DNA from: a bacterium
GTDB taxonomy: Bacteria > Patescibacteriota > Minisyncoccia > UBA6257 > 2-01-FULL-56-20
Length of the DNA: 58,920 nucleotides
Assembly (NCBI GenBank): GCA_027310625.1
Contig: DAIDAM010000014.1
Coordinates: 1 to 58,920, forward strand
Reading direction: 5' to 3'
In this document: positions 1-58,920 of the stretch, in pieces
Numbering within the stretch: the first letter of the stretch is position 1
How the letters are laid out: each line of letters starts with the position of its first letter
Notes under the pieces: generated by a model
Database searches by the model: none
The model's input: the letters and a program-made list of their open reading frames with translations, nothing else
What the model was told of the DNA's origin: nothing
Program-made: the position numbers and the translations under genes

Positions 1-408
1 GACCTCATCGTTTTTGGGCCGGGCGACCTCTACACGAGCATTATCCCTAATCTTTTGGTTAAAAATGTTCCCCAAGCGATAAAAACAGCCAAGGCGAAAA
101 AAGTTTTTGTCATGAATCTGATGACAAAGTTCGGCGAAACACAGGGATTTTCGGCAAAAGATTTCGTGGGAAAAATCGAAAAATACCTCGGCAAAAATGT
201 TATTGATTACGTAATCGTAAACACCAAAAAACCGAAATCGGCGGTTTTAAAAAGATACAAAAAGGAAAAAGCGGAATTTGTGAATCCGGAGAAATTAAAC
301 GCAAAAGGCAAAAAACCGAAGTACATTTTTGCCGATTTGCTCGATTCCGACGGTCTCATCAGGCACAGCCAGAAAAAACTGGCCAAGGTTATCCTTTCGC
401 TTTTGTAA
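1..408 (+). CDS. YvcK/CofD-family (UPF0052) protein, C-terminal part; 5' end outside window
   Basis: Frame 1 is open from base 1 (DLIVFGPGDLYTSIIPNLLVKNV...), resembling the conserved GPGSLYTS..PNLL core of YvcK-like proteins. Stop TAA at 406-408. Confidence 0.6.
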   Translation, partial: DLIVFGPGDLYTSIIPNLLVKNVPQAIKTAKAKKVFVMNLMTKFGETQGFSAKDFVGKIEKYLGKNVIDYVIVNTKKPKSAVLKRYKKEKAEFVNPEKLNAKGKKPKYIFADLLDSDGLIRHSQKKLAKVILSLL

Positions 409-451
409 AACATCTCGCGTCTATACCCTAAACCCTATACCCCAAATCAAC

Positions 452-2350
452 ATGTGCGGCATCGTCGGTTACATAGGAAAGGAGGAAGCGCTTCCGGTTC
501 TCCTCGAGGGCATAAAAAATCTCGAGTACCGAGGATATGATTCCGCCGGTTTTGCAATTCTCGGTGAAGATGAAAAAGTCAGCGGCGAAAAAGCAGTGGG
601 GAAGATTTCCGCTCTTGCGGAAAAAGTCGGCGGCAGAAAATTCGGCGGGAAAACCGGAATAATCCACTCGCGCTGGGCAACGCACGGCGGCGTGACGGAA
701 GCAAACGCCCATCCGCACTCCGACTGCAAGGGCGTCATCTGGCTCGCGCACAACGGCATCGTCGAGAACTACAAAGAATTGAAAGACGAACTTAATAAAA
801 AAGGACATTCCTTCAAATCCGAAACGGACACGGAAGTAATCGCGCATCTTATAGAAGAGGAATTGAATCCCGTTAGAAGTCGCGCTCCCGCACAAGGCGG
901 GAGTCCTGAGGGGACCGCTGGCGCGGCTACTTCTAACGGGACGTTTTCTAACGCCGTGCGCAATGCGCTCAAAAAAATCAGGGGAACGTACGGCTTGGTT
1001 ATTTTGAAATCGGACGAACCGGACACTTTGGTTGCCGCGCGGAATTTCAGCCCGCTTCTCGTCGGTCTCGGCGAGGGCGAATACATCGTCGCTTCCGACG
1101 CCGCGGCGGTTTTGAAGCATGCGAAAAACGTTCTTTATCTGGACGACGGCGAGATGGCGGTTCTGACAAGAGACGGGCACAGAGTTTTTGATTTGGAAAT
1201 GAGAGAACGCGATAAGGAATCACAAGTCATTGACTGGTCGCCGGAGCGCGCGCAAAAGAATTGCTATCCGCATTTCATGCTCAAGGAAATTTTTGAAGGG
1301 CCGGAAGCGGTGGAGAATTCTGTCAGGGGACGGCTTGTTTTGGAAGAAGGGAATGCTAAGCTCGGGGGACTTGAAAAAGTTATGCCCGCTCTGAGAAACG
1401 CAAAAAGAATTTTGATTTCGGCGTGCGGCACTGCTTATCATGCCGGGCGCGTCGGCGAATATATGCTCGAAGAATACGGCGGGATTCCGGTTGAAACCGA
1501 CATCGCTTCCGAATTCCGCTACAGAAAACCGGTTTTCCGCGAGGGCGACGTGTTTCTGGCGATTTCGCAATCGGGAGAAACGGCGGACACGCTGGCGGCT
1601 TTGCGAGAAGCGAAAGAAAAAGGTGTGCCGGCGCTTGCGGTTGTCAACGTTGTCGGTTCCACAATCGCGCGCTATGCCGACGCCGGCGTTTATCAGCACA
1701 TCGGTCCTGAAATCGGGGTCGCTTCCACAAAAGCGTTCGTCTCACAAGTTTCCATTCTTGCTCTGCTTACATTGCTCATCGGCCGCCAGCGCGAGATGTC
1801 CGTTGTGATGGGCAGGCGCATCGCGAACGAGCTCACGAAAATTCCTGAATTGATGAGAAAAATTTTGAAACAAAGCGATAACGTAGCAACGCTTGCGCGC
1901 AAATACGGCAAATACGGCAACTTTTTGTATCTCGGGAGAAAATACAATCTGCCGGTGGCTTACGAAGGAGCGCTGAAGCTGAAAGAAATTTCCTATGTTC
2001 ATGCCGAAGGGTGCGGGGCGGGGGAGATGAAGCACGGCTCAATAGCGATGATAGACGAAAATTTCCCCTCCGTCTTCATCGCGCCGCAGGATTCGGTTTA
2101 TGAAAAAATGATTTCCAACATTGAGGAAATAAAAGCGCGGCGCGGTCTCGTAATTGCCGTCGCCACCGAGGGCGACAAAAAAATCGCCGACATCGCCGAT
2201 GATGTGATTTATATTCCGAAAACGCTTGAAATGCTCACGCCGCTTCTGTCCGTCGTGCCGCTGCAATTATTCGCGTATCACTTCGGCGTGCTTAGAGGAT
2301 TGGATGTTGACAAACCAAGAAATTTAGCCAAAAGCGTCACGGTAGAGTAA
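452..2350 (+). CDS. glmS: glutamine--fructose-6-phosphate aminotransferase
   Basis: ATG at 452 gives MCGIVGYIG (catalytic Cys2 of class II amidotransferases). Has SIS-domain motifs and the C-terminal KPRNLAKSVTVE. The ORF-track start at 329 overlaps the previous gene and is not the real start. Confidence 0.95.
   Translation: MCGIVGYIGKEEALPVLLEGIKNLEYRGYDSAGFAILGEDEKVSGEKAVGKISALAEKVGGRKFGGKTGIIHSRWATHGGVTEANAHPHSDCKGVIWLAHNGIVENYKELKDELNKKGHSFKSETDTEVIAHLIEEELNPVRSRAPAQGGSPEGTAGAATSNGTFSNAVRNALKKIRGTYGLVILKSDEPDTLVAARNFSPLLVGLGEGEYIVASDAAAVLKHAKNVLYLDDGEMAVLTRDGHRVFDLEMRERDKESQVIDWSPERAQKNCYPHFMLKEIFEGPEAVENSVRGRLVLEEGNAKLGGLEKVMPALRNAKRILISACGTAYHAGRVGEYMLEEYGGIPVETDIASEFRYRKPVFREGDVFLAISQSGETADTLAALREAKEKGVPALAVVNVVGSTIARYADAGVYQHIGPEIGVASTKAFVSQVSILALLTLLIGRQREMSVVMGRRIANELTKIPELMRKILKQSDNVATLARKYGKYGNFLYLGRKYNLPVAYEGALKLKEISYVHAEGCGAGEMKHGSIAMIDENFPSVFIAPQDSVYEKMISNIEEIKARRGLVIAVATEGDKKIADIADDVIYIPKTLEMLTPLLSVVPLQLFAYHFGVLRGLDVDKPRNLAKSVTVE
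869..940. repeat. 72-bp inverted-repeat element inserted in frame in glmS
   Basis: Termini are CCCGTTAGAAG (869-879) and CTTCTAACGGG (930-940), with an internal hairpin ctcccgc/gcgggag. It encodes PVRSRAPAQGGSPEGTAGAATSNG within an otherwise conserved GlmS region. Confidence 0.7.
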
Positions 2351-2577
2351 TTTGTGATTGTTCCTCTATGTTAGAATTTTAATAATGGGAAAACTTGTCG
2401 TCGCCAACTGTCCCACAACTCCTCGCGAAGCGAAGCTAAGTGATTGGAGTTGGCGCGATCCCGCGTATCTCCGAATAAAGACATTCAAACATTTCCATCG
2501 CGAGGAGAACGGGATCCACGCCAATCTAACCTCATCGCTACGCTTTTCGGAGATTGGCGGGAGAAGATGAATCCTTC

Positions 2578-3375
2578 ATGTTGAACAAAAAGCTCATAGT
2601 GGCGAATTGGAAGATGAATCCCGAATCCGTGACCGACGCGATTTCGCTCGCGAAGGAGACGGAAAAGGGGATTCCGAAAAGTTTGAAAGCGGAGGTCGTT
2701 ATCGCTCCGCCGTTTCCGTTTTTGGCAGCGGCGAAGAAAGTGATTAAGCGCGCGGAACTCGGGGCGCAGGATGATTTTTGGGAATTCAAAGGAGCGAGAA
2801 CGGGAGAAGTTTCGCCGACGATGCTCAAAAACTCCGGCGTAAAATATGTTATCGTCGGTCACTCGGAACGACGCGCGCTCGGCGAAACCGATGAGATGAT
2901 AAATAAAAAAATCGAAGCGACGCTGAAAGCGGGATTGAAACCGATTCTTTGCGTCGGCGAGCCATCAGAGCGCGGACTAACGCGGACTCTACGCGGATTT
3001 ACGCGGAATTATGAGATGGCGAAAAATTACATACGAAATCAATTGGAAAAGGATTTGAAAAACATTTCGAACCTCAAACGTCGAACCTCGAACATTATTG
3101 TCGCCTATGAGCCGATTTGGGCAATCGGCACCGGAAAGCCCGATAAACCGGAAGATTCGCTGGAAATGATTCGGTTCATTAAAGGGATATTGAGTTCGAA
3201 GTTCGGAGTTCGAAGTTCGATTGTTCTCTACGGCGGGTCTGTTAATTCACAAAACGCGCGGAGTTTTCTACAATACAAAGAGATAGACGGCGCTTTGGTC
3301 GGCGGCGCCAGCTTGAATGCAAAGGAATTCTCTAAAATAGTAGTAATCGTGAACAATGCGAATGCTGTAAAATAA
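2578..3375 (+). CDS. tpiA: triosephosphate isomerase
   Basis: MLNKKLIVANWKMN start, plus the IVGHSERR and YEPIWAIGTG motifs. The track start at 2554 (TTG) is also possible. Confidence 0.9.
   Translation: MLNKKLIVANWKMNPESVTDAISLAKETEKGIPKSLKAEVVIAPPFPFLAAAKKVIKRAELGAQDDFWEFKGARTGEVSPTMLKNSGVKYVIVGHSERRALGETDEMINKKIEATLKAGLKPILCVGEPSERGLTRTLRGFTRNYEMAKNYIRNQLEKDLKNISNLKRRTSNIIVAYEPIWAIGTGKPDKPEDSLEMIRFIKGILSSKFGVRSSIVLYGGSVNSQNARSFLQYKEIDGALVGGASLNAKEFSKIVVIVNNANAVK
2970..3010. repeat. Four tandem degenerate 10-mers (cgcggacNNN) inside tpiA
   Basis: Sequence is gcgcggactaacgcggactctacgcggatttacgcggaatt, translated as ERGLTRTLRGFTRN. Confidence 0.6.
3064..3096. repeat. ttcgaac/tcgaacc word repeat inside tpiA
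   Basis: Sequence is atttcgaacctcaaacgtcgaacctcgaacatt. It belongs to the same word family as 3192-3224, 11941-12000, 25526-25557 and 37699-37726. Confidence 0.55.
3192..3224. repeat. gttcgaa/gttcgga word repeat inside tpiA
   Basis: Sequence is gagttcgaagttcggagttcgaagttcgattg, translated as SSKFGVRSSI. Confidence 0.55.
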
Positions 3376-3393
3376 TGCGAATAGAACAAAAAA

Positions 3394-3429
3394 ATTCGTA
3401 TATTCGTACAAATTCGTAATTTCGTAACC
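3394..3429. repeat. ttcgta word repeat (intergenic)
   Basis: Sequence is attcgtatattcgtacaaattcgtaatttcgtaacc. It belongs to the same family as 5225-5295. Confidence 0.55.
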
Positions 3430-3432
3430 ATT

Positions 3433-4182
3433 ATGGAAAACAATTACAAAAATTATTTCTGGATTTTGCTCGATATTTTAATAGCGGGAATCGTCGTGAA
3501 TCTTATCTTTTTCGTTATGCCGACGATACAAAGGTTCGGCGATTCGCTGACGCCGGCGCGAACGCTGACCGTAACCGCCGAGGGCAAAACCACCGTTTCT
3601 CCGGATGTCGCCGAAGTTTCGTTTTCGGTTGTTTCGCAGGGAACGAATTCTGAAACCCTCGCCTCCGAAAACAACGACAAGATGTCGGCTGTTGTGGAAA
3701 ATATAAAATCGAACGGCGTTGACGCCAAGGACATCAAAACAACCGGCTATGACCTGCAGCCGAGATACAGCTACGACAAAAACACCGGCAAAAGTTATAT
3801 CTACGGCTACACTTTGACACAAACGGTTTTCGTGAAGGTGAGAGACCTGACGAAAGTCGCGAAAGTCATCGGCGGCGTGACGCCGCTCGGCATCAATCAA
3901 ATCGGAGGCATTTCTTTCGTGGTTGACGACCCTGAAAAAGTTTTGGGCGCGGCGCGCGACGACGCCTTCAAAAAAGCGAAGGCAAAAGCCGAGGAGATAG
4001 CGAAGTCAAGCGGAGTCAGAATAGGAGAAGTTGTGAGCGTGAGCGAGTATCAAAATACGCCGATTCCTTATTTCGCGGAGCGCGCGGCCGTAGGCGGGGC
4101 GGGGGCGGCGTCGGTTCCGACCATTGAGCCCGGAACGCAGGAACTGAAAGTCAACATTACTATCACTTACTCGATAAAATAA
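3433..4182 (+). CDS. SIMPL/DUF541-family protein with N-terminal membrane anchor
   Basis: N-terminal hydrophobic helix, then LTVTAEGKTTVSPDVAEVSFSV and GYDLQPRYSYD, which are typical of SIMPL (YggE-like) proteins. Confidence 0.65.
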   Translation: MENNYKNYFWILLDILIAGIVVNLIFFVMPTIQRFGDSLTPARTLTVTAEGKTTVSPDVAEVSFSVVSQGTNSETLASENNDKMSAVVENIKSNGVDAKDIKTTGYDLQPRYSYDKNTGKSYIYGYTLTQTVFVKVRDLTKVAKVIGGVTPLGINQIGGISFVVDDPEKVLGAARDDAFKKAKAKAEEIAKSSGVRIGEVVSVSEYQNTPIPYFAERAAVGGAGAASVPTIEPGTQELKVNITITYSIK

Positions 4183-4214
4183 ATCGATTCAATTTCATTC
4201 GCCGCACAGTATAA

Positions 4215-4838
4215 ATGACCAGAAAAGATTTATTTCTCTCGCTTCTTATAGGCGGTTTGGTCGGGCTTTTGTTTCAGCCGATAATTTCCAACTTTTCGGC
4301 TGGCATATCGGTTTTGGCGAATATTCCGCTGATTCAACTCCGCGTTGCGATATTTTTTGTTTTTCTCATCGGCGCTCCGGCCGCCCTTTCCGTTTTTTAT
4401 TTCTTCAGCCGATTTATTCCCGTTCTTTATCAATTCGCGAAATTTGCCTCCGTCGGCGTTCTTAACACCACCATTGACTTGGGCGTTTTCAACCTTGAAA
4501 CGTTTTTGTACAGCGGTTTACCCTCAGGATTTGTATTCGCTTTTTTCAAAGCTGTTTCTTTCGTTGTTTCCACGACAAACAGCTTTATTTGGAACAAGTA
4601 CTGGACGTTTGGGGCAAATGCGGCTCCGCAGGCAGGTGAAGTGCTTAAGTTTTATACCATCGCGATTATCGGCGGATTTTTGAACGTCGGCGTGGCGACA
4701 GCCGTCCGCGGGATGAATTTCGGCTTCGTTTCGGAAAACGTTTTGGTGAATCTTCTCGCGCCGATTGCCGGAATACTCGCGACTTTCCTTTGGAATTTTA
4801 TGGGGTATAAGTATGTGGTGTTCAAAAGATTTGACTAA
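4215..4838 (+). CDS. GtrA-family membrane protein
   Basis: Multi-pass hydrophobic protein with FAKFASVGVLNTTIDLGVFN and WNKYWTF, which are GtrA-like signatures. Confidence 0.7.
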   Translation: MTRKDLFLSLLIGGLVGLLFQPIISNFSAGISVLANIPLIQLRVAIFFVFLIGAPAALSVFYFFSRFIPVLYQFAKFASVGVLNTTIDLGVFNLETFLYSGLPSGFVFAFFKAVSFVVSTTNSFIWNKYWTFGANAAPQAGEVLKFYTIAIIGGFLNVGVATAVRGMNFGFVSENVLVNLLAPIAGILATFLWNFMGYKYVVFKRFD

Positions 4839-4851
4839 TTGGGGCTTCATC

Positions 4852-4860
4852 TGCTATAAT
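4852..4860 (+). promoter_or_regulatory. Extended -10 box TGCTATAAT
   Basis: Exact TGnTATAAT immediately after the gtrA stop and ahead of a highly structured 350-nt non-coding stretch. Confidence 0.35.
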
Positions 4861-4866
4861 GCCCGC

Positions 4867-5217
4867 GAATGAGTGTGAGTCCCGTAAGATGCTTTGCACT
4901 TACGGGATGAGTATGCCTCAACGATGATATCGACTGAGGCATGCCCTTCGGTTATGTTTGGCCTGCCCCGACTTCGGTCGGGGTTTGGTTTTAAAAAGGC
5001 AAATATTTTTCACAACACGCGTCGCTCATCCTGCGACTCGCTCGCTCTAGTCCTCGCCGATTGGTCGCCCAAGGCGACACCGTGCCAATCGGCTGCGGAG
5101 GTTGCTCAAGATATTTGCTTTTTTGAACTTTACGCTTGAGTATCCTATTATAGTTTTGGGCGGCCGAAGCGCACTCATTTAAACAAACATAACATTAAGG
5201 AGGTCACCTCGGCCGCT
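4867..5217 (+). other. Highly structured non-coding region (stacked hairpins); either an unassigned ncRNA or a pile-up of palindromic elements
   Basis: Hairpins: cccgtaag/cttacggg (4880-4906), tgcctca/tgaggca (4914-4941), ccccgac-ttcg-gtcgggg plus a T-run (4964-4992), gcaaatat/atatttgc enclosing gccgattgg...ccaatcggc (4999-5118), and gcggccga/tcggccgc (5159-5217). Confidence 0.4.
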
Positions 5218-5224
5218 CAATGAA

Positions 5225-5295
5225 GGTTACGAATTTACGAATCGTTACAGATATACGAATTCGTACATTCGTAAAAATCTGTAAATTCGTAACCC
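5225..5295. repeat. ttcgta/tacgaa word repeat with inverted ends GGTTACGAA...TTCGTAACC
   Basis: Sequence is ggttacgaatttacgaatcgttacagatatacgaattcgtacattcgtaaaaatctgtaaattcgtaacc, directly upstream of murB. Confidence 0.55.
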
Positions 5296-5301
5296 ACATT
5301 C

Positions 5302-6306
5302 ATGTTCCAAGAAAACGTTCCGCTCGCGGGATTTTCAAGCTACAAAATAGGCGGGCCGGCCCGCTATTTTTTTGAGGCGAAAAATATCGAGGAACTTAAA
5401 CGCGCCGTCGAAAAAGCGGGAAAAGAAAATTTGAAAATTTTCATCCTCGGCGGAGGAACAAACGTTCTCTTCGGCGACGAAGGATTCGACGGCCTGGTTT
5501 TGAGACCGGCCTTCGGTTTTATGAAACGCTCCGACGGCAAGGTGTCCGCCGGCGCGGGAGTTTTGATGTCCGATCTCGTGAACTTTGCGATTGAAAACGA
5601 GCTCGGCGGTCTTGAATGGGCGGGTGGCTTGCCGGGGACGCTCGGCGGCGCGATAAGGGGCAATGCCGGCGCTTTCAAGGGAGAAATAAAAGACGTCATT
5701 GAAAGCGTGAAAAGTTTTGACATTCGAACCCTCAACGAAATTGAAAGAAATTTTCAGGAATGTTGTTTCGGATATCGTTCAAGCGTTTTTAAAAACGATT
5801 CCGGAAAAGAAATAATAGTTTCCGCCGTTCTGAATTTTTCCAAGGGAGACAAAAATGAGATAAAAAAGAGCGTTGAAGAAAAAATTTCTTACAGGAAAGA
5901 GCGGCACCCGATGGAAAGCCCGAATGTGGGAAGCATTTTCAAAAACATTCCCGTTTCGCAGATTGACGCGGACATAGAACAGATTGATGCAGATACTATC
6001 CGCGTAAATCCCCGCCTCCGCCCGGCTTCGGACGGGCAGGCGCGCAGCAGTCCGCGATTATCCGCGTTCACCGCGCCGGTGAAGAGCGACCCCTTTCCCG
6101 TGGTTCCCGCAGCTTTCATAATTTCTGAAGCGGGACTGAAAGGAGTAAGGTCGGGTAACGCGATGGTTTCGCCGAAGCATCCGAACTTCATCGTCAATAC
6201 GCTTGATGCGAAGGCGTCGGACGTGAAAAACCTTATAAATCTTGTGAAAAACGAGGTTAAAAAGAAATTTGGGATAGAACTGGAGGAAGAAATAATTTTT
6301 GCTTAA
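5302..6306 (+). CDS. murB: UDP-N-acetylenolpyruvoylglucosamine reductase
   Basis: FAD-binding N-terminal region (YKIGGPARYFFE, ILGGGTNVLF), then GSIFKN and SPKHPNFIVN. It carries a ~40-aa insert at about 5958-6080. Confidence 0.9.
   Translation: MFQENVPLAGFSSYKIGGPARYFFEAKNIEELKRAVEKAGKENLKIFILGGGTNVLFGDEGFDGLVLRPAFGFMKRSDGKVSAGAGVLMSDLVNFAIENELGGLEWAGGLPGTLGGAIRGNAGAFKGEIKDVIESVKSFDIRTLNEIERNFQECCFGYRSSVFKNDSGKEIIVSAVLNFSKGDKNEIKKSVEEKISYRKERHPMESPNVGSIFKNIPVSQIDADIEQIDADTIRVNPRLRPASDGQARSSPRLSAFTAPVKSDPFPVVPAAFIISEAGLKGVRSGNAMVSPKHPNFIVNTLDAKASDVKNLINLVKNEVKKKFGIELEEEIIFA
5958..6080. repeat. Composite insert in murB (tccgcg-word repeats plus GC hairpin)
   Basis: Contains cagattgacgcggac...cagattgatgcagat, atccgcgtaaatcc, the hairpin cccggcttcggacggg, and gtccgcgattatccgcgttcac. 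It encodes IDADIEQIDADTIRVNPRLRPASDGQARSSPRLSAFTAP. Boundaries are approximate. Confidence 0.55.
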
Positions 6307-6366
6307 AGAATTTTTTTCGGCGGTGAAAGTTATCCACAGCTTCCGTGAAATTTTCAGAAATTGATT

Positions 6367-6375
6367 TGTTATAAT
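6367..6375 (+). promoter_or_regulatory. Extended -10 box TGTTATAAT
   Basis: Exact TGnTATAAT about 105 nt upstream of the mini-ORF at 6480. Confidence 0.35.
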
Positions 6376-6479
6376 TTAAGTGAAATAAATTTTCGGGCAT
6401 CAGCGGTCGGGTGAGCTCGCTTGCAAAAAAATTTAAGCGGGCAAAGGTCGAGAAGCCCCAAAATTTCGCCTTATAACAA

Positions 6480-6533
6480 ATGGCAAAAAGAAGAAAGGCC
6501 AAGAAAGCTAAGAAAGCAAGGAGGAGAAGATAG
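6480..6533 (+). CDS. 17-aa extremely basic peptide (MAKRRKAKKAKKARRRR), hypothetical
   Basis: ATG to TAG, followed 20 nt later by a strong intrinsic terminator. It lies just upstream of hpf. There is no clear Shine-Dalgarno site. Confidence 0.3.
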   Translation: MAKRRKAKKAKKARRRR

Positions 6534-6552
6534 GTTTCTTTTCTTTGAGTCG

Positions 6553-6616
6553 CCCCGCCTAACCCTTTGTATCGGCTGTTGAGTTTCCGGCAGGAAGGTT
6601 AGGCGGGGTTTTTGTT
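6553..6616 (+). terminator. Intrinsic terminator
   Basis: Stem ccccgcctaacc (6553-6564) pairs with ggttaggcgggg (6597-6608) and is followed by tttttgtttg. Confidence 0.6.
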
Positions 6617-6667
6617 TGAAATTATTGCCTTTCGGCTGGCGCGGGGGTAAACTTAAGGCCGATTCAT

Positions 6668-6781
6668 CCCGTTAGAAGCAACTATCATGATTACAAGACA
6701 TATTCCACAATTTGCGCAAATGGTCGTTATGCTTGAAATGGCGTGTGTTACGACCGCCCAAGGCGGCCTGCTTCTAACGGG
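6668..6781. repeat. 114-bp element with the same termini as the glmS insert (CCCGTTAGAAG...CTTCTAACGGG)
   Basis: The terminal 11-mers are identical to those at 869-879 and 930-940. The interior differs and contains ccgcccaaggcgg. The element ends 1 nt before the hpf ATG. Confidence 0.65.
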
Positions 6782-7165
6782 ATGAAAATAACAATAGAAT
6801 CGTCCGGAATCGACTTAACGCCCTCGCTCAAAATTTACATTGAAAACAAGCTCGGGACTCTATCTAAAATAATAGAAAAGTTGGAAGGGGGAAAAAGCGA
6901 AGCGGAAATAGTGGCAGAGGTTTCACGGACTACGAAACATCATCATAAAGGGTTTATTTTCCGCGCGGAAGGAAATTTGAAATTCGGCAAAACCCTTCTT
7001 CGCGCGGAGGCGAACGGGGAAGACGTTCGCGCCGCTGTGGATTTTTTGAAAGACGAGTTGAAAAGAGAGATTGTGAATTTCAAGGAGCGATTTTCCGCGT
7101 TGTCCAGGCGAAAAGAGCGCTCGGCGAAAAAAGACATCCGTCTTTCGAAAGAAGCCCGTTTCTAG
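6782..7165 (+). CDS. hpf: ribosome hibernation promoting factor / RaiA (S30AE family)
   Basis: MKITIESSGIDLTPSLKIYIENKLGTL...AEANGEDVRAAVDFLKDELKREI matches the S30AE pattern. The track start at 6743 lies inside the repeat element. Confidence 0.8.
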   Translation: MKITIESSGIDLTPSLKIYIENKLGTLSKIIEKLEGGKSEAEIVAEVSRTTKHHHKGFIFRAEGNLKFGKTLLRAEANGEDVRAAVDFLKDELKREIVNFKERFSALSRRKERSAKKDIRLSKEARF

Positions 7166-7195
7166 CGCATAAATTTTAATTTATCTGTTTTTTCA

Positions 7196-9841
7196 ATGTC
7201 CTTTATCGGAAAAATTTTCGGCGATGCGAATGAACGTTATGTGAAGTCGCTTCATCCGGAAATTGAAAAAATAAATGTCGCGGAGAAAAAATTCGCGGCG
7301 CTTTCCAGCGAAGAACTTAAATCGTCAACCGAGGAATTCAGAAGGCGGCTGAGAGAAGGCGAGGTTTTGGACGACGTTTTACCCGACGCTTTTGCCGCGG
7401 TCCGCGAAGCGGCGAGAAGAACTCTCAGTCAACGCCCTTTTGACGTCCAGCTGTTGGGCGGGATTGTTTTGCATCGCGGCGCCGTTGCGGAAATGGCTAC
7501 GGGCGAAGGAAAAACTCTTGCCGCCGTGGCGCCTTCGTATTTGAACGCGCTTTCAGGAAACAGCGTCCATATTGTGACGGTCAACGAATATTTGGCGCGG
7601 CGCGATACCGTCTGGATGGGGCAAATTTATCACGCGCTTGGAATGAAAGTTTCCTGTCTTGTGCCGAATTCCGCCTTTATTTACGACCCCCTTTATACGC
7701 GGATAAACGCGGATTCATCTGCGCAGATCCGCGCGGATGAAAATCTGCGTGAATCCGCGCTGTTGGATCGCGAACGCGATACAACGGGAGGTTTCTTGGT
7801 TCAGCAGGAGTTTTTGAAGCCGATTTCAAGGCGCGAAGCGTACAAAACGGACATTGTTTACGGCACGAATCACGAGTTTGGTTTTGATTATCTCCGCGAC
7901 AACCTTGCTTACAGAATTGAAGATCAGGTTCAGGGAGAGCGCAATTTCGCGATAATAGACGAGGTGGACAGCATTTTGATAGATGAGGCGAGGACGCCGC
8001 TGATAATTTCTGCGCCTGATACGGGGTCAAGCGAGTTCTACAAGGTCTTTGCAAGAATTGCGGAAAAACTTTCCAAGGACGGTGATTATACGGTTGACGA
8101 GAAATTCAGAACGGTGAGCATTACGCAGGACGGGATAGAGAAGGTGGAAAAGTTAATCGGAGTGAAAAATCTTTATGCCCCGGAAAACCTGCGCCTTGTC
8201 CATTTTTTGGAGGAGAGTTTGAAAGCGAAAGCGATTTTCAGGCGCGACAAGGATTACGTCGTCAAAAACGGCGAGGTGATAATCATTGACGAGTTCACCG
8301 GGCGCATGCTTCACGGCCGCCGCTACAGCGGAGGACTGCATCAGGCGATTGAAGCGAAGGAAGGAGCGGATGTCAAAGAAGAGTCGCGCACTTACGCCAA
8401 AATTTCCATTCAGAATTATTTCCGCCTTTACAAAAAAATTTCCGGAATGACGGGAACAGCGCAAACGTCGGCGGAGGAGTTCCACAAAGTTTACAATCTT
8501 GACGTCACAAGCGTTCCGACGAATAAGCCGGTCGTAAGAACCGATATGCCGGATTTGGTTTACAAAAACGAGGAGGCGAAATGGAACGCCGTAGTGGATG
8601 AAATAAAAGAAAAACAGAAGACGGGGCAGCCGGTGTTAATCGGAACGACATCAATACAGAAAAACGAACTTCTTTCCGAAAAACTTTTGAAAGCCGGCGT
8701 GCGCCACGAAGTTTTGAACGCGAAGAACAACGAACGCGAAGGCGCGATAATAGCGCAGGCGGGGAAACCCGGCGCGGTTACGGTTGCTACGAACATGGCC
8801 GGACGCGGAGTGGACATAATCTTGGGGGGTAACCCGCAAGACCCTGAGCAAAGTCGAAGAGTTCGAGAAACAGGCGGCCTTCACGTCGTCGGCACGGAGC
8901 GTCACGAAGCGCGCCGCATAGACAATCAGCTCCGCGGGCGCTCGGGGCGGCAAGGCGACCCCGGCTCGTCGCAGTTTTTCCTTTCGTTGGAAGACGATTT
9001 GCTTCGGGTTTTCGGCGGAGAAAAAATAAAGAACATGATGGAAACACTTAAAGTTCCCGAAGACCAGCCGATTCAAGCGGGATTTTTGACGAAAATCATC
9101 GCACAAGCGCAGGCAAAAGTGGAAGGTTTCAATTTTGATTTGCGAAAACGTCTTTTGGAATATGATGATGTTTTGAACCGCCAGCGAACGAGCATTTATG
9201 GAGAACGCCAGAAGATTCTCGGAAGTTTAAACAAAGAAGACATAGCAAATCTTATTTTCGAAGCCGCGGGGGGTTTTTTGAAGAACAATTTTTTCGGGGA
9301 GGATTTGCCCTTTCCGGAGGCGCGCGAGGGCGATTTGCGGAAAATTCTTATTGATTGCGGCGCTGCAAAAGAAAGCGACCTTCCGGAGCGGTGCGATTTT
9401 GAAAACGTTTCCGAGCTTTTGAAAAAAAGAAGCGCGGATTCCGCCGAGAATCCGTTTTCCAGAAATTATCTTATAAACGTTTTAGATATGTTATGGATGA
9501 ACCATCTTGAGGATTTGGAAGCGCTCGGCGAGTCGGTTGGGCTTCGCGCCTACGGACAAAGAGACCCCGTCGTTGAGTATCGCCACGAAGCCCATCGTCT
9601 TTTCAAAAGTTTCTGGAACAATTTCAACGAGTGGGTGTTTATGAACGTATTCAAGTTAGCGACCAGCGACAAGCGACAAGCGACAAGCGAAACCAATCAG
9701 CAGGCAACGCGCGTTTCTAATGGCTATACTCTAAGTTCTAACGGCCCTAGAGTAAAAATCGGCCGGAACGACCCCTGCCCGTGCGGAGCAAAATACGAGG
9801 ACGGGCGTCCCATTAAATATAAGAAGTGTCATGGGAAATGA
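7196..9841 (+). CDS. secA: preprotein translocase ATPase SecA
   Basis: Motifs MATGEGKTL, DEVDSILIDEARTPLIIS and TNMAGRGVDI, plus the C-terminal zinc motif CPCGAKYEDGRPIKYKKCHG. Confidence 0.97.
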   Translation: MSFIGKIFGDANERYVKSLHPEIEKINVAEKKFAALSSEELKSSTEEFRRRLREGEVLDDVLPDAFAAVREAARRTLSQRPFDVQLLGGIVLHRGAVAEMATGEGKTLAAVAPSYLNALSGNSVHIVTVNEYLARRDTVWMGQIYHALGMKVSCLVPNSAFIYDPLYTRINADSSAQIRADENLRESALLDRERDTTGGFLVQQEFLKPISRREAYKTDIVYGTNHEFGFDYLRDNLAYRIEDQVQGERNFAIIDEVDSILIDEARTPLIISAPDTGSSEFYKVFARIAEKLSKDGDYTVDEKFRTVSITQDGIEKVEKLIGVKNLYAPENLRLVHFLEESLKAKAIFRRDKDYVVKNGEVIIIDEFTGRMLHGRRYSGGLHQAIEAKEGADVKEESRTYAKISIQNYFRLYKKISGMTGTAQTSAEEFHKVYNLDVTSVPTNKPVVRTDMPDLVYKNEEAKWNAVVDEIKEKQKTGQPVLIGTTSIQKNELLSEKLLKAGVRHEVLNAKNNEREGAIIAQAGKPGAVTVATNMAGRGVDIILGGNPQDPEQSRRVRETGGLHVVGTERHEARRIDNQLRGRSGRQGDPGSSQFFLSLEDDLLRVFGGEKIKNMMETLKVPEDQPIQAGFLTKIIAQAQAKVEGFNFDLRKRLLEYDDVLNRQRTSIYGERQKILGSLNKEDIANLIFEAAGGFLKNNFFGEDLPFPEAREGDLRKILIDCGAAKESDLPERCDFENVSELLKKRSADSAENPFSRNYLINVLDMLWMNHLEDLEALGESVGLRAYGQRDPVVEYRHEAHRLFKSFWNNFNEWVFMNVFKLATSDKRQATSETNQQATRVSNGYTLSSNGPRVKIGRNDPCPCGAKYEDGRPIKYKKCHGK
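7697..7790. repeat. tccgcg/ctgcg word-repeat insert in secA
   Basis: Sequence is cgcggataaacgcggattcatctgcgcagatccgcgcggatgaaaatctgcgtgaatccgcgctg, read as RINADSSAQIRADENLRESAL. Boundaries are approximate. Confidence 0.55.
9658..9695. repeat. gcgacaa word repeat inside the secA C-terminal linker
   Basis: Sequence is agcgaccagcgacaagcgacaagcgacaagcgaaacc, read as ATSDKRQATSET. Confidence 0.55.
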
Positions 9842-9845
9842 AGAT

Positions 9846-10076
9846 ATGACATACAATCCAGAGAAACCATACAAAGAACAAATTCTAAAGTTGATTACGA
9901 AAACGTGGAGAACACCCTATATTTCCGTTCGAGAAGGACTATATCCTGTATTCAAGAAAAAATTTGGTTTTCCCGAGATAGACCATACCGACGGGATAGG
10001 GACGAAAGGAATTTATCACTGGGAAAAGCGCACTTTCAGAAATGCAGTTCTAGCGACGGGATTTCAAGCCGGCTGA
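9846..10076 (+). pseudogene. PurM/AIR-synthase-like N-terminal fragment (probable gene remnant)
   Basis: A 76-aa ORF containing HTDGIGTKGIYHWEKRTF, which is like the DG(V/I)GTK motif. It stops after only the N-terminal part and nothing continues in any frame. Confidence 0.3.
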
Positions 10077-10153
10077 CTTTAGAATATGACAACAGAATTG
10101 TTTGTCAAAACGTTTCGTTAAAACCCAAAAATGTTTTATTATTGATATGAAAA

Positions 10154-10861
10154 ATGAAGAAAAATCAGTTATCTGACGCCGAAATCAAAAATAGAAAAAC
10201 AAGGGCTGCCGAAATAATAAAGACGCTGAAGCGGCTTTTCCCGAACACAAAAATCGCTCTCCGCTACAAAACGCCGTGGGAGCTTTTCGTCGCCGTTGTT
10301 CTTTCGGCGCAGTGCACCGACAAGAAGGTGAACGAGGTCACGGAAAAACTTTTTTCCGCCAAAGGCGCCGCGCCCGCCGTCGGGCAGGGATCCGCCTCGG
10401 GCGGAAAGAAATATAAAACTGTTGATGATTTTGCCAAAGCCGATTTGAAAGCATTGGAGCAAATAATCCGACCTACCGGCTTTTACCATAATAAAGCTAA
10501 AAATATTATCGCGGCTGCTAAAGTATTAAAAGAAAAGTTCGGCGGGAAATTGCCGAGGACAATGGCGGAAACGCTGACATTGCCGGGTGTCGGAAGAAAA
10601 TCGGCAAATGTGATTCTCGGAAACGCTTACGGCGTCATTGAAGGAATAGCGGTTGATACTCACGTCCGCCGCCTTTCGAAAAAACTCGGACTGACAAATC
10701 ACGACGACCCGGTCAAGATTGAACGGGATTTGATGGAAATTGTTCCGAAGAAAGATTGGTTCAATTTCACTTATCTGATGATTGATTACGGCAGAAAATA
10801 TTGCCCGGCTCGCCCCCACACCAAAGAACGTTGTCCTTTGTACAAATTTGAAAAACATTAA
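10154..10861 (+). CDS. nth: endonuclease III
   Basis: Has FVAVVLSAQCTD, the HhH-GPD motif LPGVGRKSANVIL and VDTHVRR. Cysteines are present in the C-terminal region. Confidence 0.9.
   Translation: MKKNQLSDAEIKNRKTRAAEIIKTLKRLFPNTKIALRYKTPWELFVAVVLSAQCTDKKVNEVTEKLFSAKGAAPAVGQGSASGGKKYKTVDDFAKADLKALEQIIRPTGFYHNKAKNIIAAAKVLKEKFGGKLPRTMAETLTLPGVGRKSANVILGNAYGVIEGIAVDTHVRRLSKKLGLTNHDDPVKIERDLMEIVPKKDWFNFTYLMIDYGRKYCPARPHTKERCPLYKFEKH
10355..10405. repeat. 51-bp TCCGCC...GGCGGA palindromic insert in nth
   Basis: Sequence is tccgccaaaggcgccgcgcccgccgtcgggcagggatccgcctcgggcgga. It spans 17 codons and is read as SAKGAAPAVGQGSASGG. Confidence 0.65.
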
Positions 10862-10880
10862 GATTATTGGTTTTGTCGTT

Positions 10881-10918
10881 TACTATGATTATCCAACAAT
10901 TGTGATTATTTCATAGTA
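10881..10918. repeat. 38-bp palindrome family P38 (TACTAT..CAATTGTGAT..ATAGTA), degenerate copy
   Basis: Sequence is tactatgattatccaacaattgtgattatttcatagta. It ends 29 nt upstream of the HAD hydrolase start. Confidence 0.7.
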
Positions 10919-10946
10919 GATCTAGAACACCACAGTTGATTAGAAA

Positions 10947-11654
10947 ATGAGAACTAAGATGAAAACTAAAAAAAGAAAAGTAGCCGTTTTTGACATTGAC
11001 GGCACGGTTTTCCGCTCCAGTTTGCTGATAGAGCTGACGGAAATTTTGATTATCGAAGGAATTTTTCCGAAAAGCGCCCGCAAAGAGTATTTGGAGGAAT
11101 ATGTACGATGGTTGGACAGGAAAGGGGGGTATAAAGAGTACATTGAGGCAGTCATCAAAGCGTTTGATAAACACATAAAGGGTGTCCGCGAGAAAGATTT
11201 GGAGTCCGCCGTTAAAAAAGTTATTCCCGCGCACAAGGACCGGCTTTACCGCTACACGCGCGGCCTCATTCGCGAACTCAAAAATAAAAATTATTATCTT
11301 CTTGCAATTTCGCATTCGCCGATGTACGTTGTCGGTCGGTTTGCAAAGCAATTGGGATTTGACAAGGTCTATGGTCGTCTTCTTGAAACGAACAACAAAA
11401 AGAAGCTTACAGGTGTCCAGCTTTATCCGGAATTGATTTTCGACAAAGCCAAAATTCTCAAGCGCGCGGTTGAAAAAGAAAATCTCACGTTGAAAGGGTC
11501 GGTGGGAGTGGGGGATACGGAATCCGACATCCCGTTTTTGAAAATGGTGGACAAACCGATTTGTTTCAATCCCAACTTTGTACTTTATCGCGCGGCGCGC
11601 AGAAACGGCTGGCGTATAATTGTAGAAAGAAAAAACGTTATTTATAAAATCTAG
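10947..11654 (+). CDS. HAD-superfamily (subfamily IB-like) hydrolase
   Basis: VAVFDIDGTVF (the DxDGT nucleophile motif) and a later GVGDTESDIPFL motif. Confidence 0.75.
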   Translation: MRTKMKTKKRKVAVFDIDGTVFRSSLLIELTEILIIEGIFPKSARKEYLEEYVRWLDRKGGYKEYIEAVIKAFDKHIKGVREKDLESAVKKVIPAHKDRLYRYTRGLIRELKNKNYYLLAISHSPMYVVGRFAKQLGFDKVYGRLLETNNKKKLTGVQLYPELIFDKAKILKRAVEKENLTLKGSVGVGDTESDIPFLKMVDKPICFNPNFVLYRAARRNGWRIIVERKNVIYKI

Positions 11655-11696
11655 AAAATGTTCTCAATGTTCTATAAGTTTTTTACAGGGTAGAGA

Positions 11697-11728
11697 GTAT
11701 TCTAATATTCTTAAGAATATTAGAATAG
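11697..11728. repeat. 32-bp palindrome family P32 (ATTCTAATATTCTTAAGAATATTAGAAT)
   Basis: Sequence is gtattctaatattcttaagaatattagaatag, lying between the HAD gene and tsaC. Confidence 0.85.
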
Positions 11729-11750
11729 ATTTTGTTTCCTTTCTTGCGCA

Positions 11751-12368
11751 ATGAAACGAACAAAAATTTTTAAAAATTTTAACGCCGAGACGGTGAAAAT
11801 AATTTTGCGTGGAGGTATCGGCGTCATTCCGACGGACACGATTTACGGCATCGTTTGCTCGGCTTTTTCAAAAAAGGCGGTGGAACGCGTTTATCGTCTG
11901 CGAAAAAGGAGCCCGAAAAAGCCGGTGATTGTACTTATCAGTTCGAGGTTCGGCGTTCGAATGTTCGGCGCTGACCTCGATCGTCGAACCTCGAACATTT
12001 TGAACAACGTCTGGCCTGGCCCGATAAGCGTTATTTTTCCAGTTTCTGGTCTCCGGTCCCCGGTCTCTAAATTCAGGTATCTTCATCGCGGCAAGAACGC
12101 AATTGCTTTCCGCCTGCCAGCGAAAGCGAGCTTAAGAAAATTTTTGAAAATGACGGGTCCGCTGATTGCCCCCAGCGCGAATTTGGAAGGCAAAAAACCG
12201 GCAAGAACCGCAAAAGAAGCCCAGAAGTATTTCGGAAATAAGATTGATTTTTACGTTGACGGCGGGAAATTGAGGTCGAAACCTTCAACACTTGTCTCAT
12301 TCAAAAATGGGAAATTGCGTGTAATCAGGCCAGGCGCAGCAAAGGTCAAAGGAGCCAACCTATTCTAA
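11751..12368 (+). CDS. tsaC: L-threonylcarbamoyladenylate synthase (YrdC/Sua5 family)
   Basis: VIPTDTIYGIV and LIAPSANLEGKKPA motifs. The stop codon lies inside a P32 palindrome. Confidence 0.85.
   Translation: MKRTKIFKNFNAETVKIILRGGIGVIPTDTIYGIVCSAFSKKAVERVYRLRKRSPKKPVIVLISSRFGVRMFGADLDRRTSNILNNVWPGPISVIFPVSGLRSPVSKFRYLHRGKNAIAFRLPAKASLRKFLKMTGPLIAPSANLEGKKPARTAKEAQKYFGNKIDFYVDGGKLRSKPSTLVSFKNGKLRVIRPGAAKVKGANLF
11941..12000. repeat. gttcga/tcgaac word repeat inside tsaC
   Basis: Sequence is gttcgaggttcggcgttcgaatgttcggcgctgacctcgatcgtcgaacctcgaacattt, read as SRFGVRMFGADLDRRTSNI. Confidence 0.55.
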
Positions 12369-12391
12369 TATTCTTGAGAATATCAGAATAG
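12360..12391. repeat. P32 palindrome, variant copy
   Basis: Sequence is ctattctaatattcttgagaatatcagaatag. It supplies the tsaC stop codon. Confidence 0.8.
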
Positions 12392-12416
12392 ATTATTTGG
12401 TGAAATTAGAATTGAT

Positions 12417-13196
12417 ATGTACCAATTAAACAGCCTAAAAAAGATTCCCAGTTTGGTTCACGGATTTTCCGAGGTGAAGGATGGTAATATGGCTTTTAAG
12501 TGGGGTGATAAAAAATTGGTTTTTGAAAATAGAACGCGATTTCTTTCGGCCCTGGGAATAAAACCGGAACATTGCGTAATTTCCGCCGTCTCACACGGTA
12601 CAAACATCGCAGTCATAAACTCAAAAGACGATGCGGGGATTGAAAATGGTTTTCGCACAGTGAACGCAGACGCGGTTATGACGAACAAGAAAGAAATATT
12701 TCTCGGGATTTTGACCGCGGATTGTCTGCCGGTAATAGCCTACGATAAAACAAGCGGCGCGATCGCCTTGGTTCACTTGAGCAGAATGAACACGCCTAAG
12801 GATTTTATCAGTTTAGTAATTAAAAAAATGAGTTATGAATATAGCACAAGAATTCCTGATTTGATTGTCGGCATTGGTCCCGGAATACGGAAAGAATCCT
12901 ACATATTCACTGACGAAGAACTTAAAATGCGCGTGCCCGACGAAAAAATTTTTAAGGGATTTGTTATTAACTTGCCCGTCGGCCCGCTTCGCCGAAGCGA
13001 AGGCGAGGCGGGCAAAAAAGCGATAGATTTGGTCGGCTACAGCGTAAGCGAATTTGTTTCAGCCGGCGTGTCGGAAAAAAATATAGAAGTGAGCGAGATA
13101 GACACTGCGGCGGACAAAAATTTTTTTTCGCATTACCGCTCGCGCTCAACAGGAGAATTGGAAGGACGGATGCTTACGATTATTGGAATGGTGTAG
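12417..13196 (+). CDS. pgeF: YfiH/PgeF (DUF152, laccase-domain) family protein
   Basis: VHGFSEVKDGNM, LTADCLPV and FFSHYR motifs. It carries a GC-rich hairpin insert at about 12970-13016 (LPVGPLRRSEGEAGKK). Confidence 0.8.
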   Translation: MYQLNSLKKIPSLVHGFSEVKDGNMAFKWGDKKLVFENRTRFLSALGIKPEHCVISAVSHGTNIAVINSKDDAGIENGFRTVNADAVMTNKKEIFLGILTADCLPVIAYDKTSGAIALVHLSRMNTPKDFISLVIKKMSYEYSTRIPDLIVGIGPGIRKESYIFTDEELKMRVPDEKIFKGFVINLPVGPLRRSEGEAGKKAIDLVGYSVSEFVSAGVSEKNIEVSEIDTAADKNFFSHYRSRSTGELEGRMLTIIGMV

Positions 13197-13258
13197 TAGA
13201 GGAGAAAATGGCGGAGGAGAAAAATGTGAAATTTGAGGGTAAATATTATTTTTGTGAA

Positions 13259-13290
13259 CTATTCTAATATTCTTAAGAATATTAGAATAG
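13259..13290. repeat. P32 palindrome, perfect copy
   Basis: Sequence is ctattctaatattcttaagaatattagaatag. It ends 31 nt upstream of the ArsR-like gene. Confidence 0.85.
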
Positions 13291-13320
13291 GTTTTAAGAA
13301 TAAAATGCTATAATAAATGA

Positions 13321-13590
13321 ATGAAGCAAACTAGAAAACTCGAGAGAATAGTAAGGGGTTTTTCTAACCATCGGCGAATCGAAATCCTGGATTTATTAGA
13401 GAGAAAGCCAGAACTTTCGTTATTTGAAATTTCAAGAGAACTGAATGTGAATTTCAAAACAGCATCCGAGCATGCCCGCAGGCTAGCAATTGCCGGCTTG
13501 GTGTTGAAGCGATATGAGGGTAATTCTGTTCGCCATTGCTTGTCGCCGCTTGGCAAGTCCATTCTCAAATTCTTAAGAATATTGGAATAG
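13321..13590 (+). CDS. ArsR/SmtB-like winged-helix transcriptional regulator
   Basis: RRIEILDLLERKPELSLFEISRELNVNFKTASEHARRLAIAGLV is a typical HTH. The last 10 codons and the stop are provided by a P32 copy. Confidence 0.7.
   Translation: MKQTRKLERIVRGFSNHRRIEILDLLERKPELSLFEISRELNVNFKTASEHARRLAIAGLVLKRYEGNSVRHCLSPLGKSILKFLRILE
13559..13590. repeat. P32 palindrome, degenerate copy forming the 3' end of the ArsR-like ORF
   Basis: Sequence is ccattctcaaattcttaagaatattggaatag. Confidence 0.7.
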
Positions 13591-13627
13591 ATTTTTTGTT
13601 TAAGACACATTTAGGGCACCTAAGGAG

Positions 13628-13918
13628 ATGAAAAAACTTCTCAAAGTAAAAGTTTTCGGTGCCGTGCAGGGCGTTTTTTTCAGGCACACGGCGAAAATAA
13701 AAGCGGACGAACTCGGTTTGAGTGGATTTGTAAGGAACGAAGGCGACAGCTCGGTTTACGCCGAGGCGGAAGGAAAAGAAAGAGCGTTAAACGAGTTTCT
13801 TGAGTGGTGCCGGCGCGGCCCGCCCGCGGCGGCGGTTGAAAAGATTGAATTTTCCTTCAATGAGCCGTCCTCGTCGGGCGAGACAAGTGGAAAATTTTTG
13901 GGATTTGGGATAAAATAA
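13628..13918 (+). CDS. acyP: acylphosphatase
   Basis: VFGAVQGVFFRHTAKIKADELGLSGFVRNEGDSSVYAEAEG matches the acylphosphatase signature. Confidence 0.85.
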   Translation: MKKLLKVKVFGAVQGVFFRHTAKIKADELGLSGFVRNEGDSSVYAEAEGKERALNEFLEWCRRGPPAAAVEKIEFSFNEPSSSGETSGKFLGFGIK

Positions 13919-13953
13919 TTCCGAAAGGTCTTTTAATATCGTTATCACTTAAT

Positions 13954-14208
13954 ATGCTTCTTGAGTTTTACGGAACGGAATGCCCGCACTGCCGGCGGAT
14001 GGACGAAAAAGTCGAGCGGCTGGAGAAAGAAACGGGAGCGAAAGTTGAGAAATACGAAGTTTGGCACGACGAGGCGAACTTGAAAAAGATGCGGGAATAC
14101 GACAAGGGACTTTGCGGCGGCGTGCCGTTCTTTTTCAACACCGACACGGGAAAATATGTTTGCGGGGAAACGTCTTACGAGGAGCTGAAAAGTTGGGCGG
14201 GGAAGTAA
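13954..14208 (+). CDS. thioredoxin-fold (glutaredoxin-like) protein
   Basis: CPHC redox motif near the N-terminus and GGVPFF later in the protein. Length is 84 aa. Confidence 0.7.
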   Translation: MLLEFYGTECPHCRRMDEKVERLEKETGAKVEKYEVWHDEANLKKMREYDKGLCGGVPFFFNTDTGKYVCGETSYEELKSWAGK

Positions 14209-14209
14209 T

Positions 14210-14389
14210 ATGGTTATTTCTGTCACCGCCGCATCGGGGAATTTGTACTCTTGTTCGGAGTGCGGGTTTAATTACAGAGACAAAGAAACGGCGGAGAAAT
14301 GCGAGAAGTGGTGCAAAGAACACAAAAGCTGTAACGTGGAAATAATCAAATATGCCGTCAAAGAAAGCGAGCGGGATAAAGAGAGATAA
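14210..14389 (+). CDS. 59-aa Cys-rich (zinc-ribbon-like) protein, hypothetical
   Basis: The ATG lies 2 nt after the thioredoxin stop. The sequence YSCSECGFNYRDKETAEKCEKWCKEHKSC contains CxxC and a further Cys cluster. It is below the ORF-track size cut-off and overlaps the gdh start by 38 nt. Confidence 0.45.
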   Translation: MVISVTAASGNLYSCSECGFNYRDKETAEKCEKWCKEHKSCNVEIIKYAVKESERDKER

Positions 14390-15689
14390 GTTTGGCCCCG
14401 AATATATCGTCGAAGTTTATGACCCGGCACTTGGGATGGAGGGGTTTTTAGTTATTGATAACACCGCGCTCGGCCCGGGCAAGGGCGGGATACGGATGAC
14501 TCCGGATGTGACCGCGGAGGAAATTTTCCGGCTGGCGCGAACGATGACGTGGAAAAACGCTCTTGCGGGAATTCCTTTCGGCGGCGCCAAAGCCGGAATT
14601 GTCTGGCCGCCTCGACGTACTCGAGACAGGAGAGACGGTTCGGATGTCCCTTTTAATTCGGATGGGCGCATTCGCCCGCCCGCCTTGCTTCGCAACGCGA
14701 AGCGGGCAGGCAGCGCGCTTTCGGATGCCCTGAAGAAAAAATTTATCCAAAGTTTCGCGCGGAGAATTTCCGTTTTCACGCCGAGGAAATATATTGCCGG
14801 GCCGGACGTTAATACCGGCGAACGGGAAATGAAATGGTTCGTGGAAGCGACGGGGAACTGGCGGAGCGCCACGGGCAAGCCGGCGAATGTTTGCATAGAA
14901 ACTTTCGGCAGGGGAACCGCCCGCCTTAAAGCGGGCGAGCCTCGCCCCGCCAGCTGGCGGGGCGGGAAATGCGGCATACCGCACGAATTCGGCAGCACCG
15001 GTTTCGGTGTCGTGGAATCAACCGAGGTCGCCGCCGAACTTGCCCTCCCAAGTTTCCGAAGCAGAAATTTGGGAGGGTGGGCCGGGATTCCCCTTGAAAA
15101 CGCGACCGTTGCCATTCACGGCTTCGGTAACGTCGGAACGTTTACCTATGAGTTTTTGAGAGCAAAAGGCGCGAAAGTTGTCGCGCTTGCCGACAAAAGC
15201 GGTGCCGTGTTTTCAAAAAACGGATTCGACAGAAAAACGATTGCGGAAGCGATTGCCCGAAAAAAATCTCTAACCGCCGTTTTTCCGAAGTCCAAAATAA
15301 GCGAGAAAAAATTCTGGGGTTTACCGGTGGACATACTGATTCCCGCTTCCGTTACCGACGTCATCAACGATTCCAACAAAAATTCCATCTGCGCCAAAAT
15401 CATTGTCGAAGCCGGAAATATTCCAATGAGCGAGAAAATCGAAAAAGAACTTTTCCGAAAAGGAATTTTGATCATTCCCGATTTTGTCGCCAACGCCGGC
15501 GGCGTAATTTCGTCCTACGCGGAATACCGAGGATACAATCCCAAAAAGATGTTCGATTTGGTCAGCAGAAAAATCAGGGAAGCGACGCGTCTTGTTTTGG
15601 AGCAAAGCATCAAAGAAAAAAGAAATCCCCGCGACGTCGCGATGGAAATCGCCGGTAAAAAAGTTGAAGAGAGAATGAAAAGAATATAA
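14352..15689 (+). CDS. gdh: Glu/Leu/Phe/Val dehydrogenase family enzyme (probable glutamate dehydrogenase)
   Basis: FLVIDNTALGPGKGGIRM, GGAKAGI, AGPDVNTGE and the Rossmann motif AIHGFGNVG. It is interrupted by three palindromic inserts. Confidence 0.85.
   Translation: MPSKKASGIKRDKFGPEYIVEVYDPALGMEGFLVIDNTALGPGKGGIRMTPDVTAEEIFRLARTMTWKNALAGIPFGGAKAGIVWPPRRTRDRRDGSDVPFNSDGRIRPPALLRNAKRAGSALSDALKKKFIQSFARRISVFTPRKYIAGPDVNTGEREMKWFVEATGNWRSATGKPANVCIETFGRGTARLKAGEPRPASWRGGKCGIPHEFGSTGFGVVESTEVAAELALPSFRSRNLGGWAGIPLENATVAIHGFGNVGTFTYEFLRAKGAKVVALADKSGAVFSKNGFDRKTIAEAIARKKSLTAVFPKSKISEKKFWGLPVDILIPASVTDVINDSNKNSICAKIIVEAGNIPMSEKIEKELFRKGILIIPDFVANAGGVISSYAEYRGYNPKKMFDLVSRKIREATRLVLEQSIKEKRNPRDVAMEIAGKKVEERMKRI
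14608..14725. repeat. Insert 1 in gdh (GC-rich palindromes)
   Basis: Contains ctcgacgtactcgag and cccgccttgcttcgcaacgcgaagcgggcagg, read as RRTRDRRDGSDVPFNSDGRIRPPALLRNAKRAGSALS. Boundaries are approximate. Confidence 0.55.
14910..14995. repeat. Insert 2 in gdh (two GC hairpins)
   Basis: Contains cccgccttaaagcgggc, ccccgccagctggcgggg and tgcggcataccgca, read as GTARLKAGEPRPASWRGGKCGIP. Boundaries are approximate. Confidence 0.55.
15043..15077. repeat. Insert 3 in gdh: CCCTCC..GGAGGG hairpin family
   Basis: Sequence is ccctcccaagtttccgaagcagaaatttgggaggg. It belongs to the same family as 26136-26167 and 57004-57036. Confidence 0.65.
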
Positions 15690-15702
15690 AATTAGATCAA
15701 AA

Positions 15703-16887
15703 ATGAACCACGAGCGAGTCCCGACTGCCCAAGAGAGCAAAGAGGCGTCAAATATCGAGAAAGAGCGCGGCTTCGACATAGAATTTTATGTTACCGACCA
15801 CAGCCCAGATAATCCCGATACCGGAAGTCCGGAAAAGTTAAGAGAGCTTTATACCGATATTAAGCGCGACGGCGTTCAATCAGTGCGTTACGACTGGCAT
15901 TGGAGAAATGTTGAGCCGGAAGCAGGAAAATACAGCGACGAACATTTGGAACGCTATAAAGCGGCGAAAGAAATTATGCAGGAAGTTGGACTGGAGGCGC
16001 CAACCATCATTCTTTCCAATCCGCCGAAGTGGGCAGTGGAACTTTATAAAACCGATAAAGGAAAATTTTATGAGGAATTTCGAAAATACGCGGAGCAGGT
16101 AAGAAATTCACTGGCTCAAGCGGGCGGAGAAAAAATCTCCAAGATACAAATTCTGAATGAATTAAACAACAAAGTTTACACCCCGGTTGAAACGGCAGAT
16201 TTGCCGCGGATGTGCGAGATAGCGCGGGAAGTTTTCCGCGAATATAATCCGGACGCAAAACTGATGGCGACGCTTCTTGCCTCCAATACCACAAAGCTCG
16301 TAGGAACGCCGATTGAACAATATCTCCCGGAGTTCAAAAAAGTAAAAGATAATTTTGACATCATCGCAGTGGATTATTATCCGGGAACATGGCATCTCGA
16401 TATTAAAAATCCAAAGTCATGGAGTCCCAAGGAAATTTTCAAAAATATGGTCAAGCAGATGGGGCTTTTGCGCTCTGTGTTTGAAGAAATTTCCGCTTGG
16501 GGCAAGGAATACGAATTGGGAGAAGTGGGGTTGCCGACGAAATTGCCGTGGGGCGGCGAAAAAAGTCAGAGATACTTTTATGACGCTTTTTTCCGCGCCT
16601 ACAAGCAAATGATGGTTGATTTCCGTTCGAGGGGCAAAAAGTTGCCTTCCCGCGTTGGTTTTTATCAAGCAATAGATGAACCGCCAAGGAGTATTTTAAG
16701 CAGGGTGTTAAGAGCGACAACGCCTTTCCCGGAACATGATTTCGGCGTCAGGAAATCAAGCGGCAGAAGAAAATTTGTGCTTCAAGGCAGTCCTCGTCTT
16801 CCTAAAGACGAAAGAACGAGAGCGCAGTCCCGGTTGAGCAAGATAATAAGCTATCTTCGCGCTCCCATGAAAAAGGAAATAATATGA
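15703..16887 (+). CDS. putative TIM-barrel glycoside hydrolase-like protein
   Basis: WHWRNVEPEAGKYSD and ILNELNN (a candidate NE acid/base motif) resemble clan GH-A enzymes. No signal peptide is evident. Confidence 0.45.
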   Translation: MNHERVPTAQESKEASNIEKERGFDIEFYVTDHSPDNPDTGSPEKLRELYTDIKRDGVQSVRYDWHWRNVEPEAGKYSDEHLERYKAAKEIMQEVGLEAPTIILSNPPKWAVELYKTDKGKFYEEFRKYAEQVRNSLAQAGGEKISKIQILNELNNKVYTPVETADLPRMCEIAREVFREYNPDAKLMATLLASNTTKLVGTPIEQYLPEFKKVKDNFDIIAVDYYPGTWHLDIKNPKSWSPKEIFKNMVKQMGLLRSVFEEISAWGKEYELGEVGLPTKLPWGGEKSQRYFYDAFFRAYKQMMVDFRSRGKKLPSRVGFYQAIDEPPRSILSRVLRATTPFPEHDFGVRKSSGRRKFVLQGSPRLPKDERTRAQSRLSKIISYLRAPMKKEII

Positions 16888-17786
16888 AGAATACAAATAT
16901 AGAAAGCAAATCTTCTTTCAGCGAGAGGGAGAAGGGTCCAGAACTTGAAAATTTTTTGAATTTGTTTGATTTCTCAGTTTTTCAAAAACTTCTCGATGAA
17001 GAGTTTAAGAATGCGCAAGCCGATAAAAAGGCAGAAATGGTTTCCCAAAGCAGAATAGATGGAAATGCAGAACCCTATGGCGACTACCGCCCGAAAGACA
17101 AGTCAATAGGAATTAACATTGAAAGGATAAAAAAGCTCGCAGAGAGGAGCGGGGTGGATTGGGACTTGCTTGCAAAGAAAATATTGATACATGAACAACT
17201 CCACGCCGCAACGGATAGAAGTTGCCCTCAAGGAAAGTGGGAGATTAATGAGCATGTAGGCTATGGGAGAATCAGGCGGATTAAGGGAACGCCTATAGGA
17301 AGTGCTTTGTATATGTTGTGGAATGAAGGCGTTACGGAAACATGGGCTAGAGAATTATTGCGTCTTTACATTTCAAGGATTGGCGATAGAAGCACTAAAG
17401 AAGTAGACGATTTTTTTGAGAGGATTGCAGAAGCTAGAAAAACCGAAGCAGAACATCCATATGAAGATGAGATAGACCTTGTAGAAGCTTTTATAGAACG
17501 CTTGCACAAGGAAACAATGGTAGATAAAAGAATAGTACGTAAAGCTGTTATCCACGGCATGATAAGAGGAGAAGGTTTCACAGAGCCCGAGTTTAAAGAA
17601 CTTGCCGAAGATATTTTTCCTTCAGGGTTCTTGGTAGATTTAGCGCTTGCAGAGAGACATAATACAGTTAGGCGTTTGATAGAGGAATTACGCCGTGGAG
17701 GTTCCGGATCATCGATTGCATCACGCACATGGAAACAGCTTATTGAGGGAATTCTTGAGTCAATGGGCAATGTCTACGGACGATAA
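16884..17786 (+). CDS. hypothetical protein with HExxH (HEQLH) zinc-metalloprotease-like motif
   Basis: ILIHEQLHAATD is followed about 36 aa later by NEGVTE. There is a 4-bp ATGA overlap with the upstream gene. The gene is lower in GC and has no palindromic inserts. Confidence 0.45.
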   Translation: MKNTNIESKSSFSEREKGPELENFLNLFDFSVFQKLLDEEFKNAQADKKAEMVSQSRIDGNAEPYGDYRPKDKSIGINIERIKKLAERSGVDWDLLAKKILIHEQLHAATDRSCPQGKWEINEHVGYGRIRRIKGTPIGSALYMLWNEGVTETWARELLRLYISRIGDRSTKEVDDFFERIAEARKTEAEHPYEDEIDLVEAFIERLHKETMVDKRIVRKAVIHGMIRGEGFTEPEFKELAEDIFPSGFLVDLALAERHNTVRRLIEELRRGGSGSSIASRTWKQLIEGILESMGNVYGR

Positions 17787-17825
17787 GATTGAACCTTTGG
17801 AGGTCTTACTTTAATTGATAAATCT

Positions 17826-18554
17826 TTGCTTAAAAACTATTATGACTTGGTGACCAAACTCTCCCGTTCCAAAATCGATTTGCTCGCCGAATGTCCGCGC
17901 TGTTTCTGGCTGGAAATGAAAAAAGGCGTGAAGCGCCCCCAGCCGTTTCCTTACACCATCAATAACGCCGTTGATTACCTGATGAAGCAGGAGTTTGATA
18001 TTTATCGCGAGAAAGGCGAGCCGCATCCGGTGATGGTTGAAAACGAAATAAACGCCGTTCCTTATCAAAACGAAAAACTGAACGAGTGGCGGCACAATTT
18101 CACGGGCATCAGGCATACGCACGAGCCGAGCGGATTCGAAGTGTTCGGGGCGGTGGACGACATCTGGGTCAATCCCGACGGCGAACTTATTGTCGTCGAT
18201 TACAAAGCGACGGGCGCGAACGAGCACAAAGTTCAAGATTCCTACCGCCGGCAGATGGAAGTTTACCAGTGGCTTTTGCGGAAAAACGGATTCGAAGTTT
18301 CGCCCGTCGGGTATTTCGTTTTTGCGAGAGTTAATAAAGGGAATGGTTTTTCCGCCCAAGGCGGATCCGCCTCTGGCGGAGGCAGGCAAGCCGTTTTACC
18401 CTTCAATTTTTTCATTGAGTCGCACAAAGGCGACGATTCCTGGATCGAAGGGATTTTGTCGAAAGCGCGGGAAGTTTTTGATTCCGACGAAGCTCCGAAT
18501 TCCTCCGCGGCTTGTCAGTACTGCGCCTATCGCGAAGGCGCAAATGGTGTCTAA
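17826..18554 (+). CDS. PD-(D/E)XK nuclease family protein (Cas4/RecB-like fold with Cys cluster)
   Basis: An N-terminal CPRCFW, then GAVDDIW...LIVVDYKATG (the D..DxK core), YRRQMEVYQWLL, and a C-terminal CQYCAYR. Confidence 0.7.
   Translation: MLKNYYDLVTKLSRSKIDLLAECPRCFWLEMKKGVKRPQPFPYTINNAVDYLMKQEFDIYREKGEPHPVMVENEINAVPYQNEKLNEWRHNFTGIRHTHEPSGFEVFGAVDDIWVNPDGELIVVDYKATGANEHKVQDSYRRQMEVYQWLLRKNGFEVSPVGYFVFARVNKGNGFSAQGGSASGGGRQAVLPFNFFIESHKGDDSWIEGILSKAREVFDSDEAPNSSAACQYCAYREGANGV
18351..18383. repeat. 33-bp TCCGCC..GGATCC..GGCGGAGGC insert in the nuclease gene
   Basis: Sequence is tccgcccaaggcggatccgcctctggcggaggc, read as SAQGGSASGGG. Confidence 0.75.
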
Positions 18555-18578
18555 TCTCGAGATGTGTCTTCTGATAAT

Positions 18579-18610
18579 CTATTCTAATATTCTTAAGAAT
18601 ATTAGAATAG
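18579..18610. repeat. P32 palindrome, perfect copy
   Basis: Sequence is ctattctaatattcttaagaatattagaatag. Confidence 0.85.
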
Positions 18611-18667
18611 ATTTTTGATTTAATGCATTGACCGAATCTCCGTTTGTAAACAAAGATGATATAATTT

Positions 18668-18994
18668 TTGTACTCCATGGCTTTTATAAAAAAAGAAAAA
18701 GAGCTTTACTGGACCAGCCACAGCAAGTACAAAATGCGCTTTTACGGTTTATCGGAAAATCGTTTGAAGCGCGTAATCAATCATCCCGAAAGAATCGAGG
18801 AGGGAATTGCGCCGGAAACGGTGGCAATGATGCAGCCGGCCGGCAGTAAAAAACATCCGTACGAAATTTGGATTATGATTCAGGACGAGAAAAAACGAAG
18901 GAAAATAATCAGCGCCTGGCGCTATCCAGGGCGCACCAAGCCCGGTCAGCCGCTTCCGGAAGAAATTTTGAAAGAAATCAGAAGCGCGGTTTGA
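18668..18994 (+). CDS. hypothetical small protein
   Basis: A 108-aa ORF (..YWTSHSKYKMRFYGLSENRLKRVINHPERIEEG..). I cannot recognise the family with confidence. Confidence 0.45.
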   Translation: MYSMAFIKKEKELYWTSHSKYKMRFYGLSENRLKRVINHPERIEEGIAPETVAMMQPAGSKKHPYEIWIMIQDEKKRRKIISAWRYPGRTKPGQPLPEEILKEIRSAV

Positions 18995-19046
18995 AAAACT
19001 GATGTCAGATGACAGCGAGATTGAGAAAACGACATTGATAATGAGT

Positions 19047-19084
19047 TACTATTATTTAGTCACAATTGTGATATAATTATAGTA
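19047..19084. repeat. P38 palindrome
   Basis: Sequence is tactattatttagtcacaattgtgatataattatagta. Confidence 0.8.
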
Positions 19085-19116
19085 AATCATAAAATCAAAT
19101 CCCGCGATTCAAAACA

Positions 19117-19150
19117 CAAAGAGCGCTATGACTAGTCATAGCGCTCTTTG
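19117..19150. terminator. Perfect 34-bp palindrome (P22 family CGCTATGACTAGTCATAGCG); likely bidirectional terminator
   Basis: Sequence is caaagagcgctatgactagtcatagcgctctttg, lying between convergent genes. Confidence 0.6.
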
Positions 19151-19240
19151 ATTGTACTCACCTAAATTCACTACTTTTGTACCGAACTTAGGTGAAGCTT
19201 GGTCGGGCAACTGCTTTCCAGACCAAGCTCTGCTTCCGCC

Positions 19241-19840
19241 TCAGGTGAAGTACAGCCGCGCGGCGGCGAGTGCCCACACGAGCGCAATTCCTCCTCCGAC
19301 CTGCATTTTCCCCTGCGTTTCCAAAGTCCAGCGCTTGCTGAACTTTGCGGCGCCGAGGAAAAAGAATGGCGTTAGCAGGAGAGACATCATGACGATGTCG
19401 AACTTGGACACCGGCGGATTGGTCAGGCCAAAGTAGACCACGCCGAACGTCCAAATCACAGCAACCGCGAATAGCCCGTGAATCCATCCCGCGACGGTTG
19501 TGGTTCCGTCATGCGTGTGCGCCTCCGGCGTTACCTTGCCGCCCTCCTGATACATATAGCCAAGGGCGAGCGACGCGGCCAGCGCAATCGCGAGGATCAC
19601 GAAACTCCATGCCGACGACCAGTCCATGCGGTACTTGCCCATGAAGTAGGCGACCATAGGCGAAATCACAAACACATCTGCCCACATCCCGCCGTGCTCC
19701 ATGAAGGACCAGCCGTTCGTCACGCCGCGCGACTGCATCTGCGCCTGCGTGAGGTAGCCGTCAAGCCATGCCGCAATACCCTGCACGACGACCAGCGCTA
19801 CCCCCACGAGGAGGATTGCGAGGAAGATTTTCCAGTCCAC
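19241..19840 (-). CDS. GC-rich integral membrane protein, unknown function
   Basis: GTG start preceded by AAAGGAG. The product has several hydrophobic, Trp-rich helices. Third codon positions are strongly G/C-biased, unlike the neighbouring genes. Confidence 0.6.
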   Translation of the reverse strand: MDWKIFLAILLVGVALVVVQGIAAWLDGYLTQAQMQSRGVTNGWSFMEHGGMWADVFVISPMVAYFMGKYRMDWSSAWSFVILAIALAASLALGYMYQEGGKVTPEAHTHDGTTTVAGWIHGLFAVAVIWTFGVVYFGLTNPPVSKFDIVMMSLLLTPFFFLGAAKFSKRWTLETQGKMQVGGGIALVWALAAARLYFT

Positions 19841-19922
19841 GACCGACTCCTTTATTCATTTGTTTTTGGCGCTCAGCAAATCGTCACAATGACGAACTGC
19901 CAGCCAAAATAAAGCTAATAAA

Positions 19923-19950
19923 AGTGTACCACGAAATAGAAAAAAGTCAA
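19923..19950 (-). promoter_or_regulatory. Candidate sigma70-type promoter TTGACT-N16-TACACT
   Basis: Minus-strand reading of 19923-19950, upstream of the GC-rich membrane gene. Confidence 0.4.
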
Positions 19951-19986
19951 GGATTCCGGTACAAAGCAAGTGAACCGATTGAGCGT

Positions 19987-20024
19987 TACTATAATATAAT
20001 CACAATTGTGATATAATTATAGTA
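19987..20024. repeat. P38 palindrome between divergent genes
   Basis: Sequence is tactataatataatcacaattgtgatataattatagta. The right arm contains TGATATAAT. Confidence 0.8.
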
Positions 20025-20104
20025 ATTAGTTACTAGTTATCAGTTATCAGGGATTAGCGACTAATAATAAGATAACGGAAACTAAAAGCCGGTGACTATA
20101 AAGA

Positions 20105-20677
20105 ATGAAAAAAACATATTTTCTCTATGTTATAATTTTTCTAATTGCGGTTGCTGTCGGAGTTTCTTTTTTACCCCGGAAAACTTCTTCTCCGGTAACC
20201 TCCATTGAAATTAAAAATCAAACCTCGATGAATATCTCGAGCAAAGAATTTCAAAATGGCGACCCGATTCCGGCGAAGTTCACCTGTCAAGGCGAAAACA
20301 TCAATCCCGAACTGAAAATCGACGGCGTTCCCGCCGAAGCGAAAAGTTTGGCGCTGATTATGGACGACCCCGACGCGACGGGAGGCGTCACGTGGGTTCA
20401 CTGGCTCTTGTGGAATATAAATCCCCAAACTGCTTACATCGGAGAAAACGCTGTTCCGGAAGGAGTGATCGAAGGCAAAACAAGTTTTAACACGACCGGC
20501 TACGGCGGCCCTTGTCCTCCGGCGGGCGGCAAGCCGCACCGGTACTTTTTCAAACTTTACGCGCTGGACGCGGCGCTGGATTTGAAAACCAGCGCGACTA
20601 AAGCGGATATGGAAAAAGCGATGGCCGGACATATCATCGCCGAAACGCAGTTGATGGGAACTTATGTGAAGAAATAA
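20105..20677 (+). CDS. YbhB/YbcL (PEBP/Raf-kinase-inhibitor-like) family protein
   Basis: N-terminal signal/anchor, then ALIMDDPDA, WVHWLLWNI and HRYFFKLYALD. Confidence 0.85.
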   Translation: MKKTYFLYVIIFLIAVAVGVSFLPRKTSSPVTSIEIKNQTSMNISSKEFQNGDPIPAKFTCQGENINPELKIDGVPAEAKSLALIMDDPDATGGVTWVHWLLWNINPQTAYIGENAVPEGVIEGKTSFNTTGYGGPCPPAGGKPHRYFFKLYALDAALDLKTSATKADMEKAMAGHIIAETQLMGTYVKK

Positions 20678-20727
20678 TCATCGGTCTGCAGGATTATTTT
20701 TTATCTAGTGAAATGTGAAAATTTCTG

Positions 20728-20756
20728 CCGCTATGACTAGTCATAGCGGTGTTTTG
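20728..20756 (+). terminator. P22-family hairpin plus T-run
   Basis: Sequence ccgctatgactagtcatagcgg is followed by tgttttg. Confidence 0.6.
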
Positions 20757-20826
20757 ATGCGATTTGTACTACTAAAACTAATAAGATAATAAGAATTGTT
20801 AATAAAAATAATTGTATAATTGGGGT

Positions 20827-22008
20827 ATGCAGAGAGGGATTGCGACATTTACTTTAGACAACGGCCGTTGTCCGCGGTGGCTTTTTGAACGGATGGTCAA
20901 GCTCGGACGCGAGATGACCGACGTTTTGGTCGCCGAACTCGGGCCGGACGAATTCGTCAAACGCATTGCCGACCCGGTTTGGTTTCAGTCGCTCGGGACG
21001 GTGCTCGCGTTCGATTGGAACGCTTCCGGCTTGACGACAATTTTGACGGCGGCGCTAAAAGAAGCGATTCGCGGCAGAGAAAGGGAGCTCGGCATTTTCA
21101 TTTGCGGCGGCAAAGGAAAAACATCGCGGAAGACCCCGGAGGAAATAAAAAATTGGGGTTCACGATTGAGTTTGCCGGGTGGAGTCGTCAGCAATCTCTC
21201 CTACAATTCGCGGATGGCGGCGAAAGTGGACTCCGCTTTAATTCAGGACGGCTTTCAGATTTATCATCACTCGTTTTTCTTTTCGCGTTCTGGCGCATGG
21301 GCTGTTGTCCAGCAGGGAATGAACCAAAACGCCGGCACGGCGCGGCGTTATCACTGGTTTTCGGAAAACGCGAAGGACTTGGTGCGCGAACCGCACAGCG
21401 GCATCGCGTCGCAGACAAACGCAGACCACACCTTGAACATGGTCGCTCTAAAAAGCGAAAACTCCCGCGCCTTGAGCGTGGAACTCGCCAACTCGCCGTA
21501 CACCGGTTTAATGAAAGATATTCAAATCCTCCGCCGCCATTTTTCGCGTTTGAGTCAGATGTTTTCTGCGGGAAACGGGCAGGGAGATTTATTTACCGCG
21601 CTGAATTTGTATCGCGGCGAGTTCAGGCATCATCCGGTTGAAAACGAAGATTTTACTCGCAGTAAATATCTCGAAAAAATTCTTCAGAAAGTTACTTATG
21701 AAAAACCGGCGAATTACGAAAAATTTTTGGCGATGCAGGGCGTCGGACCGAAAACCGTCCGCGCCCTCGCGCTCGTCGGCGAGGTAATTTACGGCGCCGA
21801 GCCGTCGTACGAAGACCCGGCGCGCTACAGCTTCGCGTTCGGCGGCAAAGACGCGACGCCCTATCCCGTGGACAGAACGACATACGACAAAGCGATTTCG
21901 CTGATGCACAAAGCCGCTTGCAGCGAGCTTAGTCGAACCGTGAAAAAATCCAAAATTGATTTTTCGGAAAAGGAAAAAATTGTCAGGCGCTTGGAGAAAA
22001 AGCTTTGA
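20827..22008 (+). CDS. DUF763-like protein
   Basis: MQRGIATFTLDNGRCPRWLFERMVKLGREM...FQSLGTVLAFDWNASGLTT resembles the conserved DUF763 N-terminus. This is from memory and was not searched. Confidence 0.6.
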   Translation: MQRGIATFTLDNGRCPRWLFERMVKLGREMTDVLVAELGPDEFVKRIADPVWFQSLGTVLAFDWNASGLTTILTAALKEAIRGRERELGIFICGGKGKTSRKTPEEIKNWGSRLSLPGGVVSNLSYNSRMAAKVDSALIQDGFQIYHHSFFFSRSGAWAVVQQGMNQNAGTARRYHWFSENAKDLVREPHSGIASQTNADHTLNMVALKSENSRALSVELANSPYTGLMKDIQILRRHFSRLSQMFSAGNGQGDLFTALNLYRGEFRHHPVENEDFTRSKYLEKILQKVTYEKPANYEKFLAMQGVGPKTVRALALVGEVIYGAEPSYEDPARYSFAFGGKDATPYPVDRTTYDKAISLMHKAACSELSRTVKKSKIDFSEKEKIVRRLEKKL

Positions 22009-22040
22009 TTTTTGAGAGTTTCTCTTGTGGATTTTTGGAT

Positions 22041-22069
22041 TTGACCCGATTTATCGGTTGTTTTAGGAT
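22041..22069 (+). promoter_or_regulatory. Candidate promoter TTGACC-N17-TAGGAT
   Basis: Upstream of the GC-rich ORF at 22164. Confidence 0.4.
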
Positions 22070-22163
22070 TTTTTAATCGGACCCAAGGGGTAAGAGTAAT
22101 CACGAGGATACGGTCTGATAGGCAGCTATTTGTCAAAACCCACTGACTGGAAAGGGAACGAAA

Positions 22164-22748
22164 GTGAATAGGATAACGACTCTGGTAGTTGGGCCACTGG
22201 TCGAGCAGAAGGTGAAGGAGCTGGCCGGGCTTTTTCTGAAGGAGGTTCTGAAGAGCGGCGGGAAGCTCGTGTGGCATCCGCGGAAGGTTCTGAAGTACTA
22301 CGACCTCCACCCGTGGAAGAAGATCTGGGAAATGAAAATCGGAGAGAACGAGAAAGGAGAGATCGTTTTATCCGGCGGTCCGATTTACCTCACTGTTGTG
22401 GAGGCAGAAAGACCCGACGCGGTCGTGGATCGTCAAGGTGTTCTCCTTGTGCAGTTCGTCGATATGCGGAAGTCGATCAGTATCGAGAGTGATAGCAACG
22501 GGAATCCCGTGTTGAACATTTCCTTACACGTGAAGCCGTCCCACATGCGGGGCATCGTGCACCAGCTGATCGCCGATCACGTGGTCAACGGGAGGACTGA
22601 AGAGTACATTATGGCCGGCAGGAGAGCGGTTGAGAACGAAAAACGACGAAAGGCCGACGAGGACGAAAAACGGCGAAGGGCCGAGCGGAGGGCGGAGAGA
22701 ACAGAACGGAAACGTGAAGAAGCGAGGCATCGCCTCTACCCCCAGTAG
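22164..22748 (+). CDS. GC-rich hypothetical protein with Lys/Arg/Glu-rich C-terminal tail
   Basis: GTG start. The last ~45 aa are AVENEKRRKADEDEKRRRAERRAERTERKREEARHR. A terminator follows the gene. Confidence 0.5.
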   Translation: MNRITTLVVGPLVEQKVKELAGLFLKEVLKSGGKLVWHPRKVLKYYDLHPWKKIWEMKIGENEKGEIVLSGGPIYLTVVEAERPDAVVDRQGVLLVQFVDMRKSISIESDSNGNPVLNISLHVKPSHMRGIVHQLIADHVVNGRTEEYIMAGRRAVENEKRRKADEDEKRRRAERRAERTERKREEARHRLYPQ

Positions 22749-22765
22749 TTCCGGCAGGGTTCAGC

Positions 22766-22798
22766 AAGGAACCGCAGTTGCGGTTCCTTTCCATTTTT
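22766..22798 (+). terminator. Intrinsic terminator
   Basis: Stem aaggaaccgc, loop agtt, stem gcggttcctt, then tccattttt. Confidence 0.6.
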
Positions 22799-22842
22799 AA
22801 TGCTTTAATTTTTATTTTCTGAAAAATTCTGTGTTTTGACAT

Positions 22843-22880
22843 TACTATGAAATAATCACAATTGTGATATAGTGATAGTA
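22843..22880. repeat. P38 palindrome
   Basis: Sequence is tactatgaaataatcacaattgtgatatagtgatagta. It ends 41 nt upstream of ychF. Confidence 0.8.
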
Positions 22881-22920
22881 AACAAAAAATTCATCAGTTC
22901 TGAAAATTTTTAAAATAAAC

Positions 22921-24027
22921 ATGAAACTTTCTATTGGGATTGTCGGTTTGCCGAATGTCGGCAAATCAACTTTATTTAAAGTTCTCACGAAGCAAAATAT
23001 CAACATCGCCAATTACCCGTTCGCGACCATTGACCCGAACGTCGGTGTCGTGACGGTTCCCGATGAGCGTTTGCAAAGATTAGCCGACATCAGCAAATCC
23101 AAAAAAATTATTCCGGCGGTCGTGGAATTTTACGACATCGCCGGTTTGGTCAAGGGCGCGAACAAAGGCGAGGGACTCGGCAATCAATTTTTGTCGCACA
23201 TCAGGGAAACGCAGGCGATCGTTATTGTAATTAGGATATTTAGAAATTCAGAAATTATACATGTCGAGGGAAATGTAGACCCACTGCGCGACCTCGAGAT
23301 AATAAACAGCGAGCTGGCGCTGAAGGACTTGGAAACAATAGAGAAGCGGCTGAAAAGTTTGGAAGCGGAGAAAAAAAGTGGCGACAAAAAGGCGGCAAAA
23401 AATTTCGAGATTTTGAGTAAAATCCGCGAGGAGTTGGGCGCCGGCAATTTAGCAATGAAATACTTGCCGGAATTGAACACTTCGACTGACGCTCAGGGTT
23501 TCGCGCAAGCGAAAGAAATAATTCGCGAATTGCAATTGCTGACGGCGAAAAAACAGATATACCTTTTGAACGGCTCGCCCTCCGAAATTTTTGCGGGAGC
23601 AAAAACTTGGGAGGGCAAATTCGATGCCCCGCATGCCTTACTCGACAAAATCAAGGAACTCGGTGGCGATTACATCATTGCCGATTTGGCTTCGGCTGAC
23701 GCAGTTCCGGAATTGATTAAAAAATCATACGAAACTCTAGGCTTGATAAGTTTTTTCACTACCGGCGAGGACGAAACGCGCGCCTGGACGATAGAAAAGG
23801 GAACGCTCGCGCCGCAAGCCGCCGGCGTGATTCACACCGATTTCGAAAAGAATTTCATCCGCGCCGAGGTGGTTTCTTATGAGAATTTGATGGCGGCTGC
23901 CCATTCGATAAGCTCAGGGCAAGCCCAGGGGGCTTGGAACCAGGCGAAGCAGAAAGGATTAATCCGTTTGGAGGGGAAAGAGTATGAGGTTAAAGACGGC
24001 GATGTGATGGTTATTAGACACGGGTGA
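22921..24027 (+). CDS. ychF: ribosome-binding ATPase YchF
   Basis: GIVGLPNVGKSTLF, the DIAGLVKGA motif, and a C-terminal TGS-like region ending EGKEYEVKDGDVM. The gene ends with TGA. Confidence 0.92.
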   Translation: MKLSIGIVGLPNVGKSTLFKVLTKQNINIANYPFATIDPNVGVVTVPDERLQRLADISKSKKIIPAVVEFYDIAGLVKGANKGEGLGNQFLSHIRETQAIVIVIRIFRNSEIIHVEGNVDPLRDLEIINSELALKDLETIEKRLKSLEAEKKSGDKKAAKNFEILSKIREELGAGNLAMKYLPELNTSTDAQGFAQAKEIIRELQLLTAKKQIYLLNGSPSEIFAGAKTWEGKFDAPHALLDKIKELGGDYIIADLASADAVPELIKKSYETLGLISFFTTGEDETRAWTIEKGTLAPQAAGVIHTDFEKNFIRAEVVSYENLMAAAHSISSGQAQGAWNQAKQKGLIRLEGKEYEVKDGDVMVIRHG

Positions 24028-24057
24028 CAGACTGACGACGAAAACATCATTTACTGC

Positions 24058-24095
24058 TACTATTATTAAATCACAATTGTGATATAATCATAGTA
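24058..24095. repeat. P38 palindrome
   Basis: Sequence is tactattattaaatcacaattgtgatataatcatagta. TGATATAAT lies at 24080-24088, and the next ATG is at 24131. Confidence 0.8.
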
Positions 24096-24130
24096 GTCGA
24101 AATTTCTCCAATTTTTTATTAAAAATTAAA

Positions 24131-24715
24131 ATGGCGTCAAAATTTGAGTGCGAAGTTAGATTTGAAATAAAAGGTATTGGGGAATATATGAAAAAACTCA
24201 AGGACCTCGGCGGCGAATTGAAATATTCGTACGAATTTACCGATTTTTATTACGAGCCGAAAAATGAAAGGTGGAATCCGGTTGAAAAAAATCTTCGCAT
24301 AAGAGAATGGGTAAATCCAAAAAATCCGACAAAGATATTCTTCGTGAAGAGTGAAATCGTATCGTCGGGAAAAATTCATTTTAAAAGGGCTGTCTATGCT
24401 GAGGGAAAAGTGCCTTTGTATGAAGGGGAAATTAGTTTGTGCAGGTCTTTGCTGGAAGATTTGGGATTTAAAGAATGGCTCGTCGTCAAAAAAGAAAAAG
24501 CTGAATTTTGGTCTTTGCCTAAGCACGGTTTCGATACTGTTTTTGAATATATTGATGACGTCGGCTGGAGCGGCGAGTTGGAATTCGAAGGAGAAAATAT
24601 TGAAGAAGCAGAGGAAAAAATTGTAAAAGCCCTCGGCGTGTTGGGCGTACCGATAAATTCTGCAAACTTTAAGCCGATTTCTGCAATAGTCGCCGAGAAG
24701 CGCGGGATTATTTAA
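24131..24715 (+). CDS. CYTH-domain protein (CyaB/ThTPase-like)
   Basis: The N-terminal ECEVRFEIK matches the ExExK CYTH signature. Size is ~190 aa. Confidence 0.65.
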   Translation: MASKFECEVRFEIKGIGEYMKKLKDLGGELKYSYEFTDFYYEPKNERWNPVEKNLRIREWVNPKNPTKIFFVKSEIVSSGKIHFKRAVYAEGKVPLYEGEISLCRSLLEDLGFKEWLVVKKEKAEFWSLPKHGFDTVFEYIDDVGWSGELEFEGENIEEAEEKIVKALGVLGVPINSANFKPISAIVAEKRGII

Positions 24716-24745
24716 CTCCTTCTTTCCAGCGCGCTACCCAGCGTT

Positions 24746-25330
24746 TTATCGTCCGGCGCGGGTAAATGGATTTTCCATGTCGAAAACCAATTTCGGTTCG
24801 ATGTTTATCCGGTCCGGTTCGATTCCGTATTTCATGTGGTAAACGTTCGTCACGGCGCAGAATAAAGCGTCTTTGTAATTGAAACCGAGCTTTTCTGAAA
24901 CGCGCTTAACTTCTTCTTCAGATTTACCTTCTACTTCGACGAACGGTTCGAGGAACGGCCATTCATCTATCGTTATTTCGGCGCCATCCAATTCCCAAAG
25001 CTCGCGTTTCGTTTCCTGATAATTTTTTCTGATGCAGCCGATGGTCTCCAGAAATTCCACAGTTTCATCAAAATCATTTACTTCAATGTAAGTTTCTTTT
25101 TGGTCGTGTATTTTGTCGCCGTCGCTTGCTTTCAGGCTGAGTGTTATTTTGTTTCCTTCGTCGCGGACGCGCAACCACGAATTTGCCGGCAGTCCTTTTA
25201 TCGGGGGATAAAGGTTTATCCGCCGCTGCAGAAATTCGGGGCGCAAAATCCGCGCGCCGGCTTTTTTCAACCGTTTGCGAACGTCGTCTTTATCCACGTT
25301 TAAAAAAGTGGCTTCGTATTCGATTTTCAT
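24746..25330 (-). CDS. CYTH-domain protein (second, convergent copy)
   Basis: N-terminal KIEYEATF plus alternating acidic/basic beta-strand motifs. Size is ~190 aa. Confidence 0.6.
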   Translation of the reverse strand: MKIEYEATFLNVDKDDVRKRLKKAGARILRPEFLQRRINLYPPIKGLPANSWLRVRDEGNKITLSLKASDGDKIHDQKETYIEVNDFDETVEFLETIGCIRKNYQETKRELWELDGAEITIDEWPFLEPFVEVEGKSEEEVKRVSEKLGFNYKDALFCAVTNVYHMKYGIEPDRINIEPKLVFDMENPFTRAGR

Positions 25331-25335
25331 TTGGC

Positions 25336-25965
25336 TTAGTCGCGCCGCTCCAGCGCGCTTCCGAGCGTTTCGTCGTCGGCAAACTCTATCTCGCCGCCGG
25401 TGGGCAGGCCGCGGCCGAGGCGGCTGATTTTTTTGGCGAATGGCTTCAGTTCCTTTTCAAGAAGCGAGGCGTTGAAATCACCGACGCTTGTAAGATTGAA
25501 GCCGAGAATTATTTCCTCCGCAATGCCGTTCGAAGTTCGAGGTTCGGAGTTCGATACAAGATTTTTTTCAATAAAGTTTTTAAGCCCCTGTAGGCGCAAT
25601 TTCTGCCAGTCCTCCAAAATGCCGCTTTTGGGAATCTCGCCGAGAATAAAATACCTGCCGTTGTATCGTCCCGTATTTTCAAGCGACAGCAAATCGGTTT
25701 CTTTCTCGACGACGGCGATGATGTCCTGATGCCGCGAGGGATTGCCGCAGATATCACAGAGCGCACCGGCGTTTTGGTGCACAAAAAAACAGCGCTCGCA
25801 GATTTTTATTTTTTTCAAGTCGGCGATTCTCTGCGAGAGGGTTTGAACGCTGTTTTGCCCTTCGCGAATAAGGTGAAAAACGAGTCGGATGGCTTGTCGC
25901 GGCCCTATCGAGGGAAGTTCGGTAAGTAAGTCGGCGAGTTTTTGAAAAGAATCCGGAAGACGCAT
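25336..25965 (-). CDS. recR: recombination protein RecR
   Basis: LPSIGPRQAIRLVFHL (HhH), the zinc finger CERCFFVHQNAGALCDIC, and a Toprim region. Confidence 0.9.
   Translation of the reverse strand: MRLPDSFQKLADLLTELPSIGPRQAIRLVFHLIREGQNSVQTLSQRIADLKKIKICERCFFVHQNAGALCDICGNPSRHQDIIAVVEKETDLLSLENTGRYNGRYFILGEIPKSGILEDWQKLRLQGLKNFIEKNLVSNSEPRTSNGIAEEIILGFNLTSVGDFNASLLEKELKPFAKKISRLGRGLPTGGEIEFADDETLGSALERRD
25526..25557. repeat. gttcgaa word repeat inside recR
   Basis: Sequence is ccgttcgaagttcgaggttcggagttcgatac, read on the minus strand as SNSEPRTSNG. Confidence 0.55.
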
Positions 25966-26024
25966 TCAATTAGTATAATCCGATAATGAATTGTTATTCA
26001 AACCGAATACAGGTATGAATTTCT

Positions 26025-26049
26025 GATTGTTGACTTTTTGTCAACAGTC
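26025..26049. repeat. P25 palindrome (TGTTGAC-TTTTT-GTCAACA), T5 orientation
   Basis: Sequence is gattgttgactttttgtcaacagtc. Confidence 0.8.
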
Positions 26050-26063
26050 AGAAGGACGAGAAA

Positions 26064-26135
26064 TAAATCTGCGTAAACCCGCATACAAATCTGTATACAA
26101 ATCCGCATACAAATCTGCGCACAAATCCGCGTTTA
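26064..26135. repeat. About six tandem degenerate 12-mers (aaatcYgcRNAc)
   Basis: Sequence is aaatctgcgtaaacccgcatacaaatctgtatacaaatccgcatacaaatctgcgcacaaatccgcgttta. Confidence 0.7.
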
Positions 26136-26167
26136 CCCTTCTAAATTTCTCCGGAAATTTTGGAGGG
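26136..26167. repeat. CCCTYC..GGAGGG hairpin family
   Basis: Sequence is cccttctaaatttctccggaaattttggaggg, lying just 3' of dnaB. Confidence 0.65.
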
Positions 26168-26200
26168 TGAGTCCGCGCTTTTGCGCAAAGCGCAAAAGAA

Positions 26201-27574
26201 TTAAAAATCCTCCGCGACGCCCGTCATCTCCTCGCTGTAGCGCTTTTCAATCGTTTTGAAGACGACGCGGTCGGGGTCAAATCTCAATTTCACCGAGCCG
26301 ATGGGGCCGTTTCTGTGTTTGGCGATGATTATTTCCGCCATGTTCTGCTCTTCGGTTGCCGCCGCATCGTGCCGGTCGCGGTCTTTTCTGTAAATGAAAA
26401 GAACGACGTCTGCGTCCTGTTCGATGCTGCCGCTTTCGCGGAGGTCGGAAAGACGGGGGATTTTGTGGTCGCGCTGGTCAACCGCGCGGGAGAGCTGAGA
26501 AACCGCAAGGACGGGAACTTTCAGTTCGCGGGCGAGCGACTTCAAGCCGCGCGAAATTTCTGTCACCTGCTGAACCATGCTCTCCGTTCCGATTCTCGGC
26601 ATTATGAGCTGAAGATAGTCAACGATAAGAAGCCCGAGCCCGTGTTCTATCTGCAATCGCCGCGCCATGGAGCGCATCTGAATTATGTTCGGCGAAGGAG
26701 TGTCGTCTATGAAAATGTTTGCCTGTGACAGTCGGTCGAGCGCGGCCTGCATCATTTCAAACTCAACGTCGTTCGTTATCCTGCCGGTGCGCAGTTTCCA
26801 GAGCGGCACCTGCGATTCGGCGGCGATGAAGCGGTCAATGACCTGTTCGCGCGACATTTCAAGCGAGAATACTCCGACCGGAATTTTTGCGTTGAGTGAG
26901 GCGTGACGCGCAATGTCAAGAGCAAAACTCGTTTTGCCGAGCGACGGCCTTGCGCCGAGCACTATCAGGTCGGATGCCTGGAGGCCGGAAAGTAAATTGT
27001 CCAGTTCCGTAAATCCCGTCGGCACTCCGCGGAGAGCGCCTTTGCCCTGATGCAGTTTTTCAATGCGGTCGTAAGCCGGTTTCAGTTCGTCGCGGATATG
27101 GACGAAATTCTGCGGAGACGATTTTTGCGAAATCGCGAGTATTTTTTGTTCTATGCCGTCCAAAATATCGTCAACTTCTTTTGTCGGCTCAAAGGCGTCT
27201 TCGCTTATCTGCGACGATGCTTCGATCAAGTCGCGTAAAACTTTTTTCTCGCGGACGATTTTGGCGTAGTGGTCGAGATGCGAAGCGGTTGTCACCTGAT
27301 TGGTCAGTTCGGCGAGATACGTCGAGCCGCCGACGTCGGCGAGTATTCCTTTTTCCTTCAGGCGGTTCGTTAAACTCATGATGTCTATCGGCTGGTGTTT
27401 GTCAAAAAGTTCCAGAATCGCTTCGTAGATTTTTTCGTGAGCCGGAGCGTAAAAGTCGTCGGACATCAGACGATCGGAAACTCTGAAAATCGCGTTTTTG
27501 TCTATGAGAATGGAACCGAGCACCGCTTGTTCGGCTTCAAGATTCTGCGGCGGAAGTTTTGGTTTTTTTGTCAT
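26201..27574 (-). CDS. dnaB: replicative DNA helicase
   Basis: PPQNLEAEQAVLGSIL at the N-terminus, the Walker A motif GARPSLGKTSF, and RELKVPVLAVSQLSR. Confidence 0.95.
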   Translation of the reverse strand: MTKKPKLPPQNLEAEQAVLGSILIDKNAIFRVSDRLMSDDFYAPAHEKIYEAILELFDKHQPIDIMSLTNRLKEKGILADVGGSTYLAELTNQVTTASHLDHYAKIVREKKVLRDLIEASSQISEDAFEPTKEVDDILDGIEQKILAISQKSSPQNFVHIRDELKPAYDRIEKLHQGKGALRGVPTGFTELDNLLSGLQASDLIVLGARPSLGKTSFALDIARHASLNAKIPVGVFSLEMSREQVIDRFIAAESQVPLWKLRTGRITNDVEFEMMQAALDRLSQANIFIDDTPSPNIIQMRSMARRLQIEHGLGLLIVDYLQLIMPRIGTESMVQQVTEISRGLKSLARELKVPVLAVSQLSRAVDQRDHKIPRLSDLRESGSIEQDADVVLFIYRKDRDRHDAAATEEQNMAEIIIAKHRNGPIGSVKLRFDPDRVVFKTIEKRYSEEMTGVAEDF

Positions 27575-27619
27575 AATCGCGATTCCAATCTACAAATGCA
27601 TCCGAATGATGCGAATAAT

Positions 27620-29026
27620 TTACTTTCTTGCGCGCCTGATTATCGAACCGGTTTCGGTGTCGCGCACCGTATATCCTAATCCTTTGATTTTTTTCCTCAA
27701 GGCGTCCGACTGCACAAATTGTTTATTTCGTCTGCATTCCTCGTATTCTTCCTTCAATTTCCTTACTTCGGGCGTGATTTCGGCGTTGAAAAACTTGATG
27801 CCGAGCGCGTCGGCCATTTTATCTACGCGGGCGCCGGCGTTTTTGAAACCGACCAAGCCGCCCAAAATAGCAAGGGCTTCCGCCGTGTTCAAGTCGTCGT
27901 TCAATGCTTTCAGGAAATATTCTTCTGTATTCACGACATCTCCGGGATTATTCCAGTTGAACCTGGCATCGCTCAAATGTTCCAATCCTGCTTCGGCGGC
28001 CTTCAGCGAGTCGAGCGTGAAATTCATCTGCGTCCGGTAATTCGTTTGCAGAACAAGATATCGGAAAACAATTCCGGCGTCCGAGATTTCTTTTTCCAAA
28101 TCCTTCAGCGTATAAAAATTTCCTTCGCTCTTCGCCATTTTCCTTCCGTTGACCAAAAGATGTTCGCAATGCGACCAATGATTGACGAACGGTTTGTAGA
28201 GCGGCTGGCTTTGGGCGATTTCGTTCGTGTGATGGGGGAAGAGCAAATCCACGCCGCCGGTGTGAATGTCGGTCGGTTCGCCGCGAAAAGCGATTTTATT
28301 TATTACCGAGCATTCAATATGCCAGCCGGGGCGGCCCGCCTGCAACGCCAGCTCTTGCGTGGCGGGCAGGCCCTCGCCGAATTCTTCGTCTTCCCAGAAA
28401 ATATTTCCGTCGGATTCGTCGCGTCCTTTCCAGAGCGCAAAGTCGCTCAAGTTTTCTTTTTCATATTCGTCCACTTTCACGCGCGCGCCGATTTTTTTTC
28501 CTTTCAAAAAGTCCTTGCCGACGAGCGCCCCGTAATCGCCGAATTTTTTCTGATATTTTTCGATGCTGAAATAAACTCCGTCGTCGGTTTTGTAGGCGTA
28601 GCCGAGTTTAATCAGGTCTTTGATGAATTTTTTTATCTCTTCCAGTTCGTCGGAGACGCGGATGAATTTTATGTGTTTGGAATCGGTCGGGACATTCACC
28701 GCCTCCATGTCTTTTTTAAAATCGGCGAAATATTTATCGGTGTATTTCCGCAATTCTTGCGGCGTCGCTTTTTTGCCGTATTCGTCAACCGTGCGCTTGA
28801 TGGTTTTGTCGTCAATGTCGGTGATATTCATCACCCAATTCACTTTGTAGCCGTCGTATTCGAGCGTGCGCCGCAAAACGTCGGCGAAAATGTAGCTCCG
28901 CAGATTGCCGATATGTGCGTTCTCGTAAACCGTCGGCCCGCAAGTGTAGAGATTTACCGCCTTGCTTTTAGGCAACTTAAACTCCTCGATATTGCGCGAG
29001 AGCGTGTTGTAGAGACGAAGATGCAT
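27620..29026 (-). CDS. cysS: cysteine--tRNA ligase
   Basis: TCGPTVYENAHIGNLRSY (HIGH motif), KMAKSEGN (KMSKS motif), and PGWHIECS. Confidence 0.95.
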   Translation of the reverse strand: MHLRLYNTLSRNIEEFKLPKSKAVNLYTCGPTVYENAHIGNLRSYIFADVLRRTLEYDGYKVNWVMNITDIDDKTIKRTVDEYGKKATPQELRKYTDKYFADFKKDMEAVNVPTDSKHIKFIRVSDELEEIKKFIKDLIKLGYAYKTDDGVYFSIEKYQKKFGDYGALVGKDFLKGKKIGARVKVDEYEKENLSDFALWKGRDESDGNIFWEDEEFGEGLPATQELALQAGRPGWHIECSVINKIAFRGEPTDIHTGGVDLLFPHHTNEIAQSQPLYKPFVNHWSHCEHLLVNGRKMAKSEGNFYTLKDLEKEISDAGIVFRYLVLQTNYRTQMNFTLDSLKAAEAGLEHLSDARFNWNNPGDVVNTEEYFLKALNDDLNTAEALAILGGLVGFKNAGARVDKMADALGIKFFNAEITPEVRKLKEEYEECRRNKQFVQSDALRKKIKGLGYTVRDTETGSIIRRARK

Positions 29027-29035
29027 TGGTCCATT

Positions 29036-30427
29036 TTACTTGAAACGCAAGGAGTCCCCCATAGCACTGAAAAGGTTGAGAAATGCATCGGAATCTGGTT
29101 TAATCTCGGCGACAAGTATTAGATCGTAAAGCACCCCTTTGTACCAGAAGACAAGTTCGCTATCTAGTGTCGGAACGCTGAATAGACGAAGCGAATCGTC
29201 CCCGTATAATATTGAATAAGTTTTCATACCGCGGGAAATAAGATACCTGCCTTTTTGTATCGGTACATAGTTGGGGGGAATTACTATGTCTGTTATGTTT
29301 TTCTTGATGTAGGGACCTAAGTAATTCTCCGGTACATTGGGCACGACGACTACTGTAACTATTTCCCGTAAATTATCGAGCACGCCCTCTTGAGGAGAAA
29401 TGAAGCTGACGCTGTAACTTTGGTCGCTTTGTATTGTGCTTGTGAATAAAGTCCATTGGTCGGGATATTTGATGTCGAATCCGGGGAACGAATATGATTG
29501 CGTAAGATATTGGCTTGTGTTTGTCGCGTTCGACGGCGGCGGAGAATAAATTGCTTCACCCGTTAAGTTGTCCAAAAATTCTCTGATAAAACCAGCGGAA
29601 ATAGAAAATGCAAGATTCCCGCCGCTTTCAAATGTCGCCTTAACGGGGATACCGTAATTACAACCTCTCGTGCTTACGACTATTCCCCCAGAATTACCAG
29701 CATTGGCACTCGCCGAAATTTTGGTAAAATCTCCGGAAAATCCGCTCACAACTCCGTCAGTGAGCGTGATGGATTTTCCTCCGGTTTTGGGGTAGCCGAG
29801 AAGATATACTTTCTCGCCGATTTCGATGGTTTTTTGAGGGCATAGCTCTTTGAATGTATCGTAGGGGTTCGGCTTATCCGGCGGAAAGGGGTATGTTTGT
29901 TCAATTCCCAGGAGGGTTGATGACGACAATAGTAGCTGAGCGTAATCGAGCCCATGAATTTTCTCTCCGCCCACAACAGACTCAGATTTGTCATAGGCCC
30001 ACACTTTTTGCACGCTGTAAACCGAGTCATAAAAACTGCCGTCTGGTCTCGGAAAATATACGTTGCACCCGTGAAATTCCCCGTCCTTGCCAATAACTAC
30101 ATGCGCGGCAGTTTCAACCATTGGCGCCCCCGTGTCATCGGTGTAATATAGACCGCTTCCAATTTGCGTTTCTGGTCCTCCTTCAACATCAGAGCATCCG
30201 ACCTGAACAACTGAAGGGAGAATTTTTTGTCTAACTATGGACAATATTTCACTTTCAGAGAGATTTACTTCTTTATACGCCCGATAATAGTAATATCCTC
30301 CAAGCGATAGCAGCAAAATAATACTGATTGCTAACAAAAAAACCTTCCAAGAAAAATTTGGAGTCCTCGGAGGAATAGGTTGGGGTTGTGCGATTTTTAA
30401 TTTTTCCGGGACATCGGGCATATTCAA
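29036..30427 (-). CDS. membrane-anchored trypsin-like serine protease with C-terminal domain of unknown function
   Basis: N-terminal TM helix, TAAHVV (His region) and GNSGGIVV (Ser region). Confidence 0.6.
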   Translation of the reverse strand: MNMPDVPEKLKIAQPQPIPPRTPNFSWKVFLLAISIILLLSLGGYYYYRAYKEVNLSESEILSIVRQKILPSVVQVGCSDVEGGPETQIGSGLYYTDDTGAPMVETAAHVVIGKDGEFHGCNVYFPRPDGSFYDSVYSVQKVWAYDKSESVVGGEKIHGLDYAQLLLSSSTLLGIEQTYPFPPDKPNPYDTFKELCPQKTIEIGEKVYLLGYPKTGGKSITLTDGVVSGFSGDFTKISASANAGNSGGIVVSTRGCNYGIPVKATFESGGNLAFSISAGFIREFLDNLTGEAIYSPPPSNATNTSQYLTQSYSFPGFDIKYPDQWTLFTSTIQSDQSYSVSFISPQEGVLDNLREIVTVVVVPNVPENYLGPYIKKNITDIVIPPNYVPIQKGRYLISRGMKTYSILYGDDSLRLFSVPTLDSELVFWYKGVLYDLILVAEIKPDSDAFLNLFSAMGDSLRFK

Positions 30428-30435
30428 AGTTTAAT

Positions 30436-31350
30436 CTACAGCCAGCGTTTGTTTTTGAAAAAGACAAGCATTGTAAGAACCGCGGCGGTCATCGCGCCGG
30501 CAATCAGCCAAAAGCCGTTCGGGTCGTTTGCGAGCGGCACGCCGCCGACGCGCATCGCAAAAAGCGCGGCGACAAGCACGAGAGGAAATGTCAGAAAAGC
30601 GAGGATGGTGAACATTTTCATCACATTCGTCGTTCTTGCGTTCAAGAGCTGGTTGTTCGTCGCCTCAAAGTCCAGTATTGCTTCGCGGTGGTAATCGAGC
30701 CGCGCGAGAAGTTTCAAATATTTCCCGAGCAAGTCCTCCGTGTAGATTTTGCTCTGCGGCCCCCAGAAACTTTCTCCTCTTTGGATGAAGGAAGAAAAAA
30801 GATGCTGCTGCGGTTTTGCAATCAGCTGATACTCTGAAAGGTCGCGTTTCACGTAGGAAATTTTTTTGAGAAGTTCGTTCTCCTTTCCTTTGAAGAGCTC
30901 CGAGCCGATGGCTTCGGTTTTTTCCTGAATGTGGTTGAGCTGGCGCTGGTTGAAGTTTATGAGGTGGGCGAGTAAGCGGTGGGCGAGCTCGAGCGTCGTT
31001 TCGGGAAAAATCCTTTTGCCTACCCCGAGCCGCATCGAGGGGTCTAATTCCTTCTTGAAATCGGCGAAAACGTTTTCGCTGTCGTAGCGGACGGTCACCA
31101 AGTCCTTTTTAGTAATGATAAAATCGATTTCCGCGCGGCGGGAAATTTTTTCGGCCGGGTCGTATATCGGGAAATGGTAAATAAGATAAAGATAATTGTC
31201 GGAGTACTCCACTCTGCCGTGAATGGAGTGATTCTTAAGTTCGTCTATTACAATCGGATGCAGGCCGAACTTTTTTTGCAGCCATTCAAGGTCTTCGCCC
31301 GCCGGCTTGACTATGTTTATCCACTTTATTTTTCCGCCTTTTATTTCCAT
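30436..31350 (-). CDS. CorA-family divalent cation transporter-like protein (GMN motif replaced by AMR)
   Basis: CorA-like architecture with two C-terminal TM helices and a terminal KNKRWL. The loop motif reads FAMRVGGVP where CorA has YGMNFxxMP. Confidence 0.7.
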   Translation of the reverse strand: MEIKGGKIKWINIVKPAGEDLEWLQKKFGLHPIVIDELKNHSIHGRVEYSDNYLYLIYHFPIYDPAEKISRRAEIDFIITKKDLVTVRYDSENVFADFKKELDPSMRLGVGKRIFPETTLELAHRLLAHLINFNQRQLNHIQEKTEAIGSELFKGKENELLKKISYVKRDLSEYQLIAKPQQHLFSSFIQRGESFWGPQSKIYTEDLLGKYLKLLARLDYHREAILDFEATNNQLLNARTTNVMKMFTILAFLTFPLVLVAALFAMRVGGVPLANDPNGFWLIAGAMTAAVLTMLVFFKNKRWL

Positions 31351-31403
31351 ATTTTATCAATTTTATATCAAGCCGGTTTCTAGGGCAATTTTTACGTAGT
31401 GCT

Positions 31404-31444
31404 AAAAACAGAAAACCCGCCGAAGCAGATTCTCTGCCGGCGGG
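31404..31444 (-). terminator. Intrinsic terminator
   Basis: On the minus strand: cccgccg stem, loop, cggcggg stem, followed by ttttctgttttt. Confidence 0.65.
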
Positions 31445-31447
31445 CAA

Positions 31448-31786
31448 CTAGTTGCCGGACGATTTGCCGAAGCAAATGCTCAGACCTTTGTTGCGGGCGC
31501 CGCATGCGATCGCGAGTTTCGCTGCCTGCGTGTCTGTTGCGTAGACCCTGATTTCCTGGTGCGAGGTGTTGTCTCTCACCGAGAGGAGAATACTTCCTCC
31601 GTCGTCAGTGATTTTCACCCGTCTGCTGCCGTGCACCGAGTGAAGCCCCGCCTTTATGAAACCAGGAGATATTCTTGTAACGCTAGGACACGTGTGCGCG
31701 ATGTCGCATACGACAGCCGCCGCCGGAATGACGGTCGTATGGCCGCCCCCATACTTCCCACCCGACCTTGAGCCCTTGTCGCTCAT
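31448..31786 (-). CDS. GC-rich small protein, possibly DUF2103-like metal-binding protein
   Basis: ATG at 31786 preceded by AAGGAGG. The sequence GGHTTVIPAA...VTRISPGFIK...RRVKITDDGGSILLSVRDNTSHQEIRVY recalls DUF2103. This is from memory and unverified. Confidence 0.45.
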   Translation of the reverse strand: MSDKGSRSGGKYGGGHTTVIPAAAVVCDIAHTCPSVTRISPGFIKAGLHSVHGSRRVKITDDGGSILLSVRDNTSHQEIRVYATDTQAAKLAIACGARNKGLSICFGKSSGN

Positions 31787-31814
31787 AACGCCTCCTTGTT
31801 GTTGACCTGTGCAG

Positions 31815-31843
31815 ATATTACAATCTAATGTAATATTTGTCAA
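31815..31843 (-). promoter_or_regulatory. Candidate promoter TTGACA-N17-TAATAT
   Basis: Minus-strand reading. The -10 ends about 28 nt upstream of the ATG at 31786. Confidence 0.5.
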
Positions 31844-31919
31844 TCGAAGTTTGTGTTGCTGCTACAGTTGCTTTTTCGTCGCATTTCTGTTTATAATCTC
31901 TAGCGTTATTTTTCACCTT

Positions 31920-33047
31920 ATGGAAAACAAAAACTCAAAAACCGCGCTGCTCGAAGCCATCAAGGACGAAATTTCCACCGTTCGTTTCCGCGAGGGCGAA
32001 ATCGTGGAAGCGGAACTGATTCGCAAAACCCCCCGCGGCGCGTTCTTCGATTTGGGCAAACTCGGCACGGGAATCGTCTACGGCGCGGAGCTCTCCAACG
32101 CCCGCGACATCGTAAAAAAATTGAACGTCGGCGACAAAGTTTCCGCGCGCGTCGAGACCATCGACGGCGAAGGCGGCTACGTCGAACTTTCGCTCGCCGA
32201 AGCCGGTAAGCAAAAACTTTGGCAACAGGCGCAGGAACTTCAGGAAAACGGGGAAGTGGTAAAGGTTAAAATAACCGGCGCGAACCAGAGCGGACTTCTC
32301 GCCGACCTGCTCGGCTTGAAGGCGTTCCTGCCGCTTTCGCAGCTCTCGCAGGAGCATTATCCAAAAACGACTCCGACCGAAGCATCGGAGCAAAAAAGTT
32401 CCGATTTCTTGAAGAATTTAATCGGGCAGGAAGTTGGCGTGAAAGTCATCGCCGTCAATCCGCGCGCGAACAAACTGATTATTTCAGAACGTGAAATTCT
32501 CGCGGCGAACGTTAAAGAACTTCTCAATGCTTACAAAGTCGGTCAGGATGTGGACGGCATCGTTTCCGGTATCGCCGATTTCGGAATTTTCGTGAGGTTC
32601 GTTGACAATCCGCAGATTGAGGGGCTCGTCCACATTTCCGAAATTGACCACCGCATTATTGACAATCCGAAAGAAGTCGTCGCCATCGACCAACCGGTGA
32701 AAGTGAGAATCATAGACATCAAAGACGGCCGGGTGTTTCTTTCCATCAAAGCGCTGAAAGAAGACCCGTGGCAGAACGTTTCGGAACGCTACAAAGCCGG
32801 ACAGGAAGTCGGCGGCAAAGTTTACAAATTCAATCCCTTCGGCGCCGTGATAGATCTTGAGGGCGGCTTTCAGGGATTGATTCACATTTCCGAATTCGGC
32901 GGCGCGGAGGAAATGAAAAAAGCGCTGATGCTGAATTCACTCTCCCAACTTTCGCCAGCCGAAAGTTCGGAGAGCAAGCTGCACAAGTTTGTGATTGATT
33001 CCGTCAAACCGGAGGAGAAGAGGATAATACTGAAGATGAAGAAGTGA
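31920..33047 (+). CDS. rpsA: 30S ribosomal protein S1 (short form)
   Basis: Repeated S1 OB-fold motifs (GEIVEAELI, GEVVKVKITG, GQDVDGIVSGIADFGIFVRF, GQEVGGKVYKFNPFGAVIDL). The ATG at 31920 is chosen because the upstream part of the track ORF has no homology. Confidence 0.85.
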   Translation: MENKNSKTALLEAIKDEISTVRFREGEIVEAELIRKTPRGAFFDLGKLGTGIVYGAELSNARDIVKKLNVGDKVSARVETIDGEGGYVELSLAEAGKQKLWQQAQELQENGEVVKVKITGANQSGLLADLLGLKAFLPLSQLSQEHYPKTTPTEASEQKSSDFLKNLIGQEVGVKVIAVNPRANKLIISEREILAANVKELLNAYKVGQDVDGIVSGIADFGIFVRFVDNPQIEGLVHISEIDHRIIDNPKEVVAIDQPVKVRIIDIKDGRVFLSIKALKEDPWQNVSERYKAGQEVGGKVYKFNPFGAVIDLEGGFQGLIHISEFGGAEEMKKALMLNSLSQLSPAESSESKLHKFVIDSVKPEEKRIILKMKK

Positions 33048-33112
33048 TCTGGAAATTAGGCACATAGGCAATTGGGAATTGAAAACGCCGTTTGTTTCGG
33101 TGTTTTTTGCAA

Positions 33113-33141
33113 ACAAAAAACCCGCGTCATATGACTGCGGG
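33113..33141 (-). terminator. Intrinsic terminator
   Basis: On the minus strand: cccgcagtcatatgacgcggg followed by ttttttgtttg. Confidence 0.6.
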
Positions 33142-33182
33142 GAGCAGCTGGTCTGCTCAGTCCTTGTTGCCGTTGCTCTGGG

Positions 33183-33518
33183 TCACGCGGTGATTTTTCT
33201 CGTCGGTATCTCGAATGCGATGTAGACAGCCGAGAACCACAAGAGAACCCCCATGCTCCAGATGAGCATGCCGGGCAAGACACCCCACGTACTCACTGCG
33301 GGCCACGAGGCTGCGTAGAGCGCGAGTCCACCGACCGACAGAGTAGCGGTCATCCACCCGTCGAACGTGCGGAGAGTGAACAGCAAAACAGCGAGTGCCG
33401 TTACCACAGGGGCGAGCGGCTCGATGATCTTGAGGAAGAGAACGAAGATGAACGCCACCGCAGCAACCATGGCCACCACTTGAACGACTTCGAAGCCACG
33501 GCGAATGAACCTCATCAT
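33183..33518 (-). CDS. GC-rich small membrane protein (about 3 TM helices), unknown function
   Basis: A 111-aa hydrophobic ORF with a GGGAGA Shine-Dalgarno site and visibly GC-rich codons. Confidence 0.5.
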   Translation of the reverse strand: MMRFIRRGFEVVQVVAMVAAVAFIFVLFLKIIEPLAPVVTALAVLLFTLRTFDGWMTATLSVGGLALYAASWPAVSTWGVLPGMLIWSMGVLLWFSAVYIAFEIPTRKITA

Positions 33519-33573
33519 GATATGTCTCCCGTTTTGATTGCAGCTGCGGGATTACAGCTGCATTACTTTGGAT

Positions 33574-33602
33574 AAGGTAACATATTTATGAGATTCTGTC
33601 AA
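33574..33602 (-). promoter_or_regulatory. Candidate promoter TTGACA-N17-TACCTT
   Basis: Minus-strand reading, upstream of 33518. Confidence 0.35.
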
Positions 33603-33703
33603 GCGAGTTTAGATTAAGAAAATAAAGGGGCGGACTAGCGTTTTCTTTTTTCGTATTTTCCGCTTAACATTGAAGTATTGAATAAAGTGAAATGGTTCAT
33701 TCG

Positions 33704-33729
33704 CTCATTCGCGCGAATGGTGGAATGAG
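33704..33729. repeat. 26-bp hairpin element CTCATTCGCGCGAATGGTGGAATGAG
   Basis: An identical 26-mer occurs at 58343-58368, and a variant at 44020-44041. Confidence 0.75.
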
Positions 33730-34576
33730 AAAAAGCAAACCAAAATACGTAATCGGTATTGATAAGGTGGGTCGTGCCGCCCCAAAAGGGCGGGCCTCTC
33801 GCCTCGCTGGAGCTAAGGCGAAGCGGACGCCCCGTAAATATGTAATTGGTATCGACGAGGTGGGGCGGGGCGCTCTCGCGGGGCCGGTGGTCGTGGCGGC
33901 GGTTTGTTTTCCGACAAAATTGAGAGTGCGGAACGCGGAACTCGGCGCGTTGAAGGATTCCAAAAAGCTTTCGCCGAAGGCGCGCGAACGCTGGCTCGAA
34001 CATTTTAAAACTGTTCCCGAAATATTATCGCGAACAGCCAGAGTTTATCCGCGAAAAATAGAAAAAATAAACATCTCGCAGGCGGCAAACCGCGCCGCAA
34101 CTTCGGCGCTGGAACGCGTCATCGAATCCGTTTTCGCCAGTAGGACAAAAAAACATTCTAACATTCTGCAGAATGTTAGAATGTTCAAATCTATGCCGGG
34201 AACAAACTATTCTAATATTCTTAAGAATATTAGAATAGATATTTTTCTTGATGGGGGATTGTATTTAACGAATAAAATTAATCCTTCGATAAACTTCCTT
34301 CGACACGGCTCAAGACAAGCAGGGCGAATGATTGTCAAAACAATCATTCGGGGCGACGAGAAAATCGCCGCCATCAAAATCGCTTCCATCATCGCCAAAG
34401 TGCAGAGGGACAAGTATATGAAAAAACTTTCCCGAAAATATCCGCGCTATGACTTTGAGATGCACAAGGGATACGGGACAAAAATGCACCGCAGGGCCAT
34501 CAGAAAACACGGGCCTAGCGAAGTTCATAGATTGACGTTCTTGAAGAAATCCCATAGAATTGCTAATAGCAAATAG
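33725..34576 (+). CDS. rnhB: ribonuclease HII
   Basis: IGIDEVGRGALAGPVV (the catalytic DE motif) and a C-terminal HKGYGTKMHRRAI. The start is uncertain (33692 or 33725). The N-terminal KYVIGID(K/E)VGR is duplicated and the gene contains two P32-type inserts. Confidence 0.85.
   Translation: MRKSKPKYVIGIDKVGRAAPKGRASRLAGAKAKRTPRKYVIGIDEVGRGALAGPVVVAAVCFPTKLRVRNAELGALKDSKKLSPKARERWLEHFKTVPEILSRTARVYPRKIEKINISQAANRAATSALERVIESVFASRTKKHSNILQNVRMFKSMPGTNYSNILKNIRIDIFLDGGLYLTNKINPSINFLRHGSRQAGRMIVKTIIRGDEKIAAIKIASIIAKVQRDKYMKKLSRKYPRYDFEMHKGYGTKMHRRAIRKHGPSEVHRLTFLKKSHRIANSK
34154..34183. repeat. P32 variant (CTGCAG centre) in frame in rnhB
   Basis: Sequence is cattctaacattctgcagaatgttagaatg, read as HSNILQNVRM. 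Confidence 0.75.
34207..34238. repeat. P32 perfect copy in frame in rnhB
   Basis: Sequence is ctattctaatattcttaagaatattagaatag, read as YSNILKNIRID. Confidence 0.85.
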
Positions 34577-34913
34577 CGAAGGGCGAATGGCAAATAGTTA
34601 TGAAATTGTTTCGTAACCATTTGCTACTTGCTATAAGCCATTTGCCAAAACCTTGGGCGGCGTACCAGTAAAACATCATACAAAAGGGAAAGTAGGACGC
34701 AGGCGTTCGCATTTGGCTCTCAAAAAAGCGAAGCTTTTGGTTTGCAAAAATTGCCGCGGCCCGAAGCTTCCGCATAGATTATGCTCACAATGCAACAGGA
34801 AATAACGATAAATTTCAATGAGTATCGATGAATATCAACCAGTATCAGATGATACTTACAGATACTGATAGATATTGATGGATACTGATTATAACTTCGC
34901 ATTTTGAGATTCG

Positions 34914-35357
34914 ATGGCAACCAGACATTTAGTGAGAAGCGTTGTTCTCCAGTCACTTTACGAGTGGGATTTTTATCACCGCAAAAAGGATTTGACGGAA
35001 ATTTTAGAGCGTAATCTTAAAGAGTTCGCTCCCGGGATAGACGAACCGGATTTTGCATGGCGAACGACTAAGGGAATAATTGAACATCTCCCGCAGATAG
35101 ACAAAATCATCGAGCGCGCCGCTCCCGAGTGGCCGCTCGAAAAAATAGCGATGGTGGAGCGGAACATCTTGCGCATCGGACTTTATGAGCTTTTATACGC
35201 CGATAAGGAAGAAGTTCCTCCGAAAGTTGCGATAAACGAGGCGATAGAAGTCGCCAAAAATTACGGCGGCCCGAATTCCATCAAATTCATCAACGGAGTT
35301 TTGGGAACGGTTTACAGAGAAATGGAAGCCGAAAAAAATGAGAATAAAAATGGATAA
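34914..35357 (+). CDS. nusB: transcription antitermination factor NusB
   Basis: [30 protein letters not shown], and [14 protein letters not shown]. Confidence 0.85.
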
Positions 35358-35439
35358 AAATTGAAAAATAATGGAGAAAAATAGAGAGAAATAAAAACGG
35401 CAAATAACAAAAATAAATCACAAAGCAACAAAACCTTGA

Positions 35440-35461
35440 CCACTATGCTATAGCATAGTGG
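35440..35461. repeat. 22-bp palindrome CCACTATGCTATAGCATAGTGG (P22-like variant)
   Basis: A perfect palindrome between nusB and rnc. Confidence 0.5.
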
Positions 35462-35507
35462 CGGGCTAATTGATGATTCTAAACGGACAATAAATTTTGG
35501 ATTAACA

Positions 35508-36203
35508 ATGAATAACGGAAATAATATTGCCGGACTGGAAAAAATAATTGGCTGCGATTTCAAAAATGAGGACTTGATTCTGGAAGCGCTGACACACCGC
35601 TCGTATTTGAACGAGAATTCGGGCTGGCGGTTGCCGCACAATGAGCGTTTGGAGTTTCTCGGCGACGCGGTTTTGGAACTCGCGGTGAGCGAGGAGCTTT
35701 TCAAAAAGTATCCCGACGCGCCGGAAGGCAAGATGACCGTTCTCCGAGCCGCACTTGTCAATTACCAGATGCTCGCCAAAATCGGCGGCGAACTGCGGCT
35801 GGAAGATTTCATTTTGATGTCGCGAGGTGAACGCGCCGGCTCGCCGAAAGCAAAAGAAGTGATTATTGCAAACGCGATGGAGGCGGTCATCGGCGCGCTC
35901 TATCTTGACGCCGGGCTTGCCGCCGCCGAAAATTTTGTGAAGAAATTCATCATGCCGCACCTCAAAGAAGTTTTGGAAACCGGAAGCTACAAGGACGCCA
36001 AGAGCGAGCTGCAGGAAATCGTTCAGGACAAGATGAAAATCACGCCGTCATACCGCGTTTTGGAGGAAACCGGCCCGGCGCACGAGCGACAATTCAAAAT
36101 CGGCGTTTATTTCGGCGACACGCTGATTGCCGAAGGCAGAGGCGAGTCAAAACAGGAGGGCGAACTGGAAGCGGCAAAAGAAGCGCTGAAGGAATTTAAG
36201 TGA
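35508..36203 (+). CDS. rnc: ribonuclease III
   Basis: ALTHRSYLNE, the catalytic signature ERLEFLGDAVL, and a C-terminal dsRBD (GPAHERQFKIGV..GESKQEGELEAAKEAL). Confidence 0.92.
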   Translation: MNNGNNIAGLEKIIGCDFKNEDLILEALTHRSYLNENSGWRLPHNERLEFLGDAVLELAVSEELFKKYPDAPEGKMTVLRAALVNYQMLAKIGGELRLEDFILMSRGERAGSPKAKEVIIANAMEAVIGALYLDAGLAAAENFVKKFIMPHLKEVLETGSYKDAKSELQEIVQDKMKITPSYRVLEETGPAHERQFKIGVYFGDTLIAEGRGESKQEGELEAAKEALKEFK

Positions 36204-36265
36204 TTAGCCAATAGCCATTAGCAATTAGCCATTAGCCATAAGCCATCAGCTATATGCTATAAGCA
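36204..36265. repeat. tagcca/tagcaa word repeat
   Basis: Sequence is ttagccaatagccattagcaattagccattagccataagccatcagctatatgctataagc. Confidence 0.6.
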
Positions 36266-36273
36266 CAAAAATC

Positions 36274-38484
36274 ATGCCTCATTTACTCAAACGTCTGGAA
36301 CTGAACGGTTTCAAATCTTTTGCGCAAAAGACATTGATTGAATTTCCGACGGGCATAACCGCCATCGTCGGGCCGAACGGCTCGGGAAAGTCGAACGTCA
36401 TCGACGCCGTCCGCTGGCTTTTGGGCGAAAGGGAAGCGAAAAACCTCCGCGGAGCCAAAGTCGAGGATTTGATTTTCGCCGGCACGCCCAAGCGCCCGCG
36501 CGTCGGTCAGGCGCAGGCGTCGCTTCATTTCGAAAACGGGAGCAATTTTTTCCCCGCGGAATTTTCGGAAATCGTCGTCACGCGCCAGGTGAGCCGCGAC
36601 GGCGACAACAAATATTTTTTGAACAAAGCGGAAATTCGCCTGAAGGACTTGATTGATTTCTTCGCGAAAGCGCGGCTGGGCACGAAGGGACTCGTCGTCG
36701 TGACCCAGGGCAACAGCGACGTTTTCATTCAGGCGGCGCCGCAGCAAAGAAGAGAAATGCTCGAGGAAATGCTCGGACTCCGCGAATATCAGTTGAAAAA
36801 AAATTCCGCCGAACGCCGCCTCAAAAATACGGAGATAAACATAGAAAAAGTTGACGCGCTGATGAAAGAACTCGCGCCGCATTTGCGCTCTCTTAAACGC
36901 CAAACGAGCCGATGGGAAAAGCGTTCCGCGATGGAACAGGAACTCCGCGAGTCGGAAAATCTTTTTTTCGGAAGCCAGCTCTATGAACTCCGTTCTAAAA
37001 TCGCCGCCGTTGAAAAGGAAATTGAGGCGCGCAAAGAGGAACTGAAAGAAATTGAAAAGGAAAAAGGAAAGGCGGAGGAAAATCTTAAGCATGTAGAGGC
37101 GGGACAGCCGAAAGAGCGGCTGGAACTCGCTGAAATCAAAAAGAAAACGCACGCGCTTCTTGAAAAGAAAAGCGAACTTCAAAAAGAACTCGGACGGCTG
37201 GAATTCCAGCTCGAAATGGAAACTTCGGCTCCGGAGGAAGTTTCGGCAATACCGCAGACAAAACTCCTTCAGCTCGTGAAAAATATCAAAAAAGAACTTT
37301 CCGACGCGATGGAGATGGCGGAATTGAGGGAATTGCGACGGGCGATTTCTGCGGCGCTCTCCGAGATAAACGAGATTCTCGAACGCGAGTCGCCGAAGGA
37401 AGCGGCGAAAAAGGAGAACGGCTCGGCGTTGAAACCGCGACTCGCGGAAATTACGAGGAAACTTTCTGAACTTGAAACCGAAATTTCAAAGCACCGCGAA
37501 GCGGAGGACTCTCTTGAAAAGCACCAGGAGGATTTTTACGGAGAATTCAAGCGCGCGGTCGCGGCGGTGGAAACGGCAAAAGACAAAATCGAGAAATGGG
37601 AAATGAAAAATCAGGAGCGCGTCTTCGAGAAAGAGCGTTTTCAGTTGCGGCTTTCGGAACTGGAGAGGCAAATCGCGCAGGCGGGAAGGGATCCGAAAGA
37701 GTTCGATGGTTCGAATGTTCGAGCTGAAAACGATTTAAGCGCGCTCGAGCGGCGGATTTTCAAGTTGCGCGGAGATTTGGCGAGCATCGGCGAAGTGGAC
37801 GAAGCGATTATGAAAGAAGCGAAAGAAACGGAAACGCGCTACGAATTTTTGGAAAAAGAATCGGCGGATTTGGACAGGGCGCGCGCCGATTTGAAGCACT
37901 TGATAGGCGAGTTGAGCGAAAAAATCAAAGTGGAATTCAAGGAATCGCTCGATAAAATCAACAAAGAATTCGATACGTTTTTCAAGCTGATGTTCGACGG
38001 CGGGCATGCGAAGTTGAAAGTGGTGAGCGAAGCGACTAGAAACCAGAAACCAGAGACCGACGACAAGAGACAAGAGACCGGCGACCAAGGACCGGAGACC
38101 AGAGAGATTGAAGAGAAAGCAAATGGAGATGAAGAAGAAAAAGAACCGGAAGAGGGGATTGAAATCGGCGTCAGTTTGCCGAGAAAGAAAATAAATTCTC
38201 TGGAGACGCTTTCCGGCGGCGAAAGAAGTTTAGTCGGCATCGCGGCGCTGTTCGCGATGATTTCCGTCAGCCCGCCGCCGTTTCTGGTTCTGGACGAAAT
38301 TGACGCCGCCCTCGACGCGAGAAATTCCAAGCGCTTCGCCGATATGCTGAAAGAATTTTCCAAAAAGACGCAGTTTATCATCGTCACCCACAACCGCGCC
38401 GTAATGGAAGCCGCGGACATTCTCTACGGCGTCACCCTCGCCGAAGACGGAACGTCGAAGATATTGTCGCTGAAGTTGGAGTAA
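36274..38484 (+). CDS. smc: SMC-family chromosome segregation ATPase (short, 736 aa)
   Basis: Walker A motif GPNGSGKSN, a long coiled-coil, the signature LSGGERSL, and Walker B FLVLDEIDAALD. Confidence 0.85.
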   Translation: MPHLLKRLELNGFKSFAQKTLIEFPTGITAIVGPNGSGKSNVIDAVRWLLGEREAKNLRGAKVEDLIFAGTPKRPRVGQAQASLHFENGSNFFPAEFSEIVVTRQVSRDGDNKYFLNKAEIRLKDLIDFFAKARLGTKGLVVVTQGNSDVFIQAAPQQRREMLEEMLGLREYQLKKNSAERRLKNTEINIEKVDALMKELAPHLRSLKRQTSRWEKRSAMEQELRESENLFFGSQLYELRSKIAAVEKEIEARKEELKEIEKEKGKAEENLKHVEAGQPKERLELAEIKKKTHALLEKKSELQKELGRLEFQLEMETSAPEEVSAIPQTKLLQLVKNIKKELSDAMEMAELRELRRAISAALSEINEILERESPKEAAKKENGSALKPRLAEITRKLSELETEISKHREAEDSLEKHQEDFYGEFKRAVAAVETAKDKIEKWEMKNQERVFEKERFQLRLSELERQIAQAGRDPKEFDGSNVRAENDLSALERRIFKLRGDLASIGEVDEAIMKEAKETETRYEFLEKESADLDRARADLKHLIGELSEKIKVEFKESLDKINKEFDTFFKLMFDGGHAKLKVVSEATRNQKPETDDKRQETGDQGPETREIEEKANGDEEEKEPEEGIEIGVSLPRKKINSLETLSGGERSLVGIAALFAMISVSPPPFLVLDEIDAALDARNSKRFADMLKEFSKKTQFIIVTHNRAVMEAADILYGVTLAEDGTSKILSLKLE
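37699..37726. repeat. gttcga word repeat inside smc
   Basis: Sequence is gagttcgatggttcgaatgttcgagctg. Confidence 0.5.
38041..38106. repeat. gaccag/gaccgg/gacaag word repeat inside smc
   Basis: Sequence is aaccagaaaccagagaccgacgacaagagacaagagaccggcgaccaaggaccggagaccagagag, read as NQKPETDDKRQETGDQGPETRE. Confidence 0.6.
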
Positions 38485-38493
38485 ATAAAATTT

Positions 38494-38904
38494 ATGAATA
38501 ACGGGTTTAATGAATTCTTAAAGGAAAAACGTGCCTGGTATAAAACAATAGGATCTATTTATTGTCCAATTTTAAATACTAAAATTGTTTTCAACTCTAA
38601 GGGATTTTATCATCTTAGATACGATAGCTTTGGGAAAATGCGAAGCATAAAAGAACAATCTTATAAGTTGGGGTTACTACTACTTGTAATTCCAGTGATT
38701 AAGAACGCGAAGAAAATCCATGAATACAAAAAAGAACAATATTCAAAACCTCTCGGAAAATATTTTGAAATTTGGGAGTTGAGAGAAACTGTAGGAAAAC
38801 AAAATACTACCATTTCGGTTGTACTTAGACGAATTGGTGATGGCAACATAACTTTCCTTAGCGTTTGGAAGAAACGAGAAAGAAACAAAAAAACCATCGA
38901 ATAG
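38494..38904 (+). CDS. low-GC hypothetical protein
   Basis: A 136-aa ORF starting 9 nt after the smc stop. It is AT-rich, has its own hairpin terminator, and shows no recognisable motif. Confidence 0.45.
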   Translation: MNNGFNEFLKEKRAWYKTIGSIYCPILNTKIVFNSKGFYHLRYDSFGKMRSIKEQSYKLGLLLLVIPVIKNAKKIHEYKKEQYSKPLGKYFEIWELRETVGKQNTTISVVLRRIGDGNITFLSVWKKRERNKKTIE

Positions 38905-38918
38905 ATGGTTTTTTTGTT
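38888..38918 (+). terminator. Hairpin overlapping the stop codon
   Basis: Stem aaaaaaccatc, loop gaatag, stem atggttttttt. Confidence 0.5.
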
Positions 38919-39108
38919 GTACTCGCTTTCGGCGTATGCCAATTGGTTTAGCCGAGATAAACCTTGCGGTTCACGAGTACTCTGACATTGTAGCACGATA
39001 AATCAAAAAAAGTCAATTTTATTAACATGGCTATTATTCAAAGTTTTTATTGAAAACAAAGGATTTTTAGGGTATTTAAATTACATTGGCTATTAAATCC
39101 CCCGCGCC

Positions 39109-39126
39109 AAAACAAAAACGCCGCGG
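39109..39126. repeat. 18-bp direct repeat AAAACAAAAACGCCGCGG (left copy)
   Basis: Identical to 39763-39780. It is also part of a GC hairpin followed by a T-run. Confidence 0.8.
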
Positions 39127-39256
39127 GTTTTAGGCAATAAATACTTACAATTTCAGCCCTGTGGATATCGTTGATTTTTAACAACCAATGTGCTATATAT
39201 ATACCTGTATCACCACGGAAAGGCTCCCTTGAGGTTCCGTTCTCCTGGGGCCCTTT

Positions 39257-39745
39257 TCATTTTAAGTACTCAAGTTTGCGCCGAAGAGAACTGACGAATG
39301 AAATATATTTCAAATGTTCGTCGTTGACTTTTTTAAGAAGCGCGGAATATTTAAATTCGTTTGGGATTAACAATTGCTCCAGTTTATCTTTGGATTTTAA
39401 ATAATCGATTAGAGAATAAAAATCTCCGTCGCCGCTGACAATTATTGCTTTATCGTAATTCGGGTACTCGACCATAACTCGCAAAACTAAATCGGCGTCG
39501 CAGTTGCCCTTCGTCGTGCCGTCTTTGTATTTCAATATTGGCTTGAAGACCAGGATGTAATCGAGCTGCTGCAACTTTGTGTACATCGCTTGATTTTCCG
39601 GCATGTAGCCGATGAAAATATATGCTTTTTGAACATCGAATTTTTCTCTAAGAAACCTTCGGAATTTCAAATTATCCAAGCTCCATCAAATTTCTTTCAT
39701 GGACTGATAGAGGTTATTGCTATCTATAAAAGCCGCGTTATTCAT
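39257..39745 (-). pseudogene. NYN-domain (LabA/DUF88-like) gene interrupted by an in-frame TGA
   Basis: Minus-strand reading from the ATG at 39745 gives MNNAAFIDSNNLYQSMKEI-TGA-WSLDNLKFRRFL...GNCDADLVLRVM...IVSGDGDF. The TGA lies at 39686-39688. Confidence 0.6.
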
Positions 39746-39762
39746 TGAATTTATTTTATCAC

Positions 39763-39780
39763 AAAACAAAAACGCCGCGG
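39763..39780. repeat. 18-bp direct repeat AAAACAAAAACGCCGCGG (right copy)
   Basis: Identical to 39109-39126. Confidence 0.8.
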
Positions 39781-39870
39781 CCCCGCGGGCTTATTGTGGT
39801 TAAGCAATAGAAATATAACTGATACGTTTGGTTGAGCGTATGTCTTTACAGAAATAGCTCAGCCAATTAC

Positions 39871-39895
39871 GACTGTTGACTTTTTGTCAACAATC
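39871..39895. repeat. P25 palindrome, T5 orientation
   Basis: Sequence is gactgttgactttttgtcaacaatc. Confidence 0.8.
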
Positions 39896-39941
39896 GAAAT
39901 CCAATACGGATGTTTGAATACGGATGGCGGAAAACAACTGC

Positions 39942-39971
39942 TTGACAACTAATTATGCGGCTTGCTATTAT
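39942..39971 (+). promoter_or_regulatory. Candidate rplJL promoter TTGACA-N18-(TGc)TATTAT
   Basis: A consensus -35 at 39942-39947 and an extended -10 at 39963-39971. Confidence 0.5.
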
Positions 39972-40048
39972 ACTTTAATCCAAAGACAGCGGGCGGTTGC
40001 AAAACGTAGGCCCCGCCGAGGACAAAAGCGGAGAAATCCGCCGACGCG

Positions 40049-40073
40049 CCTGCTTTGGAGAGCAGGTTTTTTT
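40049..40073 (+). terminator. Leader hairpin plus T7 (candidate attenuator in the rplJ leader)
   Basis: Stem cctgct, loop ttggag, stem agcagg, followed by ttttttt. It lies about 110 nt upstream of the rplJ ATG. Confidence 0.5.
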
Positions 40074-40080
40074 ATTAATA

Positions 40081-40177
40081 AACCATAACTCGAATCTACA
40101 AATTTGCGCGAATTTGGCGAATGGTAACAGAAATTTATTCGCCATATTAGCGCGCATTTGCGATATTCGAGTTACGC
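40081..40177. repeat. ~97-bp inverted-repeat element upstream of rplJ (ends ATAACTCGAAT...ATTCGAGTTAC)
   Basis: A sister copy at 40797-40888 upstream of rplL has the same ends and a similar gcgcgaat/gcgaata interior. Confidence 0.7.
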
Positions 40178-40181
40178 CATC

Positions 40182-40706
40182 ATGAAAACAAAAAACCAAA
40201 AACAGACCGAACTCAACGAAGGAAAAAAGCTTTTGGACAAAAGCCAAATTTTGATTTTCACCGATTTCTCCAAAGTCGGCACGGCGGACGTGAGAAAACT
40301 CCGCCAGCAGCTGAAGGAAATCGGCGCGAAGTATTTCGTCATCAAAAAACGTCTTTTGGGATTGCTTTTCAAAGAGAAAGGAATCGAAATTGACACGAAA
40401 GCGCTCGGGCCGCAGCTCGGAACAATTTTTTCGGAGTCGGACATCGAGAAATCGAGTTCGCCGGTTTACAAATTCTTTTACGCTCTCGGCGGCGATTCCA
40501 AAGCGGCGCGCGCCGAAAGCGTCAAAAAAATTCTCGGCGCCTACGACTTGAAGAAAAAGAATTTTATTGACGCGAAAGACGTCGTTTTCATCGGGCAACT
40601 GCCGTCGCGGGAAATTCTTTTGGCGCAACTTTTGGGAATGATGTCCGCACCGATAAGTTCATTTTTATATGTGTTGAGTGAAAAGAGCAAAACCCCCACG
40701 CCATAA
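40182..40706 (+). CDS. rplJ: 50S ribosomal protein L10
   Basis: ATG at 40182. The sequence ...ILIFTDFSKVGTADVRKLRQQLKEIGAKYFVIKKRL is typical of uL10, and the gene sits immediately upstream of rplL. Confidence 0.85.
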   Translation: MKTKNQKQTELNEGKKLLDKSQILIFTDFSKVGTADVRKLRQQLKEIGAKYFVIKKRLLGLLFKEKGIEIDTKALGPQLGTIFSESDIEKSSSPVYKFFYALGGDSKAARAESVKKILGAYDLKKKNFIDAKDVVFIGQLPSREILLAQLLGMMSAPISSFLYVLSEKSKTPTP

Positions 40707-40796
40707 CGTGGCCATTACTGAATCAATGTTTAAATATAAAAATTGGGAGAAACCAGCCACGTTTGGTGTGGGGGAAAAGGTCGTGAGCAAAAAGTG

Positions 40797-40888
40797 AACC
40801 ATAACTCAAATCTACGAATGTGCGCGAATTTAGCGAATAATGTTTAAATTCGTCATATTCGCGCGAATTCGCGTAATTCGAGTTACGC
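40797..40888. repeat. ~92-bp inverted-repeat element upstream of rplL
   Basis: Sequence is aaccataactcaaatctacgaatgtgcgcgaatt...gcgcgaattcgcgtaattcgagttacgc. Confidence 0.7.
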
Positions 40889-40895
40889 ATAAATC

Positions 40896-41255
40896 ATGGA
40901 CAAGCACCAGGACTTAATCACAAAAATAGAATCGTTGACGGCGCTTGAGCTCGCTGAGCTCGTGAAGGCGCTCGAGGAAAAATTCGGCATCAAAGCCGCC
41001 GCGCCCGTCGCTGCCGGAGCAGGAGCCGCCGCCGTCGAGGAAAAAACTTCCTTTAACGTTCTTTTGAAAGCGTCCGGCGACCAGAAAATAAACGTCATCA
41101 AGGTCATTAGAGAAGCGACCGGACTCGGCCTGAAGGAATCGAAGGACATCGTTGATGGCGCGCCGAAAACGGTGAAGGAAGGACTGAAAAAAGAAGAGGC
41201 AGATGAACTAAAGAAGAAATTGGAAGCCGCCGGAGCAGTTGTGGAAATTCAGTAA
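40896..41255 (+). CDS. rplL: 50S ribosomal protein L7/L12
   Basis: [18 protein letters not shown], an Ala-rich hinge, and [28 protein letters not shown]...[10 protein letters not shown]. Confidence 0.95.
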
Positions 41256-41296
41256 GCGACCGGAAGCCGGCGACCAAATATCAGAAACCGGTAACC

Positions 41297-41336
41297 AAAA
41301 CACCGCTATGACAAGTCATAGCGGTGTTTTGGTTTT
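41297..41336 (+). terminator. P22-family hairpin terminator of rplL
   Basis: Sequence aaaacaccgctatgacaagtcatagcggtgtttt is followed by ggtttt. Confidence 0.65.
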
Positions 41337-41425
41337 GATAGCTGGCGCGATGTTTACAGCAAGCGCGAGTTCGGCAGGCAAGAGAGACATGGAGAAATTG
41401 CCGCCGAGCGCGTAGAGAATGAAAT

Positions 41426-41463
41426 TACTATCATCATATCACAATTGTGATTATATGATAGTA
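41426..41463. repeat. P38 palindrome (between convergent genes)
   Basis: Sequence is tactatcatcatatcacaattgtgattatatgatagta. Confidence 0.8.
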
Positions 41464-41587
41464 GAGGTTTTTGTTGTTGGTTGTCGGTTATTCGTCGGTT
41501 GATTGCCGCCGGTTAATTTCCTTAATTTCCGAGATTTCCACGAAAAGAGAGCCAACAACCGCTCCGATTCAATAGTCGCATCGGAAT

Positions 41588-42313
41588 TCATTTCAAACAC
41601 GAACTGTTTCCCCGCAAACCGTTTCCCGATTCGCGCGCACGTTCTTCGGCGGCTTTGAATTCGTTTTGATATTTGTACGGCAGGCGATAGGTATATTCGT
41701 AGGCGTAGCCCTCCTCAATCATAAGCTTGTTGAAATTTATTTCACCCGAAGATGAGTTTGTTGAATCGTCCGTCAGAAAGGCATACGCCAGCAATCGGCC
41801 ATATTTGTCGTAATCTCCCTGCGTCGAGTCTTTTTCCAAATAAATCTTTTGGCTGTTGAGCATAAATTCCGCCTCTTTTTTTGCTTCTTGCGCGAGGCAG
41901 GCGACTTGCGGGCGTTTGTCGTTCAACTCCGGCGAGTCGATGCCGATGAGACGAACTCTCGTCGTCGTGTTGTTCAAAAGAACGTCAATCGTGTCGCCGT
42001 CAATAACCCTGACGACGGAAACAGCATCAACGGCACCGCTATGACTTGTCATAGCAGTGTTCGTTGCGGTGCTTGTCGGCTCAAGATACGCCTTTATCGA
42101 TTGTTGACTTTTTGTCAACAAAGAGGAACCTGTGGCGAGCTTGTCGAGTCCATTGTCGATTACTGCTGCGGTTTGGTTTTTCGCAATCAGTCGGCTCGAT
42201 TGGTTTGAAACCGGCGAATCCGCCGTTCGGCGGTCATAGCCAAGCCGATAAAAAATAACGGCGATTACCATAAAGAGAACTGCCAGCAAAAGTTTTTTCG
42301 GAAAATTTGTCAT
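41588..42313 (-). CDS. secreted/membrane-anchored thermonuclease (SNase-like)
   Basis: N-terminal TM helix, then VVRVIDGDTIDV...VRLIGIDSPE...KYGRLLAYAF...EEGYAYEY. The N-terminal linker contains one P22 copy and one P25 copy in frame. Confidence 0.8.
   Translation of the reverse strand: MTNFPKKLLLAVLFMVIAVIFYRLGYDRRTADSPVSNQSSRLIAKNQTAAVIDNGLDKLATGSSLLTKSQQSIKAYLEPTSTATNTAMTSHSGAVDAVSVVRVIDGDTIDVLLNNTTTRVRLIGIDSPELNDKRPQVACLAQEAKKEAEFMLNSQKIYLEKDSTQGDYDKYGRLLAYAFLTDDSTNSSSGEINFNKLMIEEGYAYEYTYRLPYKYQNEFKAAEERARESGNGLRGNSSCLK
42034..42059. repeat. P22 copy inside the nuclease ORF
   Basis: Sequence is caccgctatgacttgtcatagcagtg, read on the minus strand as TAMTSHSGA. Confidence 0.7.
42099..42123. 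repeat. P25 copy inside the nuclease ORF, T5 orientation on the plus strand
   Basis: Sequence is gattgttgactttttgtcaacaaag, read on the minus strand as LLTKSQQS. Confidence 0.75.
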
Positions 42314-42424
42314 TATTGCGCCGATTTTCAGCGTCTGTTAATATTCTAAACGATCGGCAATCGAAAGCACCTTTAGCTCCTGCCTTCGCATAAAAGCTGC
42401 GGCGGGCAGGCAGTGCAGGGCTTT

Positions 42425-42496
42425 GGGCACATAGCTCAGTGGTAGAGCGCTATCTTCACACGATAGAGGTCCAAGGTTCAATCCCTTGTGTGCCCA
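42425..42496 (+). tRNA. tRNA-Val (anticodon CAC)
   Basis: Acceptor stem gggcaca/tgtgccc, D arm gctcagtggtagagc, anticodon arm ctatc-ttCACac-gatag, and T arm caagg-ttcaatc-ccttg. Confidence 0.9.
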
Positions 42497-42510
42497 CAAA
42501 ACAAACAATT

Positions 42511-42855
42511 ATGGAATACAAAGGCAACGATTTTTATTGTGATGTTGCGCTGAAAAATACATCAGCGCTCAAAAAGGAATACGAGAGCGAGCAAGTGCTT
42601 GCTTATCATCACACAAAACCTCATTGGCCGGTTCACATTATTGTTATTCCGAAGAAACACATTCTCTCATTCACAAATCGAGAAAAAGAAAACGACGTTA
42701 TCGTCAATGAATTGTTCGATGTCGTTAGAATGATTGCGAAAAAAATTGAGGAAGAAAGAGGCGGAGCGCGCATTTTGACCAATTTAGGAAATTATCAGGA
42801 TTCCAAACATTTACATTTTCATGTGAGTAGCGGGGATCCTTTATTGCAATCCTGA
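42511..42855 (+). CDS. HIT-family (histidine triad) protein
   Basis: HWPVHIIVIPKKH and the HLHFHV triad. The track ORF start at 42439 overlaps the tRNA and is rejected. Confidence 0.85.
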   Translation: MEYKGNDFYCDVALKNTSALKKEYESEQVLAYHHTKPHWPVHIIVIPKKHILSFTNREKENDVIVNELFDVVRMIAKKIEEERGGARILTNLGNYQDSKHLHFHVSSGDPLLQS

Positions 42856-42929
42856 TAATCATAATCCTGATGTTGCCTCGGGACTAAAGCAGAACAGAAA
42901 TAATAAAATAACATAAGAAATCCTTGATC

Positions 42930-42967
42930 ACTATGATTATATCACAATTGTGATATAGTAATAGTAA
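42930..42967. repeat. P38 palindrome
   Basis: Sequence is cactatgattatatcacaattgtgatatagtaatagta. It ends 32 nt upstream of the next ATG. Confidence 0.8.
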
Positions 42968-42998
42968 CGTTGTTAACTGGAAAATTCATGGATTTACA

Positions 42999-43907
42999 AT
43001 GCTCTCCGAATTGAATCAGATAAAAACTAAAGACGGGCTGCGGTTGGAAGGACTTTTGTTCAAGGCGCAAGGGAAAGCCCTTCGACGCGGCTCAGGGCGA
43101 GCAATCGCACTTTGGCTGGGCGGTCTCGGCAGCAGGTTTTCAAGTAGTCCGGCGCGCGTTCACGCGATTGCAGGCGAGCTCGCAAAAAAGAAAATCTCTT
43201 TTGCTGTTTTTAACAATCGCGGCTTCGGCGACGTAAACAGCCTAACCATCAAGCACGGTAAAAAGAGTGCCTACAAATACTTCGGCGCGAGTTTCGAAAA
43301 ATTCGAGGACTGCGTTCTCGATATTGAGGCAATGATCCGCTTTTGCCGGAAAAGGGGATACAAAAAGATTTTTCTTTTGGGGTATAGCACGGGCGCTAAC
43401 AAAACTGCTTACTACATTTTAAAAAAACGCGGACGAGGGATTGCCGCCGCCTGCCTTCTCGGGCCAATGAACGATGCTATAGTTATCAAAAAAGAACTCG
43501 GCAGGAAATACAAAAAAGCGCTTGAAACTGCCGGCAAAATGGTCAGGCGTGGTAAAGGAAGTGAATTATTGCCAATGACAATGACCAACGGCATGTTTTG
43601 GACTGCGGCACGTTTTTGGAGCAATGCACGCAAGAGTTCAAATGAAGACCTCTTTCCCTATTACGACCCAAAACGCAAATTTCGCTGGACAAAAAACATC
43701 CGATTGCCGGTCTTGGTTCTAATTGGGTCCAGAGAACAGCACGCCGACCGCCCCGTCCTGGAAATTATGGAAAGATTTCAGCGTGAGATTCCCGCCGAAT
43801 ATTTCTCCGGCAAAATTATCAAAGGCGCTAATCACGGCTTCAGAAAAAAAGAAAAAGAACTCGGCCGCGAGCTGGCGAAATGGATTTCGATGGTATCGCG
43901 CAAATAA
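42999..43907 (+). CDS. alpha/beta-fold hydrolase
   Basis: A GYSTGAN nucleophile elbow (GxSxG), with later Asp and His regions (GSREQHAD, GANHGF). Confidence 0.7.
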   Translation: MLSELNQIKTKDGLRLEGLLFKAQGKALRRGSGRAIALWLGGLGSRFSSSPARVHAIAGELAKKKISFAVFNNRGFGDVNSLTIKHGKKSAYKYFGASFEKFEDCVLDIEAMIRFCRKRGYKKIFLLGYSTGANKTAYYILKKRGRGIAAACLLGPMNDAIVIKKELGRKYKKALETAGKMVRRGKGSELLPMTMTNGMFWTAARFWSNARKSSNEDLFPYYDPKRKFRWTKNIRLPVLVLIGSREQHADRPVLEIMERFQREIPAEYFSGKIIKGANHGFRKKEKELGRELAKWISMVSRK

Positions 43908-43920
43908 CTTGTCGGCCAAT

Positions 43921-43952
43921 CTATTCTCATATTCTTAAGAACATTAGAATAG
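43921..43952. repeat. P32 variant copy
   Basis: Sequence is ctattctcatattcttaagaacattagaatag. Confidence 0.8.
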
Positions 43953-43966
43953 TTTGTTGACAAAAA

Positions 43967-43996
43967 TATTCTCATATTCTGCAGAATGTTGGAATG
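43967..43996. repeat. P32 variant (CTGCAG centre)
   Basis: Sequence is tattctcatattctgcagaatgttggaatg. Confidence 0.75.
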
Positions 43997-44111
43997 TTTC
44001 GTGGTTGCTTTATACCCCTCCCTAATTCGTGCGAATAAGGGATATAAAAATTCGCTTCAAAATTTTTGTTTGTGGCTTTTTCAGCTACAATCAGTATGTT
44101 TGCTAAATCTT

Positions 44112-44138
44112 CGATTGTTGACTTTTTGTCAACAATCG
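44112..44138. repeat. P25 palindrome, T5 orientation, perfect 11-bp arms
   Basis: Sequence is cgattgttgactttttgtcaacaatcg. It lies 210 bp beyond the 3' end of the recombinase gene. Confidence 0.85.
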
Positions 44139-44233
44139 TACCAAACTGACCGTCGGCAATTTGTTGCTTTTGTTGCTTGATTGGCGTCAGTCAGTTTGGT
44201 ATCTTTAACTCGGCCCGTAAGGGCCGCCGCCAG

Positions 44234-44320
44234 ATTCGGTGGGGATAGTTGGCCGAGTTCCTCGGATTCAAAATCCGTAGTAGCTGCAGGCACCAAGTCC
44301 CGTGTACACAACGCACCGAG
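44234..44320 (+). pseudogene. degenerate tRNA-Leu(CAA)-like relic
   Basis: Has acceptor-like pairing tcggtg/caccga, the D-loop motif ttggccgag and an anticodon arm cgga-ttCAAaa-tccg. The T arm is broken (caccaagtcccgtg) and extra bases precede the 3' acceptor strand. Confidence 0.35.
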
Positions 44321-44347
44321 AAGAAGCTCTGGCGGCTTTCCCCTTTT

Positions 44348-45286
44348 TTATTTTCTTCGCCTTCCGTGAAAAGTTTTATGAATCTCGCGCAATTCCTTGT
44401 TGGTGAGGTGAGTGTAAATCTGCGTCGTGGAAATGTTGGAATGGCCGAGGAGCGATTGCACGGAGCGCAAATCGGCGCCGTTCATCAATAAGTCCGTCGC
44501 AAACTGATGGCGCAGCTGGTGGGGCGTAATGTGTTCTGCAATTCCCGCTTTTCTGCCGTAAAAATTCACCAGACGCTGAACGGCGCGGGGAATGATGCGA
44601 CCTATCACTTTGACTGGTCTCTTGTCGCCGGTCGCTTTGGTTAAACTCACGAACAACGCTTCGTCCGCGTCCGTCCGCTTGCCCAGATAATTTTTAATCG
44701 CTTTTTTGGCGCGGTCGGAGAGAAAAACGACGCGCAGTTTGTCGCCTTTGCCGCGGACGGTGATTTCTCCGCGAGCCAAATCAATGTAGCGGCTGAGCGA
44801 ACATAATTCCGAAATGCGGAGGCCGGTTGAAAAAAACGTTTCGAGAATCGCTTTGTCGCGGAGTGAGCGCAAATCCGAGCCGCTCGGCGCCGAAAGCAAG
44901 CGCTCAAGGTCGCCGTATTCGATTATGGAAATCTGGCGGCTCGGCGCTTTCGGCAGTTCGATTTTTTCGGCGGCGAGAGTTTCGATGTCGCGTTTGGTGA
45001 GATATTTTAAAAAATTTCTGATGGCGATGACGTAATAATTCTGCGTGATTTTTTTCAATGGACGGGCTCGCCCTCCCAAGTGTTTTTCCGAAAAATTTGG
45101 GCGGGCGAGCGCGAGGCGGAAATTTCTGACGGCGGCGTCCGTTATGTCGGAAGGAGATTTTATTTTCGCGGCGGATATGAATTCCTTCAGGTAATGCTCA
45201 TAACTTTCCCGCGTCTTCGGCGAGCGGTTTCGTTCAATTTCCAAATAATTCAAATAATCGGTTAAGAATTTTTGTATGTCAGTCAT
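44348..45286 (-). CDS. tyrosine recombinase, XerC/XerD-like
   Basis: N-terminal SAM-like domain (YLEIERNRSPKTRESYEHYL), then RDKAILETFFSTGLRISEL, HQLRHQFATDLL, and LLGHSNISTTQIYTH (the R..HxxR..Y catalytic set). Confidence 0.9.
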   Translation of the reverse strand: MTDIQKFLTDYLNYLEIERNRSPKTRESYEHYLKEFISAAKIKSPSDITDAAVRNFRLALARPNFSEKHLGGRARPLKKITQNYYVIAIRNFLKYLTKRDIETLAAEKIELPKAPSRQISIIEYGDLERLLSAPSGSDLRSLRDKAILETFFSTGLRISELCSLSRYIDLARGEITVRGKGDKLRVVFLSDRAKKAIKNYLGKRTDADEALFVSLTKATGDKRPVKVIGRIIPRAVQRLVNFYGRKAGIAEHITPHQLRHQFATDLLMNGADLRSVQSLLGHSNISTTQIYTHLTNKELREIHKTFHGRRRK

Positions 45287-45327
45287 AAGAATTATGAATT
45301 TGTGGCGCAGGCGAATCGCTATTCGTT

Positions 45328-45352
45328 GACTGTTGACTTTTTGTCAACGATG
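45328..45352. repeat. P25 palindrome, T5 orientation
   Basis: Sequence is gactgttgactttttgtcaacgatg. It begins 42 bp upstream of the recombinase start codon. Confidence 0.8.
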
Positions 45353-45475
45353 AGAAGTTTTTCATTTTAGTTTTAGTTGTTTAGTTTTAGTTGTTGTGTA
45401 ATTTTTTTGATTGTTGCGCATTTTTTTGGTTTATATCTGTATCGTAGCTAAAAAGGGAACAATGGCTAGTTTGGT

Positions 45476-45500
45476 GACTGTTGACAAAAAGTCAACAAAG
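45476..45500. repeat. P25 palindrome, A5 (inverted) orientation
   Basis: Sequence is gactgttgacaaaaagtcaacaaag. It is the only copy in the window with the opposite polarity. Confidence 0.8.
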
Positions 45501-45693
45501 AAAATTTGCGGCTTTTATTAATTTAATGTTTCCCGATTACTTAATTGAATTTGGGGTATATATTAATTTTATAGCATTTTCCAAAGTGTCGCAAAACTAA
45601 TTTTGAACAACATAAAAGATGTTGATGTCGTTCAAAATGAAAATATTGTTGCAACAGATAAATCTATCGCAAAATATTTACTCCGTATTTATG

Positions 45694-45722
45694 TTGACCT
45701 TTTCTATTTTTCATGTTATTTA
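45694..45722 (+). promoter_or_regulatory. Candidate promoter TTGACC-N17-TATTTA
   Basis: Upstream of the GC-rich ORF at 45787. Confidence 0.4.
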
Positions 45723-45786
45723 TTGCTTATGCGGCCGGGGATTGGCTCTGGTCGCAAAACCCGCATGATGCCAAAGGAGGCGCGCG

Positions 45787-46149
45787 ATGGGTAGCAATTT
45801 GTCACATGAACTTCTGGACGCAGAATTCCTCTGTGCGTTTGGCACAGTGGAATATATAAGGGGCTACAAATACTACGTAGGCCGGGGAACGTCGTTAACA
45901 TACGACACTAATAACGGCGTTCTCGCAGTTTACGACGAGGAAGGTCGTCCGTGGGTTACCAAGTTTGTCAATCCCCACAAGAACGATCCCACCGTAATTT
46001 CAGGTTCTGATGAATGGCTGGGGCGACTGTGCAAGGAATACAGGCTCCGCCGCGGGGCGCATGTTCCGCACTCTAACGATGGAGGGCGCTTCATGAATTC
46101 CATCCTTCCTAATCTCCAAAACTTGCCTCTTATAACAGTGCCGCTCTAA
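45787..46149 (+). CDS. GC-rich hypothetical protein
   Basis: A 120-aa ORF with an AAGGAGG Shine-Dalgarno site 6 nt upstream and a terminator downstream. No motif was recognised. Confidence 0.45.
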   Translation: MGSNLSHELLDAEFLCAFGTVEYIRGYKYYVGRGTSLTYDTNNGVLAVYDEEGRPWVTKFVNPHKNDPTVISGSDEWLGRLCKEYRLRRGAHVPHSNDGGRFMNSILPNLQNLPLITVPL

Positions 46150-46174
46150 GGCGACATTATCCGGCAGAATTTCT

Positions 46175-46207
46175 CCCGCCACGCTGAAAGGCTTGGCGGG
46201 TTTTTGC
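46175..46207 (+). terminator. Intrinsic terminator
   Basis: Stem cccgcc, loop, stem ggcggg, followed by tttttgc. Confidence 0.6.
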
Positions 46208-46274
46208 TCTTGAAATAATTATAATTTGCACTTATAATGTAAGCCGATTCCGAGTGGCTAATAATTAATAACCG

Positions 46275-46862
46275 ATGACTGATAACAATAAAGACAAGCA
46301 AAACCCCTCTAGCCAGCCGATTCCGAAGCCGGAACCGTCTCGACAGAGTTCCCGCTCGGAGAGCGAGGTCCGCCCCGCAGGGGCGGCGGGGCAAGCAGGC
46401 TCGGACGAAAAGCTTGCCGCTTGCGAAAAGCAGCGTGACGAATATCTCGCCGGCTGGCAGAGGGCAAAAGCCGATTTTCTGAATTACAGAAAAGACGAGG
46501 CGGCGCGATTTGAGCAAATGATTAGGTTTGCGAACGAAGACCTTTTGGAGGAATTAATAGAAGTTCTGGACAGCTTTGATTTGGGTTTACAGGCGCTCGA
46601 AAAAAAGGGGCCAGTGGAGAAAGGGGTTTACATGATTCGCTCAAAACTGGAGGATGTGATGAAGCAACGCGGCGTTGAGCGCATATCGGTAAAGGTTGGC
46701 GAAAAATTTGACCCCTCTTTAGCGGAAGCGATAGTTGAGGCGGAATCCGAACAGCCGTCGGGAACAATTGTGGAAGTAATTGAAAACGGCTACAAGCTTA
46801 ACGGAAAAATTTTGAGGCCGGCGAGGGTGAAAGTTAGCCGCGGTATGCAAACATCGGCATAA
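46275..46862 (+). CDS. grpE: nucleotide exchange factor GrpE
   Basis: YLAGWQRAKADFLNYRKDE, and a C-terminal FDPSLAEAI...GYKLNGKILRPARVKV. Confidence 0.9.
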   Translation: MTDNNKDKQNPSSQPIPKPEPSRQSSRSESEVRPAGAAGQAGSDEKLAACEKQRDEYLAGWQRAKADFLNYRKDEAARFEQMIRFANEDLLEELIEVLDSFDLGLQALEKKGPVEKGVYMIRSKLEDVMKQRGVERISVKVGEKFDPSLAEAIVEAESEQPSGTIVEVIENGYKLNGKILRPARVKVSRGMQTSA

Positions 46863-47064
46863 ATCAGTTATAATCAGCATTTATCAGCGTTTGTGCTATT
46901 GACTCAGCTTGAACGCTGATTTACCTGCCCGCCACAGCCTTCCAATGAAACCCCGCAATTGCAATCAAAGGTCAATACTTATTTTGAGACTACATCGTAC
47001 CTTTGTTGGTAGACTTTGGCAGGTGGGTACAGATACCTACTGATTAATGCTGATATAAAAATTC

Positions 47065-48993
47065 ATGGCAAAAATTTTAGGCATAGATCTCGGTACGACC
47101 AACTCCGCGATGGCGATTGTTGAGGGGGGCGAGCCGCGCATTCTTGAAAATGCAGAGGGGGCAAGAACGACTCCCTCCGTTGCCGCGATAAGCAAAGCTG
47201 GCGAACGCCTTGTCGGGCTTCTCGCCAAAAGACAGGCGATAACGAATCCCAAAAACACAATCTTTTCCGTGAAGCGTTTGATAGGCAGGAAGTTCGCCGA
47301 CGCCGAAGTGCAGCGCGACAAGGCCTGGCTGCCTTACGACCTTCAGGGAAGCGCGGCCGGCGGCGTGGAAGTGAAAATGTCCGCCCCTGCGGGGCGAGAT
47401 CTCGCCCCCGGAGGGGGCGGAGGCGATAAATGGTACTCGCCGGAGGAAATTTCTTCTTTCATTTTGGCGAAACTCAAAGCCGACGCCGAGGCGAAACTCG
47501 GAGAAAAAATAGAGGAAGTGGTGATTACTGTTCCGGCTTATTTCGACGACTCCCAAAGGCAGGCAACCAAAAACGCGGGCGAAATCGCCGGCTTGAAAGT
47601 GCGCCGGATTATCAACGAACCGACGGCGGCGGCGCTCGCTTACGGTTTGAACAAGCAAAAGAACGAAAAAATAGTCGTTTACGACTTCGGCGGCGGAACT
47701 TTCGACGTTTCCGTTCTGGAAGTCGGCGACGACACTGTTGAAGCGCGCGCCACGGGCGGCGACACGCATCTCGGCGGCGACGACTTTGATAAAAGAATCA
47801 ACGAGTACCTTGTCGCCGAATACAAAAAACAGGAAGGAATAGACATTTTCAAAGACCCGCTTGCGCTCCAGCGTTTGAAAGAAGGAGTGGAACGCGCGAA
47901 ACATGAACTTTCAACGGTTGCCGAAACGGAGGTGAATCTTCCTTATATCACTTCCGATGCTTCCGGTCCGAAACATTTTTTGCTCAAACTTTCGCGCGCG
48001 AAGCTGGAATCGCTCGTTCAGGACTACATTGACCAGTCGATAAAACTGACGGAAGAGACGGTGAAAAGCGCCGGCTTCCAACTTTCTGAAATCAACGAAG
48101 TGATTCTCGTCGGCGGACAAACGAGAATGCCGGCGATGCAGGAAGCGGTCAAGAAACTTTTCGGCAAGGAACCGCACAAAGGAATCAATCCCGACGAAGT
48201 CGTGGCGCTCGGCGCCGCGGTGCAGGCGGGAATTTTGCAGGGGGATGTAAAAGACATCCTTCTTCTTGATGTAACTCCTCTCACTTTGAGCATAGAGACG
48301 CTTGGCTCCATTGCGACGCCGATGATTGTGAAGAATACGACTATCCCCACGTCAAAGACGCAGGTTTTTTCAACTGCAGCCGATAATCAGACCTCCGTTG
48401 AAATTCATGTTCTCCAAGGCGAGCGTCCGATGGCGGCGGACAATAAAACCCTCGCGCGTTTCGTTTTGGACGGCATTCCGCCTTCGCCGCGCGGATTGCC
48501 GCAGATTGAAGTTATGTTCGACATTGACGCGAACGGAATACTGAACGTTTCGGCGAAAGACAAAGCGACGGGAAAATCGCAGTCGGTGAGAATCGAGGCC
48601 TCCACCAGTTTGTCGAAAGACGAAGTTGAGAAATTGAAGAACGAGGCGGCGAAGTACGCTTCGGAAGACCAGAATAAACGCGACCTCGCCGAAGCAAGAA
48701 ATCAGGCGGAAGCCCTGATTTACACGGCCGAAAAAGCCGTCAAAGACCTGTCCGCGCCCACTAGCGCAGGCGGGCAGGCGGGCGCCGGCGACAAACTAGC
48801 TGCCGACGCAAGGTCCGCAATAACGGCAAAAATAGACGCTCTTAAAAAATTGCTTCAGGAAAACAGAGATGCTGACGCAATAAAATCGGGCATCGCCGAG
48901 CTTTCGGCGGAAATTCAGAAAATAGGGCAGAGCGCCTACAGCCCTCAGGACGAGGGAGAAAATAATCCGGAGACAGATAATCAAGCTAAATAA
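47065..48993 (+). CDS. dnaK: molecular chaperone DnaK
   Basis: [33 protein letters not shown] and the substrate-binding domain. It contains a 45-bp palindromic insert. Confidence 0.97.
47380..47424. repeat. 45-bp TCCGCC..AGATCT..GGCGGAGGC insert in dnaK
   Basis: Sequence is tccgcccctgcggggcgagatctcgcccccggagggggcggaggc, read as [15 protein letters not shown]. Confidence 0.75.
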
Positions 48994-49023
48994 TTCGGGA
49001 AGAGGAGTGCTATAATAAAGCGG

Positions 49024-50034
49024 ATGTTAACGGAGTTGGAGAAAACGATAAGAGGGAAGCAAAATTTTCTTGAACAGGTTTCCGCCGGAAGAATAGCAGA
49101 GCCGAAAGGTTTTTATAAAACAATAGGTCTTGATTTTCTAACTGTCGCTTCGGCGGTTTACTTCAGTTATGCCCTCAGTATTTTTTTGAAAACCGGCGCG
49201 GTGACCGGACTCGCGGCAGCCGTATTTCCGTTTCTTATTTTTTCCGCTCTTGAGGTGATTATGATAAAAAACATTATCCGTCGCTTGTCGATTTTACTGA
49301 TTGAAACGTTGGCTATCCTTCTGTTTTTTTACGGCGACCAGTTAAAGTATGTCATCCTTGCCGGCGCTGTTTTTTTTGCGCTTTCATTTTGGGGGGAAAT
49401 CGCAAGCAGAACGGAGATGCTGCATTCAACGGAGATAAAATTTTTGAGATTGACCCTGCCTCTTTTGAAAAAAACTATAACCGCCCTGATACTTTTTGTG
49501 ATAATTCTTTTCTTGCCGCGCTGGAACGATAAAAACGTTTTCATTTCGGAACGCTCTTTCGGAGGAGTTTTCATCTGGTCGGCGGGCATTGCAAACAACT
49601 TTTATCCGGAATTCAACTTCGACTCCACCATTGACGACTTTGCGTCGTCAATAGCGAAATATCAGCTGCGGGGCACGCGTCCTTACGAAGACCTACCGGT
49701 GGCGGCGCAAAAAACCCTTATGGCTCAGGTTATCCCTCAAGTAAGCGACCAGATAAAAAGAATTCTTGGCGGAGAGCTGACGGGAAACGAAAGATTGGGA
49801 GACGCTTTATACAAAGTGATTCTTGCTTCCCTGAATGATTGGAAAGAAAGGTTCGGGATATGGTTTACGGTCGCATGGGTTGCCGTCGTGTTTCTTGTTG
49901 CAAGAACAATAGGCGCGGTGATTCTCTGGATATCGGCGTTTCTTTCGTGGTTGATTTACGAACTTCTTGTTGCGATAAACTTCATCGCCATTCGCGGCGA
50001 GGCGGTTACGAAAGAAGTCATCGTCTTTCCCTGA
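49024..50034 (+). CDS. multi-pass membrane protein, unknown function
   Basis: A 336-aa ORF with about 7 hydrophobic segments. Confidence 0.5.
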   Translation: MLTELEKTIRGKQNFLEQVSAGRIAEPKGFYKTIGLDFLTVASAVYFSYALSIFLKTGAVTGLAAAVFPFLIFSALEVIMIKNIIRRLSILLIETLAILLFFYGDQLKYVILAGAVFFALSFWGEIASRTEMLHSTEIKFLRLTLPLLKKTITALILFVIILFLPRWNDKNVFISERSFGGVFIWSAGIANNFYPEFNFDSTIDDFASSIAKYQLRGTRPYEDLPVAAQKTLMAQVIPQVSDQIKRILGGELTGNERLGDALYKVILASLNDWKERFGIWFTVAWVAVVFLVARTIGAVILWISAFLSWLIYELLVAINFIAIRGEAVTKEVIVFP

Positions 50035-50218
50035 CGCGGCACAGAGGTTTCTCTGAAGAAAACCGAAAAATTTATTTCCAAAACACCGATTCGCATCCCA
50101 CGAAAGATTATCGGAGGTCGGTTGTGGACGTTTATCTGAAATCCAAAAAATGAAAATTTTTGTTATACTATATTCGTAATTCATAATTCTTTATTCATGA
50201 TTCTTAAACCCAAATCAA

Positions 50219-51238
50219 ATGTTTGACGTCATCACAATAGGGAAGGCGACAAGAGACGCTTTTTTCGAAGGGGATTTTCCATTCGTCCGCTGGCCGAAAG
50301 CGGAATCGGGCAAAGCCTACGCCTTTCCCTTTGGAGAAAAATTGGAAGTGAAAAAAGTGTATTTCACCATCGGCGGCAACGCCGCCAACGCCTCGGTGAC
50401 CTTCGCAAAACAAGGATTTGAAACTGCCTGCGTCACAAAAACGGGAGCCGATGTGTCAGGCGAAGAAATAAAACGCCGCCTCAAAAAGGAAGGCGTGGGA
50501 ACAAGATTCATAACGAGCGACCGGAATTTACCGACGGCTTATTCTGTTTTGCTGCTGGAGAAAGGCGAAAGAACGATTTTGAACTATGCCGGCGCGTCCG
50601 GCTCGCTTTCCGCGGGAGATTTCGACATGAAAAAAATAAAGGCGAAGTGGTGGTATGTTTCTCTGCCCGGAGATTTCGGACTGTTCCCCCGAATTGTAAA
50701 TTTCGCGTCCAAAAACGGGATTGCGCTCGCTTTCAATCCCAGCGGCCATCATTTGAAACAAAGGAAAAACGAAATTTTATCCCTGCTCGACAAATTGTCT
50801 TTCGTGGTCATGAACGAAGAAGAAGCATCGCTTTTAACCGGCGTAAGCTTCAGAAAGAAAAACGCCGTTTTTGAAAAATTGTCCCGCCGCGCTTCGGGAA
50901 TCGTTGCGATAACGGACGGAAAAAAGGGCGCGACGGTTTCGTGCGGCAATTTCGTTTATAAAGCGGGGGTTTTCAAGGAAAAGAATCTGATTGACAGAAC
51001 GGGCGCCGGCGACGCTTTCGGCTCGGGTTTCGTGTCGGGTTTGCTCAGCCGCGGCATAACTGCGAAAAATGTCGCTTCCGCAAAACCTTTCGATATCGAA
51101 TACGCCTTGCGTCTTGCGACCGCGAACGCGACATCAGTCGTCGAAAAAATCGGCGCTACCGAGGGAATTTTAAAAAGGAGCGAGTTTGAAAGAAACAAAC
51201 GCTGGCGAAATTTTAAAATAGCGATACACAAAGCATAA
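50219..51238 (+). CDS. PfkB-family carbohydrate kinase
   Basis: An N-terminal GG motif region and a C-terminal DRTGAGDAFGSGF (the ribokinase/PfkB signature). Confidence 0.8.
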   Translation: MFDVITIGKATRDAFFEGDFPFVRWPKAESGKAYAFPFGEKLEVKKVYFTIGGNAANASVTFAKQGFETACVTKTGADVSGEEIKRRLKKEGVGTRFITSDRNLPTAYSVLLLEKGERTILNYAGASGSLSAGDFDMKKIKAKWWYVSLPGDFGLFPRIVNFASKNGIALAFNPSGHHLKQRKNEILSLLDKLSFVVMNEEEASLLTGVSFRKKNAVFEKLSRRASGIVAITDGKKGATVSCGNFVYKAGVFKEKNLIDRTGAGDAFGSGFVSGLLSRGITAKNVASAKPFDIEYALRLATANATSVVEKIGATEGILKRSEFERNKRWRNFKIAIHKA

Positions 51239-51240
51239 AA

Positions 51241-52482
51241 ATGGAAAAAATCGCAAAAATTTTGCGCGCCGACAAACGCCATCTCGCCGAACTGGAAAAA
51301 AGAATGGCCGAAGTGACGGGCAAAAAGGGCGTTTTTGAAAAAATAGACCAGGGAAATAAATCGCTGATGGAAGATCGGCTGCTGACGCTCGGCGTTTCGC
51401 GCGAAGCGGACGCAAAGGAAATATACGACGCGCTCATTTCAAAAATAGAGGCCGACGACCACCGTGTCTCGGAAATTCTCGGAGGGCCGGTGTGTCACAG
51501 CAGAGAGGACTGCGATAAAGTCGCTTCCACCGCGCTGCGTTTAGCCGGAAATCCCAAAGGATTTTTCATCAAACACGAAAAAGCGAGAGAATTTCTTTTG
51601 AAAGAACCGCCGGCGAACACGATGAAATTTCTCGGGTATGACTCCGCTGAAAAAATGCTGGCATCGGAGAATTTGACGGAAATATACGCAAGTTTGCGGT
51701 TCATAGAAGGAAACGAATGGCTCAATTCCAAATTTTTCAAACAATACGAAACGCTGAAGCCCGGAGATTTCGAGGAACGCGAGGTAAGGGTGATTGCCCT
51801 TGACTACAAATGGGCAAAAACCGCGGGTCAGTTTGTTGTAAAGAAAAAACACAACATCAGTCATCTCAAAGAACTGGGAATTGTTTTCATAATACCGGTG
51901 ACGCTCGGGATATCCGGCGAAATTCTCCGCATGTTCGCGCTGATAATGCATTATTTGAATGAAATTCCTTTTTATTCCGACATTGCGAGAAAAATGTCCG
52001 GCGAGAAAAATTTCTCAGAGAAATACATCTCGCTTCTGCGGGGAGACGTTTCGGAAAAAGAGCCGGAAAAGAACGAAAAGGTCTCATGGCTTGTGGTTCA
52101 AAGATATCTTGCAAAGGATGATGAAAACGACTGGCGCTTGTTTTATCCGCATATAAACCCTGAGGCGATACACTGGGAAAAAGCGGAGAAAAGTTTATCG
52201 CTGCTGGGGGCGGGCAAAGACAGCTTCGAAAAGGAGCTTTCTTTCTGGAACGGGTTGAATTGGGTGGGAGATTACTTCCGCGACGAAAGCGGCGTGCCCG
52301 TGCTCGTGAGCTTCGACCTGGTTGACACGGTGATGTCGCTCGTGAAAGAAAAAGAAATGGTAAAATATCTCTATCATCATCAGGAAGCGCTTTGGAACAA
52401 AATTTTCTCGGAATACATGGGTGAGGAAAATCTTGAAAAATACGCGCGCGATTATTTGCTGAAGGGATATTTTGAAGTATAG
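51241..52482 (+). CDS. hypothetical 413-aa protein between pfkB-like kinase and fba
   Basis: Starts 2 nt after the kinase stop. It has long, uninterrupted coding potential, but I could not recognise any motif. Confidence 0.5.
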   Translation: MEKIAKILRADKRHLAELEKRMAEVTGKKGVFEKIDQGNKSLMEDRLLTLGVSREADAKEIYDALISKIEADDHRVSEILGGPVCHSREDCDKVASTALRLAGNPKGFFIKHEKAREFLLKEPPANTMKFLGYDSAEKMLASENLTEIYASLRFIEGNEWLNSKFFKQYETLKPGDFEEREVRVIALDYKWAKTAGQFVVKKKHNISHLKELGIVFIIPVTLGISGEILRMFALIMHYLNEIPFYSDIARKMSGEKNFSEKYISLLRGDVSEKEPEKNEKVSWLVVQRYLAKDDENDWRLFYPHINPEAIHWEKAEKSLSLLGAGKDSFEKELSFWNGLNWVGDYFRDESGVPVLVSFDLVDTVMSLVKEKEMVKYLYHHQEALWNKIFSEYMGEENLEKYARDYLLKGYFEV

Positions 52483-52524
52483 CATCCGAATAGCGCACTA
52501 CGAATGCGCCCATCCGAACGAATC

Positions 52525-53427
52525 ATGAAAACATTAAGAGAAATTATTAAAGAAGCTGATGCCAAGAAAATTGCCGTCGGGCATTTCAATATTTCCGACT
52601 TGGCGGCGCTGAAGACGATTTTCGAGACCGCTCATGAAGCCAACACGCCTGTCATCATCGGCACTTCGGAGGGCGAGCGGGAGTTCGTCGGCCCGAAGCA
52701 GGCGGCGGCGCTGGTGAAAAGCTTGCGCGCCGCTCCTCCGGGGAGCGAGCCACGCCCTAATGGGCGGGAAGAATACCCCATTTTTTTGAACGCCGACCAC
52801 ACGCGCTCGTTTGAAAAGGTCAAAGAGGCGCTCGAGGCCGGCTATGACGCTATTCTCTTCGATGGAAGCAAACTGCCGTTGGAAGAAAACATCAAGCAGA
52901 CAAAAGAAGTTGTTGATTATGTGAAGTCGGTGCGACCGAAAATTTTGGTCGAAGGCGAAATCGGTTACATCGGTTCGTCTTCGGAAATTTTGAAAGAAAT
53001 TCCCGCAGGCGCGGCGCTCAAACCGGAAGAGTTGACTACGCCCGAAGAAGCAAAAGAATTTGTCGAAAAAACCGGCGTTGATTTGCTGGCGCCGGCAGTA
53101 GGCAACATTCACGGCATCGTCGTCCAGCCGGGATTCAAAGAAAAACTCGACATCGATAGAATCAAAGCGATAAAAAAAGCGGTCGCTGTTCCACTTGTGC
53201 TTCACGGCGGTTCGGGATTAAGCGATGACGATTTCCGTGCCGCGATAAAAGCCGGTATAAGCATTATTCACATCAACACCGAAATACGCCAGGCCTGGCG
53301 CCACGGAGTGGAAGAGGGCTTGAAAAAAAATCCCGACGAAATCGCGCCTTACAAAATTTATGTTCAAGCAATGGAGGAAATGAAAAAAGTGATTGCAAAA
53401 AAAATTGCCATTTTCGGCGGCCGCTGA
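52525..53427 (+). CDS. fba: class II fructose/tagatose-bisphosphate aldolase
   Basis: AVGHFNISD, LNADHTRS, GEIGYIGS, VGNIHG and LVLHGGSG, which are class II aldolase metal-site motifs. Confidence 0.85.
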   Translation: MKTLREIIKEADAKKIAVGHFNISDLAALKTIFETAHEANTPVIIGTSEGEREFVGPKQAAALVKSLRAAPPGSEPRPNGREEYPIFLNADHTRSFEKVKEALEAGYDAILFDGSKLPLEENIKQTKEVVDYVKSVRPKILVEGEIGYIGSSSEILKEIPAGAALKPEELTTPEEAKEFVEKTGVDLLAPAVGNIHGIVVQPGFKEKLDIDRIKAIKKAVAVPLVLHGGSGLSDDDFRAAIKAGISIIHINTEIRQAWRHGVEEGLKKNPDEIAPYKIYVQAMEEMKKVIAKKIAIFGGR

Positions 53428-53471
53428 AAACTTCTTGCCTAAGCTTTTGCGCCACCGTATAATAGGGTTGC

Positions 53472-54650
53472 ATGGGTAAAGATTACTACAAAATTCTCGG
53501 CATTGATAAAAGCGCTTCCGATGAAGAAGTAAAAAAAGCCTACCGTCGACTGGCGCATAAATACCATCCCGATAAAGCGGGCGGCAACGAAAGCAAATTC
53601 AAGGAAATAAACGAAGCGTATCAGGTGCTTTCGGACAAATCCAGGCGCGCGAATTACGACCGCTTCGGCGCGGCGGAGCCGTTCTCCGGATTCGGCGGAA
53701 AAAATCCTTTCGAGGGGTTTTCGGTTGATTTCGGGGGTTTTGGAAGCGGTTTCTCCGCCGGAGGCGGACCAGCCTCGGGCTGGGGCGGCGGGCCGGGATT
53801 CAATCAAGATTTTTCTTTTTACAACGCCAGCGACGTGAGCGACATGTTTGAAAACTTTTTTGAAGAACTCGGCGTAAAACCGCGAAGGCGAACCTACGAG
53901 CGCGGCTCCGACATAGAGGTTATTCAGGAAATAACTCTTGAAGAGGCGTTTCGCGGAACGATGCGCGACGTAAGAGTAAATCTTTTTGTCACGTGCAGCG
54001 AATGCAAGGGCAGAGGCGGCGATTTATCCGCCGGAATGAAGACATGCGAAACATGTTCGGGGAAGGGCGAAATACGCGAGAAAAGGCAGACGTTTTTCGG
54101 CAGCTTTTCGCAAATAAAAACCTGTGACAGATGCCGCGGTTCGGGAAAAATACCGAACAAAATTTGCAGAGCGTGCAGCGGCAGCGGAAGAATGCGCGGC
54201 GAAAGAAACGTCAGGATCGAAATTTTGCCCGGCGTCCAGGACAACCAAATAATAAAAGTTAAAGGAGCAGGAGAGGCGGGCGAACTCGGGACGCCCGCGG
54301 GAGATCTTTATGTGCGGTTGAAAATAGCGCCCCACTCCGTTTTTGAACGAAGAGGCGACGACCTTGTTGTAAGGAAAGAATTGAAGATAGTTGACCTTCT
54401 TCTCGGAAAGAAAATTGAAGTGCCGACGATAAGCGGCGGAAAAATTTCGGTTGAAATACCGGCTCACTTCAATTTAAGAGATGATTTGCGGATACCAGGA
54501 GAAGGAATGCCGCACCTCTCCGCCGGAGGCGGATCCGCCTTTGGCGGAGGCAACAGAGGGAACTTGCTCGTGAATTTCGTTATCAAGGCCCCGAAAAAAT
54601 TAAGCCACAAAGCGAAAAAACTTCTTGAAGAATTGGAGAAGGAAGAGTAG
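53472..54650 (+). CDS. dnaJ: molecular chaperone DnaJ
   Basis: J domain (DYYKILGI...HPDK), a G/F region, and four CxxCxGxG zinc motifs. It contains a 33-bp palindromic insert near the C-terminus. Confidence 0.95.
   Translation: MGKDYYKILGIDKSASDEEVKKAYRRLAHKYHPDKAGGNESKFKEINEAYQVLSDKSRRANYDRFGAAEPFSGFGGKNPFEGFSVDFGGFGSGFSAGGGPASGWGGGPGFNQDFSFYNASDVSDMFENFFEELGVKPRRRTYERGSDIEVIQEITLEEAFRGTMRDVRVNLFVTCSECKGRGGDLSAGMKTCETCSGKGEIREKRQTFFGSFSQIKTCDRCRGSGKIPNKICRACSGSGRMRGERNVRIEILPGVQDNQIIKVKGAGEAGELGTPAGDLYVRLKIAPHSVFERRGDDLVVRKELKIVDLLLGKKIEVPTISGGKISVEIPAHFNLRDDLRIPGEGMPHLSAGGGSAFGGGNRGNLLVNFVIKAPKKLSHKAKKLLEELEKEE
54519..54551. repeat. 33-bp TCCGCC..GGATCC..GGCGGAGGC insert in dnaJ
   Basis: Sequence is tccgccggaggcggatccgcctttggcggaggc, read as SAGGGSAFGGG. 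Confidence 0.75.
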
Positions 54651-54676
54651 AATTGGTTCGCTATTCCGCACAGATT

Positions 54677-54699
54677 GCGCCCATAGCTCAATTGGTAGA
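54677..54699 (+). pseudogene. tRNA 5' fragment (acceptor plus D arm only), degenerate duplicate
   Basis: Sequence gcgcccatagctcaattggtaga is identical to 54799-54821. It is followed by unrelated hairpins. Confidence 0.5.
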
Positions 54700-54798
54700 C
54701 CTGCCCACCGTAGCTTTAGCGAAGGAAGGGCAGCCCCCTTTATAAAATTTTAATCACGATTAAAATTTTATCAGTCGGTTCGCTCGCCGAAAATAAAT

Positions 54799-55064
54799 GC
54801 GCCCATAGCTCAATTGGTAGAGCAGCTCCCTTTAGCAATCGTAGATTGCTCAATTGGTTCGTTCGGCTAAAATAAATGTACCAGTAATGCCCCGTTAGCT
54901 CAGTTGGTAGAGCAGCTCCCTTTTAAGGAGAAGGTCGCAGGTTCGAGACCTGCACGGGGTACATTTATTTTACTCCTCACTTTACAATTGTAAGGAGAAG
55001 GTTCCAGGCCTGCTCCGTATAATTGCGAAGCAATTTGTTCGGGGTTCGAGACCTGGTGGGCGCA
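54799..55064 (+). other. disrupted/split tRNA-Lys-like gene in three pieces: 54799-54833, 54991-55008 and 55045-55064
   Basis: Joined together, the three pieces give a perfect cloverleaf: GCGCCCA TA GCTC AATTGGTA GAGC A GCTCC CTTTTAA GGAGA AGGTT CCAGG TTCGAGA CCTGG TGGGCGC A. Confidence 0.5.
54889..54961 (+). tRNA. tRNA-Lys (anticodon TTT)
   Basis: Acceptor stem gccccgt/acggggt, D arm gctcagttggtagagc, anticodon arm gctcc-ctTTTaa-ggaga, and T arm gcagg-ttcgaga-cctgc. Total length is 73 nt. Confidence 0.88.
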
Positions 55065-55092
55065 CACACTTTATAGTTGGTAAAATTTCATC

Positions 55093-55758
55093 ATGGTACG
55101 AGGCGACATTTTGCTTATCTTGGATCCAAGGGTTCTCGCCGTTCCCGTCGAAGACAACGGAGATTTACTGGTCGACCTGAGAGATTTAAAAGAACTGTTG
55201 GTTGATAACAGAAAGAGCAAGGCCTCCAATTCTTTTTCTTACATACGCCAATCCGTCGCATCGAAACTTCTCGAAGCTCAGCGAGCATTGCCAAAGAACA
55301 TGCGCTTGCTAATCATCGAGGGGCACCGGTCGCTTTCCCTGCAAAAACAGTATTTCGACGATTACTCTGATGAACTTAAGAAATTACATTCGGAGTGGTC
55401 GGCTGAAAAAATATATCAAGAAGCAAGTAAGTATGTCGCTTCTCCGGCTATCAATCCGCCCCACTCTACGGGAGGCGCTGTTGATTTGACTCTTGTTGAT
55501 GAAACCGGAAAAGAATTGGATATGGGGACTCGGGTTAACGCCGACCCGGAGGAAAGTCGGAACGCCTGTTTCACTTACGCGGAAAATATTTCGGAAAATG
55601 CGAAAAAAAATCGTAAGATTCTAAATGTCATTATGTCCCGGAACGGATTCGTTAATTATCCAACCGAATGGTGGCACTGGTCCTATGGCGACAGGTATTG
55701 GGCATACAATCAAAATAAGTCGCACGCGATCTTTGACTCGGTGGAAACGCCGCAATAA
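55093..55758 (+). CDS. ddpX: D-alanyl-D-alanine dipeptidase (VanX/DdpX, peptidase M15D)
   Basis: EGHRS, SPHSTGGAVDL (the SxHxxGxAxD motif) and EWWHWSYGD. Confidence 0.85.
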   Translation: MVRGDILLILDPRVLAVPVEDNGDLLVDLRDLKELLVDNRKSKASNSFSYIRQSVASKLLEAQRALPKNMRLLIIEGHRSLSLQKQYFDDYSDELKKLHSEWSAEKIYQEASKYVASPAINPPHSTGGAVDLTLVDETGKELDMGTRVNADPEESRNACFTYAENISENAKKNRKILNVIMSRNGFVNYPTEWWHWSYGDRYWAYNQNKSHAIFDSVETPQ

Positions 55759-55765
55759 TAACTCC

Positions 55766-56653
55766 ATGAAAATACTGATCATTACGGGCGGATCCTCGTC
55801 GGAAAGAAAAATATCTCTAATCTCGGCTCGCGCCGTTAAGAATGCACTGGAAACCAAAGGCCATGATGCGGTTTTGTTCGATTTTAAAAAAGGTTATCCG
55901 GCTATGAAAACTCTTTTAAAAGAATTTGAAATGGTATTTCCAGTAATGCACGGCAAGGAAGGCGAGGATGGAAACTTGTACCGCTTCCTGCGCTCGTTAA
56001 AAAAGCCCTATATTGGTTCCCACCCCGAAGGCGCTAAAGTAGCTTTCAACAAAATCCTCTTCAAAAGATATTGCGGCAGCAAACATATTCCTACGGCGCA
56101 TTGGAAAATCATTAAAACTAAAGGGGATATTATCCGATTCGGTTTCCCGTGCGTTCTTAAAGCCGCTTACGGTGGTTCATCGCACGAGGTGGACGTGCTG
56201 CATTCGAAAAAAGAACTTTCGAGAGCGCAGGTAAAAAAGATACTGGCTCTTCCTCATAGATGTTATGCGGAAAAACTTATCAAGGGTCCTGAAATAACTG
56301 CCGGCGTCCTCCATGGTAAAACGCTTCCGATTGTTGAAATTGTCCCGCCCAAAGGAGGATGGTTTAATTACAAAAATAAATATTCCGGTGAATCTAAAGA
56401 AATTCCCTTTGCGCCCTCGGTGGATAAAAAGGTTCAAAAGCGCGCGCAAAAAATTGCCCTGCGCATTCATAAAGACCTCGACCTCGGCAGCTACTCCCGG
56501 GCCGATTTCATTGTCGAAAACGGCATCCCTTATATTCTTGAAATCAATACGCCGGGAGGCGTAGGGCTCACGTCGGAGAGTTTGCTCCCCAAAGCCGCGA
56601 AGGCAGTGGGTATCACGTTTGAAGAATTAGTGGAGAGGATGCTTGAGCCATAA
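55766..56653 (+). CDS. ddl: D-alanine--D-alanine ligase
   Basis: MKILIITGGSSSERKISL, HGKEGEDG, an ATP-grasp core, NYKNKYSG (the Lys-Tyr pair retained in the omega loop) and ILEINTPGG. Confidence 0.9.
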   Translation: MKILIITGGSSSERKISLISARAVKNALETKGHDAVLFDFKKGYPAMKTLLKEFEMVFPVMHGKEGEDGNLYRFLRSLKKPYIGSHPEGAKVAFNKILFKRYCGSKHIPTAHWKIIKTKGDIIRFGFPCVLKAAYGGSSHEVDVLHSKKELSRAQVKKILALPHRCYAEKLIKGPEITAGVLHGKTLPIVEIVPPKGGWFNYKNKYSGESKEIPFAPSVDKKVQKRAQKIALRIHKDLDLGSYSRADFIVENGIPYILEINTPGGVGLTSESLLPKAAKAVGITFEELVERMLEP

Positions 56654-56768
56654 AAATAAGTATTCCGAGCGAATAGTTGCCCAAGGCGCAAAAACAAAAA
56701 TTTGACTTTTTGTTGTTTTTGTATAATGCTTTATTCGGCAACACCAACAAACCAAATAGAGGAGAGAC

Positions 56769-56948
56769 ATGAAAGAGGAAAAAGTGATCAACGGCCGCGC
56801 TGCGATGACGGCGGAAACAATCCAAAAAATCGTTGCAGGCGAAATCAAGTTGAACCTGCCAGGCGCGGGCCAGCCCAACCGCCACGCCAAAAAAATCCTC
56901 ACAAAGGGGATTAGGCAGGCAAAACACAAGAAACCGATCAGGGTGTAA
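56769..56948 (+). CDS. 59-aa basic hypothetical protein
   Basis: ATG at 56769 is preceded by GGAGAG and the ORF ends at a TAA. A strong terminator follows. It is below the ORF-track cut-off. Confidence 0.4.
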   Translation: MKEEKVINGRAAMTAETIQKIVAGEIKLNLPGAGQPNRHAKKILTKGIRQAKHKKPIRV

Positions 56949-56971
56949 TAAGAATGCGAGGAAAGGAGGGA

Positions 56972-57001
56972 AGGGCGCCGCTTCGGCGGCCCTTTTATTT
57001 T
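56972..57001 (+). terminator. Intrinsic terminator
   Basis: Stem agggcgccg, loop cttc, stem ggcggccct, followed by tttatttt. Confidence 0.65.
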
Positions 57002-57003
57002 CA

Positions 57004-57036
57004 CCCTCCTAAATTTCTTTCAGAAATTTTGGAGGG
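57004..57036. repeat. CCCTCC..GGAGGG hairpin family
   Basis: Sequence is ccctcctaaatttctttcagaaattttggaggg. It is followed at 57037-57080 by ctgcgt/cagcgt/ccgcat word repeats. Confidence 0.65.
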
Positions 57037-57080
57037 TAAATCTGCGTCAGTCAGCGTTAAGTCAGCGTAAGTCCGCATAA

Positions 57081-58280
57081 TTACTTCATCACCTTCCACA
57101 AGAGCGGGTCCTGTTCGCCATCCAGTTTGAAAAACGCGACGCCGCGGAGTCCCATTTTTTTGGCGATGGCTATCGCATTGGCGGCGGAACGCGAGTCGGT
57201 AAACGAAACGAAGCGCGTGTAAAGCCCCTGCGCGCTGGTGGAAGCGATGAAAGCGGGAATGGTTGAGGTTATATTCCACGTCAAGACGGACGACACTCCG
57301 CCGTACTCCTCAATAGAAGTGCTCGTGGCGTAAGCGAAACTCAATTCGCCGGCGCTGTTCGGCATCGGAATCGCGCCGACTTTCACGGCTCTGTCCAAGG
57401 CCTGGAAGAAAGTGTGGCTGCGGAGGCGTTTGTACGTTGTGTAGCCGTCTTTCCAACTTACTTCGTATTCGTAGCCGTAGGTCGGAATCCCGAGCATTAT
57501 TTTTTTCGGGCTGATGTATTTCAGGGCCTCCTGAATTGTTTTCTTCGCCCACTCCGGGTCGGAAACGGGAGCATAGAGCGTTCCGTTGCCCTTTTTGCCG
57601 TCAAGTTTTCCGTCAACGAGCCCCTGGTCGTAAGCCATTATGCGCACCTCGTCGCAGTACTTGTTGAGAATTTTATAATCGTTTGCGACTCTCGTATCGT
57701 CGGGCACGCCGTTGGTCACAACACTGAGAAGGTCATTCAGCGGCGTTCTTGCTTCCACCGTGCAGGAAAGAATTTTTCCGAGCGGACGAAGACGGAGCGA
57801 GAGACCGTAAATGAAAGTTGAAAAATAATCCTTCGTTTCCGGCAGTTTCGATTCGTAATCAATGTCTATGCCGCCAAATTTCATGTCCTTCACAAGTTTC
57901 GCGATGGCGTCCTCGTGGGCGATTCTCTTTTTTTTGTCTTTGAGGAGATTCTGAATCGCCGGACCGTCAAACCAGGCAATCGTGGGAATAATCTTGACCT
58001 TCGCATCTTTCACGGCTTTGAGCCACACGGGCCAAAATCCTTCCGTAAGCTTGAGTTTATCAACCAGGGTTCCATCGGATTTAACCTCATAAGAAAAAGG
58101 GCTTAATTCCTGAAATTTATAAAGATTGCCCGAAATGTCCTGCGCTCCGTCCTGTTTTTTCCAAAACGGCAGCCAACCGGCGTAGTAAAATTGTTGCGTT
58201 GCAGCAAATCCTGTGGACGCAGTTAAAAATGAAATTCCAAAAAGAATGAAAATAAGAATCGCCGCTCGCTTTACAAACAT
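57081..58280 (-). CDS. secreted glycoside hydrolase family 18 (chitinase-like)
   Basis: A signal peptide and FGGIDIDYE (the DxxDxDxE catalytic motif). Confidence 0.8.
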   Translation of the reverse strand: MFVKRAAILIFILFGISFLTASTGFAATQQFYYAGWLPFWKKQDGAQDISGNLYKFQELSPFSYEVKSDGTLVDKLKLTEGFWPVWLKAVKDAKVKIIPTIAWFDGPAIQNLLKDKKKRIAHEDAIAKLVKDMKFGGIDIDYESKLPETKDYFSTFIYGLSLRLRPLGKILSCTVEARTPLNDLLSVVTNGVPDDTRVANDYKILNKYCDEVRIMAYDQGLVDGKLDGKKGNGTLYAPVSDPEWAKKTIQEALKYISPKKIMLGIPTYGYEYEVSWKDGYTTYKRLRSHTFFQALDRAVKVGAIPMPNSAGELSFAYATSTSIEEYGGVSSVLTWNITSTIPAFIASTSAQGLYTRFVSFTDSRSAANAIAIAKKMGLRGVAFFKLDGEQDPLLWKVMK

Positions 58281-58342
58281 ATTTTGTATTATGCCTCTTG
58301 ATGGATATTTATAGCAAGAAGTATCGATTCAAAGTCTATGTC

Positions 58343-58368
58343 CTCATTCGCGCGAATGGTGGAATGAG
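58343..58368. repeat. 26-bp hairpin element CTCATTCGCGCGAATGGTGGAATGAG
   Basis: Identical to 33704-33729. Confidence 0.75.
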
Positions 58369-58410
58369 GAGTACTTGCGATGATGATGAAATAAAGCGGA
58401 AATTTTGCAA

Positions 58411-58472
58411 ATAAAAGGCCACCTCCTTTTTTCGTCTGCCTCTTGTCAGACGCTCTTTCGAGAGAGGTGGCC
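58411..58472 (-). terminator. Long hairpin terminator
   Basis: Stem ggccacctc (58417-58425) pairs with gaggtggcc (58464-58472). On the minus strand the hairpin is followed by ttttat. Confidence 0.45.
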
Positions 58473-58532
58473 TCTTCTTGCTTTACCGGCTATCGGCCGA
58501 CATCGGCCGATGCCGGTGCCCGCGCGCAGCGG

Positions 58533-58691
58533 CTAGGCGGTGTTGCCCTGGTTGTTGTCGCCCGAGGCGCCGATCTGGTCGGTGATCGAATTGACGTTGA
58601 CGATCAAACCCTCCTGAGTCTGCGGCTTGCCCGGATTGCCGGCGAGTTGGGCGTTGATGTCCTTCGGGGGTGCTGCGGTGCTCCGTTTCAT
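58533..58691 (-). CDS. GC-rich 52-aa hypothetical peptide
   Basis: ATG at 58691 preceded by AAGGAG. The product is MKRSTAAPPKDINAQLAGNPGKPQTQEGLIVNVNSITDQIGASGDNNQGNTA. The two longer overlapping track ORFs are in other frames and lack start signals. Confidence 0.35.
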   Translation of the reverse strand: MKRSTAAPPKDINAQLAGNPGKPQTQEGLIVNVNSITDQIGASGDNNQGNTA

Positions 58692-58745
58692 GACGGCTCC
58701 TTTCTGGTTGAGCGCCCCATGCCGCTACTTCAGGGTGCTGGCGCC

Positions 58746-58774
58746 ATAGTAACATATACCAGCAAATAATGCAA
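58746..58774 (-). promoter_or_regulatory. Candidate promoter TTGCAT-N17-TACTAT
   Basis: Minus-strand reading, upstream of 58691. Confidence 0.4.
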
Positions 58775-58823
58775 ATCATCGTTATGGTTCAATAGCTTGG
58801 AAACACCCATCATCGTTTAGACT

Positions 58824-58920
58824 ATGAAAATGGCATATTCAAAAAATCCCTACCTGCCGCGCGTGCGTCGAGACGCAGCGGACCTGGTACGAAGAGGGTG
58901 GGGCGTTAGAAGGGTGGCGA
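58824..58920 (+). CDS. N-terminal fragment of an HTH protein, possibly a transposase (continues beyond window)
   Basis: MKMAYSKNPYLPRVRRDAADLVRRGWGVRRVA resembles the HTH N-termini of IS481/IS3-type transposases. Only 32 codons are visible. Confidence 0.3.
   Translation, partial: MKMAYSKNPYLPRVRRDAADLVRRGWGVRRVA

Follow-up and report, generated by a model that had tools for sequence, protein, structure and literature searches.

The window, a stretch of 58,920 nucleotides from a 766-kb ultra-small CPR genome (G000; other G numbers denote the relatives with which it was compared), carries seven copies of a 38-bp palindrome between its genes. All seven had been listed in a reading of the letters of the window (hereafter the sequence-only reading), and each was found again, the last beginning at 42929 (CACTAT) instead of 42930. 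The copies and the features that bear on them are given below; palindromes have no strand.

10881..10918, no strand: copy between nth and HAD, 28 nt upstream of the HAD ATG; the most degenerate in the window, with 3 mismatches and the left core CCAACAA
19047..19084, no strand: copy between convergent genes, a 108-aa gene at 18668-18994 (+) and a gene at 19241-19840 (-)
19987..20024, no strand: copy between divergent genes; right arm TGTGATATAAT, 80 nt before the PEBP ATG
22766..22789, + strand: terminator, a GC-rich hairpin with a T-run; ordinary intrinsic terminator of the upstream gene at 22164-22748
22843..22880, no strand: copy downstream of the terminator at 22766-22789 and 40 nt before the ychF ATG; right arm TGTGATATAGT
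24058..24095, no strand: copy reading TACTAT-TATTAA-ATCACAATTGTGAT-ATAATC-ATAGTA, 30 nt past the ychF stop codon and 35 nt before the CYTH ATG
24078..24088, + strand: TGTGATATAAT, right arm of the copy at 24058, pointing toward the CYTH gene; putative extended −10 box by consensus match (TRTGnTATAAT) only
41426..41463, no strand: copy between the convergent rplL (+) and a staphylococcal-nuclease-like gene (-)
42929..42966, no strand: copy reading CACTAT...ATAGTA, which follows tRNA-Val, with the alpha/beta-hydrolase ATG 32 nt further on; −10-like in both arms

The two arm sequences that the sequence-only reading had likened to TGnTATAAT are present, TGTGATATAAT at 24078-24088, 19067-19077 and 20007-20017, and TGTGATATAGT at 22863-22873 and 42949-42959. 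Its five distances from a copy to an ATG were likewise recovered (HAD 28, PEBP 80, ychF 40, CYTH 35 and alpha/beta hydrolase 32 nt), and our gene calls agree with it that the copy at 19987 lies between divergent genes and those at 19047 and 41426 between convergent ones. Rfam and tRNA scans of the window returned two tRNAs and nothing else.

A discrete family of 38-bp palindromes

The 14-bp core occurs six times in the window with at most 2 mismatches, against 0.13 occurrences expected from shuffles. Scoring 26 fixed positions over the whole 766-kb genome gave 19 copies of the 38-bp palindrome with 0-4 mismatches, and the next-best site has 7, which makes the family discrete. Read from the centre outward, the half-site is TTGTGAT-WWWWT-N-ATAGTA followed by a purine. 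Near-invariant in G000 are the outer hexamers, the core and one spacer T (the fifth spacer base, T in 38 of 38 arms), and the rest of the spacer is variable. The bases that flank the 38 bp in G000 are T (18/19) and A or G, so that the true unit is about 40 bp, T-TACTAT...ATAGTA-A. At its centre the G000 family has CAATTG, and most relatives have CGATCG. All copies are intergenic (19/19 in G000 and 18/18 in G041, genomes called as 84-85% coding) and no gene is interrupted. Copy number reaches 18-19 in these two genomes, compared with 2-6 in sister families of other genomes. An exact-pattern scan of metagenome contigs gave zero matches.

The two arms of a copy vary independently in G000, with complementarity no greater than chance (p=0.45), as expected for half-sites that are read on duplex DNA. 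In G041 the arms of a copy co-vary (p=0.0005), and co-variation is also visible in the ACGATCGT-centred families of other genomes; this pattern points to a hairpin or an arm-copying step and is unexplained by simple duplex binding. A division of the G000 copies into sub-families was considered and rejected, near-identical pairs giving p=0.66 (at most 2 differences) and p=0.04 (at most 3) against random re-pairing of half-sites.

A PaaX-like gene bracketed by the palindrome

On another contig of G000, two copies bracket a gene (G000:C21:6800-7306) for a 168-aa protein, here called mini-PaaX, in which an N-terminal winged helix is followed by a Cas2-like PaaX_M domain. The Pfam family PaaX_M (PF20803) matches the G000 protein with E=2.5e-8 and the G041 protein with E=5e-11. 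An AlphaFold model of mini-PaaX (pLDDT 87) consists of helices and a wing, and then a beta-alpha-beta-beta-alpha-beta domain. Its top Foldseek matches in the PDB are 8a39 (E. coli PaaX) and 3l09, both domains being spanned with a probability of 0.99; TM-scores against solved PaaX structures are low, at 0.31-0.35, and wHTH repressors and Cas2 rank next. A profile search with mini-PaaX yielded weak Cas2 and MarR-type matches, and single-sequence and profile searches of PDB sequences did not reach PaaX, so the link is made through Pfam and fold comparison. The protein stops after the Cas2-like domain (168 aa; homologues 168-224 aa) and has no PaaX_C effector domain; the G000 protein also lacks a segment of about 25 residues found in most homologues. 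The Asp at the Cas2 catalytic position (FDIP) is invariant in 25 homologues.

The bracketing recurs among relatives. In G000 and G041 the orthologous gene lies between two copies each, in opposite orientations relative to its palindromes. The G062 orthologue has a copy on each side, and the G069 orthologue, inside which the contig ends, has one 18 nt upstream that was found by a looser motif match. A second paralogue in G000 has its own private palindrome pair.

Protein and palindrome also co-occur across genomes. The palindrome type is present in only 5 of the 125 genomes of the family, and the three best mini-PaaX matches outside G000 (65, 52 and 47% identity) lie within three of these five, each beside a copy; genomes of the same genus that lack the palindrome have at most a distant paralogue. 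By our own arithmetic, the chance probability of this ranking of homologues is about 1e-5. G118 holds three copies of the palindrome type, yet its homologues are only 40% identical and have other palindromes beside them. Under a strict screen, at least 27 of 30 homologue loci have a gene-adjacent palindrome of 34-48 bp, about half of them on both sides. Protein similarity and half-site similarity are correlated (Mantel r=0.40, p=0.0005), which is partly expected from shared descent alone.

Placement, promoter likeness and spread of the copies

In G000, 20 of the 38 arms are TGnTATAAT-like (TGTGATATAAT or TGTGATATAGT), and a purine lies 8-9 nt downstream in all 38. Upstream of mini-PaaX, the gene-facing arm contains a TATAAT or TATGAT −10 box in 4/4 orthologues, and a −10-like hexamer is also present in the gene-facing arm at the second G000 paralogue. 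In this paralogue and in the G041 mini-PaaX gene the box lies 7-8 nt before the ATG, implying a leaderless mRNA. At ychF, no −35/−10 pair was found between the terminator at 22766-22789 and the ATG, and the palindrome arm is the sole promoter-like site in that interval; the terminator is canonical, and termination there is therefore independent of the palindrome. The HAD-facing arm in G000 is not −10-like.

When arms were classed as −10-like if they contain ATAAT, ATAGT or ATGAT and scored by what they face, arm quality did not track gene direction: 8/15 arms facing a gene start and 12/23 facing a gene end are −10-like (Fisher p=1). Ordinary TGnTAnnRT motifs elsewhere in G000 intergenic DNA favour gene starts, 103 to 48. 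Among the copies of G000 and G041 together, 11/37 lie between convergent genes, against 5.4 expected (p=0.014), and 3/37 between divergent ones; these classes rest on codon-usage-scored ORF calls, and longest-ORF calling misassigns neighbours (ppa, C5:12999-13511; a 53-aa membrane ORF, C10:31721-31882; a Nudix fragment, C12:17105-17251) and inflates the convergent class. The bidirectional promoter proposed from the window thus finds support locally, at the upstream arm of mini-PaaX (4/4) and at ychF, and loses it genome-wide, where convergent sites are in excess and arm orientation is random. A distribution random with respect to gene starts had been named beforehand as evidence against such a promoter, and −10-like arms do face gene ends as often as starts.

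Six G000 copies lie at orthologous sites in G041, which belongs to another genus (YchF 64-70% and SecA 71% identical); four are solo (after ychF, before HAD, before a small membrane ORF and between rplL and the nuclease gene) and the others are both bracketing copies. At both bracketing regions, and in three of the four solo comparisons, it is the element that stands out as a conserved island, the DNA around it being unalignable. The counterpart of the copy at 24058 stands at the matching place in G041, 28-31 nt past the ychF stop codon, as the sole conserved island of that intergenic DNA, and the G041 HAD orthologue has a copy 35 nt before it. In the rplL/nuclease spacer, the same convergent pair holds a copy in G041 at a different offset, and the two copies did not align.

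Other copies are lineage-specific, some to G000 and others to G041. The nth|HAD spacer is 85 bp long with its copy in G000; nth abuts HAD in G004 and G002, and a different GC hairpin occupies the place in G070. Point mutation cannot repeatedly produce a match over 26 positions, which argues that the copies spread by some copy mechanism. Target-site duplications, the hallmark of MITEs, were not found as a shared feature in the flanks of the 19 copies, and comparison with relatives gave no clean junction. The copies at 19047 and 19987 flank a stretch of about 1.1 kb that is absent between the same neighbours in G004, G001 and G002. This block was rejected as a composite transposon: the extra DNA relative to G004, G002 and G001 reaches 52 and 80 nt past the palindromes, with no duplication, so the palindromes are not insertion termini. 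Lineage-specific genes stand at palindrome edges, a membrane gene (19241-19840) between two copies and two CYTH genes beside the copy at 24058.

One possible account of these patterns, to be entertained tentatively, is a REP-like selfish repeat, non-autonomous mobile DNA copied through a hairpin or by a cut-and-copy action of the bracketed Cas2-fold protein. Solo copies might then have no host function, and their promoter likeness might be incidental or merely soften insertions. The layout matches that of REP/RAYT systems (PMC3337134), and the patchy distribution (5/125 genomes), the excess between convergent genes (p=0.014), the lineage-specific copies in both G000 and G041, and the copy-bearing 85-bp nth|HAD spacer, for which G004 and G002 have no spacer, all fit mobile DNA. 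The rise to 18-19 copies from the 2-6 of sister families also fits, as do the sub-families and arm-to-arm co-variation of G041 (p=0.0005) and other genomes; 25 homologues without exception have an Asp at the Cas2 catalytic position (FDIP), a hint of possible catalysis. However, neither a target-site duplication nor a defined insertion junction was found, no gene of G000 or G041 is interrupted by a copy, and six copies have been kept at orthologous sites across genera. The G000 arms are not complementary beyond chance (p=0.45), and only their spacer has decayed, a pattern that resembles selection for a binding site more than for a hairpin. The Cas2-like domain of PaaX, moreover, has been described as a dimerisation motif (PMC9493321).

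It is unlikely that the palindrome is simply the site of a regulon, a fixed promoter-operator, bidirectional and never mobile, that arose where it now stands upstream of co-regulated genes. Such a reading draws on the 20/38 TGnTATAAT-like arms, the five window copies 28-80 nt before an ATG, the arm that is the sole promoter-like site after the terminator before ychF, and the conservation in G041 of the sites before HAD, the small membrane ORF and the regulator gene. It does not accommodate the 11/37 convergent copies, which include two sites conserved across genera (ychF/recR in G041 and rplL/nuclease), or arm quality that is unrelated to gene direction (Fisher p=1). Nor do the neighbouring genes share a function: they include EF-P, MurA-like, aminoacyl-tRNA synthetase, malic enzyme, pyrophosphatase, deaminase, SpoU, VIT1, RNase H, exonuclease, HAD, PEBP, YchF and CYTH genes. 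Independent origin cannot account for a 38-bp match over 26 positions at about ten lineage-specific sites.

Very unlikely, in our judgement, are chromosome-organising or roadblock sites, at which a bound protein would insulate transcription units or shape the nucleoid, as modelled on the dispersed palindromic sites of Noc, SlmA and MatP. The argument for them is one of position: many copies lie 1-34 nt behind stop codons or between convergent genes, copies stand at the edges of lineage-specific genes, and they cluster, with seven in one 33-kb stretch of the window and seven in the syntenic stretch of G041. However, several copies are already separated from the upstream gene by a canonical terminator (that of rplL is a hairpin at 41297-41336), and the sister families elsewhere consist of two bracketing copies only, which argues that a genome-wide structural role is not the basic function. 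An RNA-level element, a transcribed hairpin that serves as an intrinsic terminator or an mRNA-stabilising stem-loop, is scarcely credible: the copies are foldable (mean -11 kcal/mol in G000 and -16 in G041) and many lie 3′ of genes, but the stem is AT-rich and a T-run follows 0/37 copies, which rejects an intrinsic terminator, the G000 spacers are not complementary, genuine GC-rich terminators with T-runs occur nearby, and the primary sequence is conserved across genera beyond what pairing requires.

A candidate repressor-operator pair and known systems

We propose, with a probability of roughly 0.7, that the 38-bp palindrome is the cognate site of mini-PaaX and that the two form a repressor-operator pair that has spread as REP repeats do. 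By analogy with E. coli PaaX, a dimer joined through its Cas2-like domains would contact the outer hexamers, TACTAT and ATAGTA, with one winged helix each. From centre to centre the hexamers are separated by 32 bp, or roughly three helical turns, and thus lie on the same face of the DNA; the conserved palindrome centre would sit under the dimer axis. Once bound, the dimer would cover the outward-facing extended −10 box (TGTGATATAAT) that each arm can carry. At the mini-PaaX gene itself the result would most likely be a self-repressed promoter. The other 17 copies may be solo promoter-operator units lodged in intergenic DNA, their contact positions presumably kept since their spread by selection or concerted evolution. 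Some genes, probably ychF, CYTH, PEBP and the alpha/beta hydrolase in the window, are likely to owe a repressible promoter to a solo copy; copies between convergent pairs (rplL/nuclease and 19047) would offer a bound site only, with no gene to drive. The suggestion, made from the window, of an operator for a dimeric HTH regulator is well supported, with mini-PaaX as the candidate regulator on the strength of its co-occurring orthologues and the PaaX-like geometry of the site.

We regard as doubtful the further idea that mini-PaaX is also a sequence-specific Cas2-fold nuclease or strand-transfer enzyme, which would cut the palindrome centre, copy it to new intergenic sites and rearrange the DNA between copies. 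Such an activity would explain the invariant Asp, the restriction-site-like centre, the co-variation of arms, the opposite gene orientation in G000 and G041 and the lineage-specific genes at palindrome edges.

Returning to the repressor-operator pair, Patescibacteria (CPR) have very few transcription factors, and to our knowledge almost nothing is known of gene regulation in this group; our literature search found no paper linking PaaX-like proteins with Patescibacteria. A 19-copy, 38-bp site together with a specific small protein is a testable candidate for a protein-DNA pair. Repression of the outward −10 boxes by the protein would make the element a small, portable cassette of promoter and operator, dispersed over a minimal genome. 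Should the protein cut as well, the pair would represent a new repeat-mobilising system on the Cas2 fold, a repeat-and-gene partnership like REP/RAYT on a fold unrelated to any known transposase. If the protein does neither, one third of a conserved site family is left without a gene start, and what a bound protein does between convergent genes becomes the question. The dispersal of the palindrome, its restriction to a few lineages and its tie to a bracketed gene could not be seen from the window alone; to these the present analysis adds the expansion of the solo family, the finding that solo sites are conserved between genera and a quantitative test of the promoter idea.

Three known systems invite comparison. 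Extended −10 sigma-70 promoters share the TGn/TRTGn-TATAAT box present in 20/38 palindrome arms; the arms differ in having no −35 partner and no orientation toward genes, and a G062 variant of the solo element has no −10 at all.

In REP/RAYT systems, extragenic palindromes accompany a gene that has repeats of its own specific type at its flanks (PMC3337134). As with REPs and REPINs, the palindromes are short, lie outside genes and number in the tens; they persist vertically at fixed positions, are over-represented at the 3′ ends of genes, and come with a partner gene flanked by its own repeat type, each paralogue having a type to itself. The bracketed gene here, however, encodes a winged helix and a Cas2-like domain instead of a Y1 HUH transposase, the repeats are single perfect-type palindromes rather than spacer-separated doublets, the copies number 19 rather than hundreds, and the G000 palindrome has no hairpin signature. 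A RAYT partner was sought and rejected: the only match to PF01797 (Y1_Tnp) in G000 (C10:105154-105855) lies no closer than 73 kb to any copy and has no G041 homologue.

The third system is PaaX, the repressor of the phenylacetate catabolon in E. coli W and Pseudomonas (8a39, 3l09), with which mini-PaaX shares the winged helix and Cas2-like PaaX_M. The E. coli PaaX site is TGATTC(N27)GAATCA, PaaX autorepresses, occluding RNA polymerase at its own promoter, and its Cas2-like domain is described as a dimerisation motif and not a nuclease (PMC9493321). Both sites have two 6-bp inverted repeats, TACTAT-N26-ATAGTA in the 19 copies here compared with N27 in E. coli, and autorepression may have its counterpart in a putative promoter of mini-PaaX, whose own upstream copy has a −10-like hexamer in the gene-facing arm. 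Without PaaX_C, mini-PaaX is not expected to sense phenylacetyl-CoA, and no paa gene is present among the neighbours scanned with Pfam. It differs further in that its gene has a site on both sides, that the whole 38 bp is conserved, centre included, beyond the outer hexamers, and that intergenic DNA contains 17 additional copies, one in three of which separates convergent genes.

The palindrome family and its distribution

The genome from which the window derives (G000) comprises 766 kb in 21 contigs, one of which (C14) is the window in full, and is an estimated 97% complete, implying an ultra-small bacterium of the CPR/Patescibacteria type. In the window, the 14-bp core of the palindrome occurs six times at two mismatches or fewer, against 0.13 expected; together with a degenerate copy at 10881, these account for all seven copies named in the sequence-only reading. 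The copy at 24058-24095 reads TACTAT TATTAA ATCACAATTGTGAT ATAATC ATAGTA. Genome-wide scoring of 26 fixed positions revealed 19 copies differing at 0-4 of them; the next best site differs at 7. From the centre outward, the half-site is TTGTGAT-WWWWT-N-ATAGTA followed by a purine, with T at spacer base 5 in every one of the 38 arms. In 18 of the 19 copies, the base directly before the palindrome is T. The palindrome matched no Rfam family. Identity as an intrinsic terminator was rejected because of the AT-rich stem, the lack of a T-run after the palindrome and the presence of real terminators nearby. Three hairpins in the window form one repeated terminator family and are not independent hairpins.

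Intrinsic-terminator hairpins in the window, each GCGCTATGAC(T/A)AGTCATAGCGC followed by a T-run
19117-19150, minus strand
20726-20751, plus strand
41297-41336, plus strand

The element was absent from all 40 sampled relatives, including four of the same genus. Scanning one genome per prokaryotic species with the exact pattern returned a single other positive, the metagenome-assembled genome CAZDFQ01 (labelled Candidatus Saccharibacteria; here G041, equivalently G071), and the same pattern found no matches in a metagenome scan. G041 belongs to the same family as G000 but a different genus (YchF 64-70% and SecA 71% identical, versus 74-84% within the genus). Its whole genome holds 18 near-perfect palindromes, with the symmetric core variants ATCACAATTGTGAT, ATCGCATATGCGAT, ATTACAATTGTAAT and ATAACAATTGTTAT, and every copy in both genomes is intergenic. 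With a relaxed pattern, 125 family genomes yielded copies only in G000 (18), G071 (17), G062 (4), G118 (3) and G069 (1).

Other palindromes were also seen. An inverted-repeat element of about 95 nt (TTACTATCAYTACAATCGG, about 52 nt, CCRATTGARTGATAGTAA), present in just two copies in G000, lies directly beside two solo copies outside the window (G000:C5:13548-13642 and G000:C12:17276-17367); its arms resemble the 38-bp half-site, as though an insert had separated the two halves of a related palindrome. A different, perfect 32-bp palindrome, CTATTCTAATATTCTTAAGAATATTAGAATAG, occurs at 13259-13290, 18579-18610 and 34207-34238, with variants, for example, near 13559. Two of its copies bracket an 89-aa ArsR-like winged-helix ORF (13321-13590, plus strand), which may represent another small DNA-binding gene framed by a palindrome of its own.

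A bracketed gene for a candidate regulator

Comparison of the neighbours of all copies revealed that two copies bracket one orthologous small gene in both G000 and G041; we call its product mini-PaaX.

The mini-PaaX gene, bracketed by two copies in each genome
G000:C21:6800-7306, 168 aa
G041:C8:23087-23668, 193 aa

After an N-terminal helical region, mini-PaaX matches Pfam PaaX_M, which is the Cas2-like domain in the middle of PaaX. An AlphaFold model built with 25 homologues as input (mean pLDDT 87) has a winged helix and then a ferredoxin-like domain. Its top solved-structure matches, each spanning both domains, are E. coli PaaX (8a39) and the PaaX-like 3l09, followed by ArsR/MarR/PadR winged-helix repressors and then Cas2 proteins.

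A search with the G000 protein detected homologues in 49 of the 125 family genomes. The best three matches outside G000 come from G071 (65% identity), G069 (52%) and G062 (47%), three of the four genomes besides G000 that carry the palindrome; within the genus, a distant paralogue is all that G002-G004 contain, and G001 lacks any homologue. The G062 orthologue is flanked on both sides by that genome's form of the palindrome, and the G069 orthologue has a copy 18 nt before its ATG. By a strict screen, a palindrome of 34-48 bp adjoins the gene at 27 of 30 homologue loci, on both sides in about half, and a looser motif match added G069. These palindromes are genome-specific and mostly ACGATCGT-centred. 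A second G000 paralogue (C10:117600-117938) has a private palindrome pair and zero solo copies. Protein similarity correlates with half-site similarity (Mantel r = 0.40, p = 0.0005), to which linked descent contributes. The proposal that the palindrome is an operator for a dimeric HTH regulator is thus well supported, with mini-PaaX as the candidate, by the bracketed gene, the co-occurrence and the PaaX-like site geometry.

Palindromes similar to CTATTCTAATATTCTTAAGAATATTAGAATAG occur close to the mini-PaaX loci in both G041 and G062. In G004, the slot between a giant surface-protein gene and SpoU, which holds the mini-PaaX module in G000, contains a different, 139-aa HTH-like gene (L114, on G004:C16, 957-1444) and then a perfect 30-bp palindrome, TTGTCCACTACTACATGTAGTAGTGGACAA.

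Promoter-like arms

The element had been proposed to be a bidirectional promoter with back-to-back extended -10 boxes. In G000, 20 of 38 arms have a TGnTATAAT-like reading (exactly TGTGATATAAT or TGTGATATAGT in five window arms), and every arm has a purine 8-9 nt downstream. The arm facing mini-PaaX contains TATAAT or TATGAT in four of four orthologues; in the G041 orthologue and the second G000 paralogue this -10 box lies 7-8 nt before the ATG, implying a leaderless mRNA. At ychF, an arm is the sole promoter-like site in the stretch from a canonical terminator (22766-22789) to the ATG.

Gene context of copies, from codon-usage-based gene calls
G000: tandem 13, convergent 5, divergent 1
G041: tandem 10, convergent 6, divergent 2

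Across both genomes, copies between convergent genes are in excess (11 of 37 versus 5.4 expected, p = 0.014) and the divergent class is low (p = 0.08). Arms oriented towards gene starts are -10-like in 8 of 15 cases, and those oriented towards gene ends in 12 of 23 (Fisher p = 1); other intergenic TGnTAnnRT motifs prefer gene starts (103 versus 48). Genes neighbouring the copies have no function in common. The promoter reading is therefore supported only locally, at the mini-PaaX gene, and plausible at a few solo copies, including 24058, but not as the general role of the family, and the convergent excess and evenly facing arms contradict positioning by gene starts. Directly after copy 19987, the leader of the PEBP gene contains imperfect 7-nt repeats (TTACTAG TTATCAG TTATCAG, 20025-20060).

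Shared sites, copying and known systems

The window is collinear with contigs of the four same-genus genomes and with G041:C1, and several copies occupy orthologous sites.

Copies at orthologous sites, G000 and G041
Downstream of the ychF stop: 30 nt; 28-31 nt
Upstream of the HAD ATG: 28 nt; 35 nt
Upstream of a small membrane ORF: 51 nt; 50 nt
Between the convergent rplL and nuclease genes: present; present
Both sides of the mini-PaaX gene: present; present

Within the spacer, the element is the sole conserved island for three of the four solo copies compared and for both bracketing regions; the two rplL/nuclease copies lie at different offsets, and alignment failed. The G000 copies vary only in the spacer of the palindrome, and their two arms do so independently of each other (p = 0.45), as half-sites read on duplex DNA would show; in G041, the two arms within a copy co-vary (p = 0.0005), which hints at a hairpin or an arm-copying step. 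Between its palindromes, the mini-PaaX gene has opposite orientations in the two genomes relative to the neighbouring giant protein gene.

About ten copies per genome are lineage-specific. The nth/HAD spacer is 85 bp with a copy in G000, is zero in G004 and G002, and holds a different GC hairpin in G070. A 1.1-kb stretch of G000 with a unique gene for a membrane protein is framed by two copies; the genes on either side of this stretch directly adjoin each other in G004, G001 and G002. Two CYTH genes unique to G000 lie between copy 24058 and recR; the G041 ychF/recR interval contains the element only. Sister families have 2-6 copies, so those of G000 (19) and G041 (18) have expanded. Because long exact sites cannot recur by point mutation, some copying process must exist; neither target duplication nor a clean junction was found in copy flanks or by comparison with relatives.

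Local repeats accompany some copies. The HAD gene start (10947-10970, ATGAGAACTAAG ATGAAAACTAAA) is an imperfect 12-nt tandem duplication of itself, and nth, across the spacer holding copy 10881, ends in a third, degenerate version of the motif. A (TACTAT)x5 run adjoins one G041 copy (L013, on G041:C8, about 1945-1965), indicating that tandem expansion of the outer hexamer is possible, and two G041 copies lie 25 bp apart at G041:C1:79339-79439. Elsewhere, a methionine sulfoxide reductase B (SelR) gene (G000:C20:7468-8256, outside the window) has its Pfam match split by an in-frame GIY-YIG nuclease domain.

A strict REP/RAYT system was rejected, as G000 has a single Y1 transposase gene, which is linked to none of the copies and is missing from G041. 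This 233-aa IS200/RAYT-like gene (G000:C10:105154-105855, outside the window) lies in an islet of small toxin-antitoxin-like ORFs; no palindrome of at least 24 bp (one mismatched pair or fewer) lies beside it, and it has no G041 homologue.

These data are best described as a mini-PaaX protein and its candidate binding palindromes, which form a dispersed family; we infer the binding, repression by mini-PaaX, any cleavage and the copy mechanism. In layout and spread, mini-PaaX and its palindromes are like REP/RAYT; in protein and site geometry, the system is like PaaX, although mini-PaaX lacks the C-terminal effector domain. E. coli PaaX, whose site is TGATTC(N27)GAATCA, hinders RNA polymerase and so represses its own promoter (review, PMC9493321), and the element, TACTAT(N26)ATAGTA, has the same geometry as that operator.

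Follow-up and report, generated by a model that had tools for sequence, protein, structure and literature searches.

Thirty-base-pair double-hairpin palindromes as candidate selfish insertion elements in coding DNA of Patescibacteria

Introduction

Why do four unrelated, conserved genes of one bacterium carry GC-rich palindromic blocks with the same ends? The genes lie on contig DAIDAM010000014.1 of a Patescibacteriota assembly (GCA_027310625.1), analysed as a stretch of 58,920 nucleotides that is called the window below. An earlier note, made from the letters alone, had proposed a selfish palindromic element that colonises coding DNA. Comparison with orthologues and with other assemblies supports that proposal, and none of the refuting conditions named in the note came true. 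The best explanation is that the blocks belong to a family of selfish palindromic insertion elements that are very short and non-autonomous, a reading to which we give a probability of roughly 0.65.

Results

Blocks with common TCCGCC...GGCGGA ends were found in all four genes where the note had placed them, and Pfam assigns the genes, as it had, to dnaK, dnaJ, nth and a PD-(D/E)XK nuclease (Table 1). The pattern TCCGCC-N10-40-GGCGGA has 4 matches in the window (0.29 expected; 0 of 100 shuffles reach 4), and the 15-nt unit TCCGCC-N1-9-GGCGGA has 6 (0.12 expected). All four genes are on the forward strand, and every block is read TCC GCC nnn GGC GGA in frame, which yields the Ser-Ala...Gly-Gly translation described earlier. 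The nuclease gene probably starts a few codons downstream of the start of its ORF, because the database protein (P0121) is 234 aa long. Rfam matches in the window are limited to two tRNAs.

Table 1. Palindromic elements in the window and the genes that contain them
Feature	Position	Strand	Details
nth (endonuclease III) host gene	10154..10861	+	Pfam HhH-GPD and HHH
T30 in nth with nested insert	10355..10405	+	T30 loops AAA and TCG
Nested 21-bp insert in nth T30	10367-10387	+	GCCGCGCCCGCCGTCGGGCAG = AAPAVGQ, at GGC^GGA
PD-(D/E)XK / Cas4-like nuclease host gene	17826..18554	+	Pfam PDDEXK_1
T30 in PD-(D/E)XK nuclease	18351..18380	+	TCCGCC-CAA-GGCGGA then TCCGCC-TCT-GGCGGA; peptide SAQGGSASGG
Single hairpin in ORF 46275-46862, N-terminal part	46369..46386	+	TCCGCCCC-GCA-GGGGCGG; different frame (VRPAGA)
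dnaK host gene	47065..48993	+	Pfam HSP70, E = 2e-234
T42 in dnaK	47380..47421	+	TCCGCCCC-TGC-GGGGCGAGA then TCTCGCCCCC-GGA-GGGGGCGGA; 42 bp, centre AGATCT
dnaJ host gene	53472..54650	+	Pfam DnaJ, DnaJ_CXXCXGXG, DnaJ_C
Variant double hairpin in dnaJ G/F region	53754..53783	+	TCCGCC-GGA-GGCGGA + CCAGCC-TCG-GGCTGG; peptide SAGGGPASGW
T30 in dnaJ C-terminal domain	54519..54548	+	TCCGCC-GGA-GGCGGA then TCCGCC-TTT-GGCGGA; peptide SAGGGSAFGG

The base module is a 15-nt GC-rich hairpin, TCCGCC-nnn-GGCGGA, with a 6-bp stem (TCCGCC/GGCGGA) and a 3-nt loop. Two such modules, inverted and directly abutting with GGATCC at the centre and no internal sequence, form a 30-bp element, T30. Its first loop is purine-rich (RRA) and its second the near-complement (TYY), which gives the element terminal inverted repeats. 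The dnaK-type element is a 36/42-bp derivative of T30. Its centre is changed symmetrically, from GGCG-GATC-CGCC to GGCG-A-GATC-T-CGCC, and centre and second stem are symmetrically enlarged; the step from 36 to 42 bp is growth from loop to stem by complementary triplets.

The note's start for the dnaK block stands, but its length of 45 bp becomes 42 bp, because the trailing GGC (47422-47424) is the host Gly codon of a conserved 'GD' and is also present at empty sites. The nuclease and dnaJ blocks are likewise located correctly and are 30 bp, each followed by a host GGC, not 33 bp; GGCGGAGGC is thus the element plus one host codon and not the element alone. The nth block of 51 bp does hold the extra nested palindrome reported for it, and is more exactly a normal T30 with a 21-bp insert.

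All four copies are real, but two further TCCGCC-arm hairpin blocks in the window had been missed. The one in the dnaJ G/F region folds as two hairpins, of which the second stem has two compensated pairs different from T30. It adds 7 residues relative to the DnaJ of a related locus (L001; L numbers denote loci outside the window), and its status as an insertion is less certain because the surrounding region is of low complexity. The other is a single hairpin in ORF 46275-46862, which corresponds to GrpE as judged from its matches to ORFs at called GrpE positions in L001 (67% identity), L005 (80%) and L129 (61%). This hairpin is similar to hairpin 1 of the dnaK element, to which it may be related.

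DNA folds of the elements give z-scores of -3.3 to -4.4; the nuclease T30 folds as two hairpins (z = -4.4), and the dnaK T42 (z = -3.5) has compensatory changes in hairpin 2. Each small hairpin shows compensatory substitutions, also in decayed copies, and the double-hairpin model has 100% pairing with 2 covarying pairs. A single long hairpin was rejected as the relevant structure, with covariation at chance and degenerate copies compensating inside each 15-nt unit. Nested inserts occur at the identical GGC^GGA point in 2 independent T30 copies, and in some genomes T30 forms the centre of longer palindromes.

The blocks had been taken for lineage-specific insertions, and this was borne out at each site. 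DnaK reads VEVKM|GDK without an insert in 84 of 120 relatives (ATG|GGA GAC in the DNA of L005) and Nth reads EKLF|KKY in 116 of 120 (CTA TTC|AAA AAA in L140). In L139, at 79% identity, nth carries the same T30 with the same loops and without the nested insert. The closest relative of the nuclease (L141, 82% identity) reads GNGF|GKG, with DNA GGT TTC|GGC AAG, and 7 relatives lack the DnaJ C-terminal insert, with CAC TTT|GGC AAT or similar. In close orthologues the empty sites are thus TTC^AAA (nth), TTC^GGC (nuclease), TTT^GGC (dnaJ) and ATG^GGA (dnaK). The blocks are true, precise insertions of 30 bp (or 42 bp) with no host bases lost.

The four filled/empty comparisons revealed no target-site duplication at the DNA level. 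Direct repeats of at least 3 bp adjoin 6 of 123 listed copies, with about 2 expected from shuffled flank pairs; duplication was rejected as a general feature, the suggestive cases being few (L039, L065, L066, L107). The flanking TTT and AAA were also discarded as parts of the element, the Phe and Lys (or Gly) codons being already there at empty sites.

The dnaK insert was expected in a surface loop. Alignment with E. coli DnaK (2KHO) puts the extra residues within K106-A111, between two strands of the nucleotide-binding domain. In the AlphaFold model residues 108-119 form a coil between strands 100-107 and 120-124; pLDDT is below 50 for nearly all of residues 107-119 and the model is poor overall (mean pLDDT 60), so the placement is based mainly on the alignment.

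Could such blocks arise by chance or composition, as Gly-rich loops written in favoured codons or as local template-switch (fold-back) mutations? In favour of this, the window uses GGC and GGA most often for Gly (45% and 28%), GGCGGA is at twice its expected frequency, and the Gly/Phe-rich region of DnaJ holds one copy. By window codon usage, however, a Ser-Ala-x-Gly-Gly peptide would be encoded as the palindrome with a probability of 0.0087 per unit; in the window this encoding is seen for 6 of 7 such peptides. Palindromic encoding is a DNA-level signal far beyond codon usage. The shuffles never reach the observed counts, and the same 30-mer occurs in loci of 30-35% G+C. A fold-back origin from neighbouring sequence was rejected: both palindrome arms are absent from the empty sites, so the blocks are not copies of local sequence. 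Compositional by-products are thus very improbable.

Copies also occur outside the window. An exact T30 pattern with 24 specified bases was scanned against one genome per species and gave at least 126 exact copies in at least 120 stretches from at least 107 other assemblies; by our own estimate, the chance expectation is well below 1. About half of the matches listed are in Patescibacteria, among them two contigs (868 kb and 700 kb) of the Doudnabacteria assembly CAWINB01; others are in assemblies labelled Omnitrophota, PVC or Ignavibacteria, the labels of some non-Patescibacteria MAGs (e.g. TPA 'Gammaproteobacteria') being record titles only. Host loci among the matches listed go down to 30% G+C, and host genes include those for RpoC, DnaG, UvrB, AspRS, ValRS and HsdR. 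IMG/VR viral contigs gave only 2 T30 matches, a number too small to support a phage vector.

The expected bias towards multiples of three is seen in the lengths, which peak at 15, 30, 36 and 42 nt, and in the frame. Of the copies listed, at least 79 are read in the SAxGG frame within ORFs of 100 aa or more, 34 are intergenic and 13 are nominally in the other two frames, about 2-3 of these being credible. Among the matches listed, coding and non-coding copies share a flank preference, TTY^RAA (TTY^GGC in the lineage of the window), which therefore acts on DNA and not on protein; it is symmetric, at about 83% on each side. Within genomes, 11 of 24 T30 pairs listed have the same loop variant, against 4.9% between genomes, and 0 of 5000 permutations reach this. 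In the window itself the three T30 copies all have different loops, which counts against the selfish-element reading.

When metagenomes were scanned with a strict pattern of the 42-bp type (TCCGCCNNNGCGGGGCGAGATCTCGCC), there were 0 matches. A relaxed pattern gave 8 loci, of which L137 and L138, on GC-rich contigs, are probably chance partial matches. Beyond DnaK, 36/42-bp copies were found in two other genes, by motif one with a GyrB-like C-terminal part and one methyltransferase-like.

The alleles at the dnaK site are a point against the selfish-element reading. Variants of 36/42 bp are also present in L003 and L128-L131 and all share SAP(A/T)GRDL, while all 4 T30 alleles at this site begin with SAQ; each type may therefore represent one insertion followed by descent, loss or homologous recombination, and not repeated hits. 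The window's nuclease T30 is identical to the dnaK insert of L001/L002 in all 30 bases, both loops included, with GGC next in each.

Such single-origin, patchy alleles, with a T36 lineage sister to a T30 lineage, would suit rare palindromic insertions that arise once and are spread and homogenised by host recombination and repair with no dedicated transposase. Hairpins or cruciforms would be cleaved (e.g. by SbcCD-type nucleases) and repaired either by ectopic gene conversion from palindromes that share arms or through homologous recombination in which relatives supply the incoming DNA, and palindromes would grow by hairpin-templated fill-in. The symmetric centre change with growth by complementary triplets, the frequent compensatory changes, and the elements nested at one point or placed centrally in longer palindromes agree with this, as does the lack of a transposase among the 24 window ORFs scanned. 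It leaves unexplained how an identical 30-bp block first arrived at non-homologous sites (nth, nuclease, dnaJ, RpoC, DnaG and others), precisely at TTY^R, and why it is in assemblies labelled as many phyla. We regard host repair as the sole agent as unlikely.

A hairpin kept because it benefits the host would be under positive selection, either as a DNA or RNA motif (protein binding, processing, an uptake-like tag) or as a Ser/Ala/Gly linker. The stem sequence is indeed strongly conserved, with compensatory changes. The element sits in essential genes and outlasts speciation, the nth copies of the window and L139 having identical loops, and RNase III is encoded in the window. Most orthologues, however, function without the insert, and the places where it sits, in unrelated genes and in intergenic DNA, share no context. 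The peptide is not the selected object, because intergenic copies are identical in sequence and the codon choice is palindromic. Stems of 6 bp are short as RNase III substrates. Uptake-type signals (Neisseria, Haemophilus) accumulate by point mutation, unlike the 30-bp indels seen here. A beneficial signal is therefore improbable.

Hardly credible is an assembly or sequencing artefact, or contamination by a synthetic linker. The BamHI-containing GGCGGATCCGCC does resemble cloning primers, which are its only literature matches. Copies with variable loops come from MAGs of many independent studies and assemblers, however, lie in frame within intact genes, and are conserved across related MAGs of different projects; decayed copies with compensatory changes exist as well.

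Discussion

The comparative patterns suggest that the element is mobile. Because the palindrome axis would fall mid-codon, a copy inserted in either orientation would, in one frame, read Ser-Ala-x-Gly-Gly twice, a peptide that is probably small and flexible enough for surface loops to tolerate it. In the two remaining frames the peptides would be Arg-rich or Pro-rich, so that selection would leave coding copies almost only in the SAxGG frame, together with intergenic ones. Selection or hairpin-templated repair would preserve each small hairpin. Multiplication within genomes, taken with occurrence in assemblies labelled as many phyla, would imply horizontal spread.

The mover may be an enzyme that works in trans and recognises DNA hairpins or cruciforms, which is our preferred guess, made with low confidence. 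An HUH/Y1 'peel-and-paste' transposase could fit, since members of its family insert and excise with precision and leave no duplications, a suggestion equally weak. HUH transposases constrain one flank only; the symmetric flank preference is a poor fit to known enzymes and counts against the selfish-element reading. A Pfam scan of 24 window ORFs gave no transposase, HUH included, and a Xer-like tyrosine recombinase as the sole recombinase; Pfam calls at the syntenic loci of relatives added no transposase. This, too, counts against the selfish-element reading.

Tentatively, and with more doubt than confidence, T30 and sibling families could be substrates of an unrecognised insertion route. It would be trans-acting and hairpin/cruciform-recognising, would insert bluntly at TTY^R without duplication, and would move palindromes of 30-45 bp that consist of terminal inverted repeats only, crossing phyla among co-resident uncultured bacteria. 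Loop insertions in the proteins of Patescibacteria would then stem systematically, and to a major extent, from such mini-palindromes, and a large proportion of in-frame indels between the window and its nearest relatives would be hairpins of several such families.

Full-text literature searches by sequence, by peptide and in palindromic, in-frame and CPR contexts found no published account of T30; an analogous kind of element, the Rickettsia palindromic elements (RPE), is already known. If the selfish-element reading is correct, T30 at 30 bp would be the smallest dispersed insertion element known to us that colonises coding DNA. Its invariant stem would be common to Patescibacteria and to assemblies that bear labels such as Omnitrophota, PVC and Ignavibacteria, and its sites would include core genes, for example rpoC, dnaK, dnaG, uvrB and those for tRNA synthetases. 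A defined sequence, a TTY^RAA target and many filled/empty pairs would offer a tractable handle on the insertion mechanism, and part of the many lineage-specific loop insertions in CPR proteins would be explained. In metagenomes T30 could serve as a marker for gene-level recombination and for typing strains. Such segments should then be allowed for when genes are annotated and aligned automatically, and intragenic GC-rich hairpins may disturb local assembly or coverage.

Several known systems resemble T30 in part. Mitochondrial double-hairpin elements, GC clusters and repetitive hairpin-forming elements likewise consist of two adjacent GC-rich hairpins in DNA of lower G+C, coding DNA included. 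In Allomyces, yeasts and sponges they are short, GC-rich and polymorphic for presence or absence, and their mechanism is unknown. They are organellar, belong to sequence families of fungi and protists and are unrelated in sequence, whereas T30 is in a bacterial chromosome, and none known to us matches T30 in shortness and invariance or spans several phyla. In 2000, Paquin et al. reportedly described them as intergenic and sometimes in frame in coding regions.

REP/REPIN sequences share with T30 a GC-rich palindrome of 20-40 bp, an inverted hairpin doublet and the lack of target duplication. They are mobilised by RAYT (IS200/IS605-like HUH) transposases, whose recognition of hairpins on single-stranded DNA would fit T30. 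REPs are described as extragenic and as bearing a GTAG or CGTC tetranucleotide at one terminus (PMC3733652). T30 has no such tag, its flank logo being TTY|TCCGCC...GGCGGA|RAA, and at least 79 of at least 126 listed copies are inside ORFs of 100 aa or more and are read there in the SAxGG frame.

Like MITEs, T30 would be non-autonomous and has terminal inverted repeats; MITEs occasionally form in-frame fusions with host ORFs (PMC10969869). Their usual length is 50-500 bp, and they have internal (IS-derived) sequence and duplications, whereas T30 is 30 bp and has neither. Translated palindromes that give acceptable peptides in both orientations are described for coding palindromes of Nematomorpha mitochondria (PMC6649704) and PARCEL palindromic repeat-coding elements of Mollicutes (PMC2996958). 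Both differ from T30 in being much longer, in sequence and host range, and in not being 30-bp dispersed insertions. DNA uptake sequences (USS/DUS) are a point-substituted motif, whereas T30 copies are 30-bp indels relative to orthologues.

The closest likeness is to RPE, the precedent named in the earlier note, which are hairpin-forming palindromes inserted in frame in unrelated genes and absent from orthologues. RPE occur in many unrelated, often essential genes and form some ten sequence families; their added peptide is tolerated, and no transposition mechanism is known for them. As the note also said, the present element is shorter: T30 has 30 bp and the dnaK type 36-42 bp, against about 100-150 bp for RPE, whose size and in-frame insertion into coding genes are reviewed in PMC10969869. 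T30 is probably unrelated in sequence to the RPE families, shows a defined flank preference (TTY^RAA), and has hosts in Patescibacteria and in assemblies labelled as other phyla, whereas RPE are confined to Rickettsia. The analogy with RPE is thus supported as one of a way of working, not of family membership.

Copies in the window

An earlier note, made from the sequence alone, described four TCCGCC...GGCGGA blocks in dnaK, dnaJ, nth and a nuclease gene. All four lie at the coordinates reported, and Pfam assigns the host genes to Hsp70/DnaK, DnaJ, endonuclease III and a PD-(D/E)XK nuclease. The window has about 47% G+C, and the similarity of its DnaK places it in an uncultured Patescibacteria (CPR) genome close to Candidatus Liptonbacteria. 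TCCGCC-N10-40-GGCGGA occurs four times (0.29 expected) and TCCGCC-N1-9-GGCGGA six times (0.12 expected), counts reached in no shuffle. GC-rich hairpins with a 6-bp stem of any sequence number 25, against 3.8 in shuffles.

The basic module is a hairpin of 15 nt, and a pair of these in inverted orientation forms a 30-bp element, T30, with the centre GGATCC. Loop 1 is rich in purines (RRA) and loop 2 in pyrimidines (TYY), so the units are inverted copies. Each unit in the window reads TCC GCC nnn GGC GGA, or Ser-Ala-x-Gly-Gly (SAxGG), in agreement with the translation first proposed. Under window codon usage, SAxGG would be encoded as this palindrome with a probability of 0.0087; the window has seven SAxGG peptides, and six are encoded in this way, so the signal is in the DNA and not in the protein. 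A terminal GGC originally counted into three elements is a host Gly codon, also found at empty sites (orthologous positions without the insert).

The 36-bp dnaK-type version in relatives is TCCGCC-yCT-rCG-GGGCGAGA/TCTCGCC-TCT-GGCGGA, and their 42-bp version is this type with hairpin 2 extended by complementary triplets. The centre is GGCG-A-GATC-T-CGCC in the dnaK type and GGCG-GATC-CGCC in T30. Evolution of the copies preserves the hairpins. Degenerate T30 copies have both stem sides altered within one unit (TTCGCC/GGCGAA, CCCTCC/GGAGGG, CCCGCC/GGCGGG), and a small sample of eight 36/42-bp sequences pairs completely (100%) under a two-hairpin model, with covariation at two of the pairs. A single long hairpin was rejected, with a score at chance on the same small sample.

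Palindromic features of the window and one locus elsewhere (caret, insertion point)
Feature	Position	Gene or context	Detail
T30	18351-18380	nuclease gene	
T30		nth	nested 21-bp insert at GGC^GGA
T30	54519-54548	dnaJ	
42-bp element	47380-47421	dnaK	
Double hairpin	53754-53783	dnaJ, G/F region	second stem CCAGCC/GGCTGG, as in T30 but for two compensated pairs
Single hairpin	46369-46386	ORF matching GrpE of relatives	first arm TCCGCC as in T30
Second family	15042-15080	glutamate dehydrogenase	CCCTCCCAAGTTT...AAATTTGGGAGGG palindrome; 39-bp in-frame insertion relative to L139
Second family	45063-45113	Xer-like recombinase gene	12 aa extra relative to L001 and L005
Second family	57000-57040		
Second family	about 23580-23625		- strand
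Second family	L035, about 7273	Saccharibacteria MAG	
Third family	12978-13007	Cu-oxidase_4/YfiH-like gene	core CGC(T/C)(T/C)CGCCGAAGCGAAG; 30-bp in-frame insertion
45-bp insertion	7706-7750	secA	NADSSAQIRADENLR; in frame, relative to L139
First AT-rich palindrome	19041-19090, 19986-20025, 24057-24096, 41426-41463, 42930-42965	intergenic	ACTAT(T/A)AT...ATCACAATTGTGATAT...ATAGTA
Second AT-rich palindrome	13243-13306, 13555-13594, 18576-18613, 34152-34185, 34207-34238, 43917-43956, 43964-43999		(A)ATCTATTCTAATATTCTT/AAGAATATTAGAATAG(ATT), with variants

Filled and empty sites

Empty sites in relatives bear out the claim of lineage-specific insertion at all four genes. DnaK reads VEVKM^GDK, without insert, in 84 of the 120 closest relatives; the L005 DNA is ATG^GGA GAC, and the window has ATG, 42 bp, then GGC GAT. 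Nth reads EKLF^KKY in 116 of 120 relatives (TTC^AAA in L140). The syntenic nth of L139 (79% identity) has TTC, T30, then AAG, with the loops of the window copy and without the nested 21 bp. At the nuclease site, the junction is TTC^GGC in the closest relative (82%), against TTT, T30, then GGC in the window, and DnaJ has TTT^GGC or similar in seven relatives. Insertion is precise and without duplication: exactly 30 or 42 bp are added at all four sites.

Aligned to Escherichia coli, the DnaK insert falls within residues K106-A111; a low-quality AlphaFold model places it in a predicted low-confidence coil with strand on either side. Relatives L001 and L002 (DnaK 86% identical) carry T30 at the site of the window 42-bp element, identical to the window nuclease copy in 30/30 bases, loops included.

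Other patchy inserts were observed at or near these sites. Two codons downstream of the T30/42-bp site (e.g., L004 10325-10372), 25 of 120 relatives scattered over the tree have a third DnaK type, DPSxxSGQA(K) or a longer version of it (proteins P0004-P0007, P0021, P0025 and others). Its presence can differ between near-identical DnaK sequences (P0021 vs P0023), and the one DNA copy examined is not obviously palindromic. At the nuclease site, GNGF^, proteins P0133, P0134, P0136, P0137, P0167, P0210 and P0236 have A(S/A)PAEA(L/S)REGG.

Distribution, frame and flanks

T30 is multi-copy and occurs in many genomes. A census with the pattern TCCGCCNNNGGCGGATCCGCCNNNGGCGGA, one genome per species, found at least 126 copies outside the window, in at least 120 stretches from at least 107 assemblies, all MAGs; by our own estimate, chance expectation is well below one. 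Assigned by record titles alone, Patescibacteria of many classes account for 63 stretches and Omnitrophota for 10; the remaining labels are Kiritimatiellae, Lentisphaerae, Planctomycetes, Verrucomicrobiota, Ignavibacteria, Margulisiibacteriota, Auribacterota, Firestonebacteria, Chloroflexota and a TPA 'Gammaproteobacteria'. G+C of host loci is as low as 30%. The 36/42-bp type is rarer and also found outside dnaK: in one gene (L134) that contains QRYKGLGEMNP, a GyrB-like motif, and in a methyltransferase-like gene (L132), both identified by motif, the latter with a different, fully compensated second stem.

Exact T30 copies were also seen in two IMG/VR viral contigs (L126 4886-4915 and L127 390-419). 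Several genomes labelled non-Patescibacteria have T30 within a longer unit that is itself repeated or palindromic, for example between CTCCCCCTT and AAGGGGGAG or between ACACGTTTT and AAAACGTGT (Kiritimatiellae L007, L010 and L055; Verrucomicrobiota L008 and L123; also L040, L080, L119 and L125). This suggests insertion at the centres of other palindromes, or composite elements.

Coding copies are biased to one frame. Among the 126 listed copies, 79 are read in the SAxGG frame within ORFs of 100 aa or more, and 34 fall between genes or within short ORFs. The remaining 13 count nominally as other frames; the majority of them lie upstream of the real start, and about two or three are credible. 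Hosts by Pfam include DnaG, AspRS, UvrB, ValRS, HsdR and RpoC. T30 also has a strong flank preference, TTY^RAA, alike in coding and non-coding copies: about 83-85% have T at position -2, and as many have A at position +2. Both flanks fit in 52/78 coding copies (67%; about 83% on each side predicts 69%), and the two biases appear independent. Phe and Lys/Gly codons already stand at empty sites, so the flanks are a target preference outside the element.

Proposed origin and spread

With insertion, flank preference, multi-genome distribution, one-frame bias, hairpin preservation and within-genome similarity in its support, the earlier proposal of a selfish palindromic element, here a non-autonomous mini-element, is the best-supported reading (probability about 0.65). 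Copies are more alike within a genome than between genomes: 11 of 24 within-genome pairs share a loop variant (4.9% between genomes; reached in 0/5000 permutations), and at least five of the pairs have unrelated flanks. Nesting at GGC^GGA in two T30 copies, window nth and L046, is a further sign of multiplication. Spread between genomes would be horizontal, and selection would purge copies whose frame gives Arg-rich or Pro-rich peptides. The main rival, host recombination or repair of hairpins spreading blocks with no dedicated enzyme, is improbable overall; it draws on the dnaK alleles, where CAA (Gln), a rare loop, is common to all T30 copies and homology among the 36/42-bp alleles is clear, so each insert type may have a single origin there, but it leaves first arrival at unrelated sites unexplained. 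Under the mobile-element reading, we would guess at a hairpin-recognising HUH-type enzyme as mobiliser, which would suit the missing duplications and apparent precise absence, but known examples do not match the symmetry of the flank preference. The only recombinase among 24 window ORFs scanned with Pfam is a conserved Xer-like one.

Other palindrome families

Unselected sites were compared between the window and syntenic L139, L001, L005 and L129, and many in-frame indels are hairpins of non-T30 families. The second family is the palindrome CCCTCC(C/T)AA(G/A)TTT...AAATTTGG(G/A)GGG. A 30-bp relative of the third is nested in T30 at L046 7584-7643, at the GGC^GGA point used in window nth. The secA insert folds as a long hairpin with loop AGATCC (DNA fold z = -4.45). 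The L139 GtrA-like gene (called at 2986-3639) carries a perfect hairpin of 33 bp in frame, TACCCCCACACCAAA-AAC-TTTGGTGTGGGGGTT, absent from the window orthologue.

Adjoining hairpins GGGCGA-GCC-TCGCCC and CCCGCC-AGCT-GGCGGG, read AGEPRPASWRGG, lie at 14933-14961 in the glutamate dehydrogenase ORF (14352-15689). ORF 33692-34576, which best matches an L129 ORF on a locus with a called RNase HII gene, begins (33692-33900) with YVIGIDKVGR and YVIGIDEVG separated by 21 residues with the hairpin CCGCCCCAAAAGGGCGG (33777); this looks like a local duplication plus an inserted hairpin. The first AT-rich palindrome may be an operator/promoter-type motif common to several intergenic regions. Copies of the second checked against the ORF list (e.g., 13243, 18576 and 43917) lie just past or between likely genes, and its centre, CTT/AAG, resembles the T30 flank preference.

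Comparison with known systems

A full-text search found no description of T30, with coverage that leaves room for one elsewhere. T30 does not fit what defines REP/REPIN sequences, a GTAG/CGTC tag and an extragenic location, or what defines MITEs, a duplication and internal sequence. The Rickettsia palindromic elements cited as precedent work alike, but as described they differ from T30 in the defining features of size, sequence and host. Mitochondrial double-hairpin elements and GC clusters likewise resemble T30 in the way they work.

Follow-up and report, generated by a model that had tools for sequence, protein, structure and literature searches.

When a complete tRNA gene lies between the two halves of a second gene for the same tRNA, the question arises which of the two is the gene, which is the scar and how the one came to stand inside the other. 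Such a nest is found in the stretch of 58,920 nucleotides analyzed here (the window), where a tRNA-Lys(UUU) occupies the interior of another tRNA-Lys. A reading of the sequence alone had left three options: an insertion cassette carrying its own tRNA, decay of a tRNA by palindromic elements, or a gene that needs unusual RNA processing or splicing. The first of these is the best supported. The locus is probably a relic, without its nuclease gene, of small selfish cassettes that invade tRNA genes, with a working inner gene and an outer pseudogene.

All coordinates of the sequence-only reading were verified against the letters of the window, and the nesting itself proved real by ARAGORN, by Rfam and by the call on the joined pieces. 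The intact tRNA-Lys(UUU) (54889-54961/2; feature limits 54889-54961, all features being on the forward (+) strand unless stated otherwise) is called once by ARAGORN and once by Rfam (67.4 bits) and has a G1-U72 pair. Its first 33 nt are identical in 22 metagenome loci. The insert in the anticodon loop of the outer gene measures 157 nt (54834-54990) and the one in its T loop 36 nt (55009-55044), as had been noted. Genes for DnaJ, an M15 dipeptidase and Ddl are the neighbors of the locus. The inner tRNA-Lys(UUU) is presumed to be the working gene, while the outer tRNA-Lys is read as a pseudogene.

The outer tRNA-Lys is present in three pieces, corresponding to tRNA positions 1-35 (F2, the 5' half of the nested gene, 54799-54833), 36-53 (F3, 54991-55008, repeat family D5) and 54-73 (F4, 55045-55064, with the acceptor 3' strand TGGGCGC and A73). 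The similarity of F3 may begin as early as 54988 (tRNA position 33), with one mismatch. Joined, the pieces amount to 73 nt and are called as a tRNA-Lys(UUU) by ARAGORN, with 7/7 pairs in the acceptor stem and 5/5 in the T stem. This cloverleaf had been described as flawless; it is valid, but it contains a G27-A43 mismatch that is also found in the intact inner gene. The outer acceptor stem reads GCGCCCA...TGGGCGCA and the inner acceptor GCCCCGT. Overall, 11 of the 73 positions differ between the two tRNAs, and the stem pairs 3-70, 6-67, 7-66 and 49-65 have changed on both sides, across the separated pieces. As these four pairs are compensated when compared with the inner gene, the outer pieces stem from a single, different gene. 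The joined tRNA is identical at 69/73 positions to the uninterrupted tRNA-Lys of a Terrybacteria MAG (L020). Downstream of F4 follows the native 3' flank of the outer gene, CACTTTATAGTTG (55067-55079), which resembles 54978-54990 (family D10).

Upstream of the nest, a partial duplicate of the 5' piece had been placed at 54677-54699. It is present, but it runs on past 54699 and resumes at 54730-54741 after a 30-nt hairpin insert. The remnant (F1) thus comprises tRNA positions 1-23 of the outer type (F1a, 54677-54699, repeat family D1), in a region with 24/24 identities to 54798-54821, and positions 24-35 with a T29C change (F1b, 54730-54741, repeat family D3), ending in the anticodon loop. When its insert is removed and the 3' pieces are added, F1 is also called as a tRNA-Lys. 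The 30-nt D-arm insert (54700-54729) lies between tRNA positions 23 and 24 and, together with the flanking GCAG, has a predicted fold of -14.1 kcal/mol. The arms of the insert, CCTGCC / GGAAGG, correspond to those on the outside of a 20-bp palindrome (there GGCAGG), and CCGTAGCTTTAGCGAAGG takes the place of the center. The canonical form of this palindrome, CCTGCCTGCCGGCAGGCAGG, occupies the same D-arm site 23/24 in two other loci (L070, L078), and in L060 a homologous sequence stands at the identical D-arm insert site (alignment A1). No exact copy of the 20-bp palindrome is present in the window. A blastn-short comparison of the locus with the window returned no further copies of the inserts and missed a related element, a second copy of the ~30-nt D-arm element found by pattern search at 42379-42410 on the minus strand. 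It falls within a probable tRNA-Val 5' remnant (gcaccttTAGCTC ... CAGTG, 42367-42424) that carries a D-arm CCTGCC...GGCAGG hairpin and lies directly upstream of an intact tRNA-Val(CAC) (42425-42497). GC-rich palindromes are present elsewhere in the window as well.

Further hairpins mark the other junctions. Directly 3' of the F1 anticodon-loop junction lies an AT-rich perfect hairpin with 14-bp arms (54742-54771, inverted repeat I3; folding z-score -5.1), whose L060 homologue has a compensated stem change. The junction motif CCCTTTATAAAAT (CCCTTYTAAAAT) resembles the junction ahead of a GIY-YIG nuclease start codon in L078. A small 7-bp hairpin (agcaatc, gta loop, gattgct; -6.6 kcal/mol, z-score -2.8) opens the 157-nt insert (54834-54850), and L072 has a hairpin in the corresponding place. 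The 36-nt hairpin insert (55009-55044) separates positions 53 and 54 of the T arm. Its site and its frame CAG(R)CCTGYYCCG...CGGGRTTCGA are shared with a 3' remnant beside a GIY-YIG gene (L080/L081), and L056 contains a reverse-complement relative with a compensated stem change. The proposed decay by palindromic elements is therefore partly upheld, as the D-arm and T-loop inserts belong to hairpin families that recur in dead tRNA copies elsewhere.

Each tRNA unit is preceded by a flank of ~28 nt. A weak first copy (gaattggttcgct..., 54651-54676, repeat family D6) stands ahead of F1, with a promoter-like site (54625-54653) just upstream of it. The second copy, cagtcggttcgctcgccgaaaataaat (54772-54798, family D4), precedes F2 and is 83% identical to 54850-54878. 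The third shares the segment 54851-54888 (D4, inverted repeat I2) with the leader of the inner tRNA; the segment includes the left arm of a 15-nt inverted repeat and is homologous in L060 and L072 (A1). An attempt to read the flank (GAATTGGTTCG...) as the decayed C-terminal coding region of a GIY-YIG gene (...GAATGGATTAAA...) was rejected, since the match is too short. The inverted repeat that had been noticed around the inner tRNA is present, although its limits were revised to 54868-54882 and 54958-54972 (15 nt, 100% complementary); the right arm (I2) takes in the final 4 nt of the inner tRNA. The complementarity of leader and trailer is also found in L060, with two compensated changes. The trailer itself (29 nt, 54962-54990) ends the 157-nt insert, is homologous in L060, L072 and L058, and contains the motif CACTTTACAATTG, which recurs after the outer 3' end (D10).

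The anatomy is not confined to the window. Three of its features recur in contigs of Patescibacteria (CPR): the anticodon-loop junction at tRNA positions 35-38, the D-arm hairpin site 23/24 and the T-loop insert site 53/54. In the window the 5' remnants break off at position 35, and most of the other loci that have such remnants show the end at 35-38. In many homologous loci a stand-alone GIY-YIG gene of the UPF0213 type (80-90 aa) is situated between a tRNA remnant and an intact tRNA. The fullest parallel is found in a Saccharibacteria MAG (L042 = L067 = L076), which has an outer 5' half up to position 35, a complete inner tRNA-Lys and the outer 3' end; here the GIY-YIG gene is located inside the insert and most of the outer 3' half is gone. 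In L070, L077 and L078/79 a 5' half (to 35-38) that carries a D-arm palindrome is followed by the GIY-YIG gene and then by an intact tRNA-Lys, and in L080/81 two GIY-YIG genes surround an intact tRNA-Lys, with the 3' remnant showing the T-loop insert site of the window. The same design was observed at tRNA-Gly (L082), tRNA-His (L083), tRNA-Glu (L084) and tRNA-Val (L086). It was seen in Patescibacteria, in one Omnitrophota MAG and in one viral contig. The nuclease gene was confirmed in L042, L070, L077, L078, L080, L083, L084 and L086 (Pfam PF01541, E = 2e-15 to 9e-18; family HMM). When ~450 kb of tRNA-Lys loci was fetched by DNA pattern alone, all distinct GIY-YIG matches (5/5) lay within ~350 nt of tRNA-Lys.

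The nuclease gene is also observed in different states. L077 and L078 share the order tRNA-Arg, Lys-CTT, Lys-TTT, CCA-adding enzyme, and at their corresponding Lys-CTT and Lys-TTT sites the gene is intact, truncated or absent. Similarly, the sets of remnants differ among the tRNA-Lys loci linked to DnaJ (window, L058, L075). In L060, L072 and L058 the non-tRNA parts (D-arm insert, AT hairpin, flank, trailer) are homologous to those of the window, while the genomic contexts differ. In relatives with a 73-77% identical copy of the downstream M15 dipeptidase, this gene is accompanied by a tRNA-Ser or a tRNA fragment and not by a tRNA-Lys, and synteny provides no ancestral state. An exact look-up of the DnaJ protein of the locus gave no record.

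In the window itself, neither a GIY-YIG gene nor a recognizable remnant of one was found (tblastn; family HMM against all ORFs). The cassette option of the sequence-only reading thus gains from the Saccharibacteria nest with its GIY-YIG gene and from the commonness of related cassettes, but the nuclease gene is absent here. For this reason the locus is read as a degenerate relic, and its link to nuclease cassettes rests on homology of architecture.

The locus reads as a relic of at least two cassette invasions. A resident tRNA-Lys(UUU) with the acceptor strand GCGCCCA would have been broken in its anticodon loop, and DNA with a complete replacement tRNA-Lys(UUU) (acceptor GCCCCGT) and its own flanks would have come between the halves. 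The F1 5' half may be the leftover of an earlier event of the same kind. The dead pieces would then bear the hairpin inserts typical of the family, at D-arm 23/24 and T-loop 53/54. For the cassettes in general, the following course is proposed. The nuclease would cut an uninvaded tRNA gene, and an invaded copy would be the template for repair, the tRNA halves serving as homology arms. In this way the nuclease gene would be introduced along with a whole or partial tRNA by which the tRNA gene remains functional. Subsequently, the nuclease gene would decay and finally be lost. While the anatomy, its recurrence, the association with nuclease genes and the three states of these genes are observed, it is the cleavage, the homing or mobility and the choice of the resident tRNA copy that we infer. 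Some points speak against this reading: the nuclease proteins are without the DNA-binding domain of SegB and I-TevI, the immunity of the intact tRNA adjoining the nuclease gene is not accounted for and the outer halves in the window are unusually perfect. In addition, the inverted repeat of leader and trailer and the conservation of the non-coding spacers may reflect a constraint outside the cassette model.

The closest rival is a purely local history, in which slippage or illegitimate recombination rearranged a pair of paralogous tRNA-Lys genes and independent palindromic mini-elements later peppered the dead pieces, without a nuclease cassette ever taking part at this locus. The missing GIY-YIG gene fits such a history, as do the GC-rich palindromes elsewhere in the window, and the repeated units of flank and 5' half resemble a tandem duplication. 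The palindrome family is likewise widespread in places where no GIY-YIG gene is nearby: the canonical 20-bp form occurs in 47 viral-contig stretches, where only 1/56 copies is near a GIY-YIG gene and 1/56 near a tRNA. Because these copies are almost never near either, the palindrome is not specific to nuclease cassettes, and the hairpins may be an independent element. However, loci in unrelated genomic contexts repeat the junction positions and hairpin sites and have homologous spacers, the recurrent sites directly adjoin GIY-YIG genes in other loci, and the motif CCCTTYTAAAAT is common to the window and to the GIY-YIG start-codon junction of L078. Since the inner gene has matching outer halves on either side of it, one insertion is also simpler than two rearrangements. 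A local origin is accordingly considered unlikely.

An integrase-type element (prophage or ICE) could also have left its att-site remnants at the tRNA-Lys and have been deleted later. Integrations of this kind classically leave partial tRNA copies next to a complete one (bioRxiv 10.1101/2022.07.05.498093). In one relative (L003), an element with Fic, primase-helicase and PIF1 genes lies beside a tRNA fragment at the VanX locus. Against this, the inserts measure 55-157 nt, not kilobases, and what is duplicated are 5' halves reaching into the anticodon loop, with hairpins in the D and T arms. No integrase-like ORF stood out by eye among the ORFs near the locus, and the fuller homologues hold a GIY-YIG gene and no recombinase. 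Such an origin is very improbable.

The third option of the sequence-only reading, a functional outer gene, was not borne out. In this case the outer pieces would be co-transcribed with the inner tRNA, and both inserts would be removed by an unusual processing and ligation to give a second tRNA-Lys(UUU). Its assets are the valid cloverleaf with co-varying stems, a predicted fold of the whole 266-nt stretch in which the outer acceptor stem closes (z-score -5.1) and a 4-bp CAAU/AUUG helix beside a 3-nt UAA bulge that can be drawn by eye at the 3' junction. However, the 5' junction, judged by eye, does not seem to fit a bulge-helix-bulge motif, the break is located at 35/36 and not at 37/38, and a second break lies within the T loop. 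When ARAGORN was run on the native region with intron-permissive settings, a check the sequence-only reading had suggested, the inner gene alone was found and the outer gene was not called in place. When 54300-55400 and nine related loci were scanned with Rfam by E-value, only tRNAs and chance-level matches came up and no ribozyme, which ruled out group I introns or other known RNA families in the inserts. The homologous loci point the same way: in L060 and L072 the outer halves are mismatched and, when joined, give no tRNA, and the 3' half of L042 is mostly gone. Moreover, the product would only repeat the anticodon of the inner gene, and processing of the inner tRNA by RNase P and RNase Z would cut the precursor; to our knowledge, no bacterial pathway rejoins the ends left by these cuts. 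Repair of the outer gene at the RNA level is hardly credible.

An assembly artefact from collapsed or chimeric tRNA repeats is the least credible of all: although Logan contigs break inside the inner tRNA, where repeats of 28-35 nt occur, and independent assemblies cover the 3' half only, two run assemblies reproduce the window exactly from 54902 or 54918 on, through the T-loop insert and the 3' piece (the upstream half being 54651-54901), the repeats are shorter than typical reads and homologous architectures occur in many unrelated data sets.

If the locus is such a cassette relic, annotation of the window should record the inner tRNA-Lys as the real one and the tRNA-like pieces around it as scars, not genes. 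A broader proposal is that the minimal UPF0213-type GIY-YIG nucleases form a very large selfish class that homes into tRNA genes of many isotypes and phyla and of which the window would hold a relic. The D- and T-arm sequences, being universally conserved, would act as landing pads and homology arms, the tRNA would be rebuilt by partial or whole duplication, and the dead copy would be marked with the conserved 20-bp palindrome. To this generalization we give an even chance. The UPF0213-type family has 8,126 cluster representatives (E <= 1e-3). If the proposal is true, the UPF0213/COG2827 family gains a function and the arrays of tRNA fragments in Patescibacteria are explained. If the nucleases do home, nuclease-type elements would join integrases in using tRNA genes as universal landing pads, SegB would gain a cellular counterpart and assembly breaks at tRNA-Lys genes would be explained. 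Searches of the literature on GIY-YIG genes with tRNA fragments, on UPF0213 and on the palindrome sequence yielded no description of the cassette design.

Among known systems, interruptions repaired at the RNA level (PMC3218864, PMC3984707) are represented by archaeal bulge-helix-bulge introns, split tRNAs and the group I introns in bacterial anticodon loops. The likeness to the window lies in the interruption of the anticodon loop and in halves that join into a valid cloverleaf. The window differs in its non-canonical break position (35/36), in a further break within the T loop and in an insert that encloses an entire tRNA of identical anticodon. In addition, no ribozyme was found, and the halves of homologous loci are mismatched. 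With prophage and ICE integration the locus would share a mobile element in a tRNA gene, the supply of the displaced part and the outcome of one complete gene plus a partial copy. Here, however, no recombinase was seen (ORFs by eye) and the elements are only ~0.1-0.6 kb. Furthermore, the 5' half or the whole tRNA is often duplicated, the junctions fall in the anticodon loop or D arm and the remnants contain hairpins.

The nuclease itself resembles UPF0213/COG2827 proteins. The best PDB matches are 1ywl (EF2693, E = 1.5e-7) and 1zg2 (BH0048, E = 2.9e-6), which have the same size and single-domain build and are labeled as hypothetical proteins with no function given. The cassette proteins consist of the GIY-YIG domain only, without a separate DNA-binding domain such as NUMOD3, and score 21.6 bits against the NCBIfam model for group I intron endonucleases (cut-off 56).

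Of the known systems, SegB of phages T4/T6 comes closest, a homing endonuclease of the free-standing GIY-YIG kind that is encoded within tRNA gene clusters and cuts tRNA genes. It recognizes their T-psi-C motif (stem-loop), homes together with neighboring tRNA genes and drives a recombination-dependent segmental amplification that leaves truncated copies; its homologues are statistically linked to tRNA genes (PMC2330249, PMC13096335). SegB is a phage protein with a C-terminal NUMOD3 region, whereas the nucleases of the homologous loci are domain-only proteins of 80-90 aa encoded in chromosomes (Patescibacteria, Omnitrophota and others). Here the target tRNA is also seen to be split or duplicated, conserved palindromes occur in the dead copies and the copy in the window is nuclease-less. 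What the two have in common is a GIY-YIG nuclease gene among tRNA genes, in the SegB clusters as in the homologous loci, and an element in or beside a conserved target that is kept functional, as with the intact tRNA-Lys retained in the window.

The sequence agrees with the sequence-only reading, and its intact tRNA-Lys(UUU) is called as a single gene by both ARAGORN and Rfam (54889-54961/2, 67.4 bits). The outer gene around it is composed of 54799-54833 (tRNA positions 1-35), 54991-55008 (36-53) and 55045-55064 (54-73), which join to 73 nt. ARAGORN recognizes the joined gene as tRNA-Lys(UUU) with 7/7 acceptor pairs, but the cloverleaf, previously described as flawless, has a single flaw, a G27-A43 mismatch that is also present in the intact gene. 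The inner and joined outer genes differ at 11 of 73 positions. For the stem pairs 3-70, 6-67, 7-66 and 49-65, both sides have changed between the two genes, and the partners are located on separate pieces. The outer pieces thus stem from a single gene distinct from the inner one and are not random copies of it. A Terrybacteria MAG (L020) contains an uninterrupted gene identical to the joined outer gene at 69 of 73 positions.

The partial 5' duplicate at 54677-54699 is present, but does not end there: a 30-nt hairpin (54700-54729) interrupts it and the copy resumes at 54730-54741. As it continues to tRNA position 35, it is a second 5' half. The inner gene is also clamped by a perfect leader/trailer inverted repeat, as noted before, although its length is 15 nt (54868-54882 and 54958-54972, overlapping the tRNA 3' end). 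The repeat recurs in the related locus L060, where two changes are compensated, and takes other forms in L058 and L065; it may be a helix for RNA processing or a repeat at the DNA level. In several lineages, a G1-U72 wobble tops the acceptor stem of the inner-type tRNA-Lys (window 54889-54961; L042, L061, L070, L074, L075), and other copies contain G1-C72.

A scan of species-representative genomes with the first 25 nt of the outer gene yielded 46 loci, mostly ordinary tRNA-Lys genes. The same nest as in the window is found in a Saccharibacteria MAG (L042), where the outer 5' half (to position 35) is followed by an 82-nt spacer, a complete inner-type tRNA-Lys(CUU), a GIY-YIG ORF, a hairpin run and the outer 3' end ctggtgggcgta. 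The ends of its inner-type gene (GCCCCGT...ACGGGGTA) are those of the window. In L009 and L019, tRNA-Lys is followed by a GIY-YIG ORF and a 3' tRNA remnant that begins in the D arm. L009 (1-720) also contains four tRNA-Lys-like copies in which a tetraloop hairpin (AATCCGAC-NNAG-TCGGAT) has replaced the anticodon loop; they flank an intact tRNA-Lys(CUU) and the GIY-YIG gene, which runs into a remnant at its 3' end. In L003 (1-3900; a 73%-identical relative at an M15 dipeptidase locus), a tRNA 3' fragment adjoins Fic, AEP-type primase-helicase and PIF1 genes, probably an integrated element.

Metagenomes scanned with the first 33 nt of the inner gene yielded 22 loci, and tRNA-Lys fragments surround the intact gene in about half of the distinct ones. 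L060 matches the window piece by piece (alignment A1): its 5' half carries a homologous 30-nt insert in the D arm and is followed by an AT hairpin, a flank, the intact gene, a trailer and a 3' half. This layout is partly shared by L072 and L058. The genomic contexts of L060 and L072 differ from that of the window; DnaJ lies upstream of tRNA-Lys in L058 and L075, as in the window.

The fuller copies, read as cassettes, hold a GIY-YIG nuclease gene between a tRNA remnant and an intact tRNA. In L070, a 5' half (positions 1-38) carries the 20-bp palindrome CCTGCCTGCCGGTAGGCAGG after GGTAGA (23/24), followed by the GIY-YIG ORF and an intact inner-type tRNA-Lys. L077 contains a remnant, palindrome, GIY-YIG gene and Lys-CTT, and then a remnant, palindrome, truncated GIY-YIG gene and Lys-TTT. 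L078/79 has the same two sites, but here Lys-CTT has lost the nuclease gene and Lys-TTT retains it intact; a third tRNA copy contains the palindrome. In L080/81, two nuclease genes surround an intact tRNA-Lys; the anticodon arm of the 3' remnant is replaced by a hairpin, and an insert between T-arm positions 53 and 54 has the sequence frame of window 55009-55044. The same plan is observed at tRNA-Gly (L082), tRNA-His (L083, an Omnitrophota MAG) and tRNA-Glu (L084), the latter two with the same palindrome (in L083 at the D arm), at tRNA-Val (L086) and on a viral contig (L128).

Pfam assigns the ORFs to GIY-YIG (E = 2e-15 to 9e-18), and the closest PDB relatives of the cassette proteins are the UPF0213 proteins 1ywl and 1zg2. 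For the L070 protein, a word-indexed search found 123 homologs (E <= 1e-10) and an exhaustive search 8,126 cluster representatives (E <= 1e-3); the same design was seen in every genomic context looked up. Many of the called proteins from the exhaustive search (P0241-P0388) have an N-terminal extension of 20-50 residues or match in two stretches, as could arise if gene callers had read through tRNA remnants or fused tandem copies. In about 450 kb of loci fetched by tRNA-Lys patterns alone, the family HMM detected five distinct GIY-YIG genes, all five within about 350 nt of a tRNA-Lys gene. The same HMM detected none in the window.

The 20-bp perfect palindrome CCTGCCTGCCGG(C/T)AGGCAGG lies within the D arms of dead tRNA copies from several phyla, 17-35 nt upstream of GIY-YIG start codons (L070 2643-2662; L077 1462-1481, 1872-1891; L078 1254, 1462, 1856; L080 56-75; L083 1165-1184; L084 824-843). 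It is also present in 47 IMG/VR stretches (L087-L133), where a tRNA is nearby for only 1 of 56 copies and a GIY-YIG gene likewise for 1 of 56; the copies there often have short direct repeats on both sides. A literature search found the sequence in no paper. The palindromes might stabilise the insertion by splitting direct repeats, stabilise mRNA, or be independent mobile hairpins.

A small conserved hairpin core, CCG-W-AGC-TTTA-RCG-W-AGG, is nested in larger hairpins (window 54708-54725; L035 6676-6693; L050 3214-3231; L060 352-369; L073 3694-3711, 3799-3816). Two G-A mismatches in the core enclose a W-W pair, which co-varies in most copies. In L056, about 90-60 nt before the tRNA at 2071, the T-loop insert of the window (55009-55044, ccgtataattgcgaagcaatttgttcgggg) has a reverse-complement relative, cccgaacaaatcgcttcgcgattatacgggg, whose stem differs by a compensated change; both share a GCGAAGC mini-hairpin motif. 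Long hairpin-rich stretches precede or follow tRNA-Lys in L046 (7300-7555, minus strand), L057 (6827-7020), L056, L065 and L094, and the motif CGGGGTRAATRCCGC recurs in several of them. An Rfam scan of those in L046, L056, L057 and L065 gave no match. Further GC-rich palindromes of the window are located at 14943-14964, 47391-47408 and 54518-54549, the last within DnaJ, in a glycine-rich stretch near the C-terminus.

The window locus has all hallmarks of the cassette except the nuclease gene. The 5' remnants stop at position 35, the D-arm insert is located at 23/24 with outer arms (CCTGCC / GGAAGG) that match the palindrome arms, the junction motif CCCTTTATAAAAT resembles one before the nuclease start codon in L078, and the T-loop insert lies at 53/54 of the 3' remnant. 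A smaller scar of the same kind directly precedes tRNA-Val (42425-42497): 42367-42424 is a probable 5' tRNA-Val remnant (gcaccttTAGCTC ... CAGTG), with a CCTGCC...GGCAGG hairpin interrupting its D arm. The insert (42379-42410), CCTGCCCGCCGCAGCTTTTATGCGAAGGCAGG when read on the minus strand, is the ~30-nt element found at 54700-54729, here on the opposite strand.

A less likely history, local duplication followed by independent hairpin invasion, may have produced the window locus, but it leaves the common junctions and spacers across unrelated contexts unexplained. It is unlikely that the outer gene is a functional split tRNA. The unusual RNA processing or splicing considered in the sequence-only reading is made improbable by an Rfam scan that detected no ribozyme or known RNA family, the non-canonical break position, the second break in the T loop, and the halves of the homologous L060 and L072, which do not form a tRNA; the anticodon would also be redundant. 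Integrase scars are likewise improbable, as the inserts are very short and a nuclease gene, not a recombinase, is present in the fuller copies. An assembly artefact is unlikely, as Logan assemblies of two runs are identical to the window starting at 54902 or 54918, with the T-loop insert included.

In the simplest history of cassette invasion and decay, a resident outer-type gene would have been invaded first, leaving 54677-54699 and 54730-54741. A cassette with a whole inner-type tRNA would then have entered the anticodon loop of the restored gene, with 54799-54833 on one side and 54991-55008 and 55045-55064 on the other. Finally, the nuclease genes would have been lost, a process of which L077 and L078 display intermediate stages. 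The outer gene is taken as resident and the inner as imported because the outer acceptor strands are farthest from the break and match each other. For the observed anatomy and associations, a cleavage and repair mechanism is proposed: the nuclease would cleave an uninvaded tRNA gene, and an invaded copy would serve as the template for recombinational repair, in which the tRNA halves provide the homology arms. Speculatively, this could explain the spread to other isotypes, as many tRNAs share D- and T-arm sequences.

Mobile elements are well known to leave partial tRNA copies behind (bioRxiv 10.1101/2022.07.05.498093). A literature search found no description of stand-alone UPF0213-type GIY-YIG genes wedged into duplicated tRNA genes in Patescibacteria or other bacteria, of whole-tRNA nests, or of conserved palindromes in dead tRNA copies. 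The main value of the window locus lies in the element family to which it points. The link of SegB-type nucleases to tRNA genes is already known: SegB is a GIY-YIG enzyme that recognises the T-psi-C motif of tRNA genes and is co-inherited with neighbouring tRNA genes. It also drives a segmental amplification that depends on recombination and yields truncated copies among others (PMC2330249, PMC13096335). The mechanism proposed for the cassette is modelled on SegB.
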